DNA of 64,000 nucleotides from Vicinamibacterales bacterium (lineage in GTDB: Bacteria > Acidobacteriota > Vicinamibacteria > Vicinamibacterales > UBA8438): positions 3,576,982 to 3,640,981 of the forward strand of contig OZ244900.1 of the NCBI GenBank assembly GCA_965221595.1. Direction: 5' to 3'. Every line of letters begins with the position of its first letter. Positions within the stretch are counted from its first letter, which is position 1. Both the position numbers and the translations under genes were made by a program. Below are positions 1 through 64,000 of the stretch, one piece after another. Below the pieces are notes generated by a model, which had not been told where the DNA came from, did no database searches, and worked only from the letters and a program-made list of their open reading frames with translations.

Positions 1-782
1 ACCGTCGCCACGACGAAGGCGGCCCAGGTCCAGGGGACCAGCGTGCGGATCACCTGGCTCACCGGGTAGCGCATCGCCGTCAAGCCGAGCAGCCGTAGAT
101 CCACCGTCATGATCGAGCCGACCACCAGGCCGATGGCTATCACGTGGATCGATTCCAGCAGCGGGAACCACCACGTGAACCCGATGTGCTGCGAGATGGG
201 GTGGTCCTGCACCCACATCCAGAACGTCGGGTAGGCCTCCAGGGCCGCCCAGTCGAACGGCAGCGTGAAGGGGTCGGTGATGTACTCGGAGTAGGCGATC
301 CAGCGCCCGCCGAGCATGACGCCGACCCAGGCCAGCAGCGACGCCGCCGAGATGGTCCGCGCCGCGAACAGCCGGTCGTCGGACGCCTCCCAGTAGCCGT
401 GCTCCGTGCGGTCTCTCCAGTACAGGCCGAACGCGAGCGCCACACCCAGCAGCAACATCGAGAACTTGAACGTCGCCACCGGGTTGTAGAAGTAGCGGTC
501 CGGCCGCGCCAGGACGAAAAGCAGACCCGTGACGAAATTGACCGCCAGGGCGTACCACGTCCACGGCAGCAGCCGCCGGATCATCTCGCTGACGTTCTGG
601 TTCGGCACCGCGAGCCCCAGGAACCGCAGGTTGATCATGCCGGCCGAGCCGACCACCGCGCCGATCCCCAGGATGTGGAGCGACTGCGCGAGCGGCGGCA
701 GGCCCGGCACGTTGCCCAGCAGGTACCGTGCCCACTCGCGGGTGGGACTGTCGATGAGCGCCTGCGCCAGAAAGTCGCGCAT
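1..782 (-). CDS. integral membrane protein with two internally repeated halves; N-terminus present, C-terminus beyond the window edge
   Basis: Absent from the ORF track because it runs off the window. A reverse-strand ATG at 782-780 opens an uninterrupted frame to base 3: MRDFLAQALIDSPTREWARYLLGNVPGLPPLAQSLHILGIGAVVGSAGMINLRFLGL... The second half repeats the motif (ESIHVIAIGLVVGSIMTVDLRLLGL). It starts 4 nt after the esterase stop, so the two are probably co-transcribed. Confidence 0.6.
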   Translation of the reverse strand, partial: MRDFLAQALIDSPTREWARYLLGNVPGLPPLAQSLHILGIGAVVGSAGMINLRFLGLAVPNQNVSEMIRRLLPWTWYALAVNFVTGLLFVLARPDRYFYNPVATFKFSMLLLGVALAFGLYWRDRTEHGYWEASDDRLFAARTISAASLLAWVGVMLGGRWIAYSEYITDPFTLPFDWAALEAYPTFWMWVQDHPISQHIGFTWWFPLLESIHVIAIGLVVGSIMTVDLRLLGLTAMRYPVSQVIRTLVPWTWAAFVVAT

Positions 783-785
783 GCG

Positions 786-2453
786 CTACGACTCCGAGAA
801 CCCGAAGTAGCCGTCGAAGACGTCGAGCTTGTCCTTGCGGACTTGGGAGACCGCCCGTATCTCGGATCCGAACTCGAGCGACTGGTCGCTGGCGCGCTCG
901 TAGCGCGGCCAGACGGGCAGCCCCTCGCCGTTCGGGTCGCCCGTGCGGGCGAAGTTGGCCCAGTACTGCGAGACGGCGTCCGCCAGCTCGTAGTCCCAGT
1001 CGGTCCAGTCGAGGCCGACCAGCCCGACGTTGCCGAAGACGTACGCCAGCTCGCCCGAGTGGTAGGCGCCGTATGCGCGTCGGCCGCCCTCGACCGGCAG
1101 ATCCGGCTGGTCGGGCACGTACAGACGGAACACCGGCGGCGCGTGGCTGAAGAAGTAGTGGTAGGCGACGTTCCCCGCGGCCTCGACGGCGCGCGCCCAG
1201 GTCCGCATCTCCCAGACGAACGTGCGGTCGCCCGAGATCTGCTTGTCGGCCGTTGCGACCGAGTCGCCCAGGTCGGTTGCGTAAGCCGCCAGCAGCGCGT
1301 CGGCCCGCGGCCCGTACTGGCTCCGGACCGTGGCCTCCAGCTCGGCGCGCGAAGGCTCGGCCGCCGTGTCGTAGAGCGCGGCCCGCTCGTTCGCCATGGC
1401 GCCGACGATGACCGGGACATTGCTGTGCTCGCCGGCCGCGAAGATCGCGCGCGGCGCGCGCGGCAGGACCCAGCCGTCGATGATCGCCCCCGAGCCGAGC
1501 GTGGCCGCCAGCACCGTCTCGGGCGCGACGGCCCGCAACGCGGCCGCCGCCTCGGGACCGTCGCCCTCGACCCCCAGCTCGGCGGCGGCGGCCAGGCCGG
1601 CCGCGTGCGCCGACTGCTCGGCGCCCCGCTCGTCCGTCGCCTGGTCCAGATACGGGCGCTCGCCCTTGAAGCAGCCTCCCGACTGGCCGATCGCCTTGTG
1701 GAACAGCCCCCGGGCGAGCGGCGACGCCATGAGGTAGCACACCGTCCACGAGCCGGCCGACTGGCCGAAGATGGTGACGTTGTCCGGGTTGCCGCCGAAC
1801 GCCGGGATGTTGTCCCGTACCCATTCGAGCGCAGCGACCTGATCGAGCAGGCCGTAGTTGCCGGACGAGCCGTGCGGCGACTCGGCGGTGAGCGCGGGGT
1901 GGGCCAGGAAGCCGAACGGCCCGAGCCGGTAGTTGACGGTGACGAGCACCACGCCCTTCCGCGCCAGCGCCGTGCCGTCGAAGATGCGCGGGCTGCCCGC
2001 GCCGCTGTTGTGGCCTCCGCCGTGGAACCAGACCATGACCGGGAGCGCCGCGGCCGGGCCGTCGGCCGGCGTCCAGACATTCAGGTAGAGGCAGTCCTCG
2101 CTGGTGTCGAGATCGCCCCGCGCGTACAGCGACGACATGTCGCGCGACCGCTGCCAGCAGACGGACCCGAACTCCTTCGCCGGGCGCACGCCGTCCCAGG
2201 CTGCGACCGGTGCGGGCGGCTGCCAGCGGGCATCGCCGACGGGCGGCGCGGCGTAGGGCACGCCGCGGAACGCCAGCACGTCCCGCGCCGCGTCGACGTG
2301 CTCGCCCTCGAGTGCGCCCGCGGGTGCGACCACCACCGGTCCGAAATCGGCCGCGGCAGCGGCCTGTGCGTCGTCGCCGGACGATCCGCAGGCGGACAGT
2401 GTCAGGCCCAGGGCCGGAGCGAGCAAAACCGGTAGATTCGCAGACAGGCGCAT
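786..2453 (-). CDS. carboxylesterase type B (para-nitrobenzyl-esterase-like) lipoprotein
   Basis: Part of ORF 786..2510. Motifs FHGGGH (oxyanion) and GQSAGS (nucleophile elbow) are present. I chose the start at ATG 2453: it has a GGAGGAG SD 5 nt upstream and gives the lipobox signal MRLSANLPVLLAPALGLTLSAC. Confidence 0.9.
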   Translation of the reverse strand: MRLSANLPVLLAPALGLTLSACGSSGDDAQAAAAADFGPVVVAPAGALEGEHVDAARDVLAFRGVPYAAPPVGDARWQPPAPVAAWDGVRPAKEFGSVCWQRSRDMSSLYARGDLDTSEDCLYLNVWTPADGPAAALPVMVWFHGGGHNSGAGSPRIFDGTALARKGVVLVTVNYRLGPFGFLAHPALTAESPHGSSGNYGLLDQVAALEWVRDNIPAFGGNPDNVTIFGQSAGSWTVCYLMASPLARGLFHKAIGQSGGCFKGERPYLDQATDERGAEQSAHAAGLAAAAELGVEGDGPEAAAALRAVAPETVLAATLGSGAIIDGWVLPRAPRAIFAAGEHSNVPVIVGAMANERAALYDTAAEPSRAELEATVRSQYGPRADALLAAYATDLGDSVATADKQISGDRTFVWEMRTWARAVEAAGNVAYHYFFSHAPPVFRLYVPDQPDLPVEGGRRAYGAYHSGELAYVFGNVGLVGLDWTDWDYELADAVSQYWANFARTGDPNGEGLPVWPRYERASDQSLEFGSEIRAVSQVRKDKLDVFDGYFGFSES

Positions 2454-2619
2454 CGCAACTCCTCCAGTTTCGACAGGTTGCTTCGGCGATCGTGGTGTCC
2501 GCCGCTTCAATCAGACGGGGCTGCGCCCCGCACATCCGGGGTCATCATACCAGCCTGCGGCAAGAGGCCCCGCTGCAGTAAACGAGTGATACATCCGGCA
2601 AGGGAAGGCGCTGGATTAT

Positions 2620-2689
2620 TCCTCGTCACGCCTTGCCAGCCCGGCGCCGCGCCCGTCTCGGTGCGACGCAGGATTATCGCCGTGGGCTG
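2620..2689 (+). repeat. partial (3'-half) copy C of the dispersed ~165-bp intergenic repeat family
   Basis: cctcgtcacgccttgccagcccggcgccgcgcccgtctcggtgcgacgcagg...cgtgggctg aligns with the 3' halves of copies at 31557..31719 and 32468..32633. Confidence 0.6.
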
Positions 2690-2721
2690 ACCCGCCCGCC
2701 GGCCGCGGAAGGGTATGCGAC

Positions 2722-2727
2722 TATAAT
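2722..2727 (+). promoter_or_regulatory. candidate -10 box (perfect TATAAT) 11 nt upstream of the ATG at 2739, with no SD in between
   Basis: gcgacTATAATcgcggggtcgaATG. This predicts a leaderless or very short-leader mRNA. Confidence 0.4.
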
Positions 2728-2738
2728 CGCGGGGTCGA

Positions 2739-4151
2739 ATGGCGATCTTCCGTCGCAGGCTGCTCCCCGGCCTGACGCTCGCGCTCGCCGCGGCCCTGCT
2801 GCTGTGCTTCGGCGCCGGGTCGGCCGCGGCGCAGCCGGACGATCACCCCCCCATCGAGCTGTTCCTCGCCGCGGCCGGCGGCAACCCGGGGCAGGTGCAG
2901 CGCGCCCTTGACCAGATCGACGCCGGATGGCGCCCCGGCTATGCCGGCATGGTCTGGGATCTGGCGCGGCTGCTGCGTCCCCCCAGCGCGCGGATGATGA
3001 GCTTCATCACCCTCGTGCGGTTCCTCGAAGAGCAGACCGGCGTACGGTTCGGCCAGGACATCACGCGGTGGAACGACTGGGTCTGGTCCCAGCCTTATGA
3101 ACCCCATCCCGACTACGGCTACCTCAAGGGGCAGTGGTACAGCCGGATCGACCCGCGCTTCGCCGCTTTCTTCCCGCGCGGCGTGGCGGCGGCGATACGG
3201 CTGGACGAGATCGAGTGGGGCGGCGTGGCCGTCAACGGGATCCCGCCGCTGGAGTATCCTGCCCGGCTTGACGCGAGCGCAGCGGACTACCTGGAGGACG
3301 ACCACGTCGTCTTCGGCATCGCGCTGAACGGTGAGGCACGGGCCTATCCGAAGCGGATCCTGGCGTGGCACGAGATGGCGCTCGACCGGCTCGCGGGCGT
3401 CGAGCTGACCATCGTCTACTGCACCCTGTGCGGCACGGTGATTCCGTTCGAGAGCGTGGCGGGGCGGCGGCGGCACACGTTCGGCACGAGCGGCCTGCTC
3501 TACCGGTCGAACAAGCTGATGTTTGACCACGAAACCCGCAGCCTCTGGAATACGTTCGAAGGCGTGCCGGTAATCGGCCCCCTGCTCGGTAGCGGCCTGC
3601 GCCTCACGCCCCACGCCGTCGTGACCACCACGTGGGGAGAGTGGCGGGCCCGGCACCCGGCTACGACCGTCCTGTCGCTCGAGACCGGGCACCGCCGCAA
3701 CTACGCCGAGGGCGCGGCCTACCGTACGTACTTCGGCACCGACGCGCTGATGTTCCAGGTCGCGCGGACCGACCGCCGCCTGCGGAACAAGGACGAGGTG
3801 CTGGTGCTGCGGCTCGCGGACCCCGCGTCCGGGCAACCCGCGCCACTGGCGATAGCCGCGGACTTTCTCGCCGAACGCCGGGTGTTCCGGCACCGCCACG
3901 CCGGCCGCGACCTGGTCGTGGTGACGAGCGAGGCGGGCGCCAACCGTGTCTACGACGCGCACGACGTCCGTTTCGTGCGGCACGGCGCGGCGGGCGCTGT
4001 GCTCGACGCGGCCGGCCGGGCCTGGCGCGTCACGGAGGCAGCGCTCGAGCTGGCTGCGGACCCGGAGGTGCGGCGGCTGCGGCTGCCGGCCCAGCGTGCG
4101 TTCTGGTTCGGCTGGTATGCACAGTTCCCCGAGACCGTGTTGATTCGATAG
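2739..4151 (+). CDS. secreted DUF3179-family protein
   Basis: 470-aa ORF with signal peptide MAIFRRRLLPGLTLALAAALLLCFGAGSAAAQ. It carries the family-typical YCTLCGT motif. The family name is from memory. Confidence 0.75.
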   Translation: MAIFRRRLLPGLTLALAAALLLCFGAGSAAAQPDDHPPIELFLAAAGGNPGQVQRALDQIDAGWRPGYAGMVWDLARLLRPPSARMMSFITLVRFLEEQTGVRFGQDITRWNDWVWSQPYEPHPDYGYLKGQWYSRIDPRFAAFFPRGVAAAIRLDEIEWGGVAVNGIPPLEYPARLDASAADYLEDDHVVFGIALNGEARAYPKRILAWHEMALDRLAGVELTIVYCTLCGTVIPFESVAGRRRHTFGTSGLLYRSNKLMFDHETRSLWNTFEGVPVIGPLLGSGLRLTPHAVVTTTWGEWRARHPATTVLSLETGHRRNYAEGAAYRTYFGTDALMFQVARTDRRLRNKDEVLVLRLADPASGQPAPLAIAADFLAERRVFRHRHAGRDLVVVTSEAGANRVYDAHDVRFVRHGAAGAVLDAAGRAWRVTEAALELAADPEVRRLRLPAQRAFWFGWYAQFPETVLIR

Positions 4152-4186
4152 CCTCTTGTCCAAACAACAACCAAGGAGCCGACGAT

Positions 4187-4648
4187 ATGAATGTCGCGGA
4201 CCGCTACTTCACACGGAGGACCTTCATGACCGCGGCCGGTGCCGGCACGCTGGCGGCCGCGCTGCCGCGCAGACTGGGCGCGGCGGAGCCCACGGCCGCC
4301 GAGCGCGCGAACATCGAGCTGGTCAACGGGTTCTGTGCGGGCTGGAAGGTGCCGCTCGACTGGGACCGGCTCGGCGCCGCACTGGCGGCCGACTGCAGGT
4401 TCCGCCCCACGCAGACCATGCCGGTCGTGGCAGGGCGCGACGCGATCATTGCCATGCTGCAAGACTTCGCGCGGGAAGCGACCGCGGCCGAGTTCGAGGT
4501 GGTGGATTCGTGGGCGCGCGGACCGATCGTCGTCAACGACCGCATAGACCGCTTCGCCCTGCCCGGCAACAACATGGAGATCCCCGTCGTCGGCGTGTTT
4601 CACATGGTCGACGGCAAGATCGCCGAGTGGAGCGACTTCACGTTCTGA
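4187..4648 (+). CDS. SnoaL/limonene-1,2-epoxide-hydrolase-like (NTF2 fold) protein with a Tat-type signal
   Basis: C-terminal 153 aa of ORF 3632..4648. ATG 4187 is preceded by AAGGAG (4173-4178). The N-terminus is FTRRTFMTAAGAGTLAAALP, and the small alpha+beta domain ends in ...VDGKIAEWSDFTF. Confidence 0.7.
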   Translation: MNVADRYFTRRTFMTAAGAGTLAAALPRRLGAAEPTAAERANIELVNGFCAGWKVPLDWDRLGAALAADCRFRPTQTMPVVAGRDAIIAMLQDFAREATAAEFEVVDSWARGPIVVNDRIDRFALPGNNMEIPVVGVFHMVDGKIAEWSDFTF

Positions 4649-4667
4649 GGATATGAGGAGGCATGCG

Positions 4668-5600
4668 ATGACTCGACATCTGCCGGCCGCAGCGTTCTTG
4701 TCGGCGGCGCTCGCCACGGCGGCGTCGGCCGACGCCCAGACGCCGCGCACGCCGTGGGGCGATCCGGATCTCCAGGGCACCTGGACGAACACCACCACCA
4801 CGCCGCTGGAGCGGCCGGCATCGCTCACGGGCCAAGCGACGCTCAGTGCCGAGGAGCGTGCCGCGATCGACGAGGAGAACGCACCCGGGATCGACGCCGC
4901 ACCCGGCGTCGGCGCCTACAACAACTTCTGGATGGAGCGCGGCTACGTGTACGAGCAGACGTCGCTGGTCGTGGATCCGCCGGACGGGCGGCTCCCGGGC
5001 GTGACCCGGTCCGCGCGGCAGCGACAGGAGGCGCTCCGCGCCGCACGGCGGTCGCCGTCGTACCCGGCCTCGTACGAGGAGCCGAGCCTGATGGAGCGCT
5101 GCATCACGCGCGGCGTGCCGGGCATCATGCTGCCCGGCAACTACAACCACAACTACAACATCCTGCAGACACCCGACTACGTCGTGATCTTCGCCGAGAT
5201 GATTCACGACACGCGCATCATCCCGATTGACGGGCGTCCGCACGTCGGCCAGGGGATTCGTCAGTGGCTCGGGGATTCGCGGGGCTACTGGGACGGCGAC
5301 ACGCTCGTCGTCGAGACGACCAACTTCACCGACAAGCTGTACGAGCGGCGCGGCTCGCTGATGGTCTGGGGCACCGGGCGGCACATGACCGTGACGGAGC
5401 GCTTCACTCGTGTCGGCGACACGCTCGACTATCGCTTCACACTGACCGACCCGACTACCTTCGAGCGCCCGTTCACGGCATCGATCCCGATGGTGCCCCT
5501 GGCCGAACCCATGTTCGAGTACGCCTGCCACGAGGGGAACTACGCGATGGCGAACATGCTGCGCGGCGCCCGCCAGGACGACCGGGCCGCGGCGAAGTGA
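4668..5600 (+). CDS. secreted conserved hypothetical protein, paralog 1 (TPRTPWGDPDLQG ... FEYACHEGNY family)
   Basis: ORF 4653..5600. The in-frame ATG at 4668 has a GAGGAGG SD 6 nt upstream and is followed by a signal peptide. It is clearly homologous to 8602..9654 (shared TPRTPWGDPDLQG, RCITRG.P, IIP.DGR, GDSRG.W.GDTLVVE.TNF, FEYACHEGNY). Confidence 0.8.
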   Translation: MTRHLPAAAFLSAALATAASADAQTPRTPWGDPDLQGTWTNTTTTPLERPASLTGQATLSAEERAAIDEENAPGIDAAPGVGAYNNFWMERGYVYEQTSLVVDPPDGRLPGVTRSARQRQEALRAARRSPSYPASYEEPSLMERCITRGVPGIMLPGNYNHNYNILQTPDYVVIFAEMIHDTRIIPIDGRPHVGQGIRQWLGDSRGYWDGDTLVVETTNFTDKLYERRGSLMVWGTGRHMTVTERFTRVGDTLDYRFTLTDPTTFERPFTASIPMVPLAEPMFEYACHEGNYAMANMLRGARQDDRAAAK

Positions 5601-5712
5601 CCACGCCGCGCACGCGGCGCCGGCCGACGCGCCCGCAGCCTCGCTCGGACGCGAGACAGCGGGCAGTCAACAGGTCCGCCTTGCGCAGGTTCCCGGCCGC
5701 GACGCCGCCGCG

Positions 5713-8448
5713 ATGATGCGCGCCCCAGGCCGGTCCACCGCCTGGGTGCTTGCCCTGTTGGCCGGCCAGGCCCTGGCCGGCGCGGCGCAGGAACCCGCGG
5801 GGCCGCAGCCGGGCGCCGAGTCCGTCGTCGTCGACGACTTCGAGAACCTGAGCGGCGACCCGGCGCTGGACTGGATCGGCACGGGCACGGCCGCCTCCAT
5901 TCGGGCCGACCTCGGGCGGGCCGGTTTCGACGTCCTCGATGCGGACCGGGCCGCCGACGTGGCCGACGCGGCCCGCTGGACCGTCTGGGGCAGCTACCAG
6001 CGCCTGGACCGCCGACTGCGCCTGACCGCGCACCTGCGCGCCCCGGCGGATGGCGCTGCGCGGACGCCGCGCACGCTGCGGGTCGCAGGGCCACGCCGCG
6101 ACCTCTTCGACCTGCAGGACCGCATCGCCGACGAGCTGCGCGCGCTCATGCGGCCGGCAGGCGGCGCCGCGCATCGGCGCCCGACGGTGGCCAGCGGGCC
6201 GCCGGCCGCCGAGGCACCGCCGGGCTTGGCGCCCGCCGGGCCGGGCGGTGCCTCCAGCATCACCTACGGACCGCCGGCGCCGGTCTCGCCAGCGGTCATC
6301 AACCGCGACGCCGAGGGGCGCGCCACGCTGCGCGCCGTCCGCGTAGCGGATCTCGACGTCGACGGCCGCCTCGACGACCCCGTGTACCGCGAGGTGCCGG
6401 CGGCGTCGGGTTTCATCACGCAGGAGCCGGCGGAGGGTCTGCCGGCCACTGAGAAGACCGAAGTCTGGCTGCTCTTCGACGACGACAACTTCTATCTGAG
6501 CGTCCGCTGCTGGGACTCGGCGCCCGAGTCTTCCTGGATCATCCGCGACATCCGCCGCGACAGCCAGAACGTGATCTCCGGTGAGTACATCGGCGTGCTG
6601 CTCGACACGTTCTACGACCGCCGCAGCGGCTACAACTTCGGCATCAACCCCGATGCCGGGCGGCTCGACGGCCAGATGACCGACGAGCGCGGCTTCAACC
6701 GGGACTGGAACCCGGTCTGGGAGCTGCGCACCGGCCGCTTCGCGGGCGGCTGGACGATCGAGGCGGCCTTCCCGTTCAAGTCGCTGCGCTACCGACCCGG
6801 CCGGGAACAGGTCTGGGGCTTCAACCTGATGCGGAACGTGCAGTGGAAGAACGAGCGCTCGTTTCTGATCCCGGTGTCGGCGGCGCGCGGTTCCGGCGCC
6901 ATCATGCAGGCATCGCTCGCCGCCACGGTCGTGGGGCTCGAGGCGCCAGAGGAGGGCCTCAGCTTCGAGATCAAGCCGTATGCCATCGCCGACCTGACGA
7001 GCGACCGGAGGGCCCGCCCGCCGGTCGCCAACGCGCTGCACGGCGACGGCGGCCTCGATGTCAAGTACGGCGTCACGCGCAACCTCGTGGCCGACGTCAC
7101 GGTGAACACGGACTTCGCCCAGGTGGAAGCCGACGAGCAGCAGGTGAACCTGACGCGCTTCAGCCTGTTCTTTCCCGAGAAGCGCGAGTTCTTCCTCGAG
7201 AACCAGGGCGTGTTCACGTTCGGCGGCGCCGCGGCCGGACCGTTCGGCACACAGGGCGAGACGCCGGTGCTGTTCTACAGCCGCCGGATCGGGCTGGCGG
7301 ACGGCGGCCGGGAAGTACCGATCGACGCCGGCGCGCGGCTCAGCGGGCGCATGGGCGCGTTCAGCGTGGGAATGCTGAACATCCGGACCGACGACGAGGC
7401 GGTGTCCGGCACGCCCGCCACGAACTTCTCCGTCATCCGGCTCAAGCGCGACATCCTGCGCCGCAGCAGTGTCGGCGCGCTGTACACGCGGCGCTCCGTG
7501 TCACGGCGCAGCCTCGGGTCGAGTGAGACGTACGGCCTCGACGCCCAACTCGGGTTCCACGACAACCTGACCATCAACACCTACTGGGCGCAGACCGACA
7601 CGCTGGGGCTGGAGGACGACGTCAGCTACCGCGGCCAGCTCGACTACGAGGGCGACCGCTATGGCGTGCAGATCGAGCGGCTGGTAGTCGGCGACGACTT
7701 CAACCCGGAGGTGGGCTTCCTGCGCCGCGACGATTTCGAGCAGAGCCGTGGCTACTTCCGCTTCAGCCCGCGGCTGCACGGCAGCCCCGTCATCCGGCGG
7801 CTGTTCTGGGAGGGCCGCTTCGATTACTTCACGACCCGTGCCGGCATCCTCGAAACGCGCCAGGCCCAGGGCCGTTTCGCCGTCGAGTTCGAGAACAGCG
7901 ACGCGATCGACGTGACTTACACGCGCAACTACGAGTTCCTCGACGAGCCGTTCCACATCGCCCGCAACCTGGGCGTCGCGGTCCCGGTCGGGGGGTACAA
8001 CTTCGACGACGTCCGGGTGTCGCTGACGCTCGGGCCGCAGCACCCCCTGGCCGGACAGATCGCGGTCCAGCGGGGTGGCTTCTTCGGCGGCGAACGGACC
8101 AGCCTGGACCTGCTGCGGGGCAGCTTCCAGATATCGCGCCGACTCCTGCTGGAGCCGGGCGTGTCGTTCAACTGGATCGACCTGCCCCAGGACCGCTTCA
8201 GAACCGATCTGGTGACCACGCGGACGACCTTGACGTTCACGCCGCTGATGTTCGTCAGCGCGCTGGTGCAGTACAATTCGAGCAACAATTCGCTGGGCGC
8301 CAACGTCCGGATGCGTTGGGAGTACCAGCCCGGGAGCGAGCTGTTCGTCGTCTACAACGAGCAGCGCGACACACTGCTTCCGCAGCGGTTCCCGGAGCTG
8401 GAGAATCGCACGTTCGTCGTCAAGCTCAACCGGCTGTTCCGATTCTGA
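5713..8448 (+). CDS. outer-membrane protein: N-terminal TolB-N-like domain, then a CBM9/DOMON-like domain, then a DUF5916-type beta-barrel
   Basis: 911 aa with signal MMRAPGRSTAWVLALLAGQALAGAAQE. The segment EVWLLFDDDNFYLSVRCWD is typical of CBM9-like modules. Alternating beta-strand sequence runs to the C-terminus and ends ...KLNRLFRF (terminal Phe). Family names are from memory. Confidence 0.75.
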   Translation: MMRAPGRSTAWVLALLAGQALAGAAQEPAGPQPGAESVVVDDFENLSGDPALDWIGTGTAASIRADLGRAGFDVLDADRAADVADAARWTVWGSYQRLDRRLRLTAHLRAPADGAARTPRTLRVAGPRRDLFDLQDRIADELRALMRPAGGAAHRRPTVASGPPAAEAPPGLAPAGPGGASSITYGPPAPVSPAVINRDAEGRATLRAVRVADLDVDGRLDDPVYREVPAASGFITQEPAEGLPATEKTEVWLLFDDDNFYLSVRCWDSAPESSWIIRDIRRDSQNVISGEYIGVLLDTFYDRRSGYNFGINPDAGRLDGQMTDERGFNRDWNPVWELRTGRFAGGWTIEAAFPFKSLRYRPGREQVWGFNLMRNVQWKNERSFLIPVSAARGSGAIMQASLAATVVGLEAPEEGLSFEIKPYAIADLTSDRRARPPVANALHGDGGLDVKYGVTRNLVADVTVNTDFAQVEADEQQVNLTRFSLFFPEKREFFLENQGVFTFGGAAAGPFGTQGETPVLFYSRRIGLADGGREVPIDAGARLSGRMGAFSVGMLNIRTDDEAVSGTPATNFSVIRLKRDILRRSSVGALYTRRSVSRRSLGSSETYGLDAQLGFHDNLTINTYWAQTDTLGLEDDVSYRGQLDYEGDRYGVQIERLVVGDDFNPEVGFLRRDDFEQSRGYFRFSPRLHGSPVIRRLFWEGRFDYFTTRAGILETRQAQGRFAVEFENSDAIDVTYTRNYEFLDEPFHIARNLGVAVPVGGYNFDDVRVSLTLGPQHPLAGQIAVQRGGFFGGERTSLDLLRGSFQISRRLLLEPGVSFNWIDLPQDRFRTDLVTTRTTLTFTPLMFVSALVQYNSSNNSLGANVRMRWEYQPGSELFVVYNEQRDTLLPQRFPELENRTFVVKLNRLFRF

Positions 8449-8601
8449 CTCGTGCCGGCAGGTGGGAGATGAGACGCGGAGTCGTTCCGGGCGTGCTACG
8501 GCTCCTGGAGCCGTAGCACCGACCAGGGCTGCCTGGCAGCAATCGGTCCCGCTGCGCGCCTACATCCAGTTAATCGGCGACGAACTGGACTGACCGCTGG
8601 A

Positions 8602-9654
8602 ATGAAGAGGTCGACGATGAGAATGCACCAACACCTCGGCGTGCCCGGCGCTGCGCTCGTACTGGCGGCGCTCGTGCTGCTGTCCCCGGCCGGCGCCGCC
8701 GGACAGGAAGGCAACAGCGACACCTGGACGACGCCGCGCACACCCTGGGGCGATCCGGACCTGCAGGGCATCTGGACCACGGACTGGGAGCGCAGTGTGC
8801 CGTTCGAGCGCCCCGCCGAGTTCGGCGAGCGCGCCGAGCTGCGCGCCGAGGAAATCGCCGCGCGCACCGAGCGCGAGTCCGTCCTCCTGACCGACGACAA
8901 GGAGGATCGCACCCCCCGGCCGGGCGACCCGGAGGCCGGTCCGGAACACTGGTACGAATTCGGCGACCGGACCTCGCCGCGCACGTCGCTCATCGTCGAC
9001 CCGCCCGATGGACGCATCCCCCCGCTGACCCTCGGCGCGCAGACCCGCACCATCGACCCGAGCTCGCGGCTCGGTTTCGTCGGCGGCAGCATGGGCGACG
9101 GGCCGTTCGACGGGCCGGAGGACCTGCACCTCGCAGATCGCTGCATCACGCGCGGCCTGCCGCAGACCTGGTATCCGAGCGCCTACAACAACGGGTTCCA
9201 GATCGTCCAGAGTCCCGGCTACGTGGCACTGCTCTACGAGCGTCTCCACGAGCACCGGATCATTCCACTGGACGGCCGCGCGCCGCTCACGGCCGAGATC
9301 GGGCAGTGGTTCGGTGATTCGCGCGGCCGCTGGGAGGGCGACACGCTGGTCGTCGAGGTCACGAACTTCAGCGACCGGACGAACTTCCGTGGTGCGGGCG
9401 CGACGCGGCGCCTGATCGAGCGCTATACGCGCGTGGACGCCGAGACCGTACGCGTGGAGATTACGATCGACGATCCGACGACCTGGACACAGCCCTGGAC
9501 GACGGTCGTCAACGGCATCCACGATCCCGACTACTGGCAGGTGTTCGAGTACGCCTGCCATGAGGGCAACTACGGGATGCGGAACATCCTGAGCGCGGCC
9601 CGCAATCTCGAGCGGGCGGCTGCGGAGCGGGCCGCGGCGGAGGCGGGCAGGTAG
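8602..9654 (+). CDS. secreted conserved hypothetical protein, paralog 2 of 4668..5600
   Basis: 350-aa ORF. Alternative in-frame starts exist at 8617 and 8623 (GAAGAGG SD at 8604-8610). It has a signal peptide and the same motif set as paralog 1. Confidence 0.8.
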   Translation: MKRSTMRMHQHLGVPGAALVLAALVLLSPAGAAGQEGNSDTWTTPRTPWGDPDLQGIWTTDWERSVPFERPAEFGERAELRAEEIAARTERESVLLTDDKEDRTPRPGDPEAGPEHWYEFGDRTSPRTSLIVDPPDGRIPPLTLGAQTRTIDPSSRLGFVGGSMGDGPFDGPEDLHLADRCITRGLPQTWYPSAYNNGFQIVQSPGYVALLYERLHEHRIIPLDGRAPLTAEIGQWFGDSRGRWEGDTLVVEVTNFSDRTNFRGAGATRRLIERYTRVDAETVRVEITIDDPTTWTQPWTTVVNGIHDPDYWQVFEYACHEGNYGMRNILSAARNLERAAAERAAAEAGR

Positions 9655-9682
9655 CGCGCGGCCCGGCCCGCCGAGTCTGCCG

Positions 9683-10804
9683 GTGCGCTTCGCGTCATCG
9701 CGTGCGGTTCGCGGCCAGGTGCTGCTCCTGGCGGTGGCCCTCCTCACAGGCCCGGTGACGACTGTACACGCCCAGCGGCTGGACGCGGCGACCGCCGGCC
9801 GCTTCGTGCGCCTGGCGCTCGACTGCGTCCACCGCGAGTACCCGAACAAGATCGCGCATGTCCTGACGAGCGACCGCGACGTCGCGGCGCCCCGCCAGCT
9901 CACGCCGGCCTTCTACGGTTGTTACGACTGGCATTCCGCCGTGCACGGACACTGGCTGCTGGCCCGTCTCGTGCGGCTTGCGGGCCACGACGCATTCGAG
10001 CCGGCGGCGCGCGCGGCGCTGACGCGCAGCCTGACGCCCGGCAACATCGAGGGCGAGCTGCGCTATCTGAACGGCCACGGCCGCATCGGGTTCGAGCGAC
10101 CCTACGGCCTGGCGTGGTTGCTGCAGCTCGCGGCCGAGCTGCGCGAGTGGCAGGACGCGGATGCTGCGCGCTGGCGCGCGGTGCTCGAGCCGCTGGAGCG
10201 CGAGGCGGCCCGCCGCATCGCGGACTGGCTCCCGAAGCTGACCCACCCCATCCGCGTGGGCGAGCACGCACAGACGGCGTTCGCCCTGGGGCTGGTGCTC
10301 GACTGGACGCGTGCGGCCGGCGAGCACGGGTTGGCGCGCCTCGTGCGCGCGCGGACCGGGGACTACTACGGGCAGGACCGCGACTGTCCGCTGGCCTACG
10401 AGCCGTCGGGACAGGATTTCCTCTCGCCCTGCCTGGCGGAGGCCGATCTGCTGCGGCGGGTCCGGCCGCCGCACGCCTTCGCGGCGTGGCTCGACCGGTT
10501 CCTGCCCGGCATCCCGCGGCGCGGCGACCCCGGCGGCGAGGGGTGGCTGCAGCCGGCCGTGGTCAGCGATCCGCGCGACGGCAAGCTGGCGCACCTCGAC
10601 GGCCTGAACCTCAGCCGGGCCTGGATGCTGGAAGGAATCGCGGCGGGCCTGCCGGCCGGCGACGCCCGCCGGCCGGTGCTGCGGGAAACGGCGCGCCGCC
10701 ACGAAGAGGCCGGCCTGGGCGCGGTAACCGGGGAGCACTACGCCGGCGGCCACTGGCTCGCCAGCTTCGCCACCTATCTGGTCACGGCGCGGGGCCTGGG
10801 CTGA
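9683..10804 (+). CDS. DUF2891-family protein (secreted)
   Basis: 373 aa with a GTG start and a signal peptide. The segment REYPNKIAHVL...PAFYGCYDWHSAVHGHWLL matches my recollection of DUF2891. Confidence 0.7.
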   Translation: MRFASSRAVRGQVLLLAVALLTGPVTTVHAQRLDAATAGRFVRLALDCVHREYPNKIAHVLTSDRDVAAPRQLTPAFYGCYDWHSAVHGHWLLARLVRLAGHDAFEPAARAALTRSLTPGNIEGELRYLNGHGRIGFERPYGLAWLLQLAAELREWQDADAARWRAVLEPLEREAARRIADWLPKLTHPIRVGEHAQTAFALGLVLDWTRAAGEHGLARLVRARTGDYYGQDRDCPLAYEPSGQDFLSPCLAEADLLRRVRPPHAFAAWLDRFLPGIPRRGDPGGEGWLQPAVVSDPRDGKLAHLDGLNLSRAWMLEGIAAGLPAGDARRPVLRETARRHEEAGLGAVTGEHYAGGHWLASFATYLVTARGLG

Positions 10805-10835
10805 CCTCACACGGGTCTGCGCCCCGAACCCCGGG

Positions 10836-12662
10836 CTACGGCAACGCGAACGCCAGCACTTCGTTGGTCGAGACCACCGCGATGTACTGCTTCCCGTTGA
10901 CCTGATACGTCAGCGGGCTGGCGCGAATCGGGCGGTTGTGCTGGTAGCGGAACAACTGCTCGCCCGTGCGGGCATCGAAGGCATAGAACTCGCCCACGTC
11001 GGTACCCTGCAACACCAGGTCGCCCGCCGTAGCCATGCTGCCGCTGCTGCCGATGGCCGAGTTGGTGGGCATCACCTGCTGCCAGACGAGCTCTCCGCTC
11101 ACCGGTTCATAGGCCGAAACCGTGAACATCGGGACCATGTCGTCGCGGAAGGGTCCGTCCGCGATGGAATCCAAGTGGCCGTCGCTCTGGCCGACCACCA
11201 GCGAGTCACCGACCGGGTTCACCGTAATGGTAATCCCGCCGTCCTTGCCGGTGACGTACAGCAGGCCGGTGCGCGGACTGAAGGAAGGCGGCCCCCAGCT
11301 CGAGCCGCCGTGCGCCACGATATAGCGCTCGGTGAGCGAGTACGGCGTGTAGAGCTGCCGCGCCCGGCGCTGCGCCTCGGGGTCGCTCAGGATCGGGAAG
11401 GTCGCACAGAATGGCGTCATGGGGACGCCGCGGGCATTGTACGGAATGGGCTGGGTCGGCCACACTTCCTCGCCCGGCACATCCGTCTCGGTCGGCACCG
11501 CGGTCTCCACCATCGGATTGAGCGGCTCGCCCGTCTCCCGGTCCCAGAGGTACAGCAGGCAGTTCTTGCCGGCCGCTGCAATCCCCTTCACTGTCCGCCC
11601 GTCGTGCTCCGCGTCGAACAGCAGCGGCCCGGTGACGTGGTCCCAGTCCCACAGATCGTGGTGGATGGCCTGGTAGTACCACGCCAGCCGCCCGGTCTCG
11701 AGCTCCAGCGCGATGGTCGCGTTCGTGAAGAGGTTCATCCCCGGTCGCGCCGATCCGTCGTAATCGGGCGAAGGATTGCCTGAGTTGACGTAGACCAGCC
11801 CCAGCTCGGGATCGATCGCCGGCGGCGTCCACACGCCGCCACCGACCTTCTGCCCGGCGCCCCAGGAGTCCTTCGCGATCTCCCAGCCGTCGTCGCGCGG
11901 CCCCTGCGGCACGGTGTTGAACACCCACTTGATGATCCCGGTAGCCGCGTCGGCGGCAATCACGAGCCCGCCGGGAATGTGGTTCTCCGACAGCGCCACA
12001 CCGGCGTACAGTGTGCCCTCGTGGTAGACCGGCGGCGTCGTCAGGCGGTAGCCGAGGCCGTAGGCGTCGACGCCCGGTGGGTAGTCATCGGGGTACTTGA
12101 ACTCCAGCGCCTCGCTGATGATCTCCAGTCGCCCCCCGTCGCCGAATGACTCCGCCAACTCGCCCGACTGCACGTCGACGGCGTACATCGACGCGCCGCC
12201 GAAGGCGTAGAGCCGCCCGTCGCCGTACGTCGGACCCCGGCCGCGCGCCTCGAGCGTGTCGTTCATCCGCATCGTCCAGACGGTCTCGCCCGTCACGGCG
12301 TTCACCGCGAAGACGGTGGCCCCCGAGTTCACGTACATCACACCGTCGACCACCAGCGGCGTCACCTGCGTGATGCTGTTGGCCGCCCCGGCCTCGAAGG
12401 CCCAGGCCTGCTCGAGATTGCCCACGTTTCCGGTGTTGATCTCGTCGAGCTCGGCGTAGCGGCTGCCCTGGACGTCGAGGTTGTGCAGCGCCCAGTTCGA
12501 CTGCCCGTCGCCCGCAATCACCGGCGGCTGCGCCTGATGCGTGATCGTGGCCGGATCCTGGGCGCCCGCCGGCGCGGCCAGCAGCGCCGCGATGCTCGCG
12601 GCGATCACGCGCGCCACCGCGTGTGTTCCTGCGTGTCTGATGGATCTCCGATTCGATCGCAT
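10836..12662 (-). CDS. PQQ-dependent dehydrogenase (quinoprotein beta-propeller), secreted
   Basis: Part of ORF 10836..12890. The start is ATG 12662, with a GGGAGAA SD 5 nt upstream. The signal is MRSNRRSIRHAGTHAVARVIAASIAALLAAPAGAQD. It has W-rich propeller repeats and HHDLWDWD around the catalytic Asp, but no vicinal Cys-Cys. Confidence 0.85.
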   Translation of the reverse strand: MRSNRRSIRHAGTHAVARVIAASIAALLAAPAGAQDPATITHQAQPPVIAGDGQSNWALHNLDVQGSRYAELDEINTGNVGNLEQAWAFEAGAANSITQVTPLVVDGVMYVNSGATVFAVNAVTGETVWTMRMNDTLEARGRGPTYGDGRLYAFGGASMYAVDVQSGELAESFGDGGRLEIISEALEFKYPDDYPPGVDAYGLGYRLTTPPVYHEGTLYAGVALSENHIPGGLVIAADAATGIIKWVFNTVPQGPRDDGWEIAKDSWGAGQKVGGGVWTPPAIDPELGLVYVNSGNPSPDYDGSARPGMNLFTNATIALELETGRLAWYYQAIHHDLWDWDHVTGPLLFDAEHDGRTVKGIAAAGKNCLLYLWDRETGEPLNPMVETAVPTETDVPGEEVWPTQPIPYNARGVPMTPFCATFPILSDPEAQRRARQLYTPYSLTERYIVAHGGSSWGPPSFSPRTGLLYVTGKDGGITITVNPVGDSLVVGQSDGHLDSIADGPFRDDMVPMFTVSAYEPVSGELVWQQVMPTNSAIGSSGSMATAGDLVLQGTDVGEFYAFDARTGEQLFRYQHNRPIRASPLTYQVNGKQYIAVVSTNEVLAFALP

Positions 12663-12720
12663 GGATGTTCTCCCAGTGTCTGACTCTATCCGGTTCGGAC
12701 CTCGACGCGCCAGCGGTTGG

Positions 12721-13854
12721 TCAGAAGAGCAGGAGAAACGACCCGTCGGGCCGCACGACCGCAGCCGGGGCGCTGCCGCTCGGCACCGTCGTGCCGTCGC
12801 CGCCGTGCCGGGTCGGCCGGCCCGCCGCGTCGAAGATGCGCCAGTGCAGCGTGCCCCCGGCGCGCAGTCCCGGACCGTCGCCCCACGCAAGCAGGGTGTT
12901 GCCGCGGCCGTTGACCGCGATCACCGGGTTCTTGCGGCGGAAGCGAGCCTCGCCCGCGGGCGACGTCGGCTGGTCCAGGCGATCCACAGGCGCGAAATAC
13001 ACCTGGCCCGCGGTTTCCCACGCCACCCGGACGGCGTCCGGCGCGGCGCTCAACGTCGTCGTGGTGACCGGGCAGGCCCCGATCTCCCATGGATGAATCG
13101 GCCGGTCCTCGAACGTTCGACCGGCGTCGCCGGAGATCAGCAGGCGCTGGTCGCGCTGCACGTTCCCGCGCGCGCTGCGGTACGACACGTGGATGCCGCG
13201 GCTGGGCGCGGCCAGCGCGGCCAAATTGCAGCAGCCGCACGCCCCCTCGCCCGTCTTGCTGACGCGGCGGACCGGGTCGAACGTGGCCCCGCCGTCGCGC
13301 GACGCCACAGCGTGCACTGCACGTTCGGCGTCCTCGGCGCCCCCGGCGTGCCAGAAGACGAATACGTTGCCGGACTCGTCCGCCGCAACGGTCGGGGCCG
13401 CCTCGAAGCTGCCGTCCGCCTCCTGCCACAGGGTCCGTTGCGGCTCGAAGCCGTCCCCGGGCGGCAGGCTGCGCGCGTAGAAGACGCGGCTGGGATTGGT
13501 CTGGAACCAGACCACGTGCAGACGCCCGCGCGGGTCCAGCGCCACGTGCCCGCCGTCCATCGGTCCCATACCGACAGCCGAGCGCGGCACGCTGTTGACC
13601 CGCCGCGGCGGGGTCCAGTCCGGGGCGCCCGGCGCACGCGTCACGTGCAGCAGATCCCCGCCGCTCATGACCCCCTCGAAGTAGACGACGTGCACCACGC
13701 CGGCCGCATCGATGGCCGCCCGCGGCATCCGGCCGCCCTCCGGAATGCGCACGACATCGACCGTGACGCCGCCCCACAGCGCGCTCGCCGACCAGGCTGC
13801 CGCCGCCGCGGCCGCAATCGCCAGCAACCCCACGCCTGCCCGTCTCATTGCCAT
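12721..13854 (-). CDS. BNR/Asp-box repeat (sialidase-like beta-propeller) secreted protein
   Basis: ORF 12721..13884, with ATG at 13854 or 13848. Signal is MAMRRAGVGLLAIAAAAAAAWSASA. Asp-box motifs are SRDGGATF and SGDAGRTF. Confidence 0.7.
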   Translation of the reverse strand: MAMRRAGVGLLAIAAAAAAAWSASALWGGVTVDVVRIPEGGRMPRAAIDAAGVVHVVYFEGVMSGGDLLHVTRAPGAPDWTPPRRVNSVPRSAVGMGPMDGGHVALDPRGRLHVVWFQTNPSRVFYARSLPPGDGFEPQRTLWQEADGSFEAAPTVAADESGNVFVFWHAGGAEDAERAVHAVASRDGGATFDPVRRVSKTGEGACGCCNLAALAAPSRGIHVSYRSARGNVQRDQRLLISGDAGRTFEDRPIHPWEIGACPVTTTTLSAAPDAVRVAWETAGQVYFAPVDRLDQPTSPAGEARFRRKNPVIAVNGRGNTLLAWGDGPGLRAGGTLHWRIFDAAGRPTRHGGDGTTVPSGSAPAAVVRPDGSFLLLF

Positions 13855-13912
13855 TACGCTAGCCGGATTCAAGCGGCGGCGCAACCGGGGATCGGCCTAT
13901 ACTCGCCGGTCG

Positions 13913-15472
13913 ATGCCGCGCGCAGCAAGCCTCGGCCAGGCGCTCGTACCCATCGCGCTGCTGATGGGCCTGCTGGCCCTCTCCGTAATCCTGTTCGGGG
14001 ACGAGTCCTCGTCGGGGCCGAACCAGATCGCCCTCATTCTGGCTGCCGCGGTCGCCGGCATGGTCGGACTGCGCAACGGTCACCGCTGGTCCGATCTCGA
14101 CGCCGCGATCAGCCGCGGCATCGCGACGGCGATGGGCGCCATCCTCATCCTGCTGGTGGTCGGTTCGGTGATCGGCACGTGGATACTCGCCGGCGTCGTG
14201 CCCTCGATGATCTATTACGGGCTGCAGATTCTTGCCCCGTCCGTCTTCTACCCGGCGGCCTGCCTCATCTGCGCCATCGTCGCGCTGGCCACCGGCAGCT
14301 CGTGGACGACCGCCGGCACCATCGGCATCGCACTGATCGGCATCGCGGCGGCGCAGGACCTGCACCTGGGCCTCGCGGCGGGCGCCATCATCTCGGGGGC
14401 CTACTTCGGCGACAAGATGTCGCCGCTGTCCGATACCACGAATCTCGCGCCGGCCGTCGCCGGCACCGATCTCTTCACCCACATCCGCCACATGGTGTGG
14501 ACCACGGCCCCGAGCTTCGCGACCGCGGTGCTGCTGTTCGCTCTGGCGGGCCTGTTCATGCCGGCCGCGACCGGGGTGGGCGAGCTCGAAGCGCTCCTGG
14601 CGGCGCTCGACGCGCAGTTCGCCATCGGCCCGCACCTGCTCGTGCCCGTTGCCGTGGTCCTGGTTCTGGTCGCCAGGCAGGTGCCCGCGTTTCCGGCGTT
14701 GCTGATCGGCGCCTTGACCGGCGGGCTGTTCGCCGCGGCGTTCCAGCAGGCCACGCTGCTGGCCTACGTCGGCGAGCACGGGCTGCCGCCCGCCGCGGCA
14801 GTCGTCAAGGGCGTCTGGATGGCACTCTACGGCGGGTTCACGCTGGCTTCGGGCAACCCGGCACTCGACGAGCTCCTCTCCCGTGGGGGCATGGGCAGCA
14901 TGCTCCCGACGGTGTGGCTCATCATCTCGGCGCTGACGTTCGGCGCGGTCATGGAGGCCACAGGCATGCTGCGGGTTGTTGCGACGCGCATCCTGCGGAC
15001 AGTGCACGGACCGGGCAGCCTCATCTCGGCCACGCTGGGCACCGCCGCCGGGATGAATGTCATCGCCTCGGACCAGTACATCTCAATCGTGCTGCCGGGG
15101 CGCATGTTTCGCGACGCCTACCGGCGGCAGGGGCTCGACCCCCGGAACCTGTCCCGTTCGCTCGAGGACGCCGGCACGCTGACGTCCGTCCTCGTGCCGT
15201 GGAACACGTGCGGCGCGTTCATGGCCCAGACGCTCGGCGTCGCGACGCTGACCTATGCACCGTTCGTCTTCTTCAACCTGATCAACCCCTTCGTGGCCGC
15301 GGCCTGCGGCTACGCGAACGTCGCCATCGCCCGGGTGCCGCCCGCCGGGGACGGGATCGGCCGACCCGCGCCGCTGCCCGCGGCTGGCCCCCGTACAGCC
15401 GCGGCCAAGGCCAAGGCCGTCAGCGGGTGGCCGACTCGCCCCAGCGCTCGACGCACTCCGCCAGAGTCGTGA
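13913..15472 (+). CDS. nhaC: Na+/H+ antiporter NhaC family
   Basis: Part of ORF 13712..15472, with ATG at 13913. It is polytopic; MPRAASLGQALVPIALLMGLLALSVILFGDESSSGPNQIALILAAAVAGMVG... is typical of NhaC. A TATACT -10-like box lies at 13898-13903. Confidence 0.85.
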   Translation: MPRAASLGQALVPIALLMGLLALSVILFGDESSSGPNQIALILAAAVAGMVGLRNGHRWSDLDAAISRGIATAMGAILILLVVGSVIGTWILAGVVPSMIYYGLQILAPSVFYPAACLICAIVALATGSSWTTAGTIGIALIGIAAAQDLHLGLAAGAIISGAYFGDKMSPLSDTTNLAPAVAGTDLFTHIRHMVWTTAPSFATAVLLFALAGLFMPAATGVGELEALLAALDAQFAIGPHLLVPVAVVLVLVARQVPAFPALLIGALTGGLFAAAFQQATLLAYVGEHGLPPAAAVVKGVWMALYGGFTLASGNPALDELLSRGGMGSMLPTVWLIISALTFGAVMEATGMLRVVATRILRTVHGPGSLISATLGTAAGMNVIASDQYISIVLPGRMFRDAYRRQGLDPRNLSRSLEDAGTLTSVLVPWNTCGAFMAQTLGVATLTYAPFVFFNLINPFVAAACGYANVAIARVPPAGDGIGRPAPLPAAGPRTAAAKAKAVSGWPTRPSARRTPPES

Positions 15473-16916
15473 GCCAGTGGCGCACCTGGGCGAAGACGAG
15501 GAACTCGTCTCGGACACGCCGCTGCGCACTCTGGCCCAACTCGATTCGCTGCCCGGGATCCGCGAGCAGCGCGTCCAGGTGCGCGGCAATCTCCTCCGCG
15601 TCCTCCGGATCGTGGATCAGACGCCCGTCGACGCCGTCGCGGATCTGTTGCCGGATGCCGCAGGCGCGGCTGCCCAGCAGCGCGGCACGCTTCCACATGG
15701 CCTCGGTAACCGTCAGGCCGAACCCCTCCCGGAGCGAGTTCTGAACAACGATCGACGAGCAGCGCTGCAGGGCGTTGACGATCAGCTCGTTGTTCTTGCG
15801 CACCGACATCGGCAACGACACCAGCGCGATGTCTTCCTGCAGGTCGGGAGCCAGCTGCCGGTAGGTCGTGACCAGCTCCTGCAACACCTCCTGGGCTTCC
15901 GGATCGTCCGCCACCGCCGCGGGATCAGGTCCAGCGAGCACCAGCCGCACCAGGCGCAAGCGCCGGCGATGCCGGTCGCCCGCTTCCGTGCCGGGGACGC
16001 CGTTCGCGCGCTGCTTGAGCCGCACGAAGCCGTCCAGGAGCGGCTTGAACCCCTTCAACCGGTCCCAGCGCGAGATCTGCGTCACGACCGGCCGGAACAG
16101 CAGTCCGATGCCGCCCGCGTGATCGGCCGGCAGGAACCGCCCGTCCGGCGCGAGCCGCGTCGCAATCTCCGGATACTTCGTGCGCACCACCGGGTGCTGC
16201 TCGACGACGAGCCTGGCGCTGCAGAGGGTGCCGGTCAGGCGCGGCACGAGCAGGTCCCGGTTCTTGTGCCCGAGCGGATCGATGGCCGGCCGAATGATGC
16301 CGGTCCGGCCCGCGAGGAAGTCCGGGATGTACTCCGGCGCCGTGAAGACGGCGTGGTCGTAGCTGCTCGCGTACGGCTTGAGGAACCCCCACGCCGCGCG
16401 GGTCGCCGGCAACGACTCGTCGAGGCCGATGTGGCACCGAAACACCGTGCGCACGTCCAGCTCGGGGCGCAGCAGGGCTCCGGAACCCAGCGGCTGCGGG
16501 TCGTGCATCACCAGCAGGTCGCCCGACCGCACGCGGGTACGAAGCGCTTCGGCGTTTTCGCGGCTGACCGCGTCGTAGACCGCCCGGTCGTCTGCGGTCA
16601 GGTGCGGATCGCCGCGGCCGTGAATCAGGTTGTGAAGGCGCTTCGTGAGGGTGAAGAAGTCCGGGTTGTCGCTGCCGATGACCACCCACTCCACGCGGAC
16701 GCCGAGCTCGCGCAGGATCGTGATCATGCGCGGCATCATCTCGGCCACGCCGCCGCCGCGGGCGGTCGAGTTGACCATCCAGACCGTGCGGCCCTGCAGC
16801 GGCGGCACGAGCGAAAGCGCCTCCGTGCGCAGGCTGCGCACGGCTTCGGTCAAGTGTACGACCGCCTCGTAGTCGTCCAGCGTCAACTTTTCTTCTACGG
16901 CCACCGTCTCGATCAA
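15420..16916 (-). CDS. GT4-family glycosyltransferase, trehalose-synthase (TreT)-like
   Basis: 498 aa. The N-terminus ...LDDYEAVV...LRTEA..L....GRTVWMVNSTARGGGVAEMM resembles TreT-like enzymes. The C-terminal GT-B motif is REGFGLTVTEAMWK. The start (TTG 16916 or a nearby GTG) is uncertain. The 3' end overlaps nhaC by 53 nt in convergent orientation. Confidence 0.8.
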   Translation of the reverse strand: MIETVAVEEKLTLDDYEAVVHLTEAVRSLRTEALSLVPPLQGRTVWMVNSTARGGGVAEMMPRMITILRELGVRVEWVVIGSDNPDFFTLTKRLHNLIHGRGDPHLTADDRAVYDAVSRENAEALRTRVRSGDLLVMHDPQPLGSGALLRPELDVRTVFRCHIGLDESLPATRAAWGFLKPYASSYDHAVFTAPEYIPDFLAGRTGIIRPAIDPLGHKNRDLLVPRLTGTLCSARLVVEQHPVVRTKYPEIATRLAPDGRFLPADHAGGIGLLFRPVVTQISRWDRLKGFKPLLDGFVRLKQRANGVPGTEAGDRHRRRLRLVRLVLAGPDPAAVADDPEAQEVLQELVTTYRQLAPDLQEDIALVSLPMSVRKNNELIVNALQRCSSIVVQNSLREGFGLTVTEAMWKRAALLGSRACGIRQQIRDGVDGRLIHDPEDAEEIAAHLDALLADPGQRIELGQSAQRRVRDEFLVFAQVRHWLTTLAECVERWGESATR

Positions 16917-17077
16917 CGTCGCCTCCGGCGCATGAAAAAGGATGCTCGGTCAGGACGCACACCCGGCCGCGACCGTCCTGCCCGGAGGACGGACGGCCGC
17001 GCAACCGGCGTGCTCGGACGTGCAGGGATACCCGTCGAGCGACGGGCCCGGAATGACTCGCTTGTTGGATGAAACCG

Positions 17078-17860
17078 TCAGCTCATGACTTCGACGAGCT
17101 CGATGCGAACACCCTCGGCGCTGACGACGAACGCAATCTTCAACTGCTGGCCGACCCGGTTGACGATCTCCCGCGGCCCGGACTCCAGCTCAACGCCCTT
17201 GGCCTGCATGTCGGCGATGGCCGCGTCCAGGTCGTCGAAACTCCAACCCAGGTGGTCGAGGGCGCGCCCCTGCGTCGGCTGCAGCTCCCCCTCGGCCCGC
17301 CCTACGAGCAGCCACAGGCCATCGTAGCGCAGGCCGGCGATACGCCCCCTCAGCTTGTCGGGCACGCCGCTGAACAGGCTCTCGTACCAGGTGAGCGTCG
17401 CCTCGGGATCGGCCGAGCGCAGGTGGATGTGGTGAAAGCCGAGCCACTGGTGATCCTCGACCACCTCGATCTTGTTGCCCCAGGGATCCTCGACGAAGGC
17501 CAGCTTGAAGAGTCCCTGGACCTCCCGGATGTCCTCGACGATCTTGACCCCGGCCGCCTTCCAGCCGGCCATCTTGGCCTCGAGATCGGTGAACGAGAAG
17601 CCGATGTGGTCGACGCCGCTGCCCACGCTGCCGCCGGTCGGCTCGCGGTCGTTGTAGAAGATGATCTGGATGCCGTCGACCTGACACGCCCCCTCGCGGC
17701 CGTAGTCCTGACAGTCCATGTGATCCCTGTACCACTTGGCGGCGGCCAGCTCGTCCGTGGCCGTCAGGTGCACGTGGTGGTAGTCCGCGGCCTGCGCGGC
17801 CGCCGGGGCGGTCAACAGCGCGGTGGTGAGCAGAGCGAACAGCAACGCCTTCCCTCTCAT
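17078..17860 (-). CDS. VOC (glyoxalase/bleomycin-resistance/dioxygenase) family protein, two tandem VOC domains, secreted
   Basis: C-terminal 260 aa of ORF 17078..18346. ATG 17860 has a GGAGGA SD. Signal is MRGKALLFALLTTALLTAPAAAQA. Repeated HHVHL / HHIHL ... DPWGN motifs are present. Confidence 0.85.
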   Translation of the reverse strand: MRGKALLFALLTTALLTAPAAAQAADYHHVHLTATDELAAAKWYRDHMDCQDYGREGACQVDGIQIIFYNDREPTGGSVGSGVDHIGFSFTDLEAKMAGWKAAGVKIVEDIREVQGLFKLAFVEDPWGNKIEVVEDHQWLGFHHIHLRSADPEATLTWYESLFSGVPDKLRGRIAGLRYDGLWLLVGRAEGELQPTQGRALDHLGWSFDDLDAAIADMQAKGVELESGPREIVNRVGQQLKIAFVVSAEGVRIELVEVMS

Positions 17861-18015
17861 GTCGTCCTTCCTCCAGGTGGCCGGGCCACGCCGCAGCAAC
17901 GCTGCATTATATCGCCCGCCGACCCTCCCCTGGTGGCTCCGCCCGGCGTCCGACCAACCCCGCGAAGTCCCCCCCGTGCCACGGCAGCAGCCCGGGCCCG
18001 CCACGCGGCGGCAGG

Positions 18016-18846
18016 TCACGCACCGAGCGCGTGAAAGGCGATCCACCAGCCGAGAGCGCCGACGAGCACGCCCGATAGACTGTCGATCGCATAGTGGTAC
18101 CGGCCGAGCACCGTCCCGACGGCGATGCCGGCCGCAATGCCGAGCAGTGCCGCGCCGGCCGCCGGCGAGACGGATCCGACCGCCAGCCCCACCGCCGTGG
18201 ACGCCGCGGCGTGGCCGCTCGGCAGCGTGTTCACCTGCACGCTCAGGCGGCGCAGGACGGCCGCGTTGAGCCGGCGCAGCAGCGGGTAGGGCGAGCAGAG
18301 CGGTCCACGCATCGTCAGCGCCCTCGGCGGCCGGGTTTGAATCCACGGCAGCATGCCGTAGCAGGCGAACGACGCAACCAGCGCCGCCGTCCAGAAATCG
18401 TCAGCGCGGGACCGCTGTCCAAACGCCACGAGCAGGCCGAACCCGGCCGGGACCAGCGGGTAGGCCAGCAGGTAGGCCAGCTCGAAGCCGGAGCAGACGA
18501 TGCGCGGGGTGCGTGCCACGAGACGGCCCAGCCGGCCGCCTCCGAACAGCCACGTGTCGACGGCCAGCAGGCGCCGCTCGACCGCCGGCATCGGCCGGCG
18601 GTAGAAGAGGCCGCAGAGCCAATAGCCCTGCAGCAGGTAGACGGCGGGCAACCACTCGCGCAGGAGCTCCAGGCTCGGCGACGGCCGCAGTTGCGCGAGC
18701 ATGAGCACGAGCGCGATGCAGACCAGACCAACCAGCACCACCCGCCGCCTGGCGGCGACGGCCAGCGGCTGGACGCGCGAGAGCACGACCAGGTAGGCGA
18801 AAAAGCCGCAGACCACCCACTCGCTCGTCCAGAGTTCGAGCTGCAT
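18016..18846 (-). CDS. PAP2-family membrane phosphatase
   Basis: 276 aa and polytopic. PAP2 motifs PSGH and GRYHYAIDSLSG (SR-x5-H-x3-D-like) are present. Confidence 0.8.
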   Translation of the reverse strand: MQLELWTSEWVVCGFFAYLVVLSRVQPLAVAARRRVVLVGLVCIALVLMLAQLRPSPSLELLREWLPAVYLLQGYWLCGLFYRRPMPAVERRLLAVDTWLFGGGRLGRLVARTPRIVCSGFELAYLLAYPLVPAGFGLLVAFGQRSRADDFWTAALVASFACYGMLPWIQTRPPRALTMRGPLCSPYPLLRRLNAAVLRRLSVQVNTLPSGHAAASTAVGLAVGSVSPAAGAALLGIAAGIAVGTVLGRYHYAIDSLSGVLVGALGWWIAFHALGA

Positions 18847-19028
18847 TCGCGTGCGCCTCGTCGGATGCGCAACGGTATTCAGCGCCGGCTCGCGGTGTCA
18901 ACCGGCGACGAGGCGACTGCTGCCATGCCCGTCCCGGGCCGCACAGCACCGGCGCGCAGGAAGGCACCAGCCGCGCGCAGATGCGACGACAGGTCAGTCG
19001 CCCGGCGGGCACATCGGCAGGGAGAAAC

Positions 19029-19043
19029 TGAGATTCGATCTCA
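19029..19043. promoter_or_regulatory. palindromic operator candidate O1: TGAGAT-tcga-TCTCA
   Basis: Perfect inverted repeat TGAGA-N5-TCTCA, centred about 52 bp upstream of the predicted TSS of the porin operon. Confidence 0.45.
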
Positions 19044-19051
19044 ATCCGTTC

Positions 19052-19081
19052 TTGACCGACCGATCCGGTCGGACATATAGT
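19052..19081 (+). promoter_or_regulatory. sigma70-like promoter candidate for the porin/FMN/ApbE operon
   Basis: TTGACC (19052-57), an 18-nt spacer, then TATAGT (19076-81). The spacer itself is a hairpin (gaccgaccg-atc-cggtcggac). Confidence 0.45.
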
Positions 19082-19094
19082 TCCCCGTTGGAGT

Positions 19095-19109
19095 TGAGAT
19101 CAAGTCTCA
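19095..19109. promoter_or_regulatory. palindromic operator candidate O2: TGAGAT-caag-TCTCA
   Basis: Same motif as O1, with centres 66 bp apart. It lies just downstream of the predicted TSS. A further TCTCA occurs at 19117-21. Confidence 0.45.
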
Positions 19110-19123
19110 ATACTGGTCTCACC

Positions 19124-19162
19124 AAAGAAAAGGCCCGCCGGTGGTGACGCACCGGACGGGCC
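19124..19162 (-). terminator. rho-independent terminator (minus strand)
   Basis: Minus-strand sequence GGCCCGTCCGGTG-cgtcac-CACCGGCGGGCC forms 12 bp with one bulge, followed by TTTTCTTTGG. Confidence 0.6.
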
Positions 19163-19222
19163 GGCTGAACGCCCGGCCGCCGCACGCTGACTGCCTGCGC
19201 CAGGCGCCAGACGCGTTCAACG
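19124..19222 (-). ncRNA. candidate ~100-nt sRNA, antisense to the predicted 5' leader of the porin operon
   Basis: Minus-strand promoter: TTGCGC (19257-19252), 17 nt, TACAAT (19234-19229). Minus-strand intrinsic terminator at 19162-19124. No ORF lies between them. Confidence 0.35.
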
Positions 19223-19283
19223 CTCCTCATTGTAGGAGTCGACGTCATGGCGCGCAACACCGGGCCATCACCCGGGAGGGGTC

Positions 19284-20654
19284 ATGCCGTCGATGTCCCG
19301 TTACGCGCTGTTCGTCTTCATGGTGCCCGTTCTCGCCAGCGCCGCGCCTGTCGGAGCCGTGCCGCAGGACGGTGGTTCGGGTCCCGCCGAGTCGGGGCCG
19401 GCCGCCGGGCTGGCACCGGTCGCCGAGGGCAGCGGGGAATCGGAATCGGCCCTGGCACCGCCGCCGACGGGCGGTGAGCAGGCGACTGACATCGAGGAAC
19501 TCGAGCGGCGCATCGAGCTGCTCGCCGAGGAGGTCGAGCGGCTGCGCAGCGGCGAGCCCGAAATCGACCTGACCGACGACCGGACCCGCGCGCTCGGCCT
19601 CGCCCCGTCGGCGGCCGCCGCCTACCGCTCCGGCACCGGCGTGTCGATCGCCGGCTACGGTGAGATGCTCTATGAGAACTTTGCGTCGGGCACGACCTCC
19701 CGATTCGACTACCTGAGAGCCATCCTCTACGCAGGCTATCGCTTCAACGACAAGTTCCTCTTCAACTCCGAGATCGAGGTCGAGCATGCCAAAGAGATCT
19801 TCATGGAGTTCGCCTACGTCGACTACCTCGCCACCGACAACTTCGGCCTCCGCGCCGGCCTGCTCATGATGCCCATGGGACTGGTCAACGAGTTCCACGA
19901 GCCGACCGTCTTCATGGGCGCCGAGCGACCGGTCACCGAGCAGGTCATCATCCCGACGACCTGGCGCGAGAACGGCGGCGGCGTCTATTACGCCGGCGAC
20001 ACCGTGGCCGTCCGTGCCTACGTCGTCAACGGACTCGACGGCGCCAGGTTCTCCGCGAGCGGCGTGCGCGGCGGGCGCCAGAAGGGCGGCCAAGCCAAGG
20101 CTACCGACATGGCCTTCACCGGCCGCGTCGACATCACCCCCACCCCGGGCGTCTTCGTCGGCGCCAGCTTCTACACGGGCGGCTCCGGCCAGGGCGAGAT
20201 TGTCGTCGACGAGATCCCGTACGGCATCCGCACCTCCATCTTCGACGTCCACGCCCAGGCCCAGGTCCGTGGCTTCGACATCCGCGGCCTTTTCGCGCAG
20301 GCCCACCTGGCCGACACCGCGCGCCTCAATCAGTTCCTCGGCCTGACCGGCTCGAGCGGCGTCGGCGAGACGCTGCGCGGCGGTTACGTGCAGTTCGGCT
20401 ACGACGTTCTCTCGCAGGTCGATGCCGCCGGCGTCGGTCTCTCCCCCTACATCCGCTACGAGCGGGTCGACACACAGGCCGCCGTCGTTGCCGGCTTCAC
20501 CCGCAGCCCGTCGCAGAACAACGCCTACACGACCTTCGGCGTCGAACTCAAGCCGATCCCGAACATCGCCGTCAAGATCGACTACATGTGGGTCGACAAC
20601 GCCGTCGAGAGCGGCGTCGACCAGTTCAACGTCAACGTCGGCTACGCATTCTAG
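19284..20654 (+). CDS. outer-membrane porin-like beta-barrel with an N-terminal coiled-coil segment
   Basis: 456 aa with a GGGAGGGG SD and a signal peptide. It has the coiled segment TDIEELERRIELLAEEVERLRS and alternating beta-strand sequence ending ...FNVNVGYAF. Confidence 0.7.
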   Translation: MPSMSRYALFVFMVPVLASAAPVGAVPQDGGSGPAESGPAAGLAPVAEGSGESESALAPPPTGGEQATDIEELERRIELLAEEVERLRSGEPEIDLTDDRTRALGLAPSAAAAYRSGTGVSIAGYGEMLYENFASGTTSRFDYLRAILYAGYRFNDKFLFNSEIEVEHAKEIFMEFAYVDYLATDNFGLRAGLLMMPMGLVNEFHEPTVFMGAERPVTEQVIIPTTWRENGGGVYYAGDTVAVRAYVVNGLDGARFSASGVRGGRQKGGQAKATDMAFTGRVDITPTPGVFVGASFYTGGSGQGEIVVDEIPYGIRTSIFDVHAQAQVRGFDIRGLFAQAHLADTARLNQFLGLTGSSGVGETLRGGYVQFGYDVLSQVDAAGVGLSPYIRYERVDTQAAVVAGFTRSPSQNNAYTTFGVELKPIPNIAVKIDYMWVDNAVESGVDQFNVNVGYAF

Positions 20655-20671
20655 GGGGCATCGCAGCGGTC

Positions 20672-21247
20672 ATGAGGCACGGGATGCGCGGGACGATGGC
20701 GCGGCAGGCCGCGGCGGGCTTGCTGGCCGCGGGCGTGCTGGCTGTCGAGACGGCGTCGGCGCAGTCCGGCCTCGTGCGGCGCGAGGAAGCGCTCGCGGCT
20801 GTCTTCCCCGGCGCCACGATCGCCGCCGACCGCGTCTATCTGACGGCAACCCAGGCGCGGCGCATTGCCGAGCTGTCCGGCGACGATCTGCACACGCAGA
20901 TCTACGCCCGCTACGTGGCCCGGCGCGACGGCGTCGTCGTCGGCCGGGCGTACGTCGACACCCACGTCGTCCGAACCAAGCGCGAGAGCCTGCTCATCTC
21001 GCTGGACGCGCACGGCCGCGTGCGGCGCATCGACGTGACCGCGTTCCTCGAGCCCGCCGAGTACCTGCCGCCGGTGCGGTGGATCGAGCAGTACCACGAG
21101 CGGTCGCTGAGCGACGATCTCGCGATCATGCGGGCCATCCGCCCCATCGCCGGAGCCACGTTGACGACCCGGGCCGTCAACGCCGCAGTGCGCCGGGTGC
21201 TGGCGCTCGACCAGGTGCTGAAGGGCGACGGCTGGCCTGCCCTATGA
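20672..21247 (+). CDS. periplasmic FMN-binding (FMN_bind) domain protein
   Basis: Part of ORF 20588..21247 with a signal peptide. The segment IAGATLTTRAV matches the GAT(S/T) flavinylation motif used by ApbE on NqrC/RnfG-type domains. Confidence 0.7.
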   Translation: MRHGMRGTMARQAAAGLLAAGVLAVETASAQSGLVRREEALAAVFPGATIAADRVYLTATQARRIAELSGDDLHTQIYARYVARRDGVVVGRAYVDTHVVRTKRESLLISLDAHGRVRRIDVTAFLEPAEYLPPVRWIEQYHERSLSDDLAIMRAIRPIAGATLTTRAVNAAVRRVLALDQVLKGDGWPAL

Positions 21248-21732
21248 CCTGGTGGGAGCGCCGCGGTTTCAACGCGTCCTGCGTCGTGGTCGGCGCGACC
21301 GGCTTCGCGTACTGGTACATGAAGTACGTCCTCGTCACGGACGACCCGTTCGCGATCATCAACCACCCCTGGCAGCCGGCGATGCTGTCGATCCACCTGG
21401 TGGCGGCGACGCCGTTCGTCGCGTTCTTCGGCATGCTGTTCCGGTCGCATTCGTTCGGGAAGATCCGCTCGGCGCAACCGGCTAACCGGCGGAGCGGATG
21501 GACATCGCTGCTCGGCTTCGCCGCAATGGCCCTCAGCGGCTACTTCATCCAGGTGACGTCGTCGCCCGCGCTCATCACCGCCTGGATCTGGATCCACGTA
21601 GCCACCGGCACCCTGTTCGTCATCGGCTACGGCGTCCATCTCGTCAACCGCTGGCGGATCGGGAAGCGCCCTGCCCGGCGGGTTGCCCCGACACCGGCCG
21701 CGTTGCCCGGAGCGGCGCGCCTCGCGCCATGA
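21244..21732 (+). CDS. small 4-TM membrane protein with conserved-looking TM histidines (DUF4405-like, possible b-heme carrier)
   Basis: MTWWERRGFNASCVVVGATGFAYWYM... has four hydrophobic helices. Histidines occur in or near helices (INHPW, SIHLV, WIHVA, GVHLV). An ATGA start/stop overlap with the upstream gene indicates translational coupling. Confidence 0.65.
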   Translation: MTWWERRGFNASCVVVGATGFAYWYMKYVLVTDDPFAIINHPWQPAMLSIHLVAATPFVAFFGMLFRSHSFGKIRSAQPANRRSGWTSLLGFAAMALSGYFIQVTSSPALITAWIWIHVATGTLFVIGYGVHLVNRWRIGKRPARRVAPTPAALPGAARLAP

Positions 21733-22742
21733 AGGCGGTCGCCGCGGTCGCCAGCGTGTTCTGCCTTGCCGCGTTCGCGCAGCCGGCCGCTCCCGTGCGC
21801 GTCGAGCGCACGGTCTTCCTTATGGGCACCGCGGCCACCCTGGTCGCCGAGGCTTTCGACCGCGCAACCGGACTCGAGTACCTGGAGCGGATGGTGCGCA
21901 TCATGGAAGCCACCGAGGCGGAGCTCAGCACCTGGCGGGACGACACCGGCCTGAGCCGGCTGAACCGCCAGCCGCTCGGCGTGCCCCGTGCGGTGTCGCC
22001 GTCCGTGTGCGGCCTGCTCGACCGCCTCGCGGCGTGGCAGCAGGCTACCGCCGGCGCCTTCGATCCGGCCGTGGGGCGCCTCGTAGAAGCGTGGGGACTG
22101 CGCGCGATCGGCCGCCGCCCCGGCACCGCGGCACTCGCGAGCGCTAGGGCGCGCACCGGCCTGCAGCACCTGACGATCGATGCCGCCGCGTGCACGGTTG
22201 TCCGGCGCGCCGACGTCACGCTCGACGCCGGCGCATTCGGCAAGGGCGAGGCGCTCGACCGCGTGCGCGACGGCCTGGGCGGCCGGCGCGGCGCCTGGCT
22301 CATCGATTTCGGCGGACAGGTAGCGGTCGCGGGCGAACGGTCCGCCGGCGCCTGGCCGGTGGCCATTGCACACCCGGAGCGGCGCGCGGTGCCCGTCGCC
22401 GAGCTGCGGCTCGCCGCGGGCTCGCTGGCCACCAGCGGCGGCTCGGAGCGGAACCTCACGCTCGACGGCGGTGAGGGCATCGGCCACGTCCTCGATCCGC
22501 GCACCGGCGCGCCGGTCGGTCGACGCGGCTCGGTCGTGGTCTGGCATCGGGACGCCTTCGCGGCCGACGTCCTGTCCACGGCGCTCCACGTGATGGGACC
22601 CGACGGCGGGCTGCCCTGGGCCGCAGAGCGCGGCATCGCGGCCTGCTTCGTGCTGCCGGGCGCTGCGCCCGACGAGGTTGCGTTCCGGGCGACGCCGGCC
22701 TTCGAGAGACGCTTCGCGTTGCCGGCACCGGCGGGGCGATAG
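21729..22742 (+). CDS. apbE: FAD:protein FMN transferase (ApbE family)
   Basis: MKAVAAVASVFCLAAFAQ... then RTVFLMGT...STWRDDTGLSRLN...FDPAVG...LDAGAFGKGEALD...TSGGSER are typical of ApbE. The start overlaps the upstream stop as ATGA. Confidence 0.9.
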   Translation: MKAVAAVASVFCLAAFAQPAAPVRVERTVFLMGTAATLVAEAFDRATGLEYLERMVRIMEATEAELSTWRDDTGLSRLNRQPLGVPRAVSPSVCGLLDRLAAWQQATAGAFDPAVGRLVEAWGLRAIGRRPGTAALASARARTGLQHLTIDAAACTVVRRADVTLDAGAFGKGEALDRVRDGLGGRRGAWLIDFGGQVAVAGERSAGAWPVAIAHPERRAVPVAELRLAAGSLATSGGSERNLTLDGGEGIGHVLDPRTGAPVGRRGSVVVWHRDAFAADVLSTALHVMGPDGGLPWAAERGIAACFVLPGAAPDEVAFRATPAFERRFALPAPAGR

Positions 22743-22772
22743 CCGCGTCGCACGGCGCCTGCGCCGCGCGGC

Positions 22773-23642
22773 TCAGGCGCCAGGACCAGGCTGCGGGGCC
22801 GCCAGTTTCGCACTCAGCCGGCCCAGCTCGACGCTGCGCCGGTACGCGGCCAGGACGGCCTTCGAGATGACCGTGCGGAACGCACCCTTTTCGAGCTGGT
22901 ACAACGCGTCGGCACTGGTCCCACCGGGCGACGTGACGAGGTTGCGCATCTCAGCGGGATGCACCGTCGACCGCTCGGCGAAGTGCGCCGATCCGCGGAT
23001 GGTCTGCACGACGAGCCCACGCGCATCGGCGCGCGAAAACCCCAGGTGCACGGCGGCGTCGATGAGCGCCTCCATCAGCAGGAAAACGTAGGCCGGCCCG
23101 GTGCCGCTGATGGCGGTGGCCATGTCGAGGAAGTGCTCGTCGTCGACATGGAGCTCATGCCCGAGCGCCGCGACCACCGCCCGCGCCTGCTCGCGCTGCG
23201 CTGACGACACCTCCGCGGTGGCTGTCCACACCGTCATCCCTTCGCCGACCTGCGCCGGCGTGTTCGGCATGGTCCGCACGATGGCGCGATGTTGCGTCCC
23301 GGCCTCGATCGACGCGATGGTGGTGCCCGCCACGATGGACAGCACCAGCGCGTCCGGCCGGACCTGGCCGCCGATGTCGGCAAACACGGCCGGCAGCACC
23401 TGGGGCTTGACGGCCAGAACGACCACCGCGCCCTGCCGCGCAGCGGCACCGTTGTCGCGGGTGGTCCGTATCCCCAACCGGCCGCGCAGCTCGTCGAGCC
23501 GCTCGCCGTGCTTGTCGCTGGCCGTGATGTGTTGGGGGCTGAGCTGATGACGCGAGAGCAGGCCGCCGATCATCGCCTCGGCCATCGCCCCCGCGCCGAT
23601 GAATGCCAGCTCCAGGTTCTCGAGTGCGTGCGTATTCGTCAC
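22773..23642 (-). CDS. proC: pyrroline-5-carboxylate reductase
   Basis: 289 aa with Rossmann motif AFIGAGAMAEAMIGGLL and C-terminal motif VTSPGGTSADAL. Confidence 0.9.
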   Translation of the reverse strand: MTNTHALENLELAFIGAGAMAEAMIGGLLSRHQLSPQHITASDKHGERLDELRGRLGIRTTRDNGAAARQGAVVVLAVKPQVLPAVFADIGGQVRPDALVLSIVAGTTIASIEAGTQHRAIVRTMPNTPAQVGEGMTVWTATAEVSSAQREQARAVVAALGHELHVDDEHFLDMATAISGTGPAYVFLLMEALIDAAVHLGFSRADARGLVVQTIRGSAHFAERSTVHPAEMRNLVTSPGGTSADALYQLEKGAFRTVISKAVLAAYRRSVELGRLSAKLAAPQPGPGA

Positions 23643-23695
23643 GGTGTCCCTTGTCTGGCCGCCGCGGAACGGCCGGCCGTGGGTATTCTAGTGCG

Positions 23696-24802
23696 GTGGA
23701 CCCGATTGCCCATACGCTCGTGGGGGCCAGCCTCGCCCGGACGCCGCTCGGGCGGCTCACGGCACTGGCCACGCCGACGCTCATCCTGGGAGCCAACGCG
23801 CCCGACATCGACGCGGTCACCATGTTCATCGACCGCGATCTGTCCCTGGGTTTTCGCCGCGGCTGGACGCACGGCGCGCTGGCGCTCGTGGTGCTGCCGC
23901 TGCTGCTGACGGGGCTCATCTGCCTGCTCGACCGCGGCAGCGCGCGCATCCGCGGGCGGCCGCCCCGCGCGCGGCCGGGCCCGCTGTTGGCCCTGGCGTA
24001 CCTCGGAGTCGCCTCCCACCCCGCGCTCGACTGGCTGAACACCTACGGTGTCCGCTTCCTGATGCCGTTCGACGGGCGCTGGTTCTACGGCGATGCGCTG
24101 TTCATCGGCGACCCGTGGATCTGGCTGCTCGCGGGCGCGGGCGTGGTGGCCGGCGCGGCGCGGTCGCGGGCCGGCACCGCGGGCTGGCTGGCCCTCGGGG
24201 CGACCCTGACCACGCTCATCGTGGTCGTCGGGAACGCGCCGCTCCCGGTGATTCTGCTGTGGCTGGCGGGCCTCGTCGCGCTGGCCGCGCTGCAGGCGCG
24301 CGACCTCTCGCCGCGACAGACGGGCCGGCTGGCGACCGCCTGCCTCGCCGCCGCCGCCGTGTACATGTCCGCAATGGCGGGTGCGTCGCGGCTGGCCGTG
24401 CTGCAGGTGGCCGACTGGCTGGAGGCGCGCGGCGCCCCGTTCGTCGACATCATGGCCGGCCCGTTGCCGACCAACCCGTTCGTCCGTGACGTGGTCGTGG
24501 CCGATGCGGACCACTACCACTTCCTCGAACTCGACTGGCTCCGCGCCGATCCGATCCGCGTGGGTAGCCCGGCGCTGCGGCGCGGGCGGGGCGATCCGAT
24601 CGTGGCCGCCGCGCTGCGCGCGCCGCACGTGCAGGGGATTCGCACGTGGCTGCGCTATCCGGTGTACACGGTCGAGGAGCTGCGCGACGGCTACCGCGTC
24701 ACCATCCGCGACGTGCGCTATACACGCCGGAGGGGGCCCCGCTTCCCGGACATCGCGGTCGAGCTCGACCGCACGCTCCGGCCGCGGCCGCCCGCGTCGT
24801 GA
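23696..24802 (+). CDS. membrane-bound metal-dependent hydrolase (YdjM/DUF457-like)
   Basis: Part of ORF 23603..24802, probable GTG start at 23696. VDPIAHTLVGASLARTPL...GANAPDIDAV is family-typical. It is polytopic. Confidence 0.65.
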   Translation: MDPIAHTLVGASLARTPLGRLTALATPTLILGANAPDIDAVTMFIDRDLSLGFRRGWTHGALALVVLPLLLTGLICLLDRGSARIRGRPPRARPGPLLALAYLGVASHPALDWLNTYGVRFLMPFDGRWFYGDALFIGDPWIWLLAGAGVVAGAARSRAGTAGWLALGATLTTLIVVVGNAPLPVILLWLAGLVALAALQARDLSPRQTGRLATACLAAAAVYMSAMAGASRLAVLQVADWLEARGAPFVDIMAGPLPTNPFVRDVVVADADHYHFLELDWLRADPIRVGSPALRRGRGDPIVAAALRAPHVQGIRTWLRYPVYTVEELRDGYRVTIRDVRYTRRRGPRFPDIAVELDRTLRPRPPAS

Positions 24803-24857
24803 GCGCTCGGCCCCTCCAGGTGCGACGCCGGGAGTTCGGGGCGCAGCCCGTCCTGAA

Positions 24858-25349
24858 TTAGTCCAGCTCCCTGGGTCGCCACAGGCCGACGAGCCGGCCG
24901 GGGGTGACCGCGCGCAGCTCGGCCCACTCGGCGAGGGGCAGCTCGATCTGCGCCAGCGCTGCCGTCGGCAGCGCCTCCGCACGCCCGCCGAGGCGGACCA
25001 CGAGCTCCTCGAGCCCCGGGTTGTGGCCCACTACGAGCACCCGCGACGCCTCGCCGCCCCGACTCCGGACGACATCGACAATCGCCTCGGGTTCGGCCAG
25101 GTAGAGCTGGCGATCCAGCTCCACCCGGCCGCGGTATCCGGACCTGTCCGCCACCTGGACGGCCGTGCTGCGCGCGCGCGCGGCCGTCGAGCTGATCATC
25201 AGCTCCGGCGTCAGCCCGCGCCGGCGCAGGAACAGCCCGACGCGGGGCGCGTCCCGGTTGCCGCGCTTGTTGAGCGGCCGATCGTGGTCGGCAAGGCCCG
25301 GATACTGCCAGCTCGACTTGGCATGGCGCAGAATCAGCAGCGTCTTCAT
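24858..25349 (-). CDS. sixA: histidine phosphatase family protein (SixA-like phosphohistidine phosphatase)
   Basis: 163 aa, MKTLLILRHAKSSW... contains the RHA catalytic motif. Confidence 0.8.
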   Translation of the reverse strand: MKTLLILRHAKSSWQYPGLADHDRPLNKRGNRDAPRVGLFLRRRGLTPELMISSTAARARSTAVQVADRSGYRGRVELDRQLYLAEPEAIVDVVRSRGGEASRVLVVGHNPGLEELVVRLGGRAEALPTAALAQIELPLAEWAELRAVTPGRLVGLWRPRELD

Positions 25350-25360
25350 GGTACGTTCGC

Positions 25361-25414
25361 GGGCACTAGTTGCCGACGGCAGGAATCGGGCACTAGTTGC
25401 CGACGGCAGGAATT
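25361..25414. repeat. 27-bp tandem duplication (2 units, 26/27 identical) in a divergent promoter region
   Basis: gggcactagttgccgacggcaggaatc followed by gggcactagttgccgacggcaggaatt. It lies between sixA (minus) and yggT (plus). Confidence 0.95.
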
Positions 25415-25454
25415 ATGTCGCGCGGCGGCCGAGAGGAACCTTTAGAATGAACGC

Positions 25455-25712
25455 GTGCCGCTCATCGCGCTGCTCATCCAGTTGCTCGATCTCTACTCGC
25501 TCGTCGTGCTTGGCGCCGTCGTGATCTCCTGGCTGCAACTGCCGCCGTCGAATCCCGTGGCGACATTCCTGCATGCGTCGACGGAACCGCTGCTGGCGCC
25601 CATCCGCAGGGTGCTGCCGGACATGGGTGGACTCGACCTCTCGCCGCTGGTTCTCCTGTTCGGTCTCCGCATGTTGCGCGGCCTGCTGCTCGCGGGCGCT
25701 CTGAGTGCTTGA
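25455..25712 (+). CDS. yggT: YggT family membrane protein
   Basis: 85 aa with a GTG start. A TAGAAT box at 25443-48 ends 6 nt upstream of the start codon, which is a leaderless geometry. Confidence 0.8.
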   Translation: MPLIALLIQLLDLYSLVVLGAVVISWLQLPPSNPVATFLHASTEPLLAPIRRVLPDMGGLDLSPLVLLFGLRMLRGLLLAGALSA

Positions 25713-25829
25713 ATGTCGGTATGATGCGCACGAGACTACGCAGTGCAACCGCGCGGACTCCTGCAGGGTTCGCCGGGCGTCAGGCGGAGCCGCGCGGCGA
25801 AGATTGGCGGTTCTGGCTGTGAGGTGGCC

Positions 25830-26615
25830 ATGTTCAGGCTCTTGGCGGTGACTGTGCTCGTCGCGGCGACGGTGGCAGCCGCCGGCGCGCAGGAAGCCGA
25901 GAATCCGTTCACCGCCGGCCCCGACCGGCGTATGGGCGAAACCAGCTTCCGAGTGCACTGCACGTTGTGCCATGGCTACGACGCAAGGGGCGGCGGGGAA
26001 ACCAACGGCCCCGACCTCACGACCGGGCGGTTCCGGCGTACCAGCACCCTGGCGGGACTCTTCGACGTGATCCGCAACGGCGTCCCGGGCACCGCCATGC
26101 TCGGAATCAACCCTGACGTGGCGGATCGCGTAGTCTGGCAGATCATCACCTACCTCGACTCGCTGACCCCGAACCCCACGGATGCGGAGCTGCCGGGCGA
26201 CGTGGGCGCCGGACGCGCCCTGTTCGCCGGCAAGGGCAACTGCGCGACCTGTCACATGGTGGACGGCACCGGCGGGCGGCTGGGCCCGGATCTTTCCCGG
26301 ATCGGGGAGCGGCGTGATCCCGACGAGCTGCGGGCCGACCTGCTGGATCCGGGCGCGGAGGTAGCGCCGCGCTGGTGGACGATGACCGTCACGCGCCCTG
26401 ACGGCTCGGTCGTCGAAGGGCTCAGAATGAGCGAGGACACCTTCACGCTGCGCCTGATCGACGCCGACGAGCAGTTGTGGTCGTTCTCCAAAGGTGCGCT
26501 GCAGTCGTTCGAACGCGTCCGCACGTCCTCGATGCCGGGCGCCGGCGGCACGCTCACGGACGCCGAGGTGGACGACCTGATCGCGTACCTGTTCTCGCTG
26601 CGGAAGGAGAGCTGA
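25830..26615 (+). CDS. di-heme c-type cytochrome
   Basis: Part of ORF 25743..26615. ATG 25830 has a GAGGTGG SD and is followed by a signal peptide. Two CxxCH motifs are present (CTLCHG and CATCHM). Confidence 0.85.
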   Translation: MFRLLAVTVLVAATVAAAGAQEAENPFTAGPDRRMGETSFRVHCTLCHGYDARGGGETNGPDLTTGRFRRTSTLAGLFDVIRNGVPGTAMLGINPDVADRVVWQIITYLDSLTPNPTDAELPGDVGAGRALFAGKGNCATCHMVDGTGGRLGPDLSRIGERRDPDELRADLLDPGAEVAPRWWTMTVTRPDGSVVEGLRMSEDTFTLRLIDADEQLWSFSKGALQSFERVRTSSMPGAGGTLTDAEVDDLIAYLFSLRKES

Positions 26616-26618
26616 CTC

Positions 26619-28244
26619 ATGAAGCGTTTGGCGATGGTCGCGGTGCTGGCCGGCTGCGCGCAGGCGGCCAGCGGCCAGGAGCCTGCGTCCGGCGCGGCAC
26701 CGTCGTTCTCGCCCGTGACCTGGGAGCGGCTGCTCGACGCGGCGGACGAACCCCACAACTGGCTGATGTACTCCGGCACGTTCAGCAGCCAGCGCTTCAG
26801 CCGACTCGACCAGATAAACGCAGGCAACGCAGGCAATCTCAAGTTGAAGTGGGCCTATCAGATTCCCGTGATCGACCGGGCGGAGACCACCCCGCTCGTC
26901 GTCGACGGCATCATGTTCGTCACGGAGGCGCCCAGCAATCTCGCGGCGATCGATGCGGCCACGGGTGGCGTGTACTGGCGCTACGAGCACGAGCTCCCCG
27001 ACGATCTCCGCATCTGCTGCGGCCGCAACAACCGCGGCGTGGCCGTGCTCGGCAATACGCTGTTCATGAGCACGCTGGACGCACACCTGGTGGCGATTGA
27101 CGCGCGCAGCGGCAACCTCGTCTGGAACACCGAAGTGGCGGAGCATTCGCGGGGCTACAGCAAGACGGCGGCGCCGCTCATCGTGAAGGACAGGGTGGTG
27201 ACCGGCATCGCGGGCGGCGAGTTCGGCATCCGCGGATTCCTCGACTCGTACGACGCCGAGTCCGGTGCACGCGAGTGGCGCACCTACACGATTCCCGGCC
27301 CGGACCATCCGGATAACCGGAGCTGGTCCGGCGATTCCTGGCGTACCGGCGGGTCGCCGACCTGGATCACCGGCTCGTACGATCCGGAGCTCGACCTCGT
27401 CTATTGGGGCACCGGCAACCCCGGACCCGACTACAACGGCGAGATGCGGCTGGGCGACAACCTGTACTCCGACTCAGTGCTCGCCCTCGACGGCGACACC
27501 GGCGAGATGTCCTGGTATTTCCAGTTCACGCCCCACGACGTCCACGACTGGGACGCGATCCAGATCCCGATCCTCGCCGACATCGAGTTCGACGGCCGGC
27601 CGCGCAAGGCCATGCTGTGGGCCAACCGCAACGCCTTCTTCTACGTGCTCGACCGCACGACGGGCGAGTTCCTGCTCGGCGAGCCGTTCGCCCGGCAGAC
27701 CTGGGCCGAGCGGATCGACGACCAGGGCCGGCCGGTGCGGCTGCCCGACACGTTTCCGACGGAGGACGGCACGGTGGTCTCGCCTTCCGTCCTGGGCGGC
27801 ACCAACTGGTGGTCCCCCGCGTACAGCCCCCGCACCGGGCTCTTCTACGTGAACGCCTTCGACGGCGAGGCGGAGTACTTCGTTCGCGAGGACGACTACC
27901 GGGCGGGCGTCCGCTTCATCGGGGGCGGGCAGCAGCAGGTATCGGCGATCGACAACTACGTCAACGCGATTCGGGCCATCGACCCGGCCACCGGCGAGCG
28001 GCGCTGGGAGTTCCGCATCACGCCGCAGTCGCGGGCCGGCGTCCTCGCCACGGCGGGCGATGTAGTCTTCAGCGGCGGCGTCGACGGCTACTTCTTCGCC
28101 CTCGACGCCGAGACCGGCGAGGAGCTGTGGCACATCCAGTTGGGCGCGCTCGTGCAGGCCGCGCCCATCACCTACGCCGTGAACGGGCGGCAGCAGGTCA
28201 CTATTGCCGCGGGCAACGTGGTGTACACGTTCGGTCTGGACTGA
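26619..28244 (+). CDS. PQQ-dependent alcohol dehydrogenase (methanol/ethanol family)
   Basis: 541 aa with a signal peptide. It has the vicinal disulfide CCG (DLRICCGRNN), the motif GGT.W, and HDVHDWD around the catalytic Asp. It starts 4 nt after the cytochrome c stop. Confidence 0.9.
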   Translation: MKRLAMVAVLAGCAQAASGQEPASGAAPSFSPVTWERLLDAADEPHNWLMYSGTFSSQRFSRLDQINAGNAGNLKLKWAYQIPVIDRAETTPLVVDGIMFVTEAPSNLAAIDAATGGVYWRYEHELPDDLRICCGRNNRGVAVLGNTLFMSTLDAHLVAIDARSGNLVWNTEVAEHSRGYSKTAAPLIVKDRVVTGIAGGEFGIRGFLDSYDAESGAREWRTYTIPGPDHPDNRSWSGDSWRTGGSPTWITGSYDPELDLVYWGTGNPGPDYNGEMRLGDNLYSDSVLALDGDTGEMSWYFQFTPHDVHDWDAIQIPILADIEFDGRPRKAMLWANRNAFFYVLDRTTGEFLLGEPFARQTWAERIDDQGRPVRLPDTFPTEDGTVVSPSVLGGTNWWSPAYSPRTGLFYVNAFDGEAEYFVREDDYRAGVRFIGGGQQQVSAIDNYVNAIRAIDPATGERRWEFRITPQSRAGVLATAGDVVFSGGVDGYFFALDAETGEELWHIQLGALVQAAPITYAVNGRQQVTIAAGNVVYTFGLD

Positions 28245-28351
28245 GGTCTTTGCATGAAGCTCGACCGCCGGAACGCACGCCGGTCGCTGGTGGGCTCCCA
28301 CGGCCTGTTCGTCGACGTGTTCCACCCCGTCCGGGAGGACTGCCGGGCGTG

Positions 28352-30418
28352 ATGGGGGCCGGCTCGCGCGCGATCCGTTACCGGCTCTGCCGCACCGCCG
28401 TCGTCGCCGGCGCCTGGGCCGTGCTCGGGGCGGGCGGGCCGGGCGCGCCACAGGCTGCCGCGCAGCCGCCGGGGCAGCCCGCAACCGCGGCTCCCGTGCC
28501 GTCGCCCCGCAACGCCAACTACTCCATCGACGTCCAGCTCGACACGGAGACGCGACAGCTCCACGGCCGCCAGGTGTTGACGTGGCGCAACACGTCGGTC
28601 ATCGCCACTGCCGAGCTGCGGCTCCATCTCTACTACAACGCGTGGAAGAACACGAAGTCGACGTGGATGCGCGAACGTCGGCTGCGGGCCGGTGGCCGCG
28701 GGCTGCGCGACCGCCCGGCATCCGACTGGGGCTGGATCGACGTGGCGGCGGTTCGCCTGCCCGGCGCGGGCGACGCGCCGGCGACCGATCTGACGAGCCG
28801 CATTTCGCATATCGCTCCGGACGACGGGAACCCCGACGACGAGACCGTGCTCGTCGTGCCCCTGCCGGAACGGGTTTTTCCCGGCGAGTCGATCGAGATC
28901 GAGATCGAGTGGACGTCGCAGGTCCCGCGTCCCTTCGCGCGCACGGGCGTCGTCGGCGACTACTACTTCATCGCCCAGTGGTTCCCGAAGGTCGGGGTGC
29001 TCGAGGACAGCGGATGGAACTGCCACCAGTTCCACGCAGCCACCGAGTTTTTCGCGGACTACGGCGTCTATGACGTCCGAATTACGGTCCCGGCGGGCTG
29101 GGTCGTCGGCGCCACCGGCGTCGAACAGAGCGTCGTCGACAACGGCGACGGCACGAGCACCCACCGCTACTACCAGGAAGACGTCCACGACTTCGCCTGG
29201 ACCACGAGCCCCGACTTCCTCGAGCGGCGCGAGCGGTTCGAGCACCCGACGCTGCCCGCCGTCGACATGCGCCTGCTGCTCCAGCCCGAACATGTCGGCC
29301 AGGAGGCGCGCCACTTCGAAGCGACCCGGCAGGCGCTGCGGTACTTCGGCGAGTGGTTCGGTGCGTACCCGTACCCGCAGATCACGCTGGTCGACCCCGT
29401 GTGGCGCAGCCGCACGGGCGGCATGGAGTATCCCACCCTGTTCACCGCGGGCACGCGCTGGCTGGCGCCGGCCGCCGTGGGGACGCCCGAGGAGGTGACC
29501 GTCCACGAGGCGGGGCACCAGTTCTGGTACGGGATCGTCGGCAACAACGAGTTCGAGCACGCGTGGATCGACGAAGGACTTACCACGTTCGCCACCGCGC
29601 GGGTGATGGACGCGTTCTTCACGGAGCACCACCGCTCGACACGACTGTTCGGCGGGTTCGTGCCGTGGGTCTTCCGCCACGTCCCGTGGTCGCGCGCGGT
29701 CGACGGCAACCGCATGACCGGGTACCGCCGCAACGCGAGCATGGACGTCCCGGCCCGGCCCACGTACCGCTACTGGCCTGCCACCGCGAGCAGCATCTCC
29801 TACAACAAGACCGCGCTCTGGCTGCATACGCTGGAGCGCTATCTCGGCTGGCCCGTGCTGCGGCAGGGCATGGCCGCCTTCCACGAACGGTGGCGGTTCG
29901 GTCATCCCACACCGGACGACTTCTTCGACAGCATCAGCCAGGCGAGCAACGGCGACCTCGACTGGTTTTTCGACCAGGTCCACGGAACCGCCAGGGTCTT
30001 CGACTACGGCGTGCAGGCGCTGACGAGCCGGCGCGCCGACGGCCGGGGCTTCTTCGGCGCAGCCGGCGAGGCGAGCTTCGCCGAGCACGCGGACGAGGAC
30101 GGATACGAGACGACCGTCGTCGTGCGCCGCTACGGTGAAGGCGTCTTTCCCGTCGAGGTGCTGACCGAGTTCGAGGACGGTCATGCGGAGCGGGAGCTGT
30201 GGGACGGCGCGGAACGGTGGACGTCGTACACCTACCGCCGCGACGCACGAGCGACGCAGGCCTTCGTCGATCCGGATCGCATCCTGTTGCTCGACGGCAA
30301 CTACACCAACAACAGCCGCACGCTCGCGCCGCAGGCGACGGCGGCGGCGACCCGCTGGAGCCTGCGCTGGCTGGTCTGGCTGCAGGACCTGCTGCTCACG
30401 TACGGGTTCTTCATTTGA
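28352..30418 (+). CDS. M1-family zinc metallopeptidase, secreted
   Basis: Part of ORF 27404..30418. ATG 28352 has a GGGAGGA SD. The motif HEAGHQFWYG-x-VGNNEFEHAWIDEG is the HExxH-x18-E zinc signature. Confidence 0.85.
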   Translation: MGAGSRAIRYRLCRTAVVAGAWAVLGAGGPGAPQAAAQPPGQPATAAPVPSPRNANYSIDVQLDTETRQLHGRQVLTWRNTSVIATAELRLHLYYNAWKNTKSTWMRERRLRAGGRGLRDRPASDWGWIDVAAVRLPGAGDAPATDLTSRISHIAPDDGNPDDETVLVVPLPERVFPGESIEIEIEWTSQVPRPFARTGVVGDYYFIAQWFPKVGVLEDSGWNCHQFHAATEFFADYGVYDVRITVPAGWVVGATGVEQSVVDNGDGTSTHRYYQEDVHDFAWTTSPDFLERRERFEHPTLPAVDMRLLLQPEHVGQEARHFEATRQALRYFGEWFGAYPYPQITLVDPVWRSRTGGMEYPTLFTAGTRWLAPAAVGTPEEVTVHEAGHQFWYGIVGNNEFEHAWIDEGLTTFATARVMDAFFTEHHRSTRLFGGFVPWVFRHVPWSRAVDGNRMTGYRRNASMDVPARPTYRYWPATASSISYNKTALWLHTLERYLGWPVLRQGMAAFHERWRFGHPTPDDFFDSISQASNGDLDWFFDQVHGTARVFDYGVQALTSRRADGRGFFGAAGEASFAEHADEDGYETTVVVRRYGEGVFPVEVLTEFEDGHAERELWDGAERWTSYTYRRDARATQAFVDPDRILLLDGNYTNNSRTLAPQATAAATRWSLRWLVWLQDLLLTYGFFI

Positions 30419-31440
30419 TCCGCGCACTCTTCGACGGCATCGGGCGTGTCCTGGGCGCACCTGTGCTCGTGGCCGGCGTCTACCTGGTGACCCTGCTTCT
30501 GGCGGCGCCGCTCGCCCTGGCCCTGCATGACGCCATCGCAGCGCACCTGGGGGCGAGTGTGGCGGCCGACCAGGTGGCCGGCGGCGTGCACTGGGAGTGG
30601 TGGGAGGAGTTCCAGGCGCAGGCGCGGGGGTTCGAGCGCACCTTCACGCCGTCGATCATCGGCTTCGGCGCGGTCCTGACCAACCTGAGCGCGTTCGTCG
30701 ACGGCGCCGTGCCCTCCGGCGGACTGGCGGTCGCCGTGGCCTTCTACCTGGCGGCCTGGACCTTCCTCGCCGGCGGCATCCTGGATCGCCTGGCGCGCCG
30801 CCGGCGGCTGGGGGCCGCCGCGTTCTTCGCCGCCTGCGGCACGTACTTCTTCCGCTTCCTGCGCCTGGCCGTCGTTGCGGGGCTGGTCTATTGGCTGCTG
30901 TTCGATCGGTTCCACACCTGGCTGTTCGAGGATCTCTACCGGGACGTGACGCGCGACGTCACCGTGGAGCGCACCGCATTCGTCATCCGGATCGCGGGCT
31001 ACGCCGTGTTCGGCGCACTCGTGCTGCCTGTCAACTTGCTGTTCGACTACGCAAAGATTCGGGCCGTGGTCGAAGACCGCCGCAGCATGCTCGGGGCCCT
31101 GCTGGCAGCCGGCCGCTTCGTGCGCCGGCGCCCATTTTCGACCGGCGGGCTGTACGTGCTCAACGCCGGGCTGTTCGGGCTTCTGCTGGCGGGGTACGCC
31201 GCCGTCGATCCCGGTGTCGGCGCGCCGGACGCGACGTCGCAGTGGACGGCGCTGCTCGTCGGTCAGGCGTACGTGCTGGCACGGGTGGCGACCAAGCTGG
31301 TCTTTCTCGCGTCGCAGACCGCGTACTTCCAGGGCCAGCTCGCCCGCCCCGGCTACGTGGCCGCGCCGGACCCCGCACCACCCGCCGCGGAGACCCCCGC
31401 CGCCACCGCGCACGACGTCGGCCAGCCCCCTGCTTCCTGA
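30415..31440 (+). CDS. polytopic membrane protein of unknown function
   Basis: Part of ORF 30199..31440. The probable TTG start at 30415 overlaps the peptidase stop. Multiple hydrophobic helices are present. The start codon is uncertain. Confidence 0.55.
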   Translation: MIRALFDGIGRVLGAPVLVAGVYLVTLLLAAPLALALHDAIAAHLGASVAADQVAGGVHWEWWEEFQAQARGFERTFTPSIIGFGAVLTNLSAFVDGAVPSGGLAVAVAFYLAAWTFLAGGILDRLARRRRLGAAAFFAACGTYFFRFLRLAVVAGLVYWLLFDRFHTWLFEDLYRDVTRDVTVERTAFVIRIAGYAVFGALVLPVNLLFDYAKIRAVVEDRRSMLGALLAAGRFVRRRPFSTGGLYVLNAGLFGLLLAGYAAVDPGVGAPDATSQWTALLVGQAYVLARVATKLVFLASQTAYFQGQLARPGYVAAPDPAPPAAETPAATAHDVGQPPAS

Positions 31441-31556
31441 GCTATTGCGCGGGCGGTTCGGCGCTTGGACCGGCGGCGGACCGTTGTGGTACAAGGGAAG
31501 CATGGTCGCGAATCGCGCGGGTCGTTCTTGTCCGGTGGAGGTCACCATGCATGTGC

Positions 31557-31719
31557 CTGGCAACCCGTGGCAACAGTCCCCGCTAAATTCGATGGGCGCT
31601 GCATCCCGCCTGACTGCGTTGCTCCTCGGTCGAAAAGACCCAATAGGCTCCGTCGTCGCGCCTGGGCAGGCGGGCGCCTCGCCCGTCTCGGTGCAACGCA
31701 GGGTTTCACCACGGGCTGC
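31557..31719 (+). repeat. full-length copy A of the dispersed ~165-bp intergenic repeat
   Basis: ctggcaacccgtggcaacagtccccgc...gggcgctgcatcccgcctgactgcgttgctc...cgcccgtctcggtgcaacgcagggtttcaccacgggctgc. By eye it is about 80% identical to copy B. Confidence 0.85.
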
Positions 31720-32452
31720 CAGCGTTCGAGCTGCGTTGGTTGCGTGCGTGCTGTCGAGTCTGTCGGCCGTGGTGCCGCCGGCGGCGGCGGGCCAGACCGC
31801 TCAGGAACTGGAACGCGACGTGCGGGAAGCCTTCCGCGGCGAGCGCGACCTGCGCCGCATCAAGGTGACGGTCGCAGGCAGCGAGGCCACGCTGACGGGT
31901 CTGGTCGAGTCCTTCTGGGTCAAGCACCAGGCGATCGAGCGGGCCCTCGACGTCGACGGCATCGAGACCGTCGCCAGCGAGCTGGAACTGCCCGAGCCCG
32001 AGGACGACAACGACCTGGCGCAGGAAGTCGCCAGGGTCGTCCAGCGCTATCCGCACTACACCATCTGGGACTTCATCAACGGCCGGGTACAGAACGGCAA
32101 CGTCCGGCTCGCCGGGTGGGTGACGCCCGACCGCGACAAGAGCGGCGACCTGTTCGAGCGTGTGGCGAAGATCGAGGGCGTGCAGGACGTCCAGAGCACC
32201 ATCGAGACCCTGTCGACGTCGCAGGGCGACCGTCGGCTGCGCAATTCCATTCTGCGCCAGCTTGCCCGCAACGTGCACTTCGAGCGGCTCGCGCGGATGC
32301 CGAACCCGCCGTTCCACATCGTCATCAACAACGGCATCGTGCTGCTCGTGGGCTACGTGCAGGGCCAGGCCGAGCTGATCGAGATGCAGCGCATCGTGGG
32401 CCAGACGCAGGGCGTGCTGCGCGTCGAGAACCAGCTCCAGACCATCCGCTGA
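31691..32452 (+). CDS. BON-domain protein (three BON repeats), secreted
   Basis: Part of ORF 31214..32452. Repeated units contain ...V.V.V.G..V.L.G.V....... The start is uncertain. GTG 31691 gives signal MQRRVSPRAASVRAALVACVLSSLSAVVPPAAAGQ but lies inside repeat copy A; TTG 31736 is an alternative. Confidence 0.7.
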   Translation: MQRRVSPRAASVRAALVACVLSSLSAVVPPAAAGQTAQELERDVREAFRGERDLRRIKVTVAGSEATLTGLVESFWVKHQAIERALDVDGIETVASELELPEPEDDNDLAQEVARVVQRYPHYTIWDFINGRVQNGNVRLAGWVTPDRDKSGDLFERVAKIEGVQDVQSTIETLSTSQGDRRLRNSILRQLARNVHFERLARMPNPPFHIVINNGIVLLVGYVQGQAELIEMQRIVGQTQGVLRVENQLQTIR

Positions 32453-32467
32453 CCGTCGCCCTCACCG

Positions 32468-32633
32468 TTCAGGGCCGGTGGCACAAGTCCCCGCTGCATG
32501 CGACGGGCGCTGCATCCCGCCTGACTGCGTTGCTCGCCGGTCGAATAGGCCCAATCGGCTCCCTCGTCGCGCCTTGCCAGGCCGGCGCCGCGCCCGTCTC
32601 GGTGCGACGCCGGCTTTCACCAGCAGCTGCTAG
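32468..32633 (+). repeat. full-length copy B of the dispersed ~165-bp intergenic repeat
   Basis: ggccggtggcacaagtccccgc...gggcgctgcatcccgcctgactgcgttgctc...cgcccgtctcggtgcgacgccggctttcaccagcagctgctag. Confidence 0.85.
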
Positions 32634-32667
32634 TGATATTGCGTCTCAGTTACAGAAACGCTAGGAT
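32634..32667 (+). promoter_or_regulatory. bfd promoter candidate with an overlapping TGATAT-tgcg-TCTCA box (Fur-box-like)
   Basis: The box spans 32634-32648. The promoter is TTGCGT (32639-44), 17 nt, TAGGAT (32662-67). ATG 32677 follows without an SD. Confidence 0.4.
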
Positions 32668-32676
32668 CTGTTTCCC

Positions 32677-32928
32677 ATGCAGTTGGCGGTCGAGCCCCGG
32701 GTCACTCAGCAGCCGGCGCCTCGCGAAGGCCGGTACGTCTGCGCCTGCCTGCGGATCACCGAGCGCGAGCTGCTGGGTACGCTGGCGAGCACGAACGTGC
32801 GCACCCTGCAGGACCTGCGGCGCACCATCGGCGCCGGCGACGGCTGCACGGCGTGCCACCCCGCGCTGCAGCGCTACCTGGACACGGCTGGTCAGCCGTC
32901 GTGTCCGCCCATCTGCTCCGCCAGGTAG
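32677..32928 (+). CDS. bfd: Bfd-like [2Fe-2S]-binding domain protein (bacterioferritin-associated ferredoxin)
   Basis: 83 aa with the Cys pattern C-x-C ... C-x2-C (YVCACLRITEREL...GDGCTACHP). Confidence 0.8.
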   Translation: MQLAVEPRVTQQPAPREGRYVCACLRITERELLGTLASTNVRTLQDLRRTIGAGDGCTACHPALQRYLDTAGQPSCPPICSAR

Positions 32929-33371
32929 TTCTGGATGCCGACCTTCTCGATGCGGAAGAGCTGCGTCTCCAGCCAGTCGACGTGCTCCTCCGACTCGACG
33001 AGAATCGGCGCCGCCAGCTCGCGCGTGGCGTTGTCGCCCAGCCTCACGCACAGCTCGACCAGCGCGTTGTAGTGCGTGACGCCCTGCATCTCGAGCTTCA
33101 GGTCGTTCTCGAACTGCTCCTTCACGTCGGTGCCCACGCGGATGACGTCGTAGCGTGCGATCTCGGGCACCCCTTCCAGGAACAGGATGCGCTCGATCAG
33201 CTTCTCCGCATGCTTCATCTCGCCGATCGACTCCTCGTGGTGCTTCTTCGCCAGGTGGTGGAAGCCCCAGTCGGCGCACATCTTCGACTGGCAGAAGTAC
33301 TGGTTGATGGCTGTGAGCTCGACCGTGAGCGCCCGGTTCAGTCCGTCGATGATCTCCGCTTGGCCTTTCAC
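32892..33371 (-). CDS. bfr: bacterioferritin
   Basis: 159 aa: MKGQAEIIDGLNRALTVELTAINQYFCQSKMCADWGF...EESIGEMKHAEKLIERILFLEG. It has a GGAGGAG SD. The 3' end overlaps bfd by 37 nt. Confidence 0.95.
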   Translation of the reverse strand: MKGQAEIIDGLNRALTVELTAINQYFCQSKMCADWGFHHLAKKHHEESIGEMKHAEKLIERILFLEGVPEIARYDVIRVGTDVKEQFENDLKLEMQGVTHYNALVELCVRLGDNATRELAAPILVESEEHVDWLETQLFRIEKVGIQNYLAEQMGGHDG

Positions 33372-33494
33372 TGACTCCTCCTTCGCTGTCCCGCGGAATA
33401 CCGCGTACTCTCGACGCTAGCACGCCGGCGGGGCCCGGAGGTGAGACTGAGACTCGGTCGCAGCCGAAAGTTCGGGCGCCGCACGTCGGACACC

Positions 33495-34526
33495 TCAAAA
33501 ACCGATGACCAGCGCGGTACGGACGATGGTGTCGAGCCGGCCCTTGCGGACCTGACCCGCTCCGACGCGGATGGCCGCGCCGCCCGCGGCCACTGTCTCG
33601 AACAGCTCGTCCCCGCTACCTGCGACGCCGTCCGGGTCGACCAGCCGCGCCCGCGCGATGACGGCCACATCCTCGGGCGCCGGGTCGTTCTCGTACAGCA
33701 ATTGCAGGCTGACCCGCAGGGCCAGGTGGCTGCCCAGGTCGACGCCCAGGGCGCCCACCGTGTTGAGCGAGTTGTCGGCGGCGTCGGTGAGGTTGACGTT
33801 GGCCGTCAGCTCGTGCTCGACAACCGTCGCAGCGCCCACCTGGTGGCGGTACTCCCAGCCTAGCCGGGCGCCGCCGAAGCGGGCGTCCTTGCGGGGATCG
33901 GGCGCCGCCTCGCGGCGGTCCGTGTAGCTGGCGGCATAGGTGGTGGCGAAACGCAGCGTCTCGCTATCGCGCCACACGTTGCCCACGCCCGCGAACGCGG
34001 TGTAGCGGCTGAGGATGCCGGCGTCCGTGTTACGGTCCCAGCTCCCCCCGGCATTCCAGAAGAAGCGGCTGCCGATCTCCACATCGTAGCGTCCGGAGAC
34101 GAGGTAGTTCTCGACGTCCGGCTCCCGCTCCGGCTCGACCAGGCGCGTGCTCGTCGCGTCCGGAGACCCGTCGACCGGAAACCTGACTCCCGGCTCAACG
34201 AGCAGGTAGCGGTCGTCGGCCGTGCCGGACCGGATGCCGTTCAGCCGCAGCTGGAAGCGCGAGGACTCGCTGCCGTGGCGCAGCGTGTTGCCGAAGCCGA
34301 GCGTCCGGGCCGCAGAGTTGCCCGCGGTGAGGGCCAGACTGAGTTCGGTCTCGTTGTTCCAGCCGCGCGCCGGCGGCGGTGGCTCCTGCGCGCGAGCGGG
34401 GCCGGCGTGCCAGACGCAGACCAGGCCGAGCACCGCGACGAGGCCCAGGGGACAGTCTGACCACGACGTCGAGACGGTCGAGCGACCGGGAGGGGCGCTC
34501 CCGGAAAACGCCGGGCGGCCGACCAC
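33495..34526 (-). CDS. DUF481-family outer-membrane beta-barrel protein
   Basis: C-terminal part of ORF 33495..35225. Signal-like ...[22 protein letters not shown] is followed by [15 protein letters not shown]... and a terminal ...TALVIGF. The start is uncertain; GTG 34526 is my best guess. Confidence 0.65.
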
Positions 34527-34564
34527 CGCTCGGGTCCCAGGCAGGCGTCGGGTAGCCCGCGGCT

Positions 34565-35227
<663 letters not shown>

Positions 35228-35297
35228 GGCCGCAGGTGATTGATGGTAACCTGGTACATCACCATCAGGATAGCAGGCTGAAGCCGGGGAGGCAGTC

Positions 35298-36326
35298 GTG
35301 GGCCGACGATTCACCGCGAACATCCCGTCACAACGGATCACGCCGCCCGAGGTCTTCTTCAATCGGCGCAAGTTCCTGTCGGCCCTGGGACTGGGCGTGC
35401 TGGCGACGCCCTTCGCCGCGTGCGCCGCGGGAGCTTCCCAGGCCCGCGCGCAGTCGTCACTTCTGGAGGTGCCGCTGAGCCGCCCGGACGTCTTCCCGAC
35501 GCAGCGCAACGCCGCCTTCGCCGCGCCGCCGGGGGCCATCGGCCGGCAGGCCATGACGCCGCGCGACGTGGCCGCGTCCCACAACAACTTCTACGAATTC
35601 CTCTCCGGCCGCGGCGGTCCGGTCTGGCAGTTCTGCGGCGACTTCGAAGTGGAGCCGTGGCAGATCGAGATCACCGGCGAGTGCAACAACCCGCTGACGC
35701 TCGATCTGGACGACCTGTTCGCCTTCGACCACGAGGAACGTGTCTACCACTTCCGTTGCGTGGAACGCTGGGCGATGAACGTGCCCTGGTCCGGCTTCCC
35801 GCTGCGCAAGCTGATCGAGCAGGCCGACCCGAACGCCAACGCCCGCTACGTCCGCTTCGAGACCGCCGTGAAGGAAGAGCAGATGCCCGGGGTGAGCGGT
35901 TCGCCCTGGTACCCGTGGCCGTATCACGAGGCGTTGCGCCTCGACGAGGCGATGAACGATCTGGCCCTGGTGGTCACCGGGGTGTACGGCGAGCCGCTGC
36001 TCCGCCAGCACGGCGCGCCGGTGCGCATCATCGTGCCCTGGAAGTACGGCTACAAGAGTCCGAAGTCCATCGCGCGGATCGAGTTCGTGCGAGACGAGCC
36101 GTCCATCTTCTGGCAGGTCCAGCCCCACGAGTACGGCTTCATCTCGAACGTCAACCCGAACATCCCGCACCCCCGCTGGCCGCAGAACATCTCCTACTGG
36201 CTCGACACGGAGGAGACGTTCGCCACGCCCATCTACAACGGGTACGACGAGTACGTCGCGGGTCTCTACCCGGACGAGCCGCGCACGCCGCAGCGACCCC
36301 TCCGACCAGGTCAGGCGGCACGCTGA
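35298..36326 (+). CDS. msrP: protein-methionine-sulfoxide reductase catalytic subunit MsrP (YedY-type molybdoenzyme), Tat signal
   Basis: 342 aa. GTG start with a GGGGAGG SD. Features are the Tat signal [21 protein letters not shown], then NNFYEF and the molybdopterin oxidoreductase fold. Confidence 0.9.
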
Positions 36327-36342
36327 CGGCGGAGCCGGGGCC

Positions 36343-37863
36343 GTGCTGCTGCGTCCCGACGACGAGTACAACCGGCAGCTCGTCGCCAACGTCCACCCGC
36401 CCGGGTGGCAGAACCCGCAGCCGGCGGACCGCTACAACCTGGTGGTGATCGGCGCCGGCACCGCCGGCCTGGTCACCGCGGCCGTGGCTGCCGGGCTGGG
36501 CGCCCGCGTGGCCCTGGTCGAACGCCACCTGATGGGGGGCGACTGCCTCAACGTCGGCTGCGTGCCGTCGAAGGGCCTCGTCGGCGCCGCTCGCGTCTGG
36601 GCGGCCGTCGCCCGCGGCCCCGAGTTCGGGTTGCACGGCCCGGGCCCGCTGCAGCGCGACTTCGGTGCGGTCATGGCCCGCATGCGGCGACTGCGCGCCG
36701 GGCTGAGCGGCATCGATTCGGCGCAGCGCTTCACCGGCCTCGGCGTGGACGTCTTCATCGGTGCCGGCCGCTTCACGGGCCCGGACACCGTCGAGGCCGA
36801 CGGCGTTCCGCTGCGCTTCAGTCGAGCCGCCGTCTGCACGGGCGCACGCGCGGCCGTGCCGCCCATCCCGGGCCTCGCCGAGGCAGGCTGCCTGACCAAC
36901 GAGACGCTGTTCTCGCTGACCGAGCGTCCGGCGCGGCTGGCCGTCATCGGCGCCGGACCCATAGGCTGCGAGATGGCCCAGTCGTTCGCACGCTTCGGCA
37001 CCGAGGTCACGCTGCTCGAGCAGTTCGCCCGCATCCTGCCGCGCGAGGACCCCGACGCCGCGGCCATCGTGCAGCGGCGCCTGGCGACGGACGGCGTGCG
37101 GCTGGCGCTCGACGCCCGCATCACGGAGGTCGCGCGCCGCGGGCAGGACAGGCTGGTGCGCTACGCCGCCGGGGGCACCGACCACGAGCTGGCGGTCGAC
37201 GAAGTACTCGTCGGCGCCGGCCGGGCGCCCAACGTCGAGGGCCTCGGGCTGGAGGCGGCCGGCGTGGCGTACGACGCGGCAGGAGTGAAAGTCGATGCCC
37301 ACCTCCGCACGAGCAATCCCCGGGTCTACGCCGCCGGCGACATCTGTTTCCCCTTCAAGTTCACGCACACCGCCGACGCGCTGGCGCAAATCCTGATCCG
37401 GAACGCCCTGTTCCCGCACCCCTTCGGTCTCGGCCGCGCCTCGACGGACTCGCTCATCATCCCCTGGTGCACCTACACGGAGCCTGAGATCGCCCACGTC
37501 GGCCTGTCCGAGGCCGACGCCAGGGCCAAGGGCGGCGCCGTGGAGACCTTCACGCAGCCCCTCAGCGAGGTCGACCGGGCGGTCCTCGACGGCGAGGGCG
37601 AGGGCTTCGTGCGGGTCCACCTGAAGCCGGGCAGCGACCGCATGCTGGGTGCCACGATCGTCGCGAGCCACGCCGGCGACCTGATCAGCGAGATCACCGT
37701 GGCGATGCAGGCCGGGGCCGGTCTCGGCGTCATCGGAAACACGATCCATCCGTACCCCACGCAGGCGGACGCACTCCGCAAGGTGGCGAACCGGTTGCGC
37801 CGGGCGCGGTTCTCGGCCGGTCAGAAGTCGCTGCTCAGCCGCTGGTTCGCCTGGACGCGCTGA
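36343..37863 (+). CDS. FAD-dependent pyridine nucleotide-disulfide oxidoreductase (MerA/dihydrolipoamide-dehydrogenase-like)
   Basis: 506 aa. Motifs are YNLVVIGAGTAG (FAD binding), redox disulfide GGDCLNVGCVPSK, and an HPYP dimerisation-domain motif. Confidence 0.85.
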   Translation: MLLRPDDEYNRQLVANVHPPGWQNPQPADRYNLVVIGAGTAGLVTAAVAAGLGARVALVERHLMGGDCLNVGCVPSKGLVGAARVWAAVARGPEFGLHGPGPLQRDFGAVMARMRRLRAGLSGIDSAQRFTGLGVDVFIGAGRFTGPDTVEADGVPLRFSRAAVCTGARAAVPPIPGLAEAGCLTNETLFSLTERPARLAVIGAGPIGCEMAQSFARFGTEVTLLEQFARILPREDPDAAAIVQRRLATDGVRLALDARITEVARRGQDRLVRYAAGGTDHELAVDEVLVGAGRAPNVEGLGLEAAGVAYDAAGVKVDAHLRTSNPRVYAAGDICFPFKFTHTADALAQILIRNALFPHPFGLGRASTDSLIIPWCTYTEPEIAHVGLSEADARAKGGAVETFTQPLSEVDRAVLDGEGEGFVRVHLKPGSDRMLGATIVASHAGDLISEITVAMQAGAGLGVIGNTIHPYPTQADALRKVANRLRRARFSAGQKSLLSRWFAWTR

Positions 37864-37918
37864 GGAGAGCGCGTCGGTGGTCGGCGCGACCGTCGGACGG
37901 CTCGCCGGCTCGAGGTCG

Positions 37919-38710
37919 TCACACGCCCAGCAGGCGCGGCAGGGCGGCCACCGAGTCGATCACCGCGCTGGGGCGCACGCCCGCGGCCGCGACATCCCCG
38001 GGCCGGAACTTGCCGGTGCGGACGAGAATGCCGCGGGCGCCGGCGGCCAAGGCACCCCCGACGTCCGAGACGACATCGTCGCCGACGAGCGCCACATCGG
38101 CGAGCGGCAGGCGCAGGCCGGCGGCCGCGGTCTCCAGGAACGCGGCGCTCGGCTTCCCGACGGTTACGGCGGGCCGGCCCGCGGCGTACTCTAGGGCCGC
38201 GACGAACGGTCCGGCGTCGAGCACGAGCCCGTCAGCGGCCCGCCAGTAGCGGTTCTTCTGAAGGGCGAGCAGCGTCGCCCGGTCGCCGAGCTGGTGGAAG
38301 GCACGGTTCAGCCGCTCGAAGGTCCAGGCCGGCCCGAGATCGCCGACGACGACCGCTTCCGGACTGGACTCGTCGATGGTGAAGCGGGCGAACTCGCCCG
38401 CGGACGCGGGGGCGACGTGCAGCGCCACGGTGCGCACGGCGTGCGCTGCGAGCCACGCTGCAGCGGCGAGGGGGGCGGTGAACAGCTCGTCGGCAGCGAC
38501 CGGCAGGCCCAGGCTCCCCAGGCGCTCGACCAGGGCCGCACGCGGCTGGCGGGTCGTGTTCGTGACGTAGCGCAGCGCGAGGCCCGCAGCACGCAGACGG
38601 GCGACGGCCTCCGCTGCGCCCGGGATGGGGCGGTCCGCCTCGTAGAGCGTGCCGTCGAGGTCGAGCAGCAGGCCGCGCACGCCGCGCAGCGCCGCGGACT
38701 GCGGGGTCAC
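37919..38710 (-). CDS. HAD-IIA family hydrolase
   Basis: 263 aa with LLDLDGTLY (motif I) and [11 protein letters not shown] (motif IV). The GTG start overlaps the stop of the macro-domain gene. Confidence 0.85.
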
Positions 38711-39315
38711 TTGTGCCCCGCGAGGGCGGCTTCGTAGGCCGCGCGGACGCGCGGCTCGAAGCAGACGAACCAGACCTGCTCTAGGGTCGGGGCCGACTCG
38801 ACCGCCCGGCGCGTCTCGCCGACGGCGATGGCCGCGGCGCGCTCAGGGGGATAACCGTAGACCCCGCAACTGATGGCCGCGAACGCCAGCGTCCGCAGGC
38901 TGTGCTCGCGCGCCAAGCCGAGCGCGGAGCGATAGCAGGCAGCCAGCAGCCCGGCCTCGCCGTGCGTCCCGCCGCGCCATACCGGTCCGACGGCGTGGAT
39001 CACGAATCGCGCAGGCAGCCGGTAGCCACGGGTCAGCCGCGCCTCACCGGTCGGGCAGCCCCCGAGCGTGCGGCAGGCCGCCAGCAGCCCGGGACCGGCC
39101 GCCCGGTGTATCGCGCCGTCCACGCCGCCGCCCCCGAGCAGCGTCGTGTTCGCGGCGTTCACGATGGCATCGACGGCAAGCGTCGTGATGTCGGCCGTGG
39201 AGATCCGCAGCTGCGCGCCGCCACCGGCTGGTCCGTCGCTCCCGGATACCGCCGGTGAACCGCTCGCGGACGCGGCGGGAGCGGGACTTGGGATAGGATC
39301 GGGCTCGCCATGCAT
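38707..39315 (-). CDS. macro-domain protein (O-acetyl-ADP-ribose deacetylase, YmdB-like)
   Basis: C-terminal 202 aa of ORF 38707..40731 with ATG at 39315. The sequence [34 protein letters not shown] is typical. It has a low-complexity 35-aa N-terminal extension. Confidence 0.85.
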
Positions 39316-39552
39316 ATCGCAATCACCTACTGCACCCGCTGAAAGTACTTGCCCAGGGCTGCCAGTCTGGCAGCCGCGATCAAGGGCGCCGTCGACTGCG
39401 AGCCCGAGCTCATCGAGGGCACCAACGGCGTCTTCGACGTCGTCGCGGACGGCGGCCTGGTGTTCTCCAAGCACCAGGAGGGCCGCTTCCCCGAGACGGA
39501 CGAGATCCTGGATGCCCTGCGCGCGTTGGCAGGCGCCGGCACCGGCTCCTGA
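39310..39552 (+). CDS. SelW/Rdx-family selenoprotein (CxxU) with in-frame TGA at 39340-39342
   Basis: The ORF track shows only 39349..39552. The same frame upstream reads ATG(39310) [21 protein letters not shown]..., giving [25 protein letters not shown]...[25 protein letters not shown] hairpin lies 15 nt after the TGA. Confidence 0.75.
39357..39375 (+). other. bacterial SECIS-like hairpin
   Basis: GGCTGCCA-gtc-TGGCAGCC is a perfect 8-bp stem with G/U in the apical loop. It starts 15 nt downstream of the TGA. Confidence 0.6.
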
Positions 39553-39605
39553 CCTGCCTGCGGCGGCGTCTGCGGACTTGCGGCCGGTCGGCGCGCAGCC
39601 GCGGG

Positions 39606-41522
39606 TCAGGCCTGCGGCGCCGCCGGCCGCGAGCCGGCGTAGCGGCGGACGGCCGCGACGATGTGCGCCGCCGAGATGCCGTAGCGCTCCAGCAACTCGC
39701 GGGGCTTGCCGCTGCGGGGCACGTCGCGCACAGCCAAGCGGCATACCGCGATGTCCTGCGCCGCGACCGCCTCGCTGACGGCGTCGCCGAGACCGCCGGC
39801 CGCGTAGTGGTCCTCCACGGTGATGAGCCGCCGCCCGGTGCGCAGGCCGGCGCGGACCAGGGTGGCCGCGTCGATCGGCTGCACCGAGTATGCATCGATC
39901 ACGCCGATGCTGATCCCCGCCTGCCGCAACTGCCGGTAGGCCGCGCGCGCCTCGAACACGGTGACGCCCGCAGCGACGACAGTGGCCACGTCGTCCGCGC
40001 TCTCGTGCAGGATCTGCGAGCCGCCGATGTCGAAACGCTCCGCGTTCGTGTAGATGACCTCCGTCTTGGGACGGCTCGTGCGCAGGTACACCATGCCCTG
40101 GTGGGCGGCGGCGGCCGCCACCAGGCGCTCGCAGCTCACCGCGTCGCACGGGTACAGCACGGCGCAGCCCGGCACGCTGCGCATCATCGCCAGGTCCTCG
40201 AGCGCCATCTGCGACGGGCCGTCCTCGCCTATCGACACGCCCGCGTGCGAGCCCGCGAACTTGATGTTCGCCTTCTCGCCGCCTATGCCGGCCATGCGGA
40301 TGAAGTCCGACGCGCGCGTCAGGAAGCAGGCGAAGGTCGACGGGAACGGAATCGCGCCGCGGCTGGCCAGACCGGCCGCGGCACCGGTCATCACCTGTTC
40401 GGCGATGTGCGTCTCGTAGAAGCGGTCGCCGTGTGCCTGCTCGAACTTCCCGCTGAAGGTCGAGTTGGCCACATCGGCGTCGAGCGCCACCACCCGCGGG
40501 TCGGCGGCCCCCAGCGCCGCCAGCGCCGTGCCGTAGGCCTCGCGCGTGGCCACCAGTGCGCCCGGCTCGTAGCGCGGCTCCGGCAGCGCCGGCCCGGCTG
40601 GCGGCGGCGGCGTTCGACGCACCGGCGGCGGCGGGATGGGCGGGCGGTCCGCACCGGCAACCAGTTGCCCCTCCAGCTCGGCGAGCGCGCGATCCAGCTC
40701 GGCGCCGCCGGGGATGGCCTTGCCGTGCCACCCGTCGCGGCCCTCCATCAGCGTGACGCCCTTGCCCTTCAGCGTGCGGGCCAGGATGACCGTGGGGCGT
40801 CCGGCCGTGCGGCGAGCCTCCGCCAGGGCATCCAGCAGGGCGCCGTGATCGTGTCCGTCAACCACCAGGGCGTGCCACCCGAAGGCCCGCCAGCGCCGCG
40901 CGTAGGCCTCCATGTCGTGGCCCCACTGGGTCGGCCGGCTCTGGCCGAAGCAGTTGACGTCGGTAATCACGCACAGGTTGTCGAGCCCGAACTTCTCCCC
41001 CGCCTGCGCCGCCTCCCAGACCGATCCCTCGGCCGACTCGCCGTCGCCGATCAGCACGTAGGTGCGATAATCCGAACCGACGCGGCGGGCGTTGAGGGCA
41101 ATGCCGATCGCCGCGCAGATGCCCTGCCCGAGCGAGCCGGTCGCCACGTCGACGAACGGCAGCCGCGGCGTGGGATGCCCCTCCAGGTCGCAGTCGAGCT
41201 TGCGGAGCGAGCGCAGCGCCTCGTGCGTCAGGAAGCCGGCTTCCGCCCATGCGGCGTACAGCAGCGGCGCCGCGTGGCCCTTCGACAACACGAAGCGGTC
41301 GTTGTCGTCGTGCTGTGGATTCTGCGGGTCGAATCGCATCTCGGCGAAGAACAGGGTGGCGACGATGTCGGCGGCCGAACAGCAGCTCGATGGATGGCCG
41401 CTGCCGGCTTCGGATGTAGCCCGGACGGACTCGAGGCGGAGCCGGGCGGCGATGGTCTGCAGCGCGGGAACGAGTGACGACCTGTCGGGGGACACGACAC
41501 CTCCGGTAGCGGAGTCTAGCAC
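39606..41522 (-). CDS. tkt: transketolase
   Basis: 638 aa with SGHPSS, the TPP-binding motif [13 protein letters not shown], and the C-terminal pyrimidine-binding/transketolase-C domains. An alternative GTG start at 41495 has a GGAGGTG SD. Confidence 0.9.
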
Positions 41523-41541
41523 GCGGGCGCCTCGGCCCCGG

Positions 41542-43026
41542 CTACTCCTGAAGCTCCAGCGCCGCCAGCGCCCACGGGGCTGCGTCCACGCCCCGCCCGC
41601 GGGCCTCGGGCAGCAGCGACTCGAGCGTCGCCGCGGCGCGCGCCCGGAAATCGTCCGCGCCAGTCAGGCGACCCAGACGCGCCAGCACGCGCACCGCCGT
41701 GCAGTTGACGGCAAACGGCCGGAGCGGCTCCCGCAGCAGACCGACATCGTCGTCGGCAACCACCCGGTCGACGAAGCCGCCGCGCGGCGCATCCCACAGC
41801 TCGCGGAGGCAGAAGCGCATGAGCTCCTGCGCCAGGTCGAGGTACACGTCGCGCCCGGTGGCGCCGTACAAGTCGAGCAGCGCGTCGCTCACCGCCACCT
41901 GGTCGGCGAGCAGCCCACGCGCGATCTCACCATCGCCGACGGCGTGCGCGATGCCGCCGCCCCGCTCGTACGTCTCCCCGGCCACGCGCTCGAGCGAGTC
42001 GACCGCGAACTCGATCAGCGACGAATCGCCGAACACCTCGGCGGCGCGCAGCAACGCCGCGGCCGTGCGGGCGGTCCCGGCCGCGTACACGGAGCGGTCG
42101 ACCCGCGGACCCCGCAGCCGACCCCGCGCGGCGATCGAGGCTGCGTAGTAGTCGTCGTCGGCGTACTGGCTGGCGAAGAACCCCCCGGCAGCGCGGTCCG
42201 CCAGCGTCCGGACGACGTACCGGAGGAGGTGCGCAGCCCGCTCCCGGTAGCGCGGCTCGCCGAGCACCCGCCAGCCCTCGAGCAGGAGATCGAGCACGCC
42301 GGCATTGACATCCAGCAGCTTCTCCACGTGCGGAGCCGTCCAGTCGCGCGCTGCGCAGTAGCGGAAGACGCCGCCGTCCACGTCGTCGTACAGGCCGCTC
42401 CAGCCGATGGCATCGAGCGTTCGCGACGCGGCCTCGCGAAGCGGCCTGCCGGCAGCCCCCGACCGCCGCAGCGCGAACCGCACCGCCGACGCGTGCACCT
42501 GCTTCGGCGCGGTGCCGAAGCCCCCGTGCCGCGGATCGAACCGCTCCAGGAGATGCTGCTCGAGCCAGCGCTCGAAGTCCGCAGGGCTGTCGCGCGATTC
42601 TGGCGCGCAATCGGCCGGCGGCTTGCGCGGCGAGCCGACCTCGCCGTGCCGGCGTGCGAACGCCGCGGCCACGCGCTCGAGCAGCGTCGCCATCCGGGCG
42701 GCGTCGACGTAGGTCTCGCCACCCAGCACGCGGCCCGCCGGCGTGAGGAACACCGTCGTCGGCCAGCCGCCCAGGTGGTAGCGCTCGCTGATGTCGGGGC
42801 GCCGGTCGGCGTCGACCCGCACGGGCACGAATGCACGCTCGACCAGGCGGCACACACCGGGATCCTGGTACGTCGTGCGGCCCATCTCGGCACTCCACCG
42901 GCACCAGGCAGCGCCGATGTGCAGCAGAACGGGCGCCTGCTCGGCCCGGGCGCGGGCGAACGCGGCGGCGCTCCAGGGCAGCCAGGCCACCGGGCCGCAG
43001 GCGCCGGCAGCGGCGGTGGGCTCCAC
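41542..43026 (-). CDS. thioredoxin-fold DUF255 / YyaL-like protein with an (alpha/alpha)6 epimerase-like domain
   Basis: 494 aa. W.PW..AAF..A.....PVLL.IGAAWC.W...M....F.D..V..L....FV.V.VD...RPD...Y......GGWPTTVFLTP is typical of DUF255, although the usual CHWCH is replaced by CRWS. Confidence 0.75.
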   Translation of the reverse strand: MEPTAAAGACGPVAWLPWSAAAFARARAEQAPVLLHIGAAWCRWSAEMGRTTYQDPGVCRLVERAFVPVRVDADRRPDISERYHLGGWPTTVFLTPAGRVLGGETYVDAARMATLLERVAAAFARRHGEVGSPRKPPADCAPESRDSPADFERWLEQHLLERFDPRHGGFGTAPKQVHASAVRFALRRSGAAGRPLREAASRTLDAIGWSGLYDDVDGGVFRYCAARDWTAPHVEKLLDVNAGVLDLLLEGWRVLGEPRYRERAAHLLRYVVRTLADRAAGGFFASQYADDDYYAASIAARGRLRGPRVDRSVYAAGTARTAAALLRAAEVFGDSSLIEFAVDSLERVAGETYERGGGIAHAVGDGEIARGLLADQVAVSDALLDLYGATGRDVYLDLAQELMRFCLRELWDAPRGGFVDRVVADDDVGLLREPLRPFAVNCTAVRVLARLGRLTGADDFRARAAATLESLLPEARGRGVDAAPWALAALELQE

Positions 43027-43060
43027 GACGGCCGATTATAATCGGCGGCAAGCGCGGAGC

Positions 43061-44077
43061 ATGGCACACCGGATCACTCTCATTCCAGGCGACGGCATCG
43101 GGCCGGAAGTAACCGCTGCGGTCGTGCAGTTGCTGGGCCGGTCCGGGTTGGACATCGAGTGGGACCGCGAGCTGGCGGGCGCGGGCGCGGTCGACCGCCA
43201 CGGGGAACCGCTGCCCCGGCGCGTCCTGGACTCGATCCTTCGCAACCGGGTCGCGCTCAAGGGCCCGGTCGGCACCCCGATCGGCGCCGGCTTCCCGAGC
43301 GTCAACGTCGAGATCCGCCGCGCGCTCGAACTCTACGCGAACCTGCGGCCGGTGGCTTCGCTGCCGGGCCTGACCACCCGCTTCGACCACGTCGACCTGG
43401 TCGTCATCCGCGAGAACACCGAGGATCTGTACTCCGGCCTCGAGCACGAGGTCGTGCCCGGGGTCGTCGAGTCGCTGAAGGTCATCACCGCCCAGGCGTC
43501 CGAGCGCATCGCCCGCTTCGCGTTCTCGTACGCCCAGGGCCGGGGCCGCCGCCAGGTGACCGCCGTGCACAAGGCCAACATCATGAAGCTGGGCGACGGG
43601 CTGTTCCTCGATTCGGTCCGCAAGGTGGCGCAGGACCACCAGGACATCGAGTACGCCGAGCGCATCGTCGACGCCACCTGCATGCAGCTCGTGCTGGACC
43701 CGGGGCAGTTCGACGTCCTGCTGCTGCCGAACCTGTACGGCGACATCGTGTCCGACCTGTGCGCGGGACTGGTAGGGGGCCTCGGGCTCGTGCCGTCGGC
43801 CAACCTCGGCGAAGACCTCGCCGTCTTCGAGGCGGTGCACGGCACCGCGCCCGACCTCGCCGGGCAGGGCCTGGCGAACCCGACGGCGCTGCTGCAGTCG
43901 GCCCTGCTGATGCTGCGCTACCTGAACGAGGACGAGACGGCCGCCCGCCTCTTCACGGCGCTGGAGCGGGTGCTAGCCGATGGCCGGGTGCGGACCCCCG
44001 ACCTGGGCGGCACCGCCACCACGCGCGAGTTCACCGATGCCATCGCGCAGCAGATGGAAGTCAGTCTGCCTCTGTGA
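43061..44077 (+). CDS. NAD-dependent isocitrate/homoisocitrate dehydrogenase family protein
   Basis: Part of ORF 42791..44077. The sequence MAHRITLIPGDGIGPEV...LVVIRENTEDLYSG...NLYGDIVSDL...HGTAPD is typical. A perfect TATAAT lies at 43037-42. Confidence 0.9.
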   Translation: MAHRITLIPGDGIGPEVTAAVVQLLGRSGLDIEWDRELAGAGAVDRHGEPLPRRVLDSILRNRVALKGPVGTPIGAGFPSVNVEIRRALELYANLRPVASLPGLTTRFDHVDLVVIRENTEDLYSGLEHEVVPGVVESLKVITAQASERIARFAFSYAQGRGRRQVTAVHKANIMKLGDGLFLDSVRKVAQDHQDIEYAERIVDATCMQLVLDPGQFDVLLLPNLYGDIVSDLCAGLVGGLGLVPSANLGEDLAVFEAVHGTAPDLAGQGLANPTALLQSALLMLRYLNEDETAARLFTALERVLADGRVRTPDLGGTATTREFTDAIAQQMEVSLPL

Positions 44078-44528
44078 TGGCCGCCTGGATATCGACGTCG
44101 ATGCAGCCCCGCACGGTGTTGTAGGCCGGGCAGCCAGCCGGGTGCCGGGCCACGGCCCGCTCGGCCGCCGCGCGCTTGTCGGGCGGCACCGCCAGCTGGT
44201 AGCGCACGCGCATGCGCGTGACGCGCAGTACCTTGTCGATCGCCTCGACGTCGCCTTCGACCGTGGCGGAAATGCGGTCGGGCGTGGCCGGTATGTCGCG
44301 CACCTCCAGTGCGCGTGCAAGGGTGCCGAGCAGTCAGGCACCCACGGCCGCGACTAGGTGATCGAGCGTCGCGGGGACTTCCTCGTCCGGCTCCACGCCG
44401 TAGAACTTCTTGATGCCGCCATGGACACCGAAGCGGATTGGCGTGTCGAAATTCTCGAGAAACGCCTCCCGGATGGGGCCCTTGACGCGCTCGATGCGCA
44501 GGCGACTCGTGTGCACCAGATCTCCCAT
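44061..44528 (-). CDS. OsmC/Ohr-family peroxiredoxin-like selenoprotein, in-frame TGA at 44336-44334
   Basis: ORFs 44334..44528 and 44061..44303 are in the same frame, separated only by TGA plus 10 sense codons. The joined product reads ...PATLDHLVAAVGA-U-LLGTLARALEV...ARHPAGCPAYNTV. U aligns with the first conserved Cys of OsmC/Ohr, and the second Cys (GCP) is retained. A GGGAGG SD precedes ATG 44528. Confidence 0.7.
44297..44315 (-). other. bacterial SECIS-like hairpin
   Basis: Minus-strand CGCGCAC-uggag-GUGCGCG is a 7-bp stem with a GG-containing loop. It starts 18 nt downstream of the UGA. Confidence 0.55.
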
Positions 44529-44595
44529 GCTGCCTCCCTTCGACGCCCGGGACCTGCCCTCGACCTATCCTGCGGGGATGCTACAATCCCGGGTC

Positions 44596-45129
44596 ATGCC
44601 GAAGTCAAGCCACGCTGCCGTATTCGCATCCGCCGTCACCCTGTCGCTGCTGGTCTGCACCGGTGCCACCGCCCAGCCGGAAGAAGGCCCGGCCGGCGTC
44701 GTGAACTACACGCGCGTGGATGCAACCGTCGCCTGCGCCGGGGCGACCCCGCCCGAGGCGATGGCCGAGCTGAAGGACCGCGGCTTCGCGGCGGTGATCA
44801 ACTTCCGGACAGCCGGCGAGCAGGGCGCGACGGTCGACGCCGGGCAGGCGGCCGCCGAGGCGGCCGGGCTGAAGTACTACCACCTGCCGTTCCGGCAGGC
44901 CAGCGCCGAGGTGGCCGAGCAATTCCTCGAAACCGTGGCCGACCCGGCGAACCAGCCGGTCTTCATCCACTGCGGTTCGGCCAACCGCGTGGGGGCCATG
45001 TGGCTCATCAAGCGCGTCCGGCTGGACGGCTGGAGCCCCGACGAGGCGCTCGCCGAAGCCGAGCTGATCGGGCTGCGCAGCGCGGCCCTGCGGGAGTTCG
45101 CACTCGACTACGTCCGGGATGGCGGCTGA
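44596..45129 (+). CDS. secreted DUF442/beta-lactamase-hydrolase-like phosphatase-fold protein (CX5R motif)
   Basis: Part of ORF 44410..45129. A TACAAT box (44582-87) lies 8 nt upstream of ATG 44596. It has a signal peptide and the P-loop HCGSANRVG. Confidence 0.7.
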   Translation: MPKSSHAAVFASAVTLSLLVCTGATAQPEEGPAGVVNYTRVDATVACAGATPPEAMAELKDRGFAAVINFRTAGEQGATVDAGQAAAEAAGLKYYHLPFRQASAEVAEQFLETVADPANQPVFIHCGSANRVGAMWLIKRVRLDGWSPDEALAEAELIGLRSAALREFALDYVRDGG

Positions 45130-46597
45130 TCGCCCGGACACGCTCGGCGACATGGGGCCGGACGAGTTCCGGCGCCACGGGCACGCTCTCGTCGACTGGA
45201 TCGCCACCTACCTGAGCCGGACCGAGGCCTACCCGGTCCTGTCGCGCGCCGCGCCCGGTGACATCCGCGAGCGGTTGCCGGCCGCCCCCCCGCAGGCCGG
45301 CGCGCCGTTCGAGGCAATCTTCGCAGACTTCGAACGGCATCTGTTGCCCGGCATCACCCACTGGAACCATCCCGGCTTCTTCGCCTACTTCGCCATCTCC
45401 GGCAGCGGGCCGGGCGTGCTCGCGGAGCTGCTGTCGGCGGCTCTCAACGTGCAGGCCATGCTGTGGCGCACTTCACCCGCCGCCACCGAGCTGGAGGAAG
45501 TCGCTCTGGGCTGGCTGCGGCAGCTCCTCGGCCTGCCGGCCGCGTTCGAGGGGGTCATCTACGACACCGCCTCGGTGGCGACCCTGCACGCGCTGGCCGC
45601 GGCCCGCGAGGCGGCCCTCCCGGACGTCCGCGCCCGCGGGCTGGCCGGACGCCCCGGGCTAGGCCCGTGCCGGGTCTACGTGTCCGAGCACGCGCACTCG
45701 TCGATCGACAAGGCGGTGATGACGCTGGGCCTCGGACAGCAGGCGCTGCAGCGCATCGCGGTCGACACCGAGTTCCGCCTGCGGCCCGACGCTCTGCGCG
45801 CGGCCATCGCCGCCGATCGTGCAGCCGGTTGGACGCCGCTGGCGGTCGTGGCCACGGTAGGCACGACCTCGATGACCAGCGTCGACCCCGTGCCTGCGAT
45901 TGCCGACGTGTGCGCGGCCGAGGGACTCTGGCTGCACGTGGACGCCGCCTACGCCGGCGCCGCCGCGCTCGTCCCGGACACGGCCTGCATCCTGGACGGC
46001 TGCGGGCGCGCGGACTCGTTCGTCGTCAACCCGCACAAGTGGCTCTTCACACCGTTCGACCTGAGCGCGTTCTACTCGCGGCGCATGGACACGATTCGTG
46101 CCGCGTTCGCGCTGACGCCCGACTACCTGGCGACGCCGGAGGCCGGGCGCGTCCGGAACCTGATGGACACGGGCGTGCAGCTCGGCCGGCGCTTCCGGGC
46201 GCTCAAGCTGTGGGCCGTACTGCGCTACTTCGGGGCCGAAGGCATCCGCGCGCGGCTGGCCGAGCACCTGCGCCTGGCGCGCCTGTTCGCCGCGTGGGTG
46301 GACGCCAGTCCCGACTTCGAGCGCCTCGCACCGGCGCCGCTCAGCGTGGTCTGCTTCCGGGTAAGGCCGCCGGGCTGGCGGGAGTCGGGGAACGAAGCCG
46401 AGGGCGGCCGCATCGAGCAGCTCAACGCCCGGGTCCTCGAGACGGTCAACGCGTCGGGCGAGGTCTTCCTGTCGCACACCCGCATCGAAGGACGCTTCGC
46501 GCTGCGCCTGGCGATTGGCCACATCCGCACCGAGCAGCGCCACGTCGAGCGCGCCTGGAGTCTGCTCCAGGCGGCGGCGTCCGACCACGGGGCGTAG
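45119..46597 (+). CDS. PLP-dependent group II decarboxylase (aromatic-L-amino-acid/tyrosine decarboxylase-like)
   Basis: 492 aa with THWNHPGFFAYF and NPHKWLFTPFD (PLP-binding lysine). Confidence 0.9.
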   Translation: MAADRPDTLGDMGPDEFRRHGHALVDWIATYLSRTEAYPVLSRAAPGDIRERLPAAPPQAGAPFEAIFADFERHLLPGITHWNHPGFFAYFAISGSGPGVLAELLSAALNVQAMLWRTSPAATELEEVALGWLRQLLGLPAAFEGVIYDTASVATLHALAAAREAALPDVRARGLAGRPGLGPCRVYVSEHAHSSIDKAVMTLGLGQQALQRIAVDTEFRLRPDALRAAIAADRAAGWTPLAVVATVGTTSMTSVDPVPAIADVCAAEGLWLHVDAAYAGAAALVPDTACILDGCGRADSFVVNPHKWLFTPFDLSAFYSRRMDTIRAAFALTPDYLATPEAGRVRNLMDTGVQLGRRFRALKLWAVLRYFGAEGIRARLAEHLRLARLFAAWVDASPDFERLAPAPLSVVCFRVRPPGWRESGNEAEGGRIEQLNARVLETVNASGEVFLSHTRIEGRFALRLAIGHIRTEQRHVERAWSLLQAAASDHGA

Positions 46598-46633
46598 CTT
46601 CCAGCAGACGGGGCTGCGCTATACTCGCCGGCC

Positions 46634-47926
46634 ATGGACGTCGCGGTGGTCTCGCTCGGGGCGCTGGCGGTCGCCATCATCGTCAGTTGCACCATCCGGC
46701 TGCACGTCGGCTTCCTCGCGATTGCCCTGGCCTGGATCGTCGGCGTCTACGTGGCCGGAATGAGCCCGCGCGAGGTCATGGGCGGGTTCCCCACGCGGCT
46801 CTTCCTGACGCTGACCGGCGTCACCCTGCTGTTCTCGCAGGCGCAGGCCAACGGGACGCTCGACCGCATCGCGCGCAAGGCGGTGGAGTACTGCCGGGGC
46901 AACGTCGGCGTGATGCCGATGATGTTCTTCGTGCTCTCGTTCCTGATTGCCTCGATCGGTCCGGGCAACATCGCGACGGTGGCCCTCATTGCGCCGATGG
47001 GCATGGCGGTGGCCGGCCAGGTCGGCGTGCCCGCCTTCCTGATGGCCATCATGGTAGCCAACGGTGCGAACGCCGGATCGCTGTCGCCCATTGCCCCGAC
47101 GGGCGTCATCGTCAACGGCGTGATGGCCGACATCGGCCTCGGCGGCTACGAGTTGCTGAGCTACTTCAACAACATGATGGCGCACGTCGTGATTGCCTTC
47201 ACCGCCTACTTCCTCTTCGGCGGGTGGCGCCTGCTGGGCCGCTACCACACCGGCAGCGTGAGCATGCCGGGCGGTGCGGAAGGGGCGGCGGGCGATGCGC
47301 CGGCGGGCCGCGAGTTCACGCGGGCGCAGTTGCTTACGCTGGCCGTCATCGGCACGCTCGTGACAGGGGTCGTCTTTTTCGACGTCGACGTCGGCCTGGG
47401 CGCCTTCACGGCGGCCGTGGTGCTTGCCCTGCTGAAAGCCGGGGACGAGCTCGAGGCCGTCAAGATCATGCCCTGGCGCGTCATCATGCTCGTGTGCGGC
47501 GTGACCGTCCTCATCTCCGTCCTCGAAGCCACCGGCGGCCTCGACCTGTTCACGCGGGTGCTGGCCGGCATGTCCACGCCCAACACGGTGACCGCCGTCA
47601 TCGCCTTCTCGACGGGGTTCGTCTCCATCTACAGCAGTACGTCGGGGGTGGTGCTGCCGGCGTTCCTGCCGACGGTCCCGGGCCTTGCCGAACAGCTCGG
47701 CGGCGTCGCGCCGCTGGCGATCGCCTCGTCGATGAACGTCGGCGCCCACCTCGTCGACGTGGCGCCGCTGTCAACGCTGGGTGCCCTGTGCATGGCCGCC
47801 GCCCCCGCCAGCGAAGACAGCCGCGCGCTGTTCAACAAGCTGCTGGCCTGGGGCTTCTCGATGACCGTCGTCGGCGGCTTCACCTGCTGGCTGCTGTTTA
47901 CCGTGCTGCGCGTCGGCCTCGGCTGA
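46634..47926 (+). CDS. anion/dicarboxylate permease (ArsB/NhaD superfamily, MatC-like)
   Basis: 430 aa, polytopic, with a duplicated-half architecture. A TATACT box lies at 46620-25. The subfamily call is tentative. Confidence 0.7.
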   Translation: MDVAVVSLGALAVAIIVSCTIRLHVGFLAIALAWIVGVYVAGMSPREVMGGFPTRLFLTLTGVTLLFSQAQANGTLDRIARKAVEYCRGNVGVMPMMFFVLSFLIASIGPGNIATVALIAPMGMAVAGQVGVPAFLMAIMVANGANAGSLSPIAPTGVIVNGVMADIGLGGYELLSYFNNMMAHVVIAFTAYFLFGGWRLLGRYHTGSVSMPGGAEGAAGDAPAGREFTRAQLLTLAVIGTLVTGVVFFDVDVGLGAFTAAVVLALLKAGDELEAVKIMPWRVIMLVCGVTVLISVLEATGGLDLFTRVLAGMSTPNTVTAVIAFSTGFVSIYSSTSGVVLPAFLPTVPGLAEQLGGVAPLAIASSMNVGAHLVDVAPLSTLGALCMAAAPASEDSRALFNKLLAWGFSMTVVGGFTCWLLFTVLRVGLG

Positions 47927-47976
47927 ACGGCGGTCCCTCCGGGTTATCCGGGTTGCGGTCCATCAAGGAGAGAGTC

Positions 47977-49284
47977 ATGACGAGACTGAAGACGCCGAGT
48001 TGCGTGCTGCCGGTGATGCTGGGCCTGGCCGTGTGTGTGGGGCTGGCCAACGCGCCGGCCGACCTGCCGCAGATGGACGGCGTGCCCACCGCGGAGCCGG
48101 AGGCGGTCGGGATGTCCTCGGCGCGGCTCGAGCGTCTCGACCGGGTGATGCAGGGCTATATCGACCGCAACGAGGTCGCGGGCGTCGTGACGCTGGTTGC
48201 GCGGCGGGGCAAGGTCGTGCACTTCTCGGCCCTGGGACAACGGGACGTCGAGGCCGGCGCGCCGATGACCCACGACGCCATCTTCCGCATCGCGTCGATG
48301 ACCAAGCCCATCGCGTCGGTCGCGCTGATGATGCTCTACGAGGAAGGTCGCTTCCAGCTGCGCGACCCGATCGCCCGCTGGCTGCCGGAGTTCGCCGACA
48401 TGCAGGTGGCGCTGCCCGCGCCGCCGCAGGAGCGGCTGACCGGCCGCTACAAGACGGTGCCTGCCGCGCGACCGATCACCGTGCAGCAGATTCTGACCCA
48501 CACCGCGGGTCTCGCGAACAGCTACCGCGGCCTCACCCAGCCGGAGTTCCTGGAGCTGGTGGCGCCGCGGAAACCGGGCGACACGGTGGATGGCATGCTG
48601 AAGCGGCTCGCGACGCTGCCCCTCAACTTCCATCCCGGGGACCACTGGGAATACGGCCGGGCCACCGACGTGGTCGGACGGCTCGTGGAAGTGATGTCGG
48701 GCCAGACCCTCGACGCGTACCTGCAGGAACGCATCTTCGAGCCGCTCGACATGGTCGACACGCACTTCTATCTGCCGCAGTCGAAGCTGGACCGGTTCGC
48801 CGCGCTCTACCGTCCGAACGCGCAGGGCACTATCGAGCTGTCGGAGGCGCCGACCGCGGAGAGCCGCTTCGTGGCCGAGCCGCACACCTACTTCAGCGGC
48901 GCCGGCGGACTCGTATCGACCGCCCGCGACTACTTCCGCTTCCACCAGATGATGCTGAACGGCGGCGAGCTCGACGGCGCGCGCATCCTCAGCCGCAAGA
49001 CGGTCGAGCTGATGACCGCCAACCACACGGGCGACAAGGGCATCTGGCTGGCTGGGCCGGGCTACGGATTCGGCCTCGGCTACGCGGTGGTCACCGACCT
49101 CGGACCGTCCGGCACACCGCGCTCGGAAGGGTCCTACTACTGGGGTGGCGCCTACGGGACGATCTTCTGGGTGGACCCGTCCGAGGAGCTGATCGGCATC
49201 CTGATGGAGCAGATCCGGCCGTATACCCATCTCAACGTCCGGCCGGACCTGGCCACGATGACGTATCAGGCGATAATCGACTGA
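47977..49284 (+). CDS. serine hydrolase, class C beta-lactamase/penicillin-binding family
   Basis: Part of ORF 45463..49284. ATG 47977 has an AAGGAGAG SD and is followed by a signal peptide. The SxxK motif is ASMTK, and a YxN-type region follows. Confidence 0.85.
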   Translation: MTRLKTPSCVLPVMLGLAVCVGLANAPADLPQMDGVPTAEPEAVGMSSARLERLDRVMQGYIDRNEVAGVVTLVARRGKVVHFSALGQRDVEAGAPMTHDAIFRIASMTKPIASVALMMLYEEGRFQLRDPIARWLPEFADMQVALPAPPQERLTGRYKTVPAARPITVQQILTHTAGLANSYRGLTQPEFLELVAPRKPGDTVDGMLKRLATLPLNFHPGDHWEYGRATDVVGRLVEVMSGQTLDAYLQERIFEPLDMVDTHFYLPQSKLDRFAALYRPNAQGTIELSEAPTAESRFVAEPHTYFSGAGGLVSTARDYFRFHQMMLNGGELDGARILSRKTVELMTANHTGDKGIWLAGPGYGFGLGYAVVTDLGPSGTPRSEGSYYWGGAYGTIFWVDPSEELIGILMEQIRPYTHLNVRPDLATMTYQAIID

Positions 49285-49377
49285 GCCGCAAACGGCGCAG
49301 CGGGCTGCAGCGGACGGTTCCGCCCTGTCGGCAGCGGTCGCAGGGTCCGGCGCCTCCTCCGTCGGAGGGCGGGCCGC

Positions 49378-50171
49378 ATGAGGCTGCTCCACCTGTGTCT
49401 CCTCATCCGGCAGGAGAATCCGCAGCACTGGGCGCGGGTTGCCAAGTGGATGCGACACCTGTTCGACATCGACCCGCAAAAAAAAACCGGTCCAGAACGG
49501 AGCGCCTCCAGCTCAGCGACTTCACGGAGGAGTGCTTTCGCCGGCTTGCCGCACGGCTCGATCACGCGATGCTGTTTCGCAAGAGAGAACTCTACCGCCT
49601 CGTCGACTACTTGTCGGATGACGAGATTCCAGAGGAGGTAGGCACCAAACTCGACCTGCTCGATGACTTGTCCACGAAGGCGCAGCACGAAGGGGAAGAA
49701 CACGAGATGACGGGCGAGGCACCTAACGGCGGCGGAACGAAACGCCGATGGTTGGAAGACGAACTCGAAGTGCTACTCGACGAAGAGGGCGGACAGAGCG
49801 TCGACGAGCAGGCGTTCGAGAATGCCAGGAAAGCGGCCCAGGACGTCGGGGCCGCGGTGAGGACACTCGAGGACGCCAACAGACGATCCGACCAGAAGAT
49901 CGCCGACCTCTGCGGGGCTGTTTTCGTATACGGAGCCCTGTTTGCGGGAGTGCAGCTAAACCACGACATGAGGAGGGAGCTGCTAAAGAGGCGAGGCCGA
50001 CCGGGCGATGACGAATGCGCACAGCGACTAGAAGCATTCCACGTCCGCCACGTGGAAATGCTGGCGGACGAGATCGAGGATCAGACGAAGGTCGACCGCA
50101 TGAGGAAGCTTGTTCGGGGTACCCTCGACAAAGCCAGGGCGGTGAAACTTCTCGGACAAGTGTGGAAGTAA
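49378..50171 (+). CDS. acidic hypothetical protein whose frame changes by -1 at an A9 tract (49478-49486)
   Basis: ATG 49378 has a GGAGGG SD 8 nt upstream and encodes MRLLHLCLLIRQENPQHWARVAKWMRHLFDIDPQKK. Protein-like sequence then continues only in the -1 frame (NRSRTERLQLSDFTEECFRRLAARLDHAMLFRKRELYRLVDYLSDDEIPEE... to stop 50171). No domain is recognised. Confidence 0.45.
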
Positions 50172-50254
50172 CAGTCCGACGGGCGCACCGCTATACATCA
50201 AGGGCAAGCGTACAGGTCGGAATCCTCCCGATCCGGCAGCCACCTGGACTGTCT

Positions 50255-50400
50255 GGGCGCCGCGGTGCCCCTTGCTGCGCCGGTGTTGTCCGTCAGGCGT
50301 CGCCGGTGCTGACGTTCGCGCGGCGGCGCGGTCACGGCGCCCGACGAGGAACCTATCTACCGAGCCTTCGAGCTTTGCCATGCGATCGCGGTTCTCGGTG
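50255..50400 (-). pseudogene. decayed 3' fragment of a paralog of the coiled-coil gene 51631..52113
   Basis: It translates to ENRDRMAKLEGSVDRFLVGRRDRAAA, compared with ENRERMANLEGALEGFLAGRRDRDAA at the 3' end of 51631..52113. The downstream non-coding flank is also about 70% similar. The stop codon is lost and there is no 5' part. Confidence 0.55.
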
Positions 50401-50659
50401 AGTCCACCACGCGGCAACGGCCACCGTGCGCGCATTTTGCCGAGATTTCGGCCTTGGCGAGCCCCTTAACTTTGGGCGATGGCGTCTTGGTTCAGGTTAC
50501 GATACGCGCGGTTTGGTCGCCTCTCACAGTTGTCCCATGTCCGCTCATGGAGCTTCGTCGTCTTCGGCGATGCGTCTTCAGCGACTTGCTGAGCATGCTT
50601 GGTAGCGGCAACACGAAAGGGTGTGTCGAAGGCGACCTGCTTCCAGGTCGAACGAAGCA

Positions 50660-51508
50660 CTAGTCGCGCCCACGGACGAACGCGGCGATCTCCGCGGCAA
50701 CGCGTGCAGGCGCATCCAGGGGCAGGAAGACACTCGCTCCAGCCACCTCGACCAAGCGTGCGTCCGGGAACTCGCGGGTGAGATCCTGCGCGAGCTGGAG
50801 CGGAAACAACTTGTCTTCATTTCCCCAGACCAACAGCACCGGCGCCCGGAAGCCGGCGAACTTGCGGGTGGCCGCGAGCATCATCTCGGGCTTGCAGCCG
50901 GCCAGGAAGTCGAGGGACGCCCGCCGCACGGCCGCATTCCGTGCGAATGGCCCCACAATCCGTTCCTTCAGGTCGCCTGGCACCGGATTCGAGCAGGTCG
51001 GGCCGAAGAAAGCCGCATAGTCGTTGCGCGACATGAGACGCCCGAGCAGAGGACTGGCAAGCCAGGGCGCCAGGCGCGCGAAGTTCTGCATGGGCTGAAA
51101 GGCCTTGGGCGGAAACTGGTCGAACACGTCCGAGTTGGTCAGCACGAGTCGGCCTACCCGCGCCACGGCGGGATGCTCCGAGGTGATAAGGAGCTGGCAG
51201 ATGCCGCCGCCGGAATCGTTTCCCACGAGCGTGACGTCCTGGAGGTCCAGGACTTCCATGAACTCGCAGACCATGTCGACGACACCCCGCGGCGAGAGAT
51301 CAGCATCGCGCGGGAACGCCTCCGGCTGCGAGCCCAGGGGCCAGTCGGGCGCGATGCCGCGGAAGCCGCCGGGCAGCGCATCGATGACCCCTTTCCACAG
51401 GTGGTGATTGGCCCAGATGCCGTGAACGAACAGCAGGACGTCACCTGAACCCGTGTCCAGATAGTGGAGCCGCCCGCCCGATTTCAGAGTATGAACCTTC
51501 TGTTCCAT
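50660..51508 (-). CDS. alpha/beta-hydrolase fold protein
   Basis: Part of ORF 50660..51532. ATG 51508 has an AGGGGGA SD. Features are LLFVHGIWANHHLW (HG oxyanion region) and the nucleophile elbow VGNDSGG. Confidence 0.85.
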   Translation of the reverse strand: MEQKVHTLKSGGRLHYLDTGSGDVLLFVHGIWANHHLWKGVIDALPGGFRGIAPDWPLGSQPEAFPRDADLSPRGVVDMVCEFMEVLDLQDVTLVGNDSGGGICQLLITSEHPAVARVGRLVLTNSDVFDQFPPKAFQPMQNFARLAPWLASPLLGRLMSRNDYAAFFGPTCSNPVPGDLKERIVGPFARNAAVRRASLDFLAGCKPEMMLAATRKFAGFRAPVLLVWGNEDKLFPLQLAQDLTREFPDARLVEVAGASVFLPLDAPARVAAEIAAFVRGRD

Positions 51509-51630
51509 GCGTCCCCCTGCCCGCGTCCCCAACGCCGCAGCCCGTGGGCCAAGGTCGGCGGAAGGGTCCCGGCGTGGCGGCGCCCCTTGCGGTGCCCGTC
51601 CTTGATGTCCGGGTCAGCCGGTACCGGCGT

Positions 51631-52113
51631 TCAAGCGGCGTCGCGGTCGCGGCGCCCGGCCAGGAACCCTTCGAGCGCGCCCTCGAGGTTCGCCATGCGC
51701 TCGCGGTTCTCCGCGAGCTCCTGGTGCACGCGGTCGAAGCGTTGGTGCATTTCGCTCGTCAAGTGCTCGAACCGGTTGTCGAATCGGCGGTTCGTTTCGT
51801 CGATCTGCCTATTGGTCTCATCGATCCGCCTGTTGGTCTCGTCGATCCGGGCTCCCAAGTCGGCCTTCAGCTCCTTCATCTGCGCGCCGTTGGCCTCGAA
51901 CGGCTTGCCGATGTTCATCGTCAGGATGCGCAGCATCAGGCCCATCACCCCGACGATGCCGATTCCGGTTCCGACGAGGGATATGACGATCGCCGCTGTC
52001 TCGGTCACGGTGGCCCCACGATACCACCTCCCCGTCAGGAGCGTCCGACTGATCCGTGGTCTGACGGCGTGGGTCTCGGTTGTCGGGATCAGGCCGGTCC
52101 GGCTTCCGGTCAT
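51631..52113 (-). CDS. single-TM protein with a heptad-repeat coiled coil (IDETNRR x3)
   Basis: 160-aa ORF. The TM segment is AAIVISLVGTGIGIVGVMGLMLRIL. Three 21-bp tandem repeats at 51791-51853 encode IDETNRR/IDETNRQ/IDETNRR. The C-terminal motif is MANLEGALEGFLAGRR. The true start may be GTG 52008, because the first 35 codons overlap a duplicated non-coding segment. Confidence 0.55.
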   Translation of the reverse strand: MTGSRTGLIPTTETHAVRPRISRTLLTGRWYRGATVTETAAIVISLVGTGIGIVGVMGLMLRILTMNIGKPFEANGAQMKELKADLGARIDETNRRIDETNRQIDETNRRFDNRFEHLTSEMHQRFDRVHQELAENRERMANLEGALEGFLAGRRDRDAA

Positions 52114-52117
52114 AGCC

Positions 52118-52147
52118 TTGACGCGGCATCCCTCGCGGCGACATTAT
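52118..52147 (+). promoter_or_regulatory. promoter P1 (duplicated cassette copy 1)
   Basis: TTGACG (52118-23), 18 nt, CATTAT (52142-47). It is nearly identical to P2 at 53502-53531. Confidence 0.5.
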
Positions 52148-52175
52148 CGACTCGCAGGGAGGTGCGGCGACCGGC

Positions 52176-52272
52176 ATGACCGGAGACGACGCGCTGAACC
52201 GTCCCGTCACGCAGGCGCAGCTTCGCCGTCGTCGGCGGCATCGTCGCGCTGAACGCCGTCGATCTGCTCTGA
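52176..52272 (+). pseudogene. internally deleted, frameshifted copy of the small TM-protein gene 53559..53753
   Basis: MTGDDALNRPVTQAQ matches MAGDDVMNSPVTQAQ. The 3' end gtcgtcggcggcatcgtcgcgctgaacgccgtcgatctgctctga matches the 3' end of 53559..53753 (VVGGIVALNAVDLL*) but in another frame. About 100 nt of the middle are missing. Confidence 0.55.
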
Positions 52273-52281
52273 GGGTTGTAT

Positions 52282-53439
52282 ATGGATATTCTCGGACTCA
52301 AGCCGGAGGTTCCGAAGGACCCGATCGGCCAGGTGCTCACCCGGGATGGACACCCGACGCTCGCGGTGATCGATCTCGGCAGGGAGGTGAGCGAGGCACT
52401 ACGCGACTCGTGGCCGGCAACGCGCCCGTTCGAGTCGGGCGGCGCGATCGACAGCAAGTGGCTGCTGCCGATTCTCGGTGTCGGCGGCACGGCAGTTTCG
52501 TCCCTGTCTGCGGGGAACGTCTTCCTGGCGACAGCGAATCCCGCGACGCTGATGACCATCGGCGCCGGGGTGGGGTCGGCGGTCATGGGACCGAAGGGGA
52601 TCATCGCGGCCGCTCCGTTCGTTGCGGCCAGCCAAGCGCTCCTGCCGGTCGTGGCGCCGATCATGCTCTTCATGACCGTGTCGTCGTTGACGACCGGCGC
52701 GCGGCTCGAACGCATGCACCGAGCGATCGGGGCGCTCTCCGAAGACTTGCAGCGCGTGCGCCATCTGATGGAAGTCGAGGACTACGCTCGGCTCGTGAGT
52801 GCGGCCGAGCATCTCGACGAGGTCGGCTCGGCGTTCGAGCACGCTCAGCGGTTCACGGACGCCATGAAGAATGAACTCGCCCTGGCCAGGAGCGAAGTCA
52901 AGCGACTGCGGCGCAAGTTCGGACACCTTGCCGTGAGGGAGCTCCGGTCCGAGCAGGATGCCAGGTTGGCCGTGTCCGACATCAATCTGTTCGTGCTGTC
53001 GAGCCTCATGGATCTCCGGGCGGATGCACTCCGTCTCCAGTTGACGCTCCAGGACAATCCGGACTTCGTGGAGCACCGCGGGGCCGCCCTGCTCACGAAA
53101 GTCGAAGAGTGCGCCGACACCTTCAGAAAGATGCTCGAGCGCAATCCGGTGGCGGCATTCCGGGACGAGCAGCAGCGGAAGCTGGATGAGCTCGGCCGGT
53201 TCCGGCGAGGGCTTGGAAGCGGTCGGCCCCTTCGGAAGACCATCGGGGCGGTCAACACCGTCCTGAACAAGGACTTCGCCCCTGTACGGTCGCGCCTGGA
53301 GCGGTGGATCAGCGAGTTCGAGGCGTCCGGCCCGGCGGCGCAGGAAGAGTCCATCGTGATCTACCAGGAGCGGGACGACGGGCGCGCCTTGAGGGCCCAC
53401 CACACCCGCGACCTGCGCCTGGTGCAGGTCGCGGCCTGA
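52282..53439 (+). CDS. orphan 386-aa protein: Gly/Ala-rich hydrophobic N-terminal half plus a long alpha-helical C-terminal half
   Basis: ORF 52276..53439. ATG 52282 has a GAGGG SD 6 nt upstream. Codon usage is protein-like. No motif is recognised. Confidence 0.6.
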   Translation: MDILGLKPEVPKDPIGQVLTRDGHPTLAVIDLGREVSEALRDSWPATRPFESGGAIDSKWLLPILGVGGTAVSSLSAGNVFLATANPATLMTIGAGVGSAVMGPKGIIAAAPFVAASQALLPVVAPIMLFMTVSSLTTGARLERMHRAIGALSEDLQRVRHLMEVEDYARLVSAAEHLDEVGSAFEHAQRFTDAMKNELALARSEVKRLRRKFGHLAVRELRSEQDARLAVSDINLFVLSSLMDLRADALRLQLTLQDNPDFVEHRGAALLTKVEECADTFRKMLERNPVAAFRDEQQRKLDELGRFRRGLGSGRPLRKTIGAVNTVLNKDFAPVRSRLERWISEFEASGPAAQEESIVIYQERDDGRALRAHHTRDLRLVQVAA

Positions 53440-53501
53440 GTACTGGCTGCGGTTCGCGGTGCTGCAGATCGGCCCCGGTCGGCCCGCTGCCGGTCTCTGC
53501 C

Positions 53502-53531
53502 TTGACGCGGCATCCTCCGCGGCGACATGAT
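53502..53531 (+). promoter_or_regulatory. promoter P2 (duplicated cassette copy 2)
   Basis: TTGACG (53502-07), 18 nt, CATGAT (53526-31). Confidence 0.5.
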
Positions 53532-53558
53532 CGATTCGGAGCAGGCACGGTGACCGGC

Positions 53559-53753
53559 ATGGCTGGAGACGACGTCATGAACAGTCCCGTCACGCAGGCG
53601 CAGTTCGAGGCCTTCCTCGCCGAGTTCCGCCAGCTCAGGGAGAACTCGGTCACGAAGCACGACGTGTTTCAGGTCGTGCTTCTCGTGCAGACCGCCTACT
53701 TCGCGGTCGTCGTCGGCACCATCGTCGTGCTGAATGTCGTCGACCTGCTCTGA
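53559..53753 (+). CDS. 64-aa protein with a C-terminal TM helix (holin/XhlA-like topology)
   Basis: MAGDDVMNSPVTQAQFEAFLAEFRQLRENSVTKHDVFQVVLLVQTAYFAVVVGTIVVLNVVDLL. It is the last part of ORF 53304..53753 and lies 28 nt downstream of P2. Confidence 0.5.
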   Translation: MAGDDVMNSPVTQAQFEAFLAEFRQLRENSVTKHDVFQVVLLVQTAYFAVVVGTIVVLNVVDLL

Positions 53754-53874
53754 GCGTCCCCCGGGGTCGGCGCACCCGCACCAGCGTCATTCACAGGAAT
53801 CGAAATCCTGATGGCTGCGAATCAACTCGCGCAGGCCCGGGAAGGCTGGCCACTGATCGCTGCGACGCAGACTC

Positions 53875-54345
53875 CTACGGCGCCCGGAACGTGTCCGGCA
53901 GGATCGACTGGAACTGCAGGCCCCATCTGCCGTCCTGCTGCGTGATGATGAACAGCGACGGAACGGTGCGGTAGGGCGTGCCGTCCGGGCGGCGGCGGCT
54001 GAACACCACCTCGAAGTGCACCTTGTCGGCGGCCACCTGCAGGGGCTCGGCGCGATCGATGGTGCTGTGGTCCCAACCTTCCGTCTGCCGGAGACGCGCG
54101 AAGTCGGTCACGACGTCGGCGGGACCTTCCCGCACGGTGACCTGCCCGTTGCGACCCAGGCTGAGCCGCGGGTAGTTGCAGGCTGCGGCGATGGCCTCGT
54201 TGTCCTCGGCGTTCCAGGCGCGGAAGTACTCGTCGAGCGCCGCCCGTGCGTCTTCCAGCGGGTCCTGTGCCGCTGCCGACACCGGCACCGCCATGGCGAC
54301 GGCGACGGCGACGGCGAGCCCCGCGACCAACCTGAGCTTGCCCAT
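53875..54345 (-). CDS. secreted SnoaL-like/DUF4440 (NTF2-fold) protein
   Basis: 156 aa with a signal peptide. LDEYFRAWNAEDNEAI is typical of the SnoaL-like N-terminal helix. Confidence 0.7.
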   Translation of the reverse strand: MGKLRLVAGLAVAVAVAMAVPVSAAAQDPLEDARAALDEYFRAWNAEDNEAIAAACNYPRLSLGRNGQVTVREGPADVVTDFARLRQTEGWDHSTIDRAEPLQVAADKVHFEVVFSRRRPDGTPYRTVPSLFIITQQDGRWGLQFQSILPDTFRAP

Positions 54346-54363
54346 GGGATGGGTCCTCTCCTG

Positions 54364-55326
54364 TCAGAAGATGGCGACTGGTACCACGGTCGATCCGGTG
54401 GCGCCCTGGAGCTTGAGCGGCTGCACGACGAAGGCGAACTCGTGCACCCCGGCCGCAGCCAGCTCGTCCAGGCGCATGCGCTCGACGAGGTGGATGCCGT
54501 GGACGACGAGCATCATCTGGTGAATCGGCAGCGAGACATCCGGGTCGGGGTTGGGCGAGACCTCGATCGGCTGGTTGTCCGCGCCGAGCAGCATGGGATC
54601 GTGTTCCACGAGCCACTCGGCCGCCGCGACGCCGATACCCGGGTTCGTCGCCATGAAGCGCTCGGCGTCCGTATCCCAGAGCACGCCCCAGCCAGTGTGG
54701 ATCAGCACGGCGTCGCCGGGCTCGAGGGCCACGCCCTGCCGGTCGAGCGCCTGCTGCAGGTCGTCGACCGTGATCTCGTAGCGGTCGGGCAGCATGTCGA
54801 CGCCCTTGAGCGCCGCCACGTCGATCAGCACGCCGCGGGTCATGAGCGTGCCGACGTTCTCGACGCCCAGTCGCGTGAAGCCGTCGCGAGTCATGACCTC
54901 GTTCTGGTCGAAGCAGTTGTAGAGGCTGTCGCCGATGGTCTGGTGGGCGAAGCCGTCGAACTGCGTGCCCACCTGGCCCATCTCGGCGACGACGAGCTCC
55001 TCGTTCGAGGCGCGGCGGTTCGTGCCGGCGGGCGGGCCGGTCGGCTTCATGTAGAGGTCGAAGTGGCGGTTGCCGAGGGGTATCGCCCCGTGCAGCACCT
55101 GCCCGAGCTCGACCACCCGTCCGGTGCGGATCAGGCCCGCCGCTCGCAGCACGGTTTCGGGCCCCATGTGGTTGGCGGCACCCCGCTCGTCGCCCGCCCC
55201 CCACTTGCTGGGGCAGCGCTCGTCGGGCGGCGGCGGCGACCACGACTGCGCCGCGGCGGGTGCGCCGACCGCGAAGGTGAGCGCGGCCGAGGCGAGGGTG
55301 ACGGCGGCCGAGGTAGTGAATCGCAT
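54364..55326 (-). CDS. cyclase-family protein (kynurenine formamidase-like)
   Basis: Part of ORF 54364..55386. ATG 55326 has a GGGAGGA SD and is followed by a signal peptide. Cyclase-family features include GTQFDGFAH and LIHTGWG. Confidence 0.8.
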   Translation of the reverse strand: MRFTTSAAVTLASAALTFAVGAPAAAQSWSPPPPDERCPSKWGAGDERGAANHMGPETVLRAAGLIRTGRVVELGQVLHGAIPLGNRHFDLYMKPTGPPAGTNRRASNEELVVAEMGQVGTQFDGFAHQTIGDSLYNCFDQNEVMTRDGFTRLGVENVGTLMTRGVLIDVAALKGVDMLPDRYEITVDDLQQALDRQGVALEPGDAVLIHTGWGVLWDTDAERFMATNPGIGVAAAEWLVEHDPMLLGADNQPIEVSPNPDPDVSLPIHQMMLVVHGIHLVERMRLDELAAAGVHEFAFVVQPLKLQGATGSTVVPVAIF

Positions 55327-55355
55327 GCCTTCCTCCCTGAATGGTCGGGCCCTGG

Positions 55356-55422
55356 CTGGCAGCCCGTGGCAATAGTCCCCGCCCATCGCGGTGCGACGCG
55401 GGGTTTCACCAAGGGCTGCTAG
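55356..55422 (+). repeat. short copy D of the dispersed repeat (both ends retained, about 95-nt centre missing)
   Basis: ctggcagcccgtggcaatagtccccgc-ccat-cgcggtgcgacgcggggtttcaccaagggctgctag. Confidence 0.7.
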
Positions 55423-55461
55423 AGTCTAAACTACCCGGCCATTCGCAGGGGCGGGCGGCGT

Positions 55462-55491
55462 TTGACAGTCTCGCGGCGGCTGCACTAAGGT
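55462..55491 (+). promoter_or_regulatory. promoter candidate of the his leader/operon
   Basis: TTGACA (55462-67), 18 nt, TAAGGT (55486-91). Confidence 0.5.
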
Positions 55492-55501
55492 ACGCGGCAG
55501 C

Positions 55502-55570
55502 ATGCGGTGCCCAGACCACCATTCGGATCATCATCGGCCGCGACATGGCGGGCACAGGTGGTGCGCGTGA
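55502..55570 (+). CDS. hisL: candidate his-operon leader peptide (22 codons, 6 His)
   Basis: MRCPDHHSDHHRPRHGGHRWCA*. It starts 10 nt after the -10 box and ends 40 nt before an intrinsic terminator that precedes hisI. Confidence 0.45.
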   Translation: MRCPDHHSDHHRPRHGGHRWCA

Positions 55571-55609
55571 GCTGAGGCGAGAGAATCGGGATTGTTGGCG
55601 CACCACACG

Positions 55610-55640
55610 GCCTCGCCGAACATCCGGCGAGGCTTTTTTT
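55610..55640 (+). terminator. rho-independent terminator/attenuator upstream of hisI
   Basis: GCCTCGCC-gaacatcc-GGCGAGGC (8 bp) is followed by TTTTTTT. It lies 21 nt before ATG 55662. Confidence 0.75.
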
Positions 55641-55661
55641 GTTGCGCGCGGAGACCACGCG

Positions 55662-55994
55662 ATGAACTTTTCGAAACTCGACGGGCTGATTCCAGCGGTC
55701 ATCCAGGACGACGAGACCAACGAGGTGTTGATGGTGGGCTTCATGAACCAGCAGGCACTAGACCGTACCACCGCCTCGGGGTTCGCCACGTTCTTCAGCC
55801 GCACCCGCAACACGCTCTGGACGAAGGGCGAGACCTCGGGCAACCGACTGCAGGTGATACGCATCCTGACCGACTGCGACGACGACACGGTGCTGGTGCG
55901 CGTCAAGCGCCTCGGGGAGGGCAACGTCTGCCACACGGGGACGCGCTCCTGCTTCGTCCGCGATCTCGATGCCGCCGCGGTGAGCGTGTCATGA
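55662..55994 (+). CDS. hisI: phosphoribosyl-AMP cyclohydrolase
   Basis: 110 aa: [25 protein letters not shown]...TKGETSGN...DCDDDTVLV...CHTGTRSCF. There is no fused HisE domain. Confidence 0.9.
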
Positions 55995-56872
55995 AGCTGC
56001 GGCTTGGACTCCCCAAGGGGTCGCTGCAGGACTCCACCGTGCAGCTCTTCGCACGGGCGGGCTTCAACATCTACATCAGCCCGCGCTCGTACTTCCCCAC
56101 CATCGACGATCCGGAGATCGAGTGCACGCTGATCCGCGCCCAGGAGATGGCGCGCTACGTGGCCGTCGACGCGGTCGACGCCGGGCTGACCGGACAGGAC
56201 TGGATTGCCGAGCATCAGGCGGCTACCGGCGACCGGGTCGTCACCATCGCGGACCTGATCTACTCGAAGCAGAGCTTCCGCAAGGTCCGCTGGGTGCTGG
56301 CAGTGCCCGAGGATGCCCGCTTCCGCACGCCGGAGGACCTGGAGGGGGCCACCATCGCAACCGAACTGGTGCGCGCCACCGAGTCGTACTTCGCTGCCCG
56401 GAACGTGCGGGTCAACGTCGAGTTTTCCTGGGGGGCGACCGAGGTGAAGCCGCCGGAGTTGGCCGACGCCATCGTGGAAGCGACCGAGACGGGCTCGACG
56501 CTGCGCGCCAACCACTTGCGCATCATCGACACGATCCTGGAATCGAACCCGCAGCTCATCGCCAGCGAGGCCGCCGCCGCCGATCCGTGGAAGCGGCAGA
56601 AGCTCGACAACATCGCGCTGCTGCTCAGGGCCGGCATCGAGGCGCAGGAGCGCGTGGGGCTGATGCTCAACGTGCAACGGGCCGACCTGAGCGGCATCCT
56701 GACCCTGCTGCCGGCGCTGCAGCGTCCGACCGTGGCGCCGCTGAGCGACGACGATTGGGTGTCCATCAACACGGTGCTCGACGAGCGCACCGTGCGCGAG
56801 CTGATCCCCAAGCTGAAGGCCGCGGGCGGCCACGGCATCGTGGAGTATCCTCTGAGCAAGATCGTGCTCTAG
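55991..56872 (+). CDS. hisG: ATP phosphoribosyltransferase (long form)
   Basis: [25 protein letters not shown]... plus the C-terminal regulatory domain. The start overlaps the hisI stop as ATGA. Confidence 0.9.
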
Positions 56873-56913
56873 TCCGCCCGCGCAACGGCGCGGACTCGGC
56901 CCTGCGAACCGGT

Positions 56914-58149
56914 ATGCAGGTCACCTCCTCTTCCAACGCACGCACCCGGCGGCGGCTGCTCGACCGGCAGCAGGCGTCCGACCCGGACGTGGCCCGGCGC
57001 GTCGCCCGCATCGTCGCGGGCGTCAGGCGTCGCGGCGACGCCGCGCTCGGCGATTACGTCCGGCGGCTCGACGGCTGGAGCGGGCCGCTCGAGGTCCCGC
57101 CCGACGAGATGCGCCAGGTCGCAGCGGATGTGCCGCCGGCCGTTCGGCGCGCCCTCAAGGCCGCCGCCCGGCACCTGCGGCGCATCGCCAAGCGGCAGGT
57201 GCCGCAGGGCTGGAGGGTGTCCACGGCGCCCGGCGTCGTCGTCGAGCAGCGCGTCACGCCGCTCGGGCGCGTCGGCTGCTACGTGCCGGGCGGACGCTAC
57301 CCGCTGCCATCGTCGCTGCTGATGACGGCGATCCCGGCCCGCGTCGCCGGCGTGGCCGAGGTGATCGCCGCCAGCCCGAGCCTCGATCCGACCGTCTGCG
57401 CGGCCGCGTTGGAGGCGGGCGTGTCGCGGCTGTTCCGGATGGGCGGCGCGCACGCGGTCGCCGCGCTGGCGTACGGGACGGCGACGGTGCCGCGAGTCGA
57501 GAAGATTGTCGGCCCCGGCAACGTCTGGGTCGCCGCCGCGAAGGCGCTCGTCGCGACCGACTGCCCCATCGACTTTCTGGCCGGGCCGACCGAGATCGTC
57601 ATCGTGGCGAGCGAGGGCAACGCGGCGTGGCTCGCGGCCGACCTGGTGGCGCAGGCCGAGCACGATCCGGACGCACGCGCCGTGCTGCTGACGCCCGCTG
57701 CGGACCTGGCGCGCGCTGTGGCGCGCGAGGTCGATCGCCAGCTCGCCGAGCATCCCGCGGCACGGCCGTCCATCGAGAGCCACGGCCTGGCGGTGGTCAC
57801 CGCCAGCCTGGACGAGGCCGTCGAGCTGGCCAACGAGATCGCCCCGGAGCACGCGGTCTGCGACCTGGAGACGGTCGCGCAACGCCTCACGCGGGCCGGC
57901 ACCGTCTTCGTCGGCGCCTACGGTGCGCAGGCGGCGGGCGACTACGCCACGGGTTCGAACCACGTCCTGCCCACCGGTGGCGCGGCCCGGTTCCGCGGCG
58001 GCCTCGGCGCGGCCGACTTCGTGCGCGTCGGCAGCGTCCAGCGCCTGACGGGCCCGGGACTCCGCCGGCTGGCGCCCACCATCATCTCGCTGGCCAACGC
58101 GGAGGGCCTGACGGCCCACGCGGCATCGGTCGCCGTCAGGCTGCGATGA
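56914..58149 (+). CDS. hisD: histidinol dehydrogenase
   Basis: Part of ORF 56122..58149. Motifs are [23 protein letters not shown] and [13 protein letters not shown]. Confidence 0.9.
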
Positions 58150-58745
58150 GCGCGCCGGCCCGCCGCGCCCGGATCGACCGCCGCACCCGCGAGACACGCA
58201 TCGCCCTGCAGCTCGACCTCGACGGCCGGGGAGAATTCGAGGTGCGCACCGGCATCCGCTTCCTGGATCACATGCTGGAGCTGGTGGCGCGGCACGGCGT
58301 CATGGACTTGACGCTGGACGCGCAGGGCGACCTCGACGTCGATCAGCACCACACCGTCGAGGACGTCGGCATTGCGCTCGGCGAGGCGGTGAGCCGGGCG
58401 CTGGGGTCGCGGCGCGGGATCAACCGCGCGGGCTACTTCGTCATGCCGATGGACGAGACGCTCGGCGTGGCCGCCCTCGATCTCGGCGGGCGCGTGCACA
58501 CGGTCGTGGACTTGCGCGTGCGCGCGCGGCTCGTGGGCGACCTGCAGACCGAGCTGGTGACCGACTTCTTCGAGGGGTTCGCCCAGGGCGCGCGGGCCAA
58601 CGTGCACCTCAAGGTGCTCTACGGCCGCTCCAGCCACCATAAGGTGGAGGCGGTCTTCAAGGCGTTCGCGCGCGCACTGCGCGTGGCCTGCTCGCGCGAC
58701 CGCCAGCTCGGCGAGAGCCTGCCCAGCACGAAGGGACTGCTGTGA
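58146..58745 (+). CDS. hisB: imidazoleglycerol-phosphate dehydratase
   Basis: [15 protein letters not shown]...GIRFLDHML...[12 protein letters not shown]...SSHHKVEA. The start overlaps the hisD stop as ATGA. Confidence 0.9.
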
Positions 58746-58755
58746 GATCGGCACG

Positions 58756-59373
58756 ATGATTGCCTTGATCGACTACGGCGCCGGGAACCTGACGTCGGTC
58801 AGGAAGGCCCTGCGGCATCTCGGCGCGCCGTTCGCGACGCCTGGCTCGCCGGCCGAGCTGGCCGGCCTGTCGGCGGTCATCGTGCCAGGCGTCGGGAACT
58901 TCGAAGCCACGGCGGCCCTCGCACCGGACTGGCGCGCGGCCATCGCCGATGCCGTAGGACACGGCACCCCGTTGCTGGGCATCTGCCTGGGCCTGCAGTG
59001 GCTCTTCGAAGGCAGCGAGGAGGCCCCGCGCGTGGGCGGACTGGCGACGATGCCCGGCACCTGCGCGCTGCTTCGCGGCGACGACTACGACGGCTTCGGC
59101 CGGTTCAAGGTGCCGCACGTAGGCTGGAACAGCCTGCACCGCACGCGTGACTCGTGGCTGCTCGCGGGCGTGCGCGAGGGCGATCAGGTCTACTTCACGC
59201 ACTCGTACGCCGCGCCGGTCACCGCCGATTGCGTGGCCTCGACGCGCTACGGCGTCGATTTCGCCAGCGCCGTCCAGCGGGACCACGTCGCGGGCGTTCA
59301 GTTCCACCCCGAGAAGTCGGGCGCGGTCGGCCTGCGCATCCTCGGCAATTTCCTCGCGCGGGTGCCGGCGTGA
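58756..59373 (+). CDS. hisH: imidazole glycerol phosphate synthase, glutamine amidotransferase subunit
   Basis: 205 aa: MIALIDYGAGNLTSVRKAL...GICLGLQ...HVGWN...FHPEKS. Confidence 0.9.
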   Translation: MIALIDYGAGNLTSVRKALRHLGAPFATPGSPAELAGLSAVIVPGVGNFEATAALAPDWRAAIADAVGHGTPLLGICLGLQWLFEGSEEAPRVGGLATMPGTCALLRGDDYDGFGRFKVPHVGWNSLHRTRDSWLLAGVREGDQVYFTHSYAAPVTADCVASTRYGVDFASAVQRDHVAGVQFHPEKSGAVGLRILGNFLARVPA

Positions 59374-59404
59374 AGGCCGATCTTCCCGCGCGCCTGTGAT
59401 TGCG

Positions 59405-60160
59405 ATGCTCTCCAAACGCATCATCGCGTGCCTCGATGTCCGCGACGGCCAGGTCGTCAAGGGCATCAATTTCGAGGGGCTGCGCTCGGCCGGCGACCCG
59501 GCCGCGCTGGCGCGGCGCTACAACCGCGAGGGCATCGACGAGGTGGTCATCCTCGATGTCACCGCGACCATCGAGAAGCGCAAGGCCATGGCCCGCACCA
59601 TCCGGGCGGTGGCCCAGGAGATCTTCTTGCCGCTCTGCGTCGGGGGCGGCATCAACGACGAGGCGCACGCGGACGCGGCCATCGAAGCCGGCGCCGACAA
59701 GGTGAGCCTGAACACCGCCGCCATCGCCCGCCCCGAGCTGCTGACGGCCCTGGCCCGGCGCTACGGCAGTCAGGCCGTCATCGTGGCCATCGACGCGAAG
59801 CGCGAGGGCGGCGACTTCCGCATTTACGTCCGCAGCGGCCGGCAGGCCACGGAGCGCGACGCCGTCGAGTGGGCCCGCGAGGCGGCCGACCGCGGCGCGG
59901 GCGAGGTCCTGCTGACCTCGATCGATCGCGACGGGACGAAGAGCGGGTTCGACTGCGAGCTGACGGCGGCGGTCTCCGAGGCCGTCTCCATTCCGGTCAT
60001 CGCCTCCGGCGGGGCCGGTACGTTCGATCACTTCGTGGACGTGTTCAAGGCAGGCCGGGCCGACGCCGCGCTGGCCGCGTCCATCTTCCACTATGCCGAG
60101 CGCGCGGTCGTCGACCTCAAGCAACACCTGGCAGCGCGGGGCATACCGGTCAGGCACTGA
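59405..60160 (+). CDS. hisF: imidazole glycerol phosphate synthase, cyclase subunit
   Basis: [22 protein letters not shown]...GADKVS.NTAA...[10 protein letters not shown]...ASGGAG. Confidence 0.9.
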
Positions 60161-60168
60161 CGCCTGCG

Positions 60169-60861
60169 ATGCTCATACCTTCCATCGACCTCAAGGGCGG
60201 CCAGGTCGTGCAGCTCATCCAGGGCGAGCGGCCCGCCCTTGCGACGGACGACATCGCGGCCTGGGTGCGCAGGTTCCAGGGCTTCCCCCGCGTGCAACTC
60301 ATCGACCTCGACGCCGCCCTGGGCTCCGGCACCAACGACCCGCTCGTGCGGCACATCGCGCCGCAGCTCCCCTGCCGCGTCGGCGGCGGGATCCGCAGCG
60401 TCGAACGTGCCCGCGCCGTGCTCGACTACGGCGCCACGGCGGTCATCGTCGGCTCGTCCCTGTTTCGCGCCGGCCGGCCCGATCCGGCCTTCGCCGCAGC
60501 GCTCGCCGCGGCGGTCGGACGCGAGCGGATCATCGCCGCGGTCGACAGCAAGGGCGGCCAGGTGGTCGTCAAGGGCTGGACGCAACGGGCGGGGCTGACC
60601 GCGGTGGACGCGGTCAGGCAGCTCGAGCCGTACTGCGACGAGTTCCTCTACACGCACGTCGACAAGGAGGGGCTGATGCAGGGCACGGACCTGGACGCGA
60701 TCATGGCGGTGCGGCGCGCGACGAGCCGGCGGCTCACGGCGGCCGGCGGCATCACGACGCAGGCCGAGATCGACGCGCTCGATGCGGAGGGGATCGACGC
60801 CGTCGTCGGCATGGCCATCTACACGGGCCGGCTGCCGATCCCGGACATGTCCGTAGACTGA
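60169..60861 (+). CDS. hisA: ProFAR isomerase (HisA family)
   Basis: MLIPSIDLKGGQVVQL.QG...GGGIRS...VDKEGLMQG.D...GGI....I..L...G.D.VVGMA. Confidence 0.85.
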   Translation: MLIPSIDLKGGQVVQLIQGERPALATDDIAAWVRRFQGFPRVQLIDLDAALGSGTNDPLVRHIAPQLPCRVGGGIRSVERARAVLDYGATAVIVGSSLFRAGRPDPAFAAALAAAVGRERIIAAVDSKGGQVVVKGWTQRAGLTAVDAVRQLEPYCDEFLYTHVDKEGLMQGTDLDAIMAVRRATSRRLTAAGGITTQAEIDALDAEGIDAVVGMAIYTGRLPIPDMSVD

Positions 60862-60864
60862 ACG

Positions 60865-62310
60865 ATGCGCGGCACGACGGGGATCCGGCGCCCGCGGCCC
60901 GGCGGCTGGGTGTGGCTGCTGGCCCGGCTCGGGGTGCGCACGTTCTATCGGATCGAGCGCATCGGGGAGCCGCTGCCCGCGGGCGCGCTGCTGCTCGTCG
61001 CGAACCATCCCAATACGCTCCTGGATCCCGCGCTCATCCAGGCGACTGCCGGACGCCCGGTCCGCTTCCTGGCCAAGTCCACGCTCTTCGCCGGCCATCT
61101 GCTGAGCCCGCTCATCCGCCGCTCCGGCGCCATCCCCGTCTATCGGAAGATCGATCCCGGGGCGGACACCGCCCGCAACGTGGAGATGTTCGCAGCCGTC
61201 GCGGCGGCCCTGCGGGGCGGCGAGGTCGTCTGCCTGTTTCCCGAGGGCATCAGTCACTCCGGCGGGCGGCTCGAGCCGCTCCGGACCGGCGCCGCCCGGA
61301 TGGTACTGACCAGCACCGCCGCCGGCCACCCAGTAACCATCGTGCCGATCGGCCTCAACTTCGACCACATCGCGAGGTTCCGCTCACGGGTCACCGCGGT
61401 CTTCGGCCGGCCGTTCGATGCCGGTGAGTACCTCGCGCTGCATGCCGCCGACGATGCCGCCGCCGTGCACCAGTTGACCGCGCGGATCGCGCAGCGCCTG
61501 CGGCGCCTGATGGTCGAGGCGGAGCCGCATCACGACCTGCCGATCGTCGTGCGCATCGACCGCCTCTACGCCGCGGCGCGCGGCGTCTCCCGCGACCCGC
61601 GCGAGCAGCTCGCGCGGCGCCGGCTGATTGCCGACGGCATGTTCCGGCTCCGGGAACGGGATCCGGAACGCCTGGCCACCATCACGACGCGCGTCAACGA
61701 CTATGACGCCAGCCTCACCCGCTTCGGGTTGCGCGAGGGCGACGTAGGGCGCCGCATCCCGTTTGCGACCGCAGCTCGCTTCGTGGCCCGCGAGGGGCTG
61801 CTGGCACTGGTCCTCGCACCCCTCGCGCTGGCGGGCCTCACGGTGTTCGCCGCGCCGTACTGGGTCACCGGGCGGATCAACCGATGGACGTCCGATCTGG
61901 AGAGTCGTGCCACCTGGCAAGTGATCGGCGGGGCCCTGATCTACGGTGCGTGGATTGGCGCGCTGGGCGGCGTGGCCGCGGCCCGGATCGGTGTGGCCGC
62001 CGGGGGCGCCACTACCGCCGGCCTGCTCGCCCTCGCTTTCGCCGGGGTTCACGCTGTCGAACGCGAGGCGGCCGTGATGCGCACGGTGCGCGCCTTCTTC
62101 GCACTCCGCCGGACGCCGCCGGCCGCCCGCGCCGCGCTGCGCCGCCAGCGCGCCGCCCTGGCGGCGGTCCTGGACCAGACCCACGAATGGCTGGAGTCCG
62201 GCGCGTCCGGAGCGCCAACGGCCGGGACTCCGTGCCGCGGCACGGCGCGGAGTCCTGAAGGACTGGCTGGACGCCCGACGGAGCCGCCAGGCGCCGCTGC
62301 GGCGGACTAG
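60865..62310 (+). CDS. lysophospholipid (1-acyl-sn-glycerol-3-phosphate) acyltransferase-family protein with a C-terminal membrane domain
   Basis: 481 aa. The acyltransferase H-x4-D motif is NHPNTLLD, with FPEG further on. Hydrophobic helices lie in the C-terminal third. Confidence 0.8.
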   Translation: MRGTTGIRRPRPGGWVWLLARLGVRTFYRIERIGEPLPAGALLLVANHPNTLLDPALIQATAGRPVRFLAKSTLFAGHLLSPLIRRSGAIPVYRKIDPGADTARNVEMFAAVAAALRGGEVVCLFPEGISHSGGRLEPLRTGAARMVLTSTAAGHPVTIVPIGLNFDHIARFRSRVTAVFGRPFDAGEYLALHAADDAAAVHQLTARIAQRLRRLMVEAEPHHDLPIVVRIDRLYAAARGVSRDPREQLARRRLIADGMFRLRERDPERLATITTRVNDYDASLTRFGLREGDVGRRIPFATAARFVAREGLLALVLAPLALAGLTVFAAPYWVTGRINRWTSDLESRATWQVIGGALIYGAWIGALGGVAAARIGVAAGGATTAGLLALAFAGVHAVEREAAVMRTVRAFFALRRTPPAARAALRRQRAALAAVLDQTHEWLESGASGAPTAGTPCRGTARSPEGLAGRPTEPPGAAAAD

Positions 62311-62318
62311 TACCAGTA

Positions 62319-64000
62319 CTAGTCGAGAGCGCCCAAGCTGAGAAGGTTGGCGAGGAGCTGATAGGCGCCCGCGGTGCCGGCCGGGAGCTGCCGCCAGAGT
62401 CCCAGACCGACGTAGAGCCAGCGCCCGCGGCCGTGCCGCGTCTCGACCAGCGCGCCGCGTTTGACGCCCGGATTCCACTCGAACGAGTCTTCGAGCTCGA
62501 CCAGATCCACGTACGCCGGATCCTTCTCGCCCAGGAAGTACAGTCCCCGCTCCTGGACCCAGCCGCTCCACGTCCGTGCGTCCACCGGGTTCGGCCACGC
62601 GAACACCGAGTGGTCGTGCGCGAGAATGCGGACGGGCGCCGCCTCGTCCGTCACCCGGTTGCGGCTGACCACCGCCGGATGGGGCCCGTACTGTGCCCGG
62701 TTGAAGTCGAACCGGTTGTACTGCACGATGGCCGTGCCGCCGTTCGCCACGTACTCGAGCAGCCGGTCGTTGTTCGCCCGCAGGTCCGGGCGGCTCTCGT
62801 ACGCCCGCACGCCGGTCACGATCACGTCGAAGCGGCCGAGATCGCCCCAGGCCAGGTCGTCGGCATCGATGAGCTCCAGCCGGGGGCCGAGCTGCTCGAT
62901 GGCCGGCGGCACGGCATCGCCGACCCCTTCCACGTAACCCACCAGCAGATCGGGTGCAATCGACACGTCGATGAGCTTGAACATGCCGGCGGCGGGGCGG
63001 CTCATGTGCCGGCGCTCGGTGTGCGGATACTCCACCACCTGATAGCCGCGGTCGTAGCGCCGGCCGGCGTGCTCGACAACCGCCGCCACCCGGTACTCCC
63101 CGGCGGGCGCACCGGCCGGGCGCACGCTGAAGCGGACCGTGCGCGACTCGTCCTCCCGCGAGAACGGCACCTGCGCCGAGGCGGGCGTCGCCTCCCAGCC
63201 CGCGGGCAGATCCAGCCTGACGGTGCCTGCGCCGGCAGCCGGCCAGCGGTTGCTCACCGTGACGCGCACCTCACGGGCTGCGGTGCCCGTCGGCACGACC
63301 GCAATCGCGGGTGTCATCGACACGGCGAGGCGCGGCACGACGTGCAGCGCCATGCGCTTCTCGCCGATGATGACGTCGTCGGCGTAGCGGTACTCGACAG
63401 GATGTTCGACGGACAGGCGTGCGCCCGCCAGCTCGAGGTCGAACGTCGCGCGGAACGGGGTCGGGCGGAACGGCAGGCCGAACGGCACGTCCGGATCCAG
63501 TGCGTAGCGATCGGCCCCCTCCACGCGCCGCCAGTGGATGTCGGTCGTCGCGGCGTCCGCCGGAATCCCGACCCCGCGCTCGCAGGCATAGACCCCGCCG
63601 GCGCCCAACGCCCCCGCATCGCACGCGACGGCGGCCCCATCGAACCCGGTCCACCGGACGCCGCGCAGCGTCACGGCGGCAGCGCCGCGGTTGGCAGCCA
63701 GCGCGGTGACGGTGACGCTCTGGCCCGGCGTCACGACGCCGTCGTCGGCCAGCACCTCGAAGCGCACGCCGTACGCCAGCACGGCGGCTCGCTCGAGTTG
63801 GCGCTCCTTCAGCGCCAGGCGGAAGTCGATCTCCCGGCGGGCGCCCTCCGCGAGCCGCATCTCCGCGAGATCCGCACGCAGCGCACGCACTGCCTGCAGG
63901 CCGGCCACGACCGGCTCCCGTGCACCGGCCATGCCATCCGCGTGGAAGCGCTCGAGTGCCTGGCGGGCGTGCCCGGCCAGCACGGACAGGCCGGCTGTCA
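62319..64000 (-). CDS. large conserved protein, N-terminus outside the window; C-terminal ThuA/class-I-GATase-like domain (homologs often annotated PIG-L family deacetylase)
   Basis: The frame is open from 62319 to the window end; the GTG at 63983 in the ORF track is internal. The C-terminal segment is FDVIVTGVRAYESRPDL...LLEYVANGGTAIVQYN. The family call is from memory and tentative. Confidence 0.5.
   Translation of the reverse strand, partial: TAGLSVLAGHARQALERFHADGMAGAREPVVAGLQAVRALRADLAEMRLAEGARREIDFRLALKERQLERAAVLAYGVRFEVLADDGVVTPGQSVTVTALAANRGAAAVTLRGVRWTGFDGAAVACDAGALGAGGVYACERGVGIPADAATTDIHWRRVEGADRYALDPDVPFGLPFRPTPFRATFDLELAGARLSVEHPVEYRYADDVIIGEKRMALHVVPRLAVSMTPAIAVVPTGTAAREVRVTVSNRWPAAGAGTVRLDLPAGWEATPASAQVPFSREDESRTVRFSVRPAGAPAGEYRVAAVVEHAGRRYDRGYQVVEYPHTERRHMSRPAAGMFKLIDVSIAPDLLVGYVEGVGDAVPPAIEQLGPRLELIDADDLAWGDLGRFDVIVTGVRAYESRPDLRANNDRLLEYVANGGTAIVQYNRFDFNRAQYGPHPAVVSRNRVTDEAAPVRILAHDHSVFAWPNPVDARTWSGWVQERGLYFLGEKDPAYVDLVELEDSFEWNPGVKRGALVETRHGRGRWLYVGLGLWRQLPAGTAGAYQLLANLLSLGALD

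Follow-up and report, generated by a model that had tools for sequence, protein, structure and literature searches.

Positions 39310-39552 (+) of the window, i.e. the whole 64-kb stretch of Vicinamibacterales DNA that was analysed, very probably constitute one gene, encoding an 80-residue, thioredoxin-fold SelW-like (Rdx) selenoprotein with a Cys8-x-x-Sec11 motif, in which an in-frame UGA is read as selenocysteine (Sec) by means of a SECIS element. The comparisons presented below show that the protein is a member of the family, that the UGA is conserved and flanked on either side by sequence under coding constraint, and that the hairpin which follows it is both conserved and covarying. We propose a series of linked steps by which the gene would be decoded. 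The UGA at 39340-39342 would be translated as selenocysteine, with the mRNA hairpin located 14 nt downstream (39357-39375, apical loop G-U-C) serving as a bacterial SECIS; this element would recruit SelB-GTP-Sec-tRNA(Sec) to the approaching ribosome, and Sec would be inserted in place of termination. The product would then act as a small thiol/selenol oxidoreductase, cycling between a reduced and a selenenylsulfide form. We infer the binding of SelB, the actual insertion of Sec and the redox activity of the product.

Reading frame and family membership

The frame opens with an ATG at 39310, which is preceded by a Shine-Dalgarno-like AGGA 11 nt upstream (39295-39298, +, read from the sequence), and runs through nine more codons (HIAITYCTR) to the TGA at 39340-39342. 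The last three of these codons and the TGA make up a CxxU redox motif at 39331-39342 (+), consisting of the Cys codon TGC (Cys8, 39331-39333), ACC, CGC and TGA (Sec11), as defined by alignment to CxxC homologs. Beyond the TGA the frame continues as KY-L-PRAASL..., the L (Leu14) being encoded by a TTG at 39349-39351 (+), and stays open to the stop codon at 39550-39552, giving a read-through product of 80 aa with the C-terminus ...GTGS. The extent of this coding sequence is supported by the sequence itself, by the Pfam Rdx and TIGR02174 profiles and by conservation of the start codon.

The list of open reading frames holds only a 67-aa frame from the TTG at 39349, and the public protein (P0001) is likewise 67 aa long. 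Annotation broke off at the UGA and took a chance TTG beyond it for the start, producing the 67-aa public fragment, and the N-terminus with its predicted redox activity is missing from the gene calls because the UGA Sec codon was read as a stop. The first-pass annotation, made from the letters of the DNA, had reported the ATG, TGA, TTG, stop and hairpin at these positions, together with the 80-aa read-through length, and all of these were right. It had also claimed that standard gene callers would truncate the gene, as is borne out by the open reading frame list, by P0001 and by the TTG, which is not a conserved codon.

With U written as C, the full product matches Pfam Rdx (PF10262) with 66.9 bits over residues 3-71 of 80 (cutoff 22.6). 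For the 67-aa fragment the score falls to 40.5 bits and the match begins at profile position 14; the N-terminal 13 positions of the profile find a counterpart only with the upstream part added. For NCBIfam TIGR02174 (CXXU_selWTH), the cutoff is 34.2 and the score 50.4 bits. The score for the NCBIfam equivalog NF041051 (SelTWH_Campy) is 79.6 bits, under its cutoff of 88, and the window gene therefore belongs to the same superfamily as this Campylobacter-type equivalog and to a different subfamily. Among structures in the PDB, the best sequence matches are the bacterial SelW-related proteins 2FA8, 2OKA, 2OJL, 3DEX, 2OBK and 2P0G, as well as human MIEN1. The stretch YCTR-U-KYL of the window protein aligns over YCTQCNWL or YCTQCQWL of the SelW-related PDB proteins, and C8-T-R-U11 aligns with the CxxC of 2fa8 and 2oka and with the CVPC of P0003, a natural, full-length Cys homolog of 77 aa that is 64% identical to the window protein.

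P0003 was used to stand in for the window protein in structural comparisons. Its AlphaFold (AF2) model has a pLDDT of 94.7 and shows the order beta1 (3-8), CxxC (8-11), alpha1 (14-28), three strands and a C-terminal helix, i.e. the thioredoxin-like beta-alpha-beta-beta-beta-alpha fold. In Foldseek comparisons, this model of the Cys homolog matches the SelW-related PDB structures with TM 0.85-0.90 and rmsd 1.0-1.7 Å (2FA8, TM 0.89); MIEN1, mouse SelW and thioredoxins are the next matches. The earlier assignment of the gene to the SelW/Rdx family, which it was suggested should be checked by aligning the 80-aa product (U as C) with the Rdx model, is upheld by the scores of both PF10262 and TIGR02174 and by the gain of the full-length product over the truncated one. 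Its placing of the CxxU motif, within a beta1-CxxU-alpha1 element, agrees with the columns shared by CTRU and the CxxC of P0003, 2fa8 and 2oka, and with the position of the motif between beta1 and alpha1 in the P0003 model.

SelW-like proteins with a CxxU motif are a recognised bacterial selenoprotein family, with a SECIS whose small apical loop carries a G (PMC1088965, PMC2398784, PMC1794560); of the bacterial selenoprotein families in metagenomes, theirs is the best known and the most abundant (PMC2398784, PMC1088965), and very few Cys homologs occur among Sec-using organisms (PMC1088965, PMC2398784, PMC1794560). The SelW-like selenoproteins of the Sargasso Sea and GOS collections (PF10262, formerly PF05169; TIGR02174) belong to the same family as the window gene by HMM and share with it the CxxU motif, a size of about 75-80 aa, a SECIS straight after the UGA and the scarcity of close Cys homologs, so that there is no essential difference between them and the window gene. 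The Cys-containing Rdx proteins 2FA8 (Atu0228), 2OKA, 2OJL, 2OBK, 2P0G and 3DEX have the same fold, judged from the P0003 model, and their CxxC lies over the CxxU; they differ in having Cys at the UGA/Sec site, in being about 25 residues longer and in being only about 25-30% identical. Mammalian selenoprotein W (2NPB) and MIEN1 (2LJK) also have the Rdx thioredoxin-like fold, with CxxU or CxxC after beta1, and are weaker structural matches to the P0003 model (TM 0.66-0.79).

Conservation of the TGA and of the codons around it

The protein search returned 28 relatives, most of which are 45-67 aa long and look like truncated gene calls. At six out of six metagenome loci, an in-frame M-x-[IV]-[SA]-I-T-Y-C-x-x-TGA lies 5' of the called start. 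One public protein, P0005, has a W at the Sec site; the underlying DNA is TGA, and genetic code 4 was apparently used for its translation. A genome scan covering one genome per species (GTDB representatives) yielded 315 relatives, and the best 80 were analysed. Among these best 80 of 315, the Sec codon is TGA in 79 and a Cys codon in none; in the sole genome without TGA (L040), the Sec site is lost to a deletion of 3 codons. The sample carries no bias towards TGA, since one of the two search patterns demanded Cys. Within the same best 80 of 315, the closest relatives are Vicinamibacterales metagenome-assembled genomes (MAGs), with 86-92% identity over matched residues, and at least six other lineages are represented by record title, including Planctomycetota, Burkholderiales/Betaproteobacteria, Desulfobacteraceae, Krumholzibacteriia, Verrucomicrobiota, Spirochaetaceae and Gammaproteobacteria.

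This distribution bears on the possibility that the gene is a pseudogene, in which a Cys codon (TGC or TGT) has recently mutated to TGA, or that the TGA is a sequencing error. A single base change converts TGC into TGA, and the relative L040 did lose the motif through its deletion; yet the retention of TGA in 79 of 80 species (best 80 of 315) from at least seven lineages, with frames intact on both sides and Cys in 0 of 80, leaves such an explanation with hardly any probability, and the cross-species conservation effectively refutes it.

The codons in front of the TGA were compared in 83 distinct orthologous sequences. An ATG or GTG occurs at -30 in 79 of the 83, and a Shine-Dalgarno-like motif is found at -20..-5 of the start in 72 of the 83. 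Over the ten codons before the TGA, the majority-base fraction is 0.78, 0.84 and 0.60 at codon positions 1, 2 and 3, as opposed to 0.38 in the 30 nt 5' of the start, and the third positions upstream of the TGA show wobble. On the strength of these alignments, the ten codons 5' of the TGA appear to evolve as coding sequence. The codon equivalent to 39349, on the other hand, is TTG in only 3 of the 83 sequences and elsewhere CTG, CTC, GGA, GAA or others, and no in-frame ATG, GTG or TTG is present within 15 codons 3' of the TGA in 58 of the 83. The orthologs do not, therefore, start at the position equivalent to 39349, which the first-pass annotation had named as an observation that would speak against the selenoprotein.

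These results weigh heavily against a reading in which the TGA is a true stop, the gene is the 67-aa frame from the TTG at 39349 with no redox motif, and the ten preceding codons are an untranslated leader. Such a reading agrees with the open reading frame list and with the public annotation, and the truncated protein does remain above the Pfam Rdx cutoff. It would nevertheless have to accommodate a start codon that is rarely found in the orthologs, ten upstream codons that are conserved like coding sequence behind a conserved ATG/GTG and Shine-Dalgarno-like motif, and a protein without beta1 and without the active-site motif; we regard it as extremely unlikely. The inferred selenocysteine codon at 39340-39342 (+) is instead marked by the conservation of TGA and by the lack of Cys at this site in the genome loci.

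The hairpin as a probable bacterial SECIS

The proposed SECIS hairpin, GGCTGCCA-GTC-TGGCAGCC, occupies 39357-39375 (+), with an 8-bp stem formed by 39357-39364 and 39368-39375 and an apical loop GUC at 39365-39367. The gap between the TGA and the first base of the stem is 14 nt and the stem begins at the 15th, as had been stated in the earlier annotation, so that the arms lie at +15..+22 and +26..+33 nt past the UGA and the loop, G-U-C/U, at +23..+25. Under the bSECISearch rule, the loop is expected 16-37 nt past the UGA. Judged from this one sequence, the hairpin is statistically unremarkable: in this 70% GC window, the folding energy of the region is no more stable than that of shuffled sequences (z = -0.01), a perfect 8-bp hairpin occurs 10-25 nt downstream of about 0.9% of window positions, and 6 of the 1182 TGA triplets in the window have an 8-bp hairpin starting 8-23 nt after them. 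Because these single-sequence statistics are unremarkable, the case for the hairpin rests on evidence across species.

For this purpose, a stretch of 48 nt beginning with the TGA was aligned for 73 distinct orthologous sequences, in codon register and with no gaps. Base pairs are formed in 87.5% of the cells of the 8-bp stem (columns 18-25 with 29-36), compared with 21.6-48.1% in slid controls in which the 3' arm was moved by 1-3 columns. Four of the stem pairs vary on both sides, with 20 such cells against 3.8 expected, and the covariation score is 0.157, compared with 0.089 for shuffled alignments, none of 500 shuffles reaching the observed value. Pair 21:33 is found as C-G (60), U-A (6), A-U (2) and G-C (1), and pair 18:36 as G-C (47) and A-U (7). 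In the clade of the window, the U-A at 21:33 is provided by the synonymous Ala codons GCT and GCA; in three neighbouring genes, each of the two makes up about 5% of the codons for Ala. The loop reads G-U-[C/U], with an invariant G and a nearly invariant U. Where Ser supplies the loop G-U, its codon is AGT in 58 out of 58 cases and never AGC or TCN, although in the neighbouring genes AGT encodes 3.2% of the serines; a Gly in the loop is encoded by GGT in all cases (12/12).

The covariation and the use of the rare codons AGT, GCT and GCA indicate selection on the RNA and not on the protein alone. As the hairpin lies inside conserved coding sequence, its conservation is also partly due to the protein. 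At the centre of the stem, pair 22:32 is a 1x1 mismatch (U·C or A·C) in 40 of the 73 orthologs; the window's own stem is perfect. Owing to this mismatched position, RNAalifold returned a 3-bp alternative from the 73-sequence alignment and not the 8-bp stem, and the named 8-bp structure was therefore counted directly in the alignment. Rfam 15 gave no match at gathering thresholds in the whole window, and a permissive Rfam search of 39250-39650 returned chance-level matches only (E >= 5), with no bacterial SECIS model even among these weak matches, so that the negative outcome carries little weight. The role of a SECIS, which had been suggested for the hairpin in the first-pass annotation, is sustained by its conservation, covariation and codon bias across the 73 distinct orthologs; the hairpin is retained in orthologs that carry the TGA, and its absence from them had been named as evidence that would count against the proposal.

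From Böck-lab and NMR work, the SECIS of E. coli fdhF is reportedly the prototype of the SelB-binding hairpin. It is a hairpin in the coding region soon after the UGA, with an apical loop that presents G-U. The fdhF element, ...GCA-GGUC-UGC..., resembles the ...CCA-GUC-UGG... of the window. Its loop nucleotides are G23-U24, and those of the window are G26-U27, one codon farther from the UGA. The window hairpin differs from fdhF in its three-nt loop and in having no bulged U in its perfect stem. Bacterial SECIS elements have been described as a stem-loop that follows the UGA immediately and bears a G in its small apical loop (PMC1088965), and the position and small G-containing loop of the window hairpin match this published description. 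Eukaryotic SECIS elements are located in the 3' UTR and have a different structure (PMC1088965), in contrast to the hairpin found here within the coding sequence.

Predicted selenocysteine decoding, gene neighbourhood and significance

A second TGA-containing gene lies close by. To find interrupted genes in the window, high-GC3 open reading frames were screened for same-frame pairs joined by a single TGA, and three such pairs were found. Two of these, 25725/26616 (+) and 53875/54364 (-), were rejected as adjacent genes, the second of which begins with a signal peptide in either case. The third pair, at 44061..44528 (-), is a candidate OsmC-like selenoprotein of 155 aa that reads ...DHLVAAVGA-TGA-LLGTLARAL...HPAGCPAYN..., with the TGA at 44336-44334 (codon 65). 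Pfam OsmC (PF02566) is matched with 42.2 bits (cutoff 27.5) over residues 54-147, across the TGA, and the gene falls outside the curated subfamily NF041052 (OsmC_like_Se; 25.2 against a cutoff of 95). By folding, an 8-bp hairpin, CGCGCACU-GGA-GGUGCGCG, starts 18 nt past this TGA (44315-44297, -). Three homologs (P0030, P0046 and P0058) are full-length with Cys at the TGA site, others break at precisely this point into an N-terminal and a C-terminal fragment, and P0029 and P0031 show a W, probably because code 4 was applied to a TGA. Both TGA and hairpin are kept in five independent metagenome contigs (L087-L091), with one change from G·U to A-U. OsmC-like proteins are a published selenoprotein family (PMC1088965, PMC2398784). 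Since two selenoprotein-type genes, each with a conserved UGA and hairpin, occur within 5 kb, it is very likely that the source genome decodes Sec.

In the 64-kb window, ARAGORN detected no tRNA at all, including tRNA-Sec, and tblastn with approximate E. coli queries detected no selA, selB or selD; across all 86 loci, the search for selA, selB, selD and tRNA-Sec returned only a SelD, in a Planctomycetales MAG (L069). The small doubt that is left about the selenoprotein reading stems in part from this. The lack of Sec machinery in the window also speaks for a rival reading, in which the UGA would be read through as an amino acid other than Sec, for instance as Cys by a tRNA(Sec)-like tRNA(Cys) acting via SelB, or by a suppressor tRNA, to give CxxC. 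tRNA(Sec)-like Cys tRNAs and suppressor-type tRNAs are known in some bacteria, and allo-tRNAs occur in Acidobacteria (PMC5389517); the reported selC* tRNA(Cys) genes, however, come from other phyla (PMC5389517). Moreover, TGA is the commonest ordinary stop among the high-GC3 open reading frames of the window, and the genetic code is therefore not reassigned; in its position and in its small loop with a G, the hairpin corresponds to SelB-dependent SECIS elements; and the family is documented as Sec-using, with Sec forms far outnumbering Cys forms (PMC2398784). We thus consider read-through as another amino acid very unlikely and favour decoding of the UGA as Sec.

The neighbourhood of the SelW-like gene contains a conceivable redox partner. 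Upstream of it lie a molybdopterin oxidoreductase (35274-36326, +), a divergent MsrA (34565-35590) and a FAD-containing pyridine-nucleotide-disulfide oxidoreductase of 506 aa (36343-37863, +; NCBIfam NF004991, 768.8 bits), with a HAD-IIA hydrolase and a macro-domain O-acetyl-ADP-ribose deacetylase on the minus strand between this reductase and the SelW-like gene. A transketolase, a DsbH-like thioredoxin and the OsmC-like gene follow downstream, also on the minus strand. Of 49 Acidobacteriota-like loci, counting the window, 36 have the NF004991 reductase upstream and on the same strand as the Rdx gene, and in about a dozen the two genes are immediate neighbours. The flavoprotein/MsrA neighbourhood occurs in none of the 37 loci from other phyla, and the linkage of reductase and Rdx gene is therefore inseparable from inherited synteny. 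Speculatively, the flavoprotein could serve the SelW-like protein specifically as its NAD(P)H-dependent reductase, so that the two would work in the manner of thioredoxin reductase and thioredoxin and supply enzymes that repair oxidative damage, an arrangement that we consider rather unlikely. If it were true, a bacterial family that has had no known role since its discovery would gain a function.

The window gene is a mis-annotated member of the known SelW-like family, and its recognition is a correction of annotation and not a discovery; this correction is its main value. The public proteins of most orthologs, in Vicinamibacterales and in other MAGs, are fragments of 45-67 aa that have no active site, and some metagenome gene sets render the UGA as Trp. 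The gene is, in addition, a clear instance of a bacterial SECIS that is preserved through covariation at synonymous sites. A full-text literature search found no paper on the use of Sec in Vicinamibacterales (Acidobacteriota). The results leave the known picture of selenoproteins unchanged and introduce no new mechanism; they extend a known trait to an abundant soil lineage, as the use of Sec is predicted to be widespread in the Vicinamibacterales, an order that accounts for about 48 of the species representatives among the best 80 of 315 relatives.

Redox neighbourhood and a second selenoprotein-type gene

The SelW-like gene (39310-39552, plus strand) lies in a redox-flavoured gene neighbourhood that is conserved among the Acidobacteriota-like loci (L002-L052). 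In the window this neighbourhood spans 34565-44528 and comprises, in order, MsrA, a Mo-oxidoreductase, an NF004991 flavoprotein disulfide reductase, HAD and macro genes, the SelW-like(U) gene, a transketolase, a DsbH-like thioredoxin and an OsmC-like(U) gene. Of the 49 Acidobacteriota-like loci, 36 have the NF004991 reductase upstream of their Rdx gene; none of the 37 loci from other phyla does.

The OsmC-like gene (44061-44528, minus strand; 155 aa) is the second hidden selenoprotein-type gene of the window, and is broken into two fragments by public gene sets. Its UGA (TGA at 44336-44334) coincides with the active-site Cys position and is followed by a hairpin, CGCGCACU-GGA-GGUGCGCG (44315-44297); both the TGA and the hairpin are kept in independent metagenome contigs (L087-L091). 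The protein scores 25.2 against the curated OsmC_like_Se model, under the cutoff of 95, and so may form a distinct subfamily.

Two further same-frame ORF pairs split only by a TGA, at 25725-28244 (plus strand) and 53875-55425 (minus strand), were rejected as TGA-interrupted genes: in each pair the second ORF has a Met start and a signal peptide of its own right after the TGA.

SECIS conservation and selenocysteine machinery

The alignment of SelW-like orthologs (48 nt from the TGA onward, 73 loci) shows a SECIS whose primary sequence, GCCnCCA-GUY-UGGCGGC, is nearly identical between distant lineages, among them Acidobacteriota, Planctomycetota, Burkholderiales, Desulfobacteraceae, Krumholzibacteriia, Verrucomicrobiota and Spirochaetaceae. 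A mid-stem U·C or A·C mismatch is present in 40 of the 73 sequences, and the window has a G-C pair at the same place. A homolog of the selenophosphate synthetase SelD, sharing 39% identity with the E. coli protein across 351 aa, is encoded about 5 kb away from the SelW-like gene of a Planctomycetales MAG (L069, 10997-12040, minus strand); besides this, no Sec-machinery genes were seen across roughly 1 Mb of flanks.

Loss and masking of the Sec codon

One Vicinamibacterales representative (L040, around 6001-6219) has neither the Sec codon nor an intact CxxU motif, as an in-frame 3-codon deletion removes R-U-K-Y and leaves the reading ITYCT-HLPRAS. The remaining gene is still open, and this copy may be decaying or may have been re-purposed.

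Some public metagenome proteins, among them the SelW-like relative P0005 and the OsmC-like homologs P0029 and P0031, carry Trp at the Sec-codon position. The DNA of P0005 reads TGA at the Trp site (L006, 263-265), so its gene caller apparently applied genetic code 4; the Trp of P0029 and P0031 probably arose likewise. Such Trp-bearing entries mask selenoproteins as CxxW or GGW variants.

Follow-up and report, generated by a model that had tools for sequence, protein, structure and literature searches.

The minus strand of the window (the whole 64,000-nucleotide stretch of Vicinamibacterales DNA that was analysed) very probably carries, from position 44528 to 44061, a single intact gene that encodes a selenoprotein of 155 residues from the OsmC/Ohr superfamily, in which the in-frame codon UGA-65 is decoded as selenocysteine (Sec). 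The initial annotation had proposed that an OsmC/Ohr-like selenoprotein gene is split here by a Sec-encoding UGA. This proposal is supported by the alignment column on which the UGA falls, by the conservation of the codon in relatives, by a hairpin downstream of it and by a second Sec gene in the window.

It is proposed that the hairpin, which begins 18 nt past UGA-65, acts as a bacterial SECIS (bSECIS) element and recruits SelB carrying Sec-tRNA(Sec). Sequence features and conservation suggest that the ribosome would then insert Sec at UGA-65, in a SelB-dependent manner, instead of terminating. Residue Sec65 would lie on the long helix where OsmC/Ohr proteins have their peroxidatic Cys. By homology with these proteins, Sec65 would attack a hydroperoxide to form a selenenic acid, and the selenenic acid would condense with the resolving residue Cys133 to give a selenenylsulfide. 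Reduction of the selenenylsulfide by a thiol or lipoyl donor would regenerate the enzyme.

Reading frame and predicted catalytic positions

The gene had been described at the outset as two minus-strand ORFs, 44334..44528 and 44061..44303, that share a frame, are split by a TGA and together encode a product of 155 residues. Direct reading of the sequence agrees exactly: the two ORFs form one frame, the in-frame TGA is its sole interruption, and the joined product has 155 residues with U counted (Table 1). The junction also reads as first given, ...LDHLVAAVGA-TGA-LLGTLARALEV..., with the segment HPAGCPAYN, which holds Cys133, downstream.

Table 1. Coordinates in the window of the two predicted selenoprotein genes and their associated elements.
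Feature	Position	Strand	Remarks
OsmC-like selenoprotein CDS, complete	44061..44528	-	155 codons plus terminal TGA (44063-44061); single frame
GGGAGG, Shine–Dalgarno-like (putative function)	44533..44538	-	4 nt 5′ of the ATG at 44528-44526
In-frame UGA, predicted Sec codon U65	44334..44336 (44336-44334)	-	Peroxidatic Cys position
bSECIS-like hairpin CGCGCAC-UGGAG-GUGCGCG	44297..44315	-	7-bp stem, loop UGGAG, starts 18 nt after the UGA
Cys133 TGC codon, predicted resolving Cys in H-x-x-x-C-P	44130..44132	-	Invariant in family alignment; matches second OsmC/Ohr Cys
SelW/Rdx-like selenoprotein gene (predicted), CxxU motif	39310..39552	+	TGA at 39340-39342; Pfam Rdx PF10262, E=1.9e-18
Hairpin of the SelW-like gene, GGCUGCCA-GUC-UGGCAGCC	39357-39375	+	14 nt after the UGA; conserved

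When the joined product was written with U as Cys, the Pfam OsmC profile (PF02566) matched residues 54–147, across the TGA, with E=1.2e-10 and 42.2 bits against a gathering cutoff of 27.5. Catalytic columns were assigned by aligning the family profile to solved OsmC/Ohr structures. Position 65 aligned with the first catalytic Cys of Escherichia coli OsmC (1qwi; AHAAC), Thermus thermophilus OsmC (1ukk; AHAGC) and 4mh4, and Cys133 aligned with the second Cys, in the C-P motif. Correspondingly, full-length homologues, including P0002, P0018 and P0030, carry Cys at the TGA column. Two early claims, that the TGA occupies the conserved first-Cys column and that the second conserved Cys is retained downstream, are thus borne out.

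An AlphaFold model of P0002, the closest Cys-containing homologue (63% identical), has a pLDDT of 80.9 and matched only OsmC/Ohr structures in the PDB, with probability 1.0 and TM values of 0.45–0.6. From the profile alignment and these model matches, the fold and both redox positions of the window protein are predicted to be those of the OsmC/Ohr peroxidases. Arg20, which is invariant in the family alignment, and the acidic residues Glu49 and Asp56 could supply the activating Arg/Glu pair known from Ohr-type enzymes.

The downstream hairpin and the proposed decoding of UGA

The 7-bp hairpin past the UGA is present exactly as the initial annotation placed it, and folding of the local sequence gives it as the centroid structure. 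RNAalifold independently yielded the same 7-bp helix as a consensus. Among 59 distinct main-clade sequences, the bases paired in 98.5% of cells, compared with 2–69% when the register was slid. The outermost pair is C-G in 45 sequences and G-C in 9, a compensatory change, and three other stem pairs vary solely through G-U wobble; a true double change thus occurs at one stem pair only.

The helix sits in the conserved codons A-R-A-L-E-V-R, in which a synonymous-site test was made. The Ala codon GCA is used in 81–92% of sequences at the helix positions and in 2–14% at 11 other Ala columns of the gene. Similarly, GTG (Val) reaches 99% in the helix against 7–75% elsewhere in the gene, and CGC (Arg) reaches 88–93% against 18–68%. 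CTG (Leu) stands at 98% in the helix and at 5–71% elsewhere, except at Leu66, which adjoins the UGA, where it reaches 99%. Furthermore, third-position entropy is 0.52 in the helix, compared with 1.28 in the remaining C-terminal half. This restriction of synonymous-codon use and of third-position entropy points to selection on the RNA, not the protein.

The published bSECIS consensus comprises a stem of 4–16 bp, a loop of 3–9 nt and a distance from UGA to loop of 16–37 nt (PMC13188914). The loop has G in its first two positions and follows N1-G-[G/U]-N-N2, where N1 and N2 are able to pair (PMC13188914). The window hairpin agrees with the consensus throughout, having a stem of 7 bp, a 5-nt loop (U-G-G-A-G) and a UGA-to-loop distance of 25 nt. 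A bSECIS assignment is therefore consistent with the consensus, while the covariation and the synonymous-codon constraint support selection at the RNA level. The local fold energy is unexceptional for a sequence of 70% GC (z = -0.36, 71 nt), and because the folding z-score is uninformative at this GC content, the comparative evidence was relied on. A search of Rfam gave no match for the hairpin.

The statement that the hairpin is absent from Cys homologues is not cleanly true, as a GC-rich hairpin occupies the corresponding position in L018, a Cys-containing homologue. A hairpin is therefore not specific by its presence alone. The one in L018 could be the remnant of a SECIS or a consequence of GC-rich coding. 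A distant clade (L094, L096–L099) differs in sequence over this region and has instead a candidate helix, C-GCUGGC-N6-GCUGGC-G. Two simultaneous synonymous CTG-to-CTA changes convert this helix to GCUAGC-N6-GCUAGC in two different sub-lineages. Single-sequence folding of the distant clade recovered the alternative hairpin in L099 only, and it is regarded as a candidate and a lead.

The initial annotation had also pointed to another Sec candidate within 5 kb. This is the SelW/Rdx-like gene on the plus strand, which matches the Pfam Rdx profile and whose in-frame TGA is retained at this codon in 14 of the 15 related loci. The gene offers independent, indirect evidence that the organism would decode UGA as Sec, and Acidobacteria are documented Sec users (PMC1794560). 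TGA is also the commonest ordinary stop codon in the window, ending 23 of the 35 long genes. General reassignment of UGA (code 4 or 25) was rejected on this ground, and recoding is considered site-specific because TGA is still the main ordinary stop. An automatic scan of the window for coding segments joined across a TGA returned ordinary gene ends only; it missed both Sec genes because their segments are short.

Components of the Sec machinery were sought in the same DNA. Pfam scans of ~45 ORFs in the 64-kb window gave no SelA, SelB or SelD, and ARAGORN and Rfam gave no tRNA (tRNA-Sec included) and no Rfam match in the window. Similarly, the flanks of 60 related loci contained no tRNA and no selA, selB or selD. 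These results leave some room for the decoding of UGA-65 as a residue other than Sec: Cys through a tRNA-Sec-like tRNA-Cys, or Trp, Gly or another residue, whether by a suppressor or allo-tRNA or by hairpin-stimulated read-through. Cys tRNAs that resemble tRNA-Sec, and that may be opal suppressors, have been described, as have unusual allo-tRNAs of Acidobacteria (PMC5389517). However, the phyla in which the selC* tRNA-Cys was reported are Firmicutes, Thermodesulfobacteria, Nitrospirae and Proteobacteria, and Acidobacteria are not among them (PMC5389517). The fit of the hairpin to the SelB-type bSECIS consensus, the co-occurrence of a canonical CxxU SelW-like gene and the lack of general UGA reassignment all weigh against such non-Sec recoding, which is considered improbable. 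Insertion of Sec at UGA-65 is the preferred reading.

Conservation of UGA-65 and its frame among relatives

Most proteins obtained in the first homology search were of half length. N-terminal pieces stop at ...VAAVGA or ...VGAVGG, C-terminal pieces start just past these motifs, and a few proteins are full-length with C or 'W' at the column. At the DNA level, TGA occupies the column in 17 of 17 metagenome loci. These include the locus of the JGI protein with 'W', where a code-4 gene model had translated the TGA. A species scan with one genome per species identified 124 relatives, and the codon was examined in the best 80 of the 124. All 80 have TGA at the column, with no TAA, no TAG and no frameshift. 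Almost all of these 80 are Vicinamibacterales/Vicinamibacteraceae MAGs (Acidobacteriota), and their tail, at 50–56% identity, lies in Acidobacteria, Rokubacteria and Methylomirabilota.

Taken together, the 80 genomes and 17 metagenome loci retain the TGA in 97 of 97 related loci, and the frame is open and conserved on both sides. Conservation of the same TGA to this extent is far beyond chance. Protein identity across the TGA-bearing relatives ranges from 50 to 94%; the orthologues in CAZMWA010000193, JAAXGX010000188 and CBDAUL010000012 reach 94%, and those in CBDCTP010000001 and on chromosome OZ244229 reach 91–92%. Among 85 distinct coding sequences, entropy at codon positions 1, 2 and 3 is 0.40, 0.23 and 1.19 upstream of the TGA, and 0.53, 0.42 and 1.20 downstream. 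As variation is concentrated at third codon positions, coding selection is indicated in both halves, which appear to evolve as coding sequence in one frame.

The halves could in principle be two small genes, the first stopping at the UGA and the second, with its own internal start codon, supplying the C-terminal 80–90 residues. Both pieces are called by ORF finders, and distant relatives have an ATG immediately after the TGA. However, in the window clade the second half is preceded by no conserved start codon and by no ribosome-binding signal comparable to that of the first; in the window itself, the TGA is followed by the codon CTG, and no start codon is available before a GTG within the hairpin. 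The OsmC domain and the long active-site helix cross the junction, full-length Cys homologues exist as single chains, and the stop is invariably TGA, never TAA or TAG. Two separate genes are accordingly given very little credence.

A pseudogene, in which an OsmC-like gene was inactivated by a Cys codon mutating to TGA and is now decaying, is scarcely credible: a single-base step from TGT or TGC would suffice and public gene callers do give two fragments, but the same TGA recurs in 97 of 97 loci and at least 80 species without frameshifts or extra stops, variation in both halves is dominated by third positions, the surrounding gene order is conserved and the relatives are not near-identical strains. 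Had the relatives been decayed fragments, the initial reading would have been called into question; the 80 species genomes instead show an intact, conserved frame. Pseudogene and two-gene explanations are both all but excluded because the TGA, the frame and the gene order are conserved across relatives, and a single gene read through UGA-65 as Sec is favoured.

Clade placement, annotation and neighbourhood

OsmC-like selenoproteins were first described in 2005 in a survey of the Sargasso Sea, as three sequences of COG1765 with the motif UxxT (PMC1088965). They still appear in current lists (PMC9312934, PMC13188914). The remark in the initial annotation that such proteins had been reported from metagenome surveys is therefore accurate.

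The window protein resembles both the Sargasso/GOS OsmC-like family (COG1765/YhfA type; PMC1088965, PMC9312934, PMC13188914) and the curated family NF041052 in belonging to the OsmC superfamily and in having a Sec UGA at the first redox Cys. It further shares with them a bSECIS-type hairpin just 3′ of the UGA, the existence of Cys homologues and an occurrence mainly in uncultured environmental bacteria. In contrast with the Sargasso motif UxxT, the window family has U-L-L-G-T or U-M-T-G-T, placing Thr at +4 rather than +3, a comparison made by description only.

The window protein has the fold of OsmC (1qwi/1nye) and Ohr (1n2f, 6ebg), as predicted above, with the first redox position on a long helix and the second in a C-P motif, and its two-residue peroxidase cycle is presumably the same. 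It differs from OsmC and Ohr in having Sec in place of the peroxidatic Cys. It also differs in an N-terminal segment of ~50 residues, with the conserved pattern HTSR...GP.R...GVHGGIK, that is without a sequence match in the OsmC/Ohr families.

Against the curated models, the window protein scores 25.2 bits for NF041052 ('OsmC-related (seleno)protein'), and nine other members score 20–29, where the cutoff is 95. For OsmC (TIGR03562), the window protein reaches 13.7 bits and any family member at most 33.7, against a cutoff of 85.8. For Ohr (TIGR03561), the window protein scores 16.9 bits and relatives no more than 23.6, against 88.85. Ten further members drawn from all branches, at 16–34 bits, reach none of the cutoffs for NF041052, TIGR03562, TIGR03561 or SACOL1771 (TIGR03563), and the tenth, P0167, matched no NCBIfam family. 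In comparison with OsmC/Ohr HMMs, the joined product thus passes the Pfam OsmC profile, across the TGA, but not the curated models TIGR03562 and TIGR03561. Because every curated subfamily cutoff is missed, the profile scores assign the window protein to a clade of its own within the OsmC superfamily, distinct from the curated OsmC-related selenoproteins.

With the C-terminal half as query, 1.84 billion representatives were searched exhaustively, which gave 234 relatives, and the best 150 clusters were classified. Among these 150, 26 are full-length, with 20 Cys, 2 Ala, 2 Asp, 1 Ser and 1 'W' at the column. A further 64 start at the residue immediately after U, and the remainder consists mostly of shorter C-terminal fragments. 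About four-fifths of the representative clusters (among the best 150) look Sec-split, an approximate ratio as some fragments may be contig ends. Since few of the best 150 clusters are full-length, the Sec form appears to be the majority state in the clade.

Most selenoprotein families have a common Cys form and a rare Sec form. A TGA that is fixed in the best 80 of 124 species genomes therefore makes a useful case for when Sec is selectively maintained. An OsmC-like protein with Sec at the peroxidatic position is already known; this one belongs to a clade that curated resources do not yet recognise. Understanding of Sec decoding and of OsmC chemistry is unchanged, and a specialist would be unsurprised.

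Records in NCBI, ENA, JGI and Logan hold the gene as two unnamed or 'hypothetical' halves, or with UGA as Trp through a code-4 model. The gene is thus systematically mis-annotated, and no curated model recognises the clade; selenoproteome counts for Acidobacteriota are therefore too low. The gene is of value for this correction of annotation and for the fixation of Sec throughout the order. It also marks the Vicinamibacterales, an abundant and largely uncultured order of soil and marine bacteria, as users of selenium that have two or more selenoproteins in a single conserved redox neighbourhood.

The gene order Pyridoxal_deC, OsmC-like gene, Iso_dh, Thioredox_DsbH and transketolase is conserved in related loci. 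Conserved neighbours include the SelW/Rdx-like selenoprotein, a DUF255 thioredoxin-like protein, a Pyr_redox_2 (pyridine-nucleotide disulfide oxidoreductase) flavoprotein and MsrA. The DUF255 protein, the flavoprotein, the SelW-like protein and MsrA are possible functional partners of the OsmC-like protein.

A broader proposal is advanced tentatively, as one that is less probable than not. It holds that the family is an undescribed clade outside OsmC, Ohr, SACOL1771 and the curated OsmC-related selenoproteins, with Sec as the majority state, fixed across the Vicinamibacterales and present also in Methylomirabilota/Rokubacteria. Together with the SelW-like protein, the DUF255 protein and the flavoprotein, it might constitute a conserved module for selenium-dependent defence against peroxides in Acidobacteriota that are abundant in soil and in the sea. 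The neighbouring SelW-like/Rdx selenoprotein (PF10262) shares the recoding mechanism and the neighbourhood of the OsmC-like protein, but has an unrelated fold and carries its Sec in a CxxU motif.

Tryptophan at the Sec column of protein records

Three JGI protein records, P0001, P0003 and P0046, carry Trp at the Sec column, the alignment position of the in-frame TGA of the OsmC-like gene. The DNA behind the Trp of P0001 reads TGA (positions 443-445 of its locus, L017), so a code-4 gene model was evidently used to translate this short contig. Such 'full-length W' entries conceal selenoproteins in protein databases.

Hairpins in Cys-form and distant Sec-form relatives

The Cys-containing homolog P0018 is encoded at a locus (L018) with a 7-bp hairpin, GGGCGCG-CUG-CGCGCCC, 20 nt past the Cys codon, which is the location of the SECIS-like element in the Sec forms. 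This hairpin may be a fossil SECIS, left behind when Sec was recently replaced by Cys, or it may simply reflect GC-rich coding.

The main-clade hairpin is absent from a distant Sec-form clade of the Methylomirabilota/Rokubacteria type (L094 and L096-L099; U-M-T-G-T). This clade carries a GCUGGC-N6-GCUGGC element, which could represent a relocated SECIS. In two sub-lineages, synonymous CTG-to-CTA changes occur as a pair and turn the element into GCUAGC-N6-GCUAGC.

Features of the window and of related loci
Feature	Location	Strand	Remarks
PQQ-dependent dehydrogenase gene, first of two	window 10836-12887	-	
PQQ-dependent dehydrogenase gene, second of two	window 25743-28241	+	
Bacterioferritin	window 32892-33368	-	
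MsrA	window 34565-35584	-	
Molybdopterin oxidoreductase	window 35298-36323	+	
Pyr_redox_2 flavoprotein	window about 36.4-37.86 kb	+	
SelW/Rdx-like selenoprotein gene	window 39310-39552	+	split by TGA at 39340-39342; CxxU motif YCTR-U
Hairpin of SelW/Rdx-like Sec gene	window 39357-39375		conserved
Cys homolog P0018	L018 1650-2120		TGC at Sec column
GCUGGC-N6-GCUGGC element	about 6193-6235 of L094, L096-L099		distant Sec clade

The SelW/Rdx-like gene and its redox neighbourhood

The TGA of the SelW/Rdx-like gene is kept in 14 of 15 related loci, and public ORF calls contain only the 67-aa C-terminal part of this gene. In one relative (L021 11038-11133, minus strand of the locus), the SelW-like gene reads MHVAIT*RTRCKYL, with TAA in place of the Tyr codon, the first Cys gone and a Cys where U stood. 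This copy seems to have decayed or been converted; in contrast, the OsmC-like gene of the same genome still has its TGA.

The redox-flavoured gene neighbourhood at window positions 34565-44528 is conserved in the syntenic stretches of the related loci L001-L016. In the window, MsrA, the molybdopterin oxidoreductase and the bacterioferritin belong to this redox group. Both Sec genes, SelW-like and OsmC-like, recur in relatives, as do Iso_dh, the Pyr_redox_2 flavoprotein and two further proteins, one transketolase-like and one DUF255 thioredoxin-like. Members of the DUF255/Thioredox_DsbH family usually contain a CxxC motif, whereas the window protein (41542-43026, minus strand) has CxxS at this site (AAWCRWSAEM).

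Other features of the window

An automatic scan for TGA-joined genes returned false positives from same-frame gene pairs with a genuine TGA between them. One such pair is the second PQQ-dependent dehydrogenase gene and the di-haem cytochrome c gene that precedes it.

Between about 49300 and 51600, GC content falls to 0.61-0.65, below the window mean of 0.70. This stretch, which may be foreign or non-coding DNA, includes an ORF that lacks annotation; it lies in the plus-strand frame 48000..50171 and would encode an acidic, highly charged protein.

Follow-up and report, generated by a model that had tools for sequence, protein, structure and literature searches.

What is the DNA that separates a serine hydrolase gene from a SnoaL-like gene in this uncultured Vicinamibacterales bacterium, and what might its genes do? 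A sequence-only reading of the window (the whole 64,000-nt stretch analysed) had described positions 49285-53874 as a lower-GC mosaic island of orphan genes with internal duplications and decay, and had guessed at lysis, toxin or defence functions. The lower GC is real: the island has 65.3% GC against 70.8% in the remaining window and is the window's lowest-GC stretch, the 15 lowest windows of a scan (4,590-nt windows, 100-nt step) all overlapping it. The codon anomaly is confined to the left third. Against a background GC3 of 0.879 +/- 0.041 (29 background ORFs), low values were found only for A2 (0.72, the lowest among credible genes here), the ATPase remnant (0.75) and ORF F (0.63), while B (0.81), D (0.85), C (0.89) and E (0.89) are near native and owe their low total GC largely to low GC2, reflecting a helix-rich protein composition (features are listed in Table 1). 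As in the earlier reading, the island showed no ORF for an integrase or transposase, and the 30-64 kb interval no tRNA.

Comparison with relatives bears out a mosaic accessory island between conserved genes. None of the nine syntenic relatives found has the segment at 49.3-53.5 kb; their flanks are 88-92% identical at the nucleotide level. On the left, blastn homology stops at 49289 (L171, L174-L177), 49314 (L169) or 49320 (L173). Positions 5-5875 of L169 correspond to window 43495-49314 at 90%, and 5925-6221 to window 53501-53755; about 4.19 kb of the window thus stands where L169 has 50 nt, and likewise in L171 and L172 only 43 nt separate the hydrolase from the E cassette. Both flanks are present in L173 (88% and 89.6%), where 14094-15546 matches window 53875-55344 at the latter identity, and on the right L176 16904-17013 matches at 92%. 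No tblastn match to A2, B, C, D or F was found in any syntenic relative.

Delimited by the same serine hydrolase and SnoaL/cyclase pair, the relatives instead carry a TonB-dependent receptor, an intact ATPase (588-598 aa, matching NsnB, AriA, Old and GajA), toxin-antitoxin genes (BrnA, Fic and Phd-like), and type III restriction-modification (R-M; methyltransferase, PADLOC MTase_III, E 1e-194, with a ResIII-domain gene) or CRISPR-Cas (an array with Cas2/1/4/3). Gene order differs as well, being hydrolase-E-receptor-ATPase in relatives and hydrolase-ATPase remnant-...-E in the window, so that the history needs more than one event. The hydrolase-SnoaL/cyclase interval is a recombination-prone variable site in this marine lineage, with different cargo in every configuration found. 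The generic enzyme B and the receptor among the relatives' cargo show that it is not purely defensive. The window's own cargo is a mosaic of ATPase fragments, A2, whose codon usage is the most foreign, a dead C-family fragment, a hydrolase, C, a gutted cassette, D and the native E cassette.

Table 1. Features of the variable site and its flanks (window coordinates).
Feature	Position	Strand	Basis
Beta-lactamase-family serine hydrolase, left conserved flank	48040-49284	+	collinear, 88-92% nt, with L169, L171-L177; Pfam Beta-lactamase on orthologues
Short intergenic stub common to relatives; homology stops here	49285-49320		blastn
ATPase pseudogene fragment a, internal piece of AAA_15/AAA_21 ABC ATPase	49324-49477	+	tblastx to L168 358-504
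Deletion junction with A9 tract (49479-49487)	49478-49491		about 0.9 kb of ATPase gene gone
ATPase pseudogene fragment b, 3' end, stop codon lost, frame runs into A2	49492-49706	+	blastn, protein alignment
A2, intact 154-aa acidic helical protein, small unnamed family	49707-50171	+	homologues, AlphaFold2
C', dead 3' fragment of C-family gene plus 65 nt of common downstream sequence	50251-50438	-	direct repeat with 51566-51717
No convincing gene	50439-50659		64-codon ORF 50466-50660(-), GC3 0.63, no family match
B, alpha/beta-fold hydrolase, 290 aa	50660-51532	-	Pfam Abhydrolase_1 8e-20, Abhydrolase_6 2e-19
C, 125 aa, N-terminal membrane anchor, RIDETNx heptad repeats, invariant C-terminal tail	51631-52008	-	homologue alignment, TRF
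Cassette copy 1: promoter-like site 52118-52147 and gutted small ORF E'	52099-52276	+	repeat of copy 2
D, 385 aa	52282-53439	+	homologues, alignment, AlphaFold2, hydropathy
Cassette copy 2: promoter-like site 53502-53531 and E (53559 or 53577 to 53753)	53483-53757	+	synteny with relatives
SnoaL-like protein, right conserved flank, then cyclase-family gene	53875-54345	-	Pfam SnoaL_2 6.5e-4, Cyclase 8e-23

The left end, previously read as an acidic orphan with an A9 frameshift, consists of two ATPase pseudogene fragments fused in frame to the intact A2 gene. Fragment a matches L173 (49385-49477 to 11944-12036, 76%, blastn); fragment b is 75-80% identical to the ATPase gene 3' ends of L173-L176 and aligns with proteins P0267-P0270. 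Window positions 49477 and 49492 align with 12036 and 12944 of L173 and with 504 and 1445 of L168; compared with the intact gene of four orthologues, the break at the tract is a 0.9-kb deletion, not a simple frameshift. The intact L173 protein (588 aa; Pfam AAA_21, AAA_15) matches PADLOC models for NsnB, AriA, Old and GajA. The relatives' orthologue resembles the OLD, AriA (PARIS), GajA (Gabija) and NsnB ABC ATPases in joining AAA_15 with AAA_21 (PADLOC 1e-14 to 1e-23), but the matches are restricted to the ATPase core and no system-specific partner gene was seen; the window retains only about 370 nt of it. PADLOC, which the earlier reading had proposed running, recognised this orthologue and other cargo of the relatives, but gave no convincing match for any window gene, the sole recognisable defence-type gene of the island being this dead fragment. 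A2 has 12 homologues (151-172 aa, 60-76% identity, a common Met-Thr start), one of which, in L167, adjoins a CRISPR-Cas locus and a resolvase gene.

The duplications and decay are both genuine. B, correctly called an alpha/beta hydrolase and matching NCBIfam dehalogenase and lactonase models only below threshold, lies between duplicate copies of the C 3' end: 50251-50402 repeats 51566-51717 at 74-76%, spanning that end and 65 nt downstream. The coiled-coil gene fragment noted near 50255-50400 is the left copy, C', whose coding part (50316-50438, stop mutated to CGA) is 52% identical to C residues 121-160 (tblastn), and the roughly 260 nt beside it thought to hold no convincing gene indeed contain none. 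C itself starts at the GTG at 52008, not at the ATG at 52113, and its heptads are encoded by the 21-bp repeat already reported there (2.4-3 copies, 51779-51849). Its approximately 460 homologues, mostly 107-133 aa, form a multi-copy family with many genes per genome and variable heptad number.

D is likewise bracketed by diverged direct repeats, the two promoter-plus-E cassettes picked out previously, which are 83-86% identical (52099-52276 and 53483-53757). Copy 1 has been gutted: E' keeps the 5' 50 nt and 3' 56 nt of the small ORF, has lost some 97 nt between them, and ends 8 nt before D. The promoter-like sites read TTGACG-18-CATTAT / CATGAT, three such sites being found against 0.3 expected. 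The gene that immediately follows the hydrolase is 89.6% identical to copy 2 in L171 and L172 and 85% in L173; overall, identity to the relatives' E genes is 85-90% for copy 2 and 77-85% for copy 1. In relatives E stands beside the hydrolase with its own conserved promoter, decayed in some to a 74-nt remnant. Copy 2 is the native hydrolase neighbour; copy 1 is its gutted duplicate, and the promoter of this copy now faces D. E is a tail-anchored small membrane protein.

Nor are the intact genes orphans, with a small family of 13 representative clusters for E, the families of A2 and C described above, and at least 379 homologous clusters for D, a large family without a name in which no cluster has a Pfam domain. 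D comprises a short N-terminal domain, an almost uncharged segment, a bundle of helices spanning about 200 residues and, at the C-terminus, a beta-hairpin. The segment (residues 55-140) is Gly/Ala/Pro-rich, has three charged residues among its 86, reaches a Kyte-Doolittle 19-residue mean of 1.98 at residues 107-131, and shows the family's highest conservation. Homologues occur in Vicinamibacterales, Longimicrobiales/Palauibacter, Bryobacterales, Latescibacterota, Binatia, Gammaproteobacteria and Paracoccaceae, and in the relative OY762226.1 one lies about 1 Mb from the hotspot; D moves between sites. Structure prediction, also proposed earlier, was carried out for A2 and D and gave no significant structural match for either: A2 is modelled as a helical bundle (pLDDT 74), and the D model is poor (pLDDT 59, residues 51-161 below 50; best Foldseek E 0.12). 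The top matches of the D model, the jumbo phage killer effector JukB (PDB 9jht) and the alpha-helical pore-forming toxins AhlC and ClyA, share with D a long helical bundle and a hydrophobic segment, but at E 0.12 to 1.7 and TM-scores of 0.13-0.31 on a low-confidence model they are not significant and serve as a lead only.

The company that D keeps elsewhere points to defence. In about 60 other genomes its homologues adjoin DISARM, BREX, Zorya-associated, R-M, integrase and transposase genes. Among 111 nearest neighbours, counts that stand without a matched background control, PADLOC identified ZacC (4, best E 0), DrmA (4, best 4e-270 across models), HmaA (2), PglZ (2, 1e-255), TmtA (3) and DrmD/BrxH/DpdE-type helicases (5), and Pfam identified integrase (4), DUF222 (3), HNH (2), transposases, PIN and Peptidase_M78. 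An independent phylum contributes a distant homologue, the hypothetical protein WP_012477737.1, encoded on pNP40, a phage-resistance plasmid of Lactococcus lactis (NC_010901.1, 9536-10669); copies of it occur on 10 further plasmids of lactococci. At 377 aa it is nearly as long as D (pairwise E 2e-21, 28% identity over 227 aa) and has the same uncharged segment, F(L/M)ATANP..LM...GVGSAVM......F......P(V/I)VAP, followed by a helical region, although the N- and C-terminal thirds give no BLAST alignment. It lies beside R-M genes and is consistently divergent to a DUF2130 and TrlF-like ATPase gene pair, which the window does not have.

We therefore regard the site as probably a defence-type variable hotspot with strain-specific, partly decayed cargo, in which D is a candidate membrane-acting defence gene. 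The chief alternative is ordinary strain-variable accessory DNA of no common function, with D's defence neighbours reflecting the clustering of accessory genes in variable regions. The generic hydrolase, the receptor in relatives, the amount of dead DNA, the lack of an intact window gene with a PADLOC match and the uncontrolled neighbour counts are all compatible with this. We nevertheless consider it unlikely, because known defence systems are found at the same site in three or more distinct configurations, because the DISARM, BREX, ZacC and HmaA matches beside D are strong, near full-length and spread over several phyla, with the lactococcal plasmids in addition, and because D is strongly conserved (52-75% identity across the best 120 matches, with 12 residues invariant even in the 21%-identical pNP40 protein).

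A bacteriocin-like or polymorphic toxin-immunity module, with D as membrane toxin and E as immunity factor, would explain the E'-D-E arrangement, in which a small membrane protein flanks a membrane-active-looking one on both sides, and D's spread across phyla suggests horizontal transfer. This reading is quite improbable: none of 84 other D loci has adjoining E-like sequence (tblastn, E up to 5), E occurs without D in all syntenic relatives, D lacks both a secretion signal and any known toxin-delivery domain, and it is neighboured by defence and mobile genes instead of secretion systems. Still more doubtful is a prophage or lysis-cassette remnant, with E as an XhlA/holin-like protein, C as a spanin/holin-like coiled coil and D as a membrane-disrupting lysis protein. 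In E a coiled coil does precede a single C-terminal membrane helix, the holin-like topology; in C the membrane helix comes first and the coiled coil second; and C weakly matches phrog_1009, a phage family of unknown function, at nearly full coverage (E 6e-6). However, E has no XhlA/holin Pfam match and is a chromosomal hydrolase neighbour in relatives, with no phage genes in the stretches examined; C-family genes lie in non-phage settings; D is absent from IMG/VR viral contigs and 50,697 GenBank phage records; and endolysin, structural and integrase genes are lacking. Of the original lysis, toxin or defence guess, the defence direction stands, by the relatives' cargo and D's neighbours, whereas the XhlA/holin part is not supported and nothing phage-like was seen. 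That a mis-join or collapsed repeat in an uncultured-genome assembly, with its error-prone homopolymer tracts, produced the mosaic and the A9 'frameshift' is hardly credible, given flanks collinear with several independent assemblies, repeat copies that are diverged (74-86%) rather than identical, a 0.9-kb deletion in place of a 1-nt error, and called proteins P0001, P0121 and P0254 all recorded on a single 3.85-Mb contig.

Chromosomal defence hotspots between conserved core genes have been described for Escherichia coli and Pseudomonas pangenomes. The defence-type hotspot proposed here resembles them in its conserved flanks, its cargo changing from genome to genome, the absence of an integrase at the site, and a repertoire of CRISPR-Cas, R-M, OLD-like ATPase and toxin-antitoxin genes. 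It differs in its host, an uncultured marine Vicinamibacterales lineage, in window cargo without a recognised intact defence gene, in also holding a TonB-dependent receptor and a hydrolase, and in the diverged duplications of resident small genes that bracket the cargo. The repeat identities of only 74-86% are low for recent RecA-mediated recombination, a point against the recombination step. Under the hotspot reading, the pieces may have come by recombination where family sequences recur (single-crossover integration, for instance, or an unequal exchange of paralogues), with deletions after arrival and no dedicated recombinase. Transcripts of D would start at the duplicated E promoter, the E' remnant serving as their leader, and D may act as a stand-alone defence effector, its conserved uncharged segment keeping it in or at the membrane and its helical bundle exerting control. 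Upon phage infection, D would then compromise the membrane in an abortive-infection-like response.

Exact matches to the window's own proteins were sought and none was found; the relatives in which the segment between the serine hydrolase and the SnoaL-like gene could be compared were reached only through a homologue of the small gene E (protein P0241, leading to locus L169) and through 90%-identity clusters of flanking proteins, those of the flanking permease giving loci L171–L179; one relative contig, OY762226.1, is labelled Vicinamibacterales. On the left side, relatives and window show collinearity over up to 13 kb (88–92% nucleotide identity), ending at 49289–49320, and within 43–50 nt there follows a cassette of a promoter plus E that matches window positions 53500–53755 at 85–90%. 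The right flank is present in L173 and L176, where the SnoaL and cyclase genes are 89.6% identical to 53875–55344. Genes A2, B, C, D and F were absent from all syntenic relatives examined, which carry other cargo in their place: E, a CRISPR array and Cas2/1/4/3 in L169; E, a TonB-dependent receptor and a type III restriction-modification (R-M) system (an MTase_III match, E = 1e-194, plus a ResIII-domain gene) in L171 and L172; E, the receptor, an ATPase and BrnA in L173; an E remnant, the receptor, the ATPase and a Phd-like antitoxin in L175 and L176; and an E remnant, the receptor, an AbrB-like/Fic pair and the ATPase in L174. These make at least four cargo sets (L169, L171/L172, L173/L175/L176 and L174), and that of the window is unique. 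Recognized defence systems (CRISPR-Cas, type III R-M, an OLD/AriA-like ATPase, toxin-antitoxin genes) thus occupy the site in some relatives, while PADLOC-DB 2.0 gave nothing for the window's intact A2, B, D and E. Since the cargo differs between relatives, the site is a variable hotspot for mainly defence-type cargo, with a content private to the window, and the proposal of an accessory island between core genes is upheld by presence and absence in syntenic relatives. A defence-type hotspot with decaying cargo is an already known kind of feature.

Several smaller observations accompany this comparison. Directly after E in L169, two called 'genes' (6883–8099; 198 and 53 aa) are a translated CRISPR array with the recurring peptide FTIPMRGNE, adjoining the cas genes. 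E itself is cut down to a 74-nt 3′ remnant in L174–L177 (e.g. L175 12675–12748), indicating that it is dispensable and decaying in this lineage too. At the position of window 41519 the relatives carry an extra segment of ∼137 nt, 40 nt of which (compared in L171 4698–4737) are 87–90% identical to window 2504–2543 and could represent a short REP- or MITE-like dispersed repeat. Synteny was also sought in JGI metagenomes by way of the serine hydrolase, yielding 80 loci (L087–L166; marine contigs of 50–71% GC) in which window 48025–49288 is matched at 80–87% amino acid identity. Neighbours are not shared, and the homology is gene-sized, beginning and ending at gene boundaries (here at 49288), so that these loci are uninformative on the site; the hydrolase gene by itself looks like the unit that is either exchanged or conserved to an unusual degree.

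The low GC of the island was confirmed (65.3% in 49285–53874 versus 70.8% in the remaining window), and among 4,590-nt sliding windows the 15 lowest in GC all overlap it. Against a GC3 baseline of 0.879 ± 0.041 from 29 long background ORFs, A2, the second ATPase fragment and ORF F fall below, while B, C, D and E are near native (see table), so the foreign-looking composition is limited to the left third. Low GC in the right part is mostly due to helix-rich, low-GC2 proteins. The internal duplications and 21-bp repeats read from the sequence were recovered by repeat comparison and are confined, within the window, to the island interior. Also as first read, no integrase, transposase or recombinase (ORF or domain) was found within the island, no tRNA between 30 and 64 kb, and no direct repeats at the island ends, all repeats found being internal. 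An integrase-borne island or integrative element is therefore not supported.

Features of the island and its borders, in window coordinates
Feature	Position	Strand	GC3	Remarks
Serine hydrolase	48040–49284	+		left border
ATPase fragment, first	49324–49477
ATPase fragment, second	49492–49706		0.75
A2	49707–50171	+	0.72	begins MTGEAPNGGG
Direct repeat 1, left copy	50251–50402			74–76% identical to right copy
ORF F	50466–50660	−	0.63
B	50660–51532	−	0.81	hydrolase
Direct repeat 1, right copy	51566–51717
C	51631–52008	−	0.89
21-bp repeat	51779–51849
Direct repeat 2, cassette copy 1	52099–52276			holds gutted ORF E′; ∼97 nt absent relative to copy 2
D	52282–53439	+	0.85	385 aa
Direct repeat 2, cassette copy 2	53483–53757			83–86% identical to copy 1
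E	up to 53753	+	0.89
SnoaL-like/cyclase pair	53875 on			right border

The island had been described as a set of orphan genes, a description that did not survive, as homologue families were found for D, C, E and A2. D has at least 379 homologous clusters; among the best 120 of these, identities are 52–75% and none has a Pfam domain, and neither Pfam nor PADLOC has a model for the family. Members occur in Acidobacteriota, Gemmatimonadota, Latescibacterota, Binatia, Proteobacteria and lactococcal plasmids; in species-representative genomes it was found in Vicinamibacterales, Longimicrobiales/Palauibacter, Bryobacterales, Latescibacterota, Binatia, Gammaproteobacteria and one Paracoccaceae MAG, and, judged by their names, many D-bearing MAGs look like sponge or coral bins. 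One Vicinamibacterales genome (OZ244881.1, 4.43 Mb) holds two paralogues ∼790 kb apart (L013 and L014), each 66–67% identical to the window protein. No homologue was detected in IMG/VR viral contigs or GenBank phage records.

The D protein consists of a short N-terminal domain, an uncharged segment, a helical bundle of ∼200 residues (predicted model pLDDT 70–90) and a C-terminal beta-hairpin. The uncharged segment (residues 55–140) comprises 86 Gly/Ala/Pro-rich residues with just three charged ones, and residues 107–131 are hydrophobic enough for a membrane helix. This is the most conserved part of the family, containing 9 of the 12 residues that are invariant in a set including the 21%-identical lactococcal protein and proteobacterial members of 35–40% identity. 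Solved structures gave no significant match by fold or sequence, the best fold match being JukB (E = 0.12, TM-score 0.24–0.31).

The nearest neighbours of D are heterogeneous across ∼60 non-redundant genomes, with no fixed partner, and those in the window do not recur beside D elsewhere. When ORFs around D were clustered, spurious high-GC ORFs dominated until a GC3 filter was applied. Strong PADLOC matches among the neighbours, as plain counts rather than enrichment over a matched background, were to ZacC (4), DrmA (4), TmtA (3), HmaA (2) and PglZ (2), together with five DrmD/BrxH/DpdE-type helicases; integrases, DUF222, HNH, transposases, PIN and M78 peptidases also occur. In four Palauibacter/Longimicrobiales loci (L044, L055, L065 and L084) D lies 13–103 nt downstream of a ∼1,100-aa helicase ORF on the same strand, whereas D stands alone in other genomes. 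These helicases probably account for the ZacC matches (E = 0), which would suggest a possible operon. With this defence-gene context as the main clue, we rate D a candidate gene for stand-alone, membrane-acting defence. The broader prediction, that the family is a new single-gene, membrane-acting anti-phage family, we consider rather improbable at present. A serious rival is that the island is a plain junkyard of accessory DNA and that the neighbourhood of D reflects the general clustering of accessory genes.

The conjugative phage-resistance plasmid pNP40 and 10 further plasmids of lactococci encode a homologue of D (377 aa; 28% identity over 227 aa, pairwise E = 2e-21). It is annotated as hypothetical, adjoins R-M genes and in every case is oriented divergently to a DUF2130/TrlF-like ATPase pair. 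In 1996, pNP40 was reportedly found to have a mechanism affecting phage DNA penetration, without the responsible gene being identified. The homologue was not found among the systems named in a lactococcal plasmidome study (PMC11381338). Audmula, a defence protein of lactococci in which membrane helices at the N-terminus are combined with a helical domain at the C-terminus, was considered and rejected as the pNP40 homologue, being 392 aa long, on a different plasmid and PBP-transglycosylase-like.

Among the island proteins searched against Pfam, PADLOC, PHROGs and NCBIfam, only B was recognizable, the others having no convincing match. The alpha/beta hydrolase called from the sequence is indeed present: B matches Abhydrolase_1 over residues 32–270 at 71.9 bits (Pfam cut-off 25.8), with all specific NCBIfam equivalog models below their cut-offs. 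A2 is matched over its full length by a family of 151–172-aa proteins, and its decent helical-bundle model gave no significant match in a structure search. C and E belong to small membrane-protein families in which coiled-coil length varies in seven-residue steps. C has ∼460 homologues, mostly of 107–133 aa, from which its real start is placed at the GTG at 52008, giving a product of 125 aa; the family combines a conserved N-terminal membrane helix, 0 to >12 RIDETNx-type repeats and the invariant tail ENRERMAKLEGSLDGFLAGRRDRDAA. E-family members are tail-anchored proteins of 55–96 aa, variable in heptad number, with the conserved end 'VTKxDVFQ...VGTVVVLNAVG'. Recombination seems to use these conserved ends as anchors.

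The C family can be multi-copy, with six copies on one 97-kb contig, five of them within an examined 20-kb stretch and interleaved with glycosyltransferase gene fragments. In L085 (1–10600; ENA ERZ21830300 ctg713769l), five C-family genes in 10.6 kb differ in their number of RIDETN/RIDDVKTELGR repeats and are interleaved with repeated pieces of a TPR/Glyco_transf_9/Methyltransf_21 gene and a 32-codon ORF, which looks like a segmentally duplicated, length-variable array. Two paralogous loci ∼180 kb apart on a 7.27-Mb contig (L086 5317–12378 and L170 5318–12399) are built alike, a LexA-like S24 peptidase gene being followed by a C-family gene, a small ORF and Zorya type I (ZorA-like, a 286–287-aa gene in the ZorB position lacking a Pfam match, EH_Signature, SNF2 plus Mrr_cat); given this shared order, a C-family gene may regularly accompany this Zorya variant.

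A prophage lysis-cassette remnant, in line with the holin/XhlA-like topology first noted for the small membrane protein, is poorly supported: the island has no phage genes, no adjacent endolysin and no holin, XhlA, spanin or endolysin match in Pfam or PHROGs beyond a weak match of C to phrog_1009, a family of unknown function (PADLOC-DB 2.0 gave C coiled-coil noise only, LeoBC at 1e-5), and the absence of D from viral collections argues against phage origin. Also poorly supported is a toxin-immunity pair of D and E, as E is a chromosomal resident that relatives have without D, and at all its other locations D is not accompanied by E.

What had been taken for an acidic orphan with an A9 frameshift is split by its homologues into A2 (the 3′ part) and, upstream, the C-terminus of AAA_21 ATPases. 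DNA and tblastx comparison resolved the upstream part into two separated pieces of an ATPase gene, found at 358–504 and 1445–1645 in L168 and at 11944–12036 and 12944–13147 in L173, the latter covering 557–649 and 1557–1760 of the 1767-nt L173 gene. The remnant thus lacks the 5′ end of the gene and, precisely at the A9 tract, ∼0.9 kb of its interior; with the stop codon lost, it reads through into A2. The intact orthologue (588 aa) matches PADLOC NsnB, AriA, Old and GajA and Pfam AAA_21 and AAA_15, and it is recognizable as an intact OLD/AriA-type ABC ATPase by its AAA_15/AAA_21 domains, which 49324–49706 is not.

The arrangement of these pieces suggests how the mosaic may have formed. The ATPase remnant precedes E in the window, while in the relatives the ATPase follows E, so no single insertion suffices and several events are needed. 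Cassette copy 2 is the orthologous one, its identity to the relatives equalling that of the flanks, while the gutted copy 1 is more diverged from them (77–85%). Two copies of the C 3′ end, each with 65 nt of downstream sequence, enclose B together with F, and D is enclosed by the two promoter-plus-E cassettes, each headed by a promoter-like site (TTGACG, 18 nt, CATTAT or CATGAT). Circular DNA sharing resident sequence would, on integrating by a single crossover, leave its cargo between direct repeats; alternatively, unequal exchange between paralogues would produce the same pattern, and the conserved ends of the C and E families could supply the homology for such exchange. With copies just 74–86% identical, the events would be old or the partners diverged. 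The idea that a conserved RNA or a recombination site lies downstream of C was rejected: only the two window copies share the 65-nt similarity, which is not kept at other C loci, giving no evidence of a dedicated element. D starts 8 nt past the dead E′ ORF and 135 nt past the copy-1 −10 element, so that a captured E-promoter copy probably drives its expression. An assembly artefact is unlikely, as the flanks are collinear with independent assemblies and the repeat copies have diverged from each other.

These results document a variable hotspot between core genes in an uncultured and little-studied lineage of marine acidobacteria, one site alternating between CRISPR-Cas, type III R-M, OLD-like ATPase and toxin-antitoxin genes and the window's cargo. 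The variable-length C and E families are of lesser interest; the main interest lies in D, a supposed orphan that becomes a concrete target as a member of a large, strongly conserved, unnamed family found near defence systems in several phyla. Its homologue on a well-studied dairy phage-resistance plasmid offers a directly testable setting and, if the predicted role is true, might explain a pNP40 resistance phenotype not yet tied to a gene.

Follow-up and report, generated by a model that had tools for sequence, protein, structure and literature searches.

The DNA analysed here (hereafter the window) is a 64-kb stretch from a soil acidobacterium of the Vicinamibacterales with a G+C content of 70%, and it carries a seven-gene operon, hisIGDBHFA, headed by a leader element (Table 1). 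Genes hisC, hisE and hisN are absent from this operon. The upstream neighbour is transcribed divergently, and the terminator at 55609-55640 is therefore not the end of another transcript. Downstream, a gene with an acyltransferase domain (Pfam PF01553; 60865-62310) lies on the same strand and begins 4 nt past the hisA stop codon; no terminator was found between the two, and this gene may be co-transcribed with the his operon.

Table 1 Features of the his leader region and operon in the window
Feature	Position	Strand	Remarks
Gene for a Pfam Cyclase-family protein (upstream neighbour)	54364-55386		Divergent from the his operon
-35 hexamer TTGACA	55462-55467	+	Read in the sequence; conserved in relatives
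-10 hexamer TAAGGT (TAnnnT type)	55486-55491	+	18-nt spacer to -35; 10 nt before the leader ATG
Leader ORF MRCPDHHSDHHRPRHGGHRWCA, 22 codons	55502-55570	+	ATG 55502, TGA 55568-55570; conserved in relatives
Region 1 (5' arm of hairpin A)	55507-55518	+	MFE pairs; would lie under a ribosome on the first His pair
Region 2, UGGCGGGCAC	55546-55555	+	Predicted to pair with region 1 or with the terminator 5' arm (antiterminator lower stem)
Hairpin B (upper part of predicted antiterminator)	55558-55606	+	55558-55566 with 55598-55606; inner stem 55572-75/55586-89
Region 3 (terminator 5' arm), GGCCUCGCCG	55609-55618	+	
Region 4 (terminator 3' arm and T7 run)	55625-55640	+	3' arm 55625-55634; T7 55634-55640
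hisI (phosphoribosyl-AMP cyclohydrolase, 110 aa)	55662-55994	+	Operon gene 1; NCBIfam NF000768, 138 bits vs cut-off 126
hisG (long form)	55991-56872	+	NCBIfam, above curated cut-off
hisD	56914-58149	+	NCBIfam, above curated cut-off
hisB	58146-58745	+	NCBIfam, above curated cut-off
hisH	58756-59373	+	NCBIfam, above curated cut-off
hisF	59405-60160	+	NCBIfam, above curated cut-off
hisA	60169-60861	+	NCBIfam 167.8 bits, below curated cut-off 228.95

Between the divergent gene and hisI, the first-pass annotation had read a short ORF of 22 codons with six His codons, two HH pairs among them, and this ORF was found as described. Its ATG is the sole in-frame start after a stop at 55463-65, and its His codons form two tandem pairs (55517-22 and 55529-34) and two single codons (55544-46 and 55553-55), both singles falling inside region 2. 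The leader is thus a short 5' ORF rich in codons for the very amino acid that its operon makes. No Pfam or NCBIfam model, PF08047 included, matched the peptide. The His density is unremarkable when taken alone, since 13 stop-to-stop frames of the window reach at least four His in eight codons. Four of the six His codons are CAT despite the 70% G+C of the genome, and CAT likewise makes up 53% of the His codons in the leaders of 68 related loci, compared with 26% in hisG of those loci.

To place this element among its relatives, we collected 80 loci from a HisG scan with one genome per species, all from Acidobacteriota save a few bins with doubtful labels. HisG identity was 66-94% within Vicinamibacterales and about 63-66% in Terriglobia and Bryobacterales; given this span from 63% to 94%, the related loci are not assembly duplicates of one sequence. 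The gene hisI directly precedes hisG in 80 of 80 loci. Conservation of the leader ORF and its His codons had been set beforehand as one of the points on which the proposal of an attenuator hung, and it was found: of the 76 loci whose upstream DNA was long enough, 65 have a His-rich ORF of 18-31 codons and then a terminator ahead of hisI, the leader stop and the terminator being 21-51 nt apart in all 65, while three further loci have the leader ORF without a recognisable terminator. One locus that carries the element, L072, comes from a cultured relative, Paludibaculum fermentans. Most relatives carry 5-8 nearly consecutive His codons in the leader. Runs of at least five His in eight codons occurred 68 times within 640 nt upstream of hisI (in 67 of 80 loci), against a chance expectation of about 0.4, and only nine times in the remainder of 640,697 bp over all six frames, which amounts to an approximately 190-fold enrichment upstream of hisI. 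The comparative data, rather than the window alone, thus confirm at the sequence level that the element stands far above chance. The lowest His content of the whole set belongs to the window (six His) and its nearest relative, locus L001 (five His), neither of which has a run longer than two. The caveat of the first-pass annotation that the His density is below that of E. coli hisL was correct, but it describes this lineage, as most relatives have the longer runs.

The exceptions were mostly truncated contigs, His-poorer variants like that of the window, or displaced copies. In locus L015, an intact His leader and terminator (about 2648-2815) lie upstream of a repeat array that precedes hisI (3675). 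This array (2869-3650, 782 bp) consists of 8.7 tandem copies of an 89-nt unit with 95% matches, and its insertion places the structural genes about 850 nt further from the attenuator. In locus L002 (84% HisG identity), a His frame reading HHARHHH...GGHWRLA and then a stop was found at about 3500-3670, 303 nt upstream of hisI, without a nearby start codon, and the local ATG reads Ile codons instead (MRAIIIC...); this is either a one-base assembly indel or a disabled leader. Three loci carry extra runs of at least five His on the plus strand, 1.3-1.6 kb upstream of hisI (L010 at 2062, L013 at 2354 and L049 at 2188), and these may represent leaders that serve other genes, or his leaders in a displaced position. 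Three bins labelled Bifidobacteriaceae or Rudaea (L014, L026 and L076) contain an acidobacterial-type his operon with its leader, and probably the labels are wrong or the bins contaminated.

The promoter TTGACA-18-TAAGGT had also been proposed at first pass, and both hexamers were present where it had placed them. A sigma-70 scan left this promoter uncalled because TAAGGT fits TATAAT at just three of six positions, so that the call is supported through conservation in relatives and not through the scan. In 49 of 63 related loci, TTGACA (at least five of six matches), a 17- or 18-nt spacer and TAnnnT stand at a constant distance from the leader start, and in 44 of these 49 the -10 hexamer lies 7-10 nt from the leader start codon. 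The 10 nt found in the window would imply a 5' UTR of about 2-5 nt. Tetramers resembling a Shine-Dalgarno sequence precede the leader start in only 8 of the 63 loci. Given a promoter only 7-10 nt away and no Shine-Dalgarno sequence, the leader mRNA is probably nearly leaderless, starting at the AUG or a few nucleotides before it. The window leader has no Shine-Dalgarno sequence either, and its translation would therefore depend on leaderless initiation; we found no report of leaderless initiation in Acidobacteriota in the literature.

Which property of the leader is under selection was examined with nine distinct 25-codon leaders of a Terracidiphilus-like group. Entropy at the His codons of these leaders was 0.06, 0.00 and 0.57 for positions 1, 2 and 3, variation being confined to the third position, where CAC and CAT interchange. 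The 3' part of the ORF, on the other hand, varies evenly over the codon positions, and one stretch in it (GCCGGCGGAC, CAUGGCCUGA) hardly changes at any of the three. By this comparison, selection acts on the His block at the level of codons and on the downstream part at the level of RNA, which argues both against a sensor that works without translation and against a functional peptide.

A sensor of the first kind (a T-box, a riboswitch, a HisR-like regulator or another RNA-binding protein) would act on the terminator and leave the ORF incidental. Histidine T-boxes and HisR do govern his genes in other phyla (PMC9413887), and a terminator with alternative helices could in principle serve any sensor. 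Still, no T-box, riboswitch or other Rfam family matched the window or seven relatives at permissive E-values, where only noise was returned, and no sensor independent of translation needs an in-frame His run between a start and a stop codon with synonymous third-position variation only. We regard a sensor other than the ribosome as very unlikely. At least as improbable is that the peptide itself is the purpose, for example as a His-rich, metal-binding micropeptide. Its length (about 18-31 aa) and His content are conserved, the C-terminal residues MPADCHGL look conserved within Terriglobia, and a trans-acting leader peptide is known, namely peTrpL (PMC7298713). Yet the C-terminal conservation is found at the nucleotide level, third positions included, and coincides with RNA region 2; beyond the His run the peptides of different orders are entirely unlike; no protein family was matched; and the ORF keeps a fixed place between promoter and terminator ahead of the his operon.

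The terminator of the window had been annotated as an 8-bp stem followed by U7, 21 nt before hisI. The hairpin, the U run and the distance stood; the stem is in fact 10 bp long when the terminal G.U pair is counted (55609-55618 with 55625-55634), it leads into the T7 run, and the run is separated from the hisI ATG (55662) by 21 nt. The predicted energy of this hairpin is -20.7 kcal/mol. If a strong canonical intrinsic terminator is taken to need a stem at or below -12 kcal/mol and six or more T in nine positions, this hairpin with its T run is the single one on the plus strand of the 64 kb. Such terminators are very rare in the window generally, and the minus strand has three (49527-49487, 19162-19132 and 16979-16939).

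Within the 151-nt leader, the predicted fold had a z-score of -2.68, and none of 200 shuffled sequences was as stable. When no ribosome is included, 55507-55518 is predicted to take up region 2 and form hairpin A (55507-55555), which is itself no more stable than shuffled sequence (z = -0.49). The 9-bp helix noted at first pass (55558-66 with 55598-606) is present, and it forms the upper half of a predicted antiterminator. The end of the leader ORF runs into the 5' arm of this helix, that is, of hairpin B, and this arm would be masked by a ribosome positioned on the stop codon.

At equilibrium, the complete leader keeps its terminator under every ribosome mask, so antitermination must be kinetic if it takes place. 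Equilibrium likewise favours the terminator in the E. coli trp attenuator, and other attenuators too decide kinetically. We therefore tested the antiterminator on transcripts ending at 55619 or 55624, before the terminator 3' arm exists. When any one of the first four His codons is occupied by a ribosome, the MFE structure of these transcripts pairs 55547-55555 (GGCGGGC.C) with 55609-55617, leaving U55613 bulged, and this lower stem is stacked on the 9-bp helix and takes up nine of the ten bases of the terminator 5' arm. With the ribosome at the stop codon, or at either of the two late single His codons, the antiterminator pairing is lost in the predicted fold. The unconstrained fold of 55540-55624 is the same antiterminator (-37.3 kcal/mol, z = -2.8, one of 200 shuffles as good). 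Hairpin B together with the antiterminator stem was predicted at -31.3 kcal/mol compared with -20.5 kcal/mol for B alone, so that the lower stem adds about 10.8 kcal/mol. These models of pre-terminator transcripts support a mutually exclusive, stall-dependent antiterminator in the window.

A different pairing had been suggested at first pass, between GGCGAG (55576-81) and CTCGCC (55612-17). Both sequences are present, but we rejected this pairing as the main antiterminator: in the window it amounts to no more than 6 bp, and together with hairpin B it would create a pseudoknot. It is the predicted pairing only in the nearest relative, L001, whose 9-bp helix is mutated in the 3' arm of hairpin B.

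Across an alignment of 34 Vicinamibacterales sequences (alignment A1), pairing is kept in 95.6% of the cells of the terminator helix, six of its ten pairs have changed in a compensatory way, and a GGCGGG-like block is conserved at the position of region 2. RNAalifold on the MAFFT alignment recovered only the terminator. In the 65 loci with leader and terminator, the terminator arm is predicted to find its partner within the final third of the leader ORF, in most cases some 33 to 8 nt ahead of the stop codon. For a ribosome stalled on His codons, the terminator arm and the leader's 3' part pair with a mean energy of -11.6 kcal/mol; shuffled arms give -7.6 kcal/mol (Wilcoxon p = 1e-11), and moving the ribosome to the stop codon gives -6.3 kcal/mol (p = 1e-10). 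An antiterminator of at least 5 bp (median 9) was predicted in 64 of these 65 loci, and in 61 of the 65 it surrounds a further, nested helix, the 5' strand of which would lie under a ribosome on the stop codon. When terminator arms were permuted among loci, the leaders paired less well with them than with their own arms (z = -6.4, 0 of 5000 permutations), a figure inflated by relatedness. When counted over fixed columns of the MAFFT alignment, pairing of the antiterminator reaches 66.7%, as against 29-49% in slid registers, and its double-sided changes are not above those of shuffles; this fixed-column support is modest because the register shifts between loci. Covariation at the class level, between leader types and terminator-arm types, was not evident, because GGCGGG pairs with both CCCGCC and CUCGCC. 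The pairing of regions 1 and 2 was partly recovered in relatives, with 68% of region-2 bases paired in the nascent RNA and 60% of their partners lying under the stalled ribosome.

These comparisons also bear on the simplest alternative, that a random small ORF in GC-rich DNA happens to stand beside a 5'-UTR hairpin. The window by itself could suggest as much: His-dense frames recur in it, as counted above, hairpin A is not significant, and a simple terminator scan of 1.7 kb returned one site where shuffles gave 0.8. Against this, the arrangement recurs in at least 65 independent loci from at least two classes of the phylum, the spacing from promoter to AUG is conserved, the terminator covaries, and the plus strand of the 64 kb holds only one comparable terminator. 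Taken with the relatives, these sequence data leave the chance reading effectively refuted.

Based on the sequence elements, the phylum-wide conservation and the predicted alternative folds, we propose that the element is a classical ribosome-mediated attenuator that couples expression of the his operon to charged tRNA-His, with a probability of about 0.78; what is inferred in this model is where transcription starts, that the leader is translated and that histidine elicits a response. Transcription would begin a few nucleotides ahead of the AUG of the leader, and the nearly leaderless 5' end would take up a ribosome. When histidine is plentiful, the ribosome would reach the stop codon at 55568 and cover some of region 2 together with the 5' strand of hairpin B, so that no antiterminator forms; the 10-bp hairpin at 55609-55634 with its U7 run would then terminate transcription 21 nt before hisI. 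If no ribosome loads, region 1 (55507-55518) would hold region 2 (55546-55555), and termination would follow as well. When charged tRNA-His is scarce, the ribosome would stall on the two His pairs (55517-22 and 55529-34), covering region 1 and freeing region 2. As the polymerase leaves region 3, GGCGGGC.C (55547-55555) could join 55609-55617 and stack on hairpin B, and with nine of the ten nucleotides of the terminator 5' arm sequestered, the polymerase would read through into hisIGDBHFA. A stall on the two single His codons inside region 2 would instead favour termination. The ribosome-mediated histidine attenuation upstream of hisI put forward in the first-pass annotation is thus supported by conservation and by a predicted exclusive antiterminator, and the element is, judged from its sequence, genuine and conserved and probably works as a histidine attenuator.

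The main rival concerns this lineage in particular. The attenuator may have decayed or relaxed here, giving no useful histidine response and leaving the terminator as a fixed partial block that sets basal expression. The window and L001 have six and five His in 22 codons with no run above two, as opposed to 5-8 consecutive His in most relatives; two His codons of the window fall in region 2; the 3' arm of hairpin B is mutated in L001; and L002 lacks a usable start codon in its His frame. In the window itself, however, promoter, start codon, both His pairs, region 2, hairpin B and terminator are all intact, and the stall-dependent antiterminator is still predicted. Moreover, two tandem regulatory codons suffice for the E. 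coli trp attenuator to function. Decay thus appears unlikely, though less so than the other rivals, and we favour a working attenuator that responds, though less sharply than those of relatives. Since its six His codons are scattered and do not form a run of 5-8, lower sensitivity and higher basal read-through are expected than in relatives, which would make the design of the window copy resemble that of trp more than that of his. Leader design has been named as the reason why trp is less sensitive than his and expressed at a higher basal level (PMC1183508).

With regard to its wider meaning, the element is a concrete candidate regulatory device for the his operon throughout the phylum. It accounts for a class of small ORFs missed by the Pfam and NCBIfam models tested, offers material for a new RNA family model and suggests leaderless translation in Acidobacteriota. 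We consider it somewhat better than an even bet that these loci represent a phylum-wide, vertically inherited and previously undescribed family of Acidobacteriota histidine attenuators, unrelated in sequence to proteobacterial hisL and outside Rfam and Pfam, with a leaderless or near-leaderless leader whose promoter keeps a set distance of 7-10 nt from the AUG. In soil, Acidobacteriota rank with the most abundant bacteria, and their gene regulation is almost uncharted. If the family reading is true, it would provide the first defined cis-regulatory RNA for amino-acid control in this major, poorly studied soil phylum, together with indirect evidence of efficient leaderless initiation there. Our literature search found no acidobacterial histidine attenuator, with an earlier mention possible in Lopatovskaya et al. 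2010 (pmid 20198868), and in one survey almost no predicted attenuator of Acidobacteriota had an assigned function (PMC2965389).

Among known systems, the closest in logic is the hisL attenuator of E. coli and Salmonella (RF00514, PF08047). Both have a short leader ORF with His codons and an intrinsic terminator just ahead of the first his gene; the alternative helices 1:2, 2:3 and 3:4 of hisL are predicted here too, and the freeing of the antiterminator by a His-stalled ribosome is proposed here. The acidobacterial element differs in that its first gene is hisI and not hisG, its leader has 22 codons (18-31 in relatives) compared with 16 in E. coli, and the window carries six scattered His codons instead of seven in a row. 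It also differs in having no Shine-Dalgarno sequence and a promoter that abuts the start codon, and in its predicted antiterminator, a long composite helix whose lower stem sits on a nested hairpin overlapping the stop codon. The RF00514 model (His_leader) gave no match in the window (E up to 10) or in seven relatives (E up to 1), and PF08047 gave none for the window leader, with one relative scoring 15.2 bits, below the cut-off of 25. As judged by these models, the acidobacterial element is outside the hisL family despite sharing its logic.

Histidine leader-peptide attenuators have also been predicted in Firmicutes, in the Bacillus cereus group, Peptostreptococcaceae, Erysipelotrichales and ahead of hisS/hisZ of bacilli (PMC9413887, PMC2965389). 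Like the present element, they were found through comparative genomics as a His-codon ORF with terminator and antiterminator hairpins, and they too are confined to particular lineages and seem unconnected with the proteobacterial element; their 3-5 consecutive His codons are comparable with the low His content of the window. They belong, however, to another phylum and differ in sequence, and they occur in scattered groups whereas the acidobacterial element spans all lineages sampled here. Acidobacteriota lie outside the coverage of the Firmicutes studies (0 mentions in PMC9413887). The histidine T-boxes of Firmicutes and Actinobacteria resemble the proposed attenuator in choosing between terminator and antiterminator ahead of his genes according to tRNA-His charging, but they bind uncharged tRNA directly without translation, while the conserved feature here is a run of His codons.

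For the start of the leader, the nearest parallels are the leaderless leader peptides of Deinococcus deserti, mapped by differential RNA-seq (PMC4007540), and the ilvB leader of Corynebacterium, which has no ribosome-binding site. In these systems the start codon lies no more than a nucleotide or two from the transcription start, and it probably lies close to it in our loci as well; there as in the window, a Shine-Dalgarno sequence is missing, and the element lies upstream of genes for amino-acid biosynthesis (or for a tRNA synthetase). These organisms belong to different phyla, the word 'histidine' is absent from the main text of the D. deserti paper (PMC4007540), and the transcription start was mapped in D. 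deserti while here it is deduced from the conserved promoter spacing. Taken together, the acidobacterial element appears to be another independent case of classical attenuation, bringing no new principle; its mechanism would be ordinary and its taxonomic context new, and what sets it apart from the known systems is a probable leaderless start combined with a predicted composite antiterminator.
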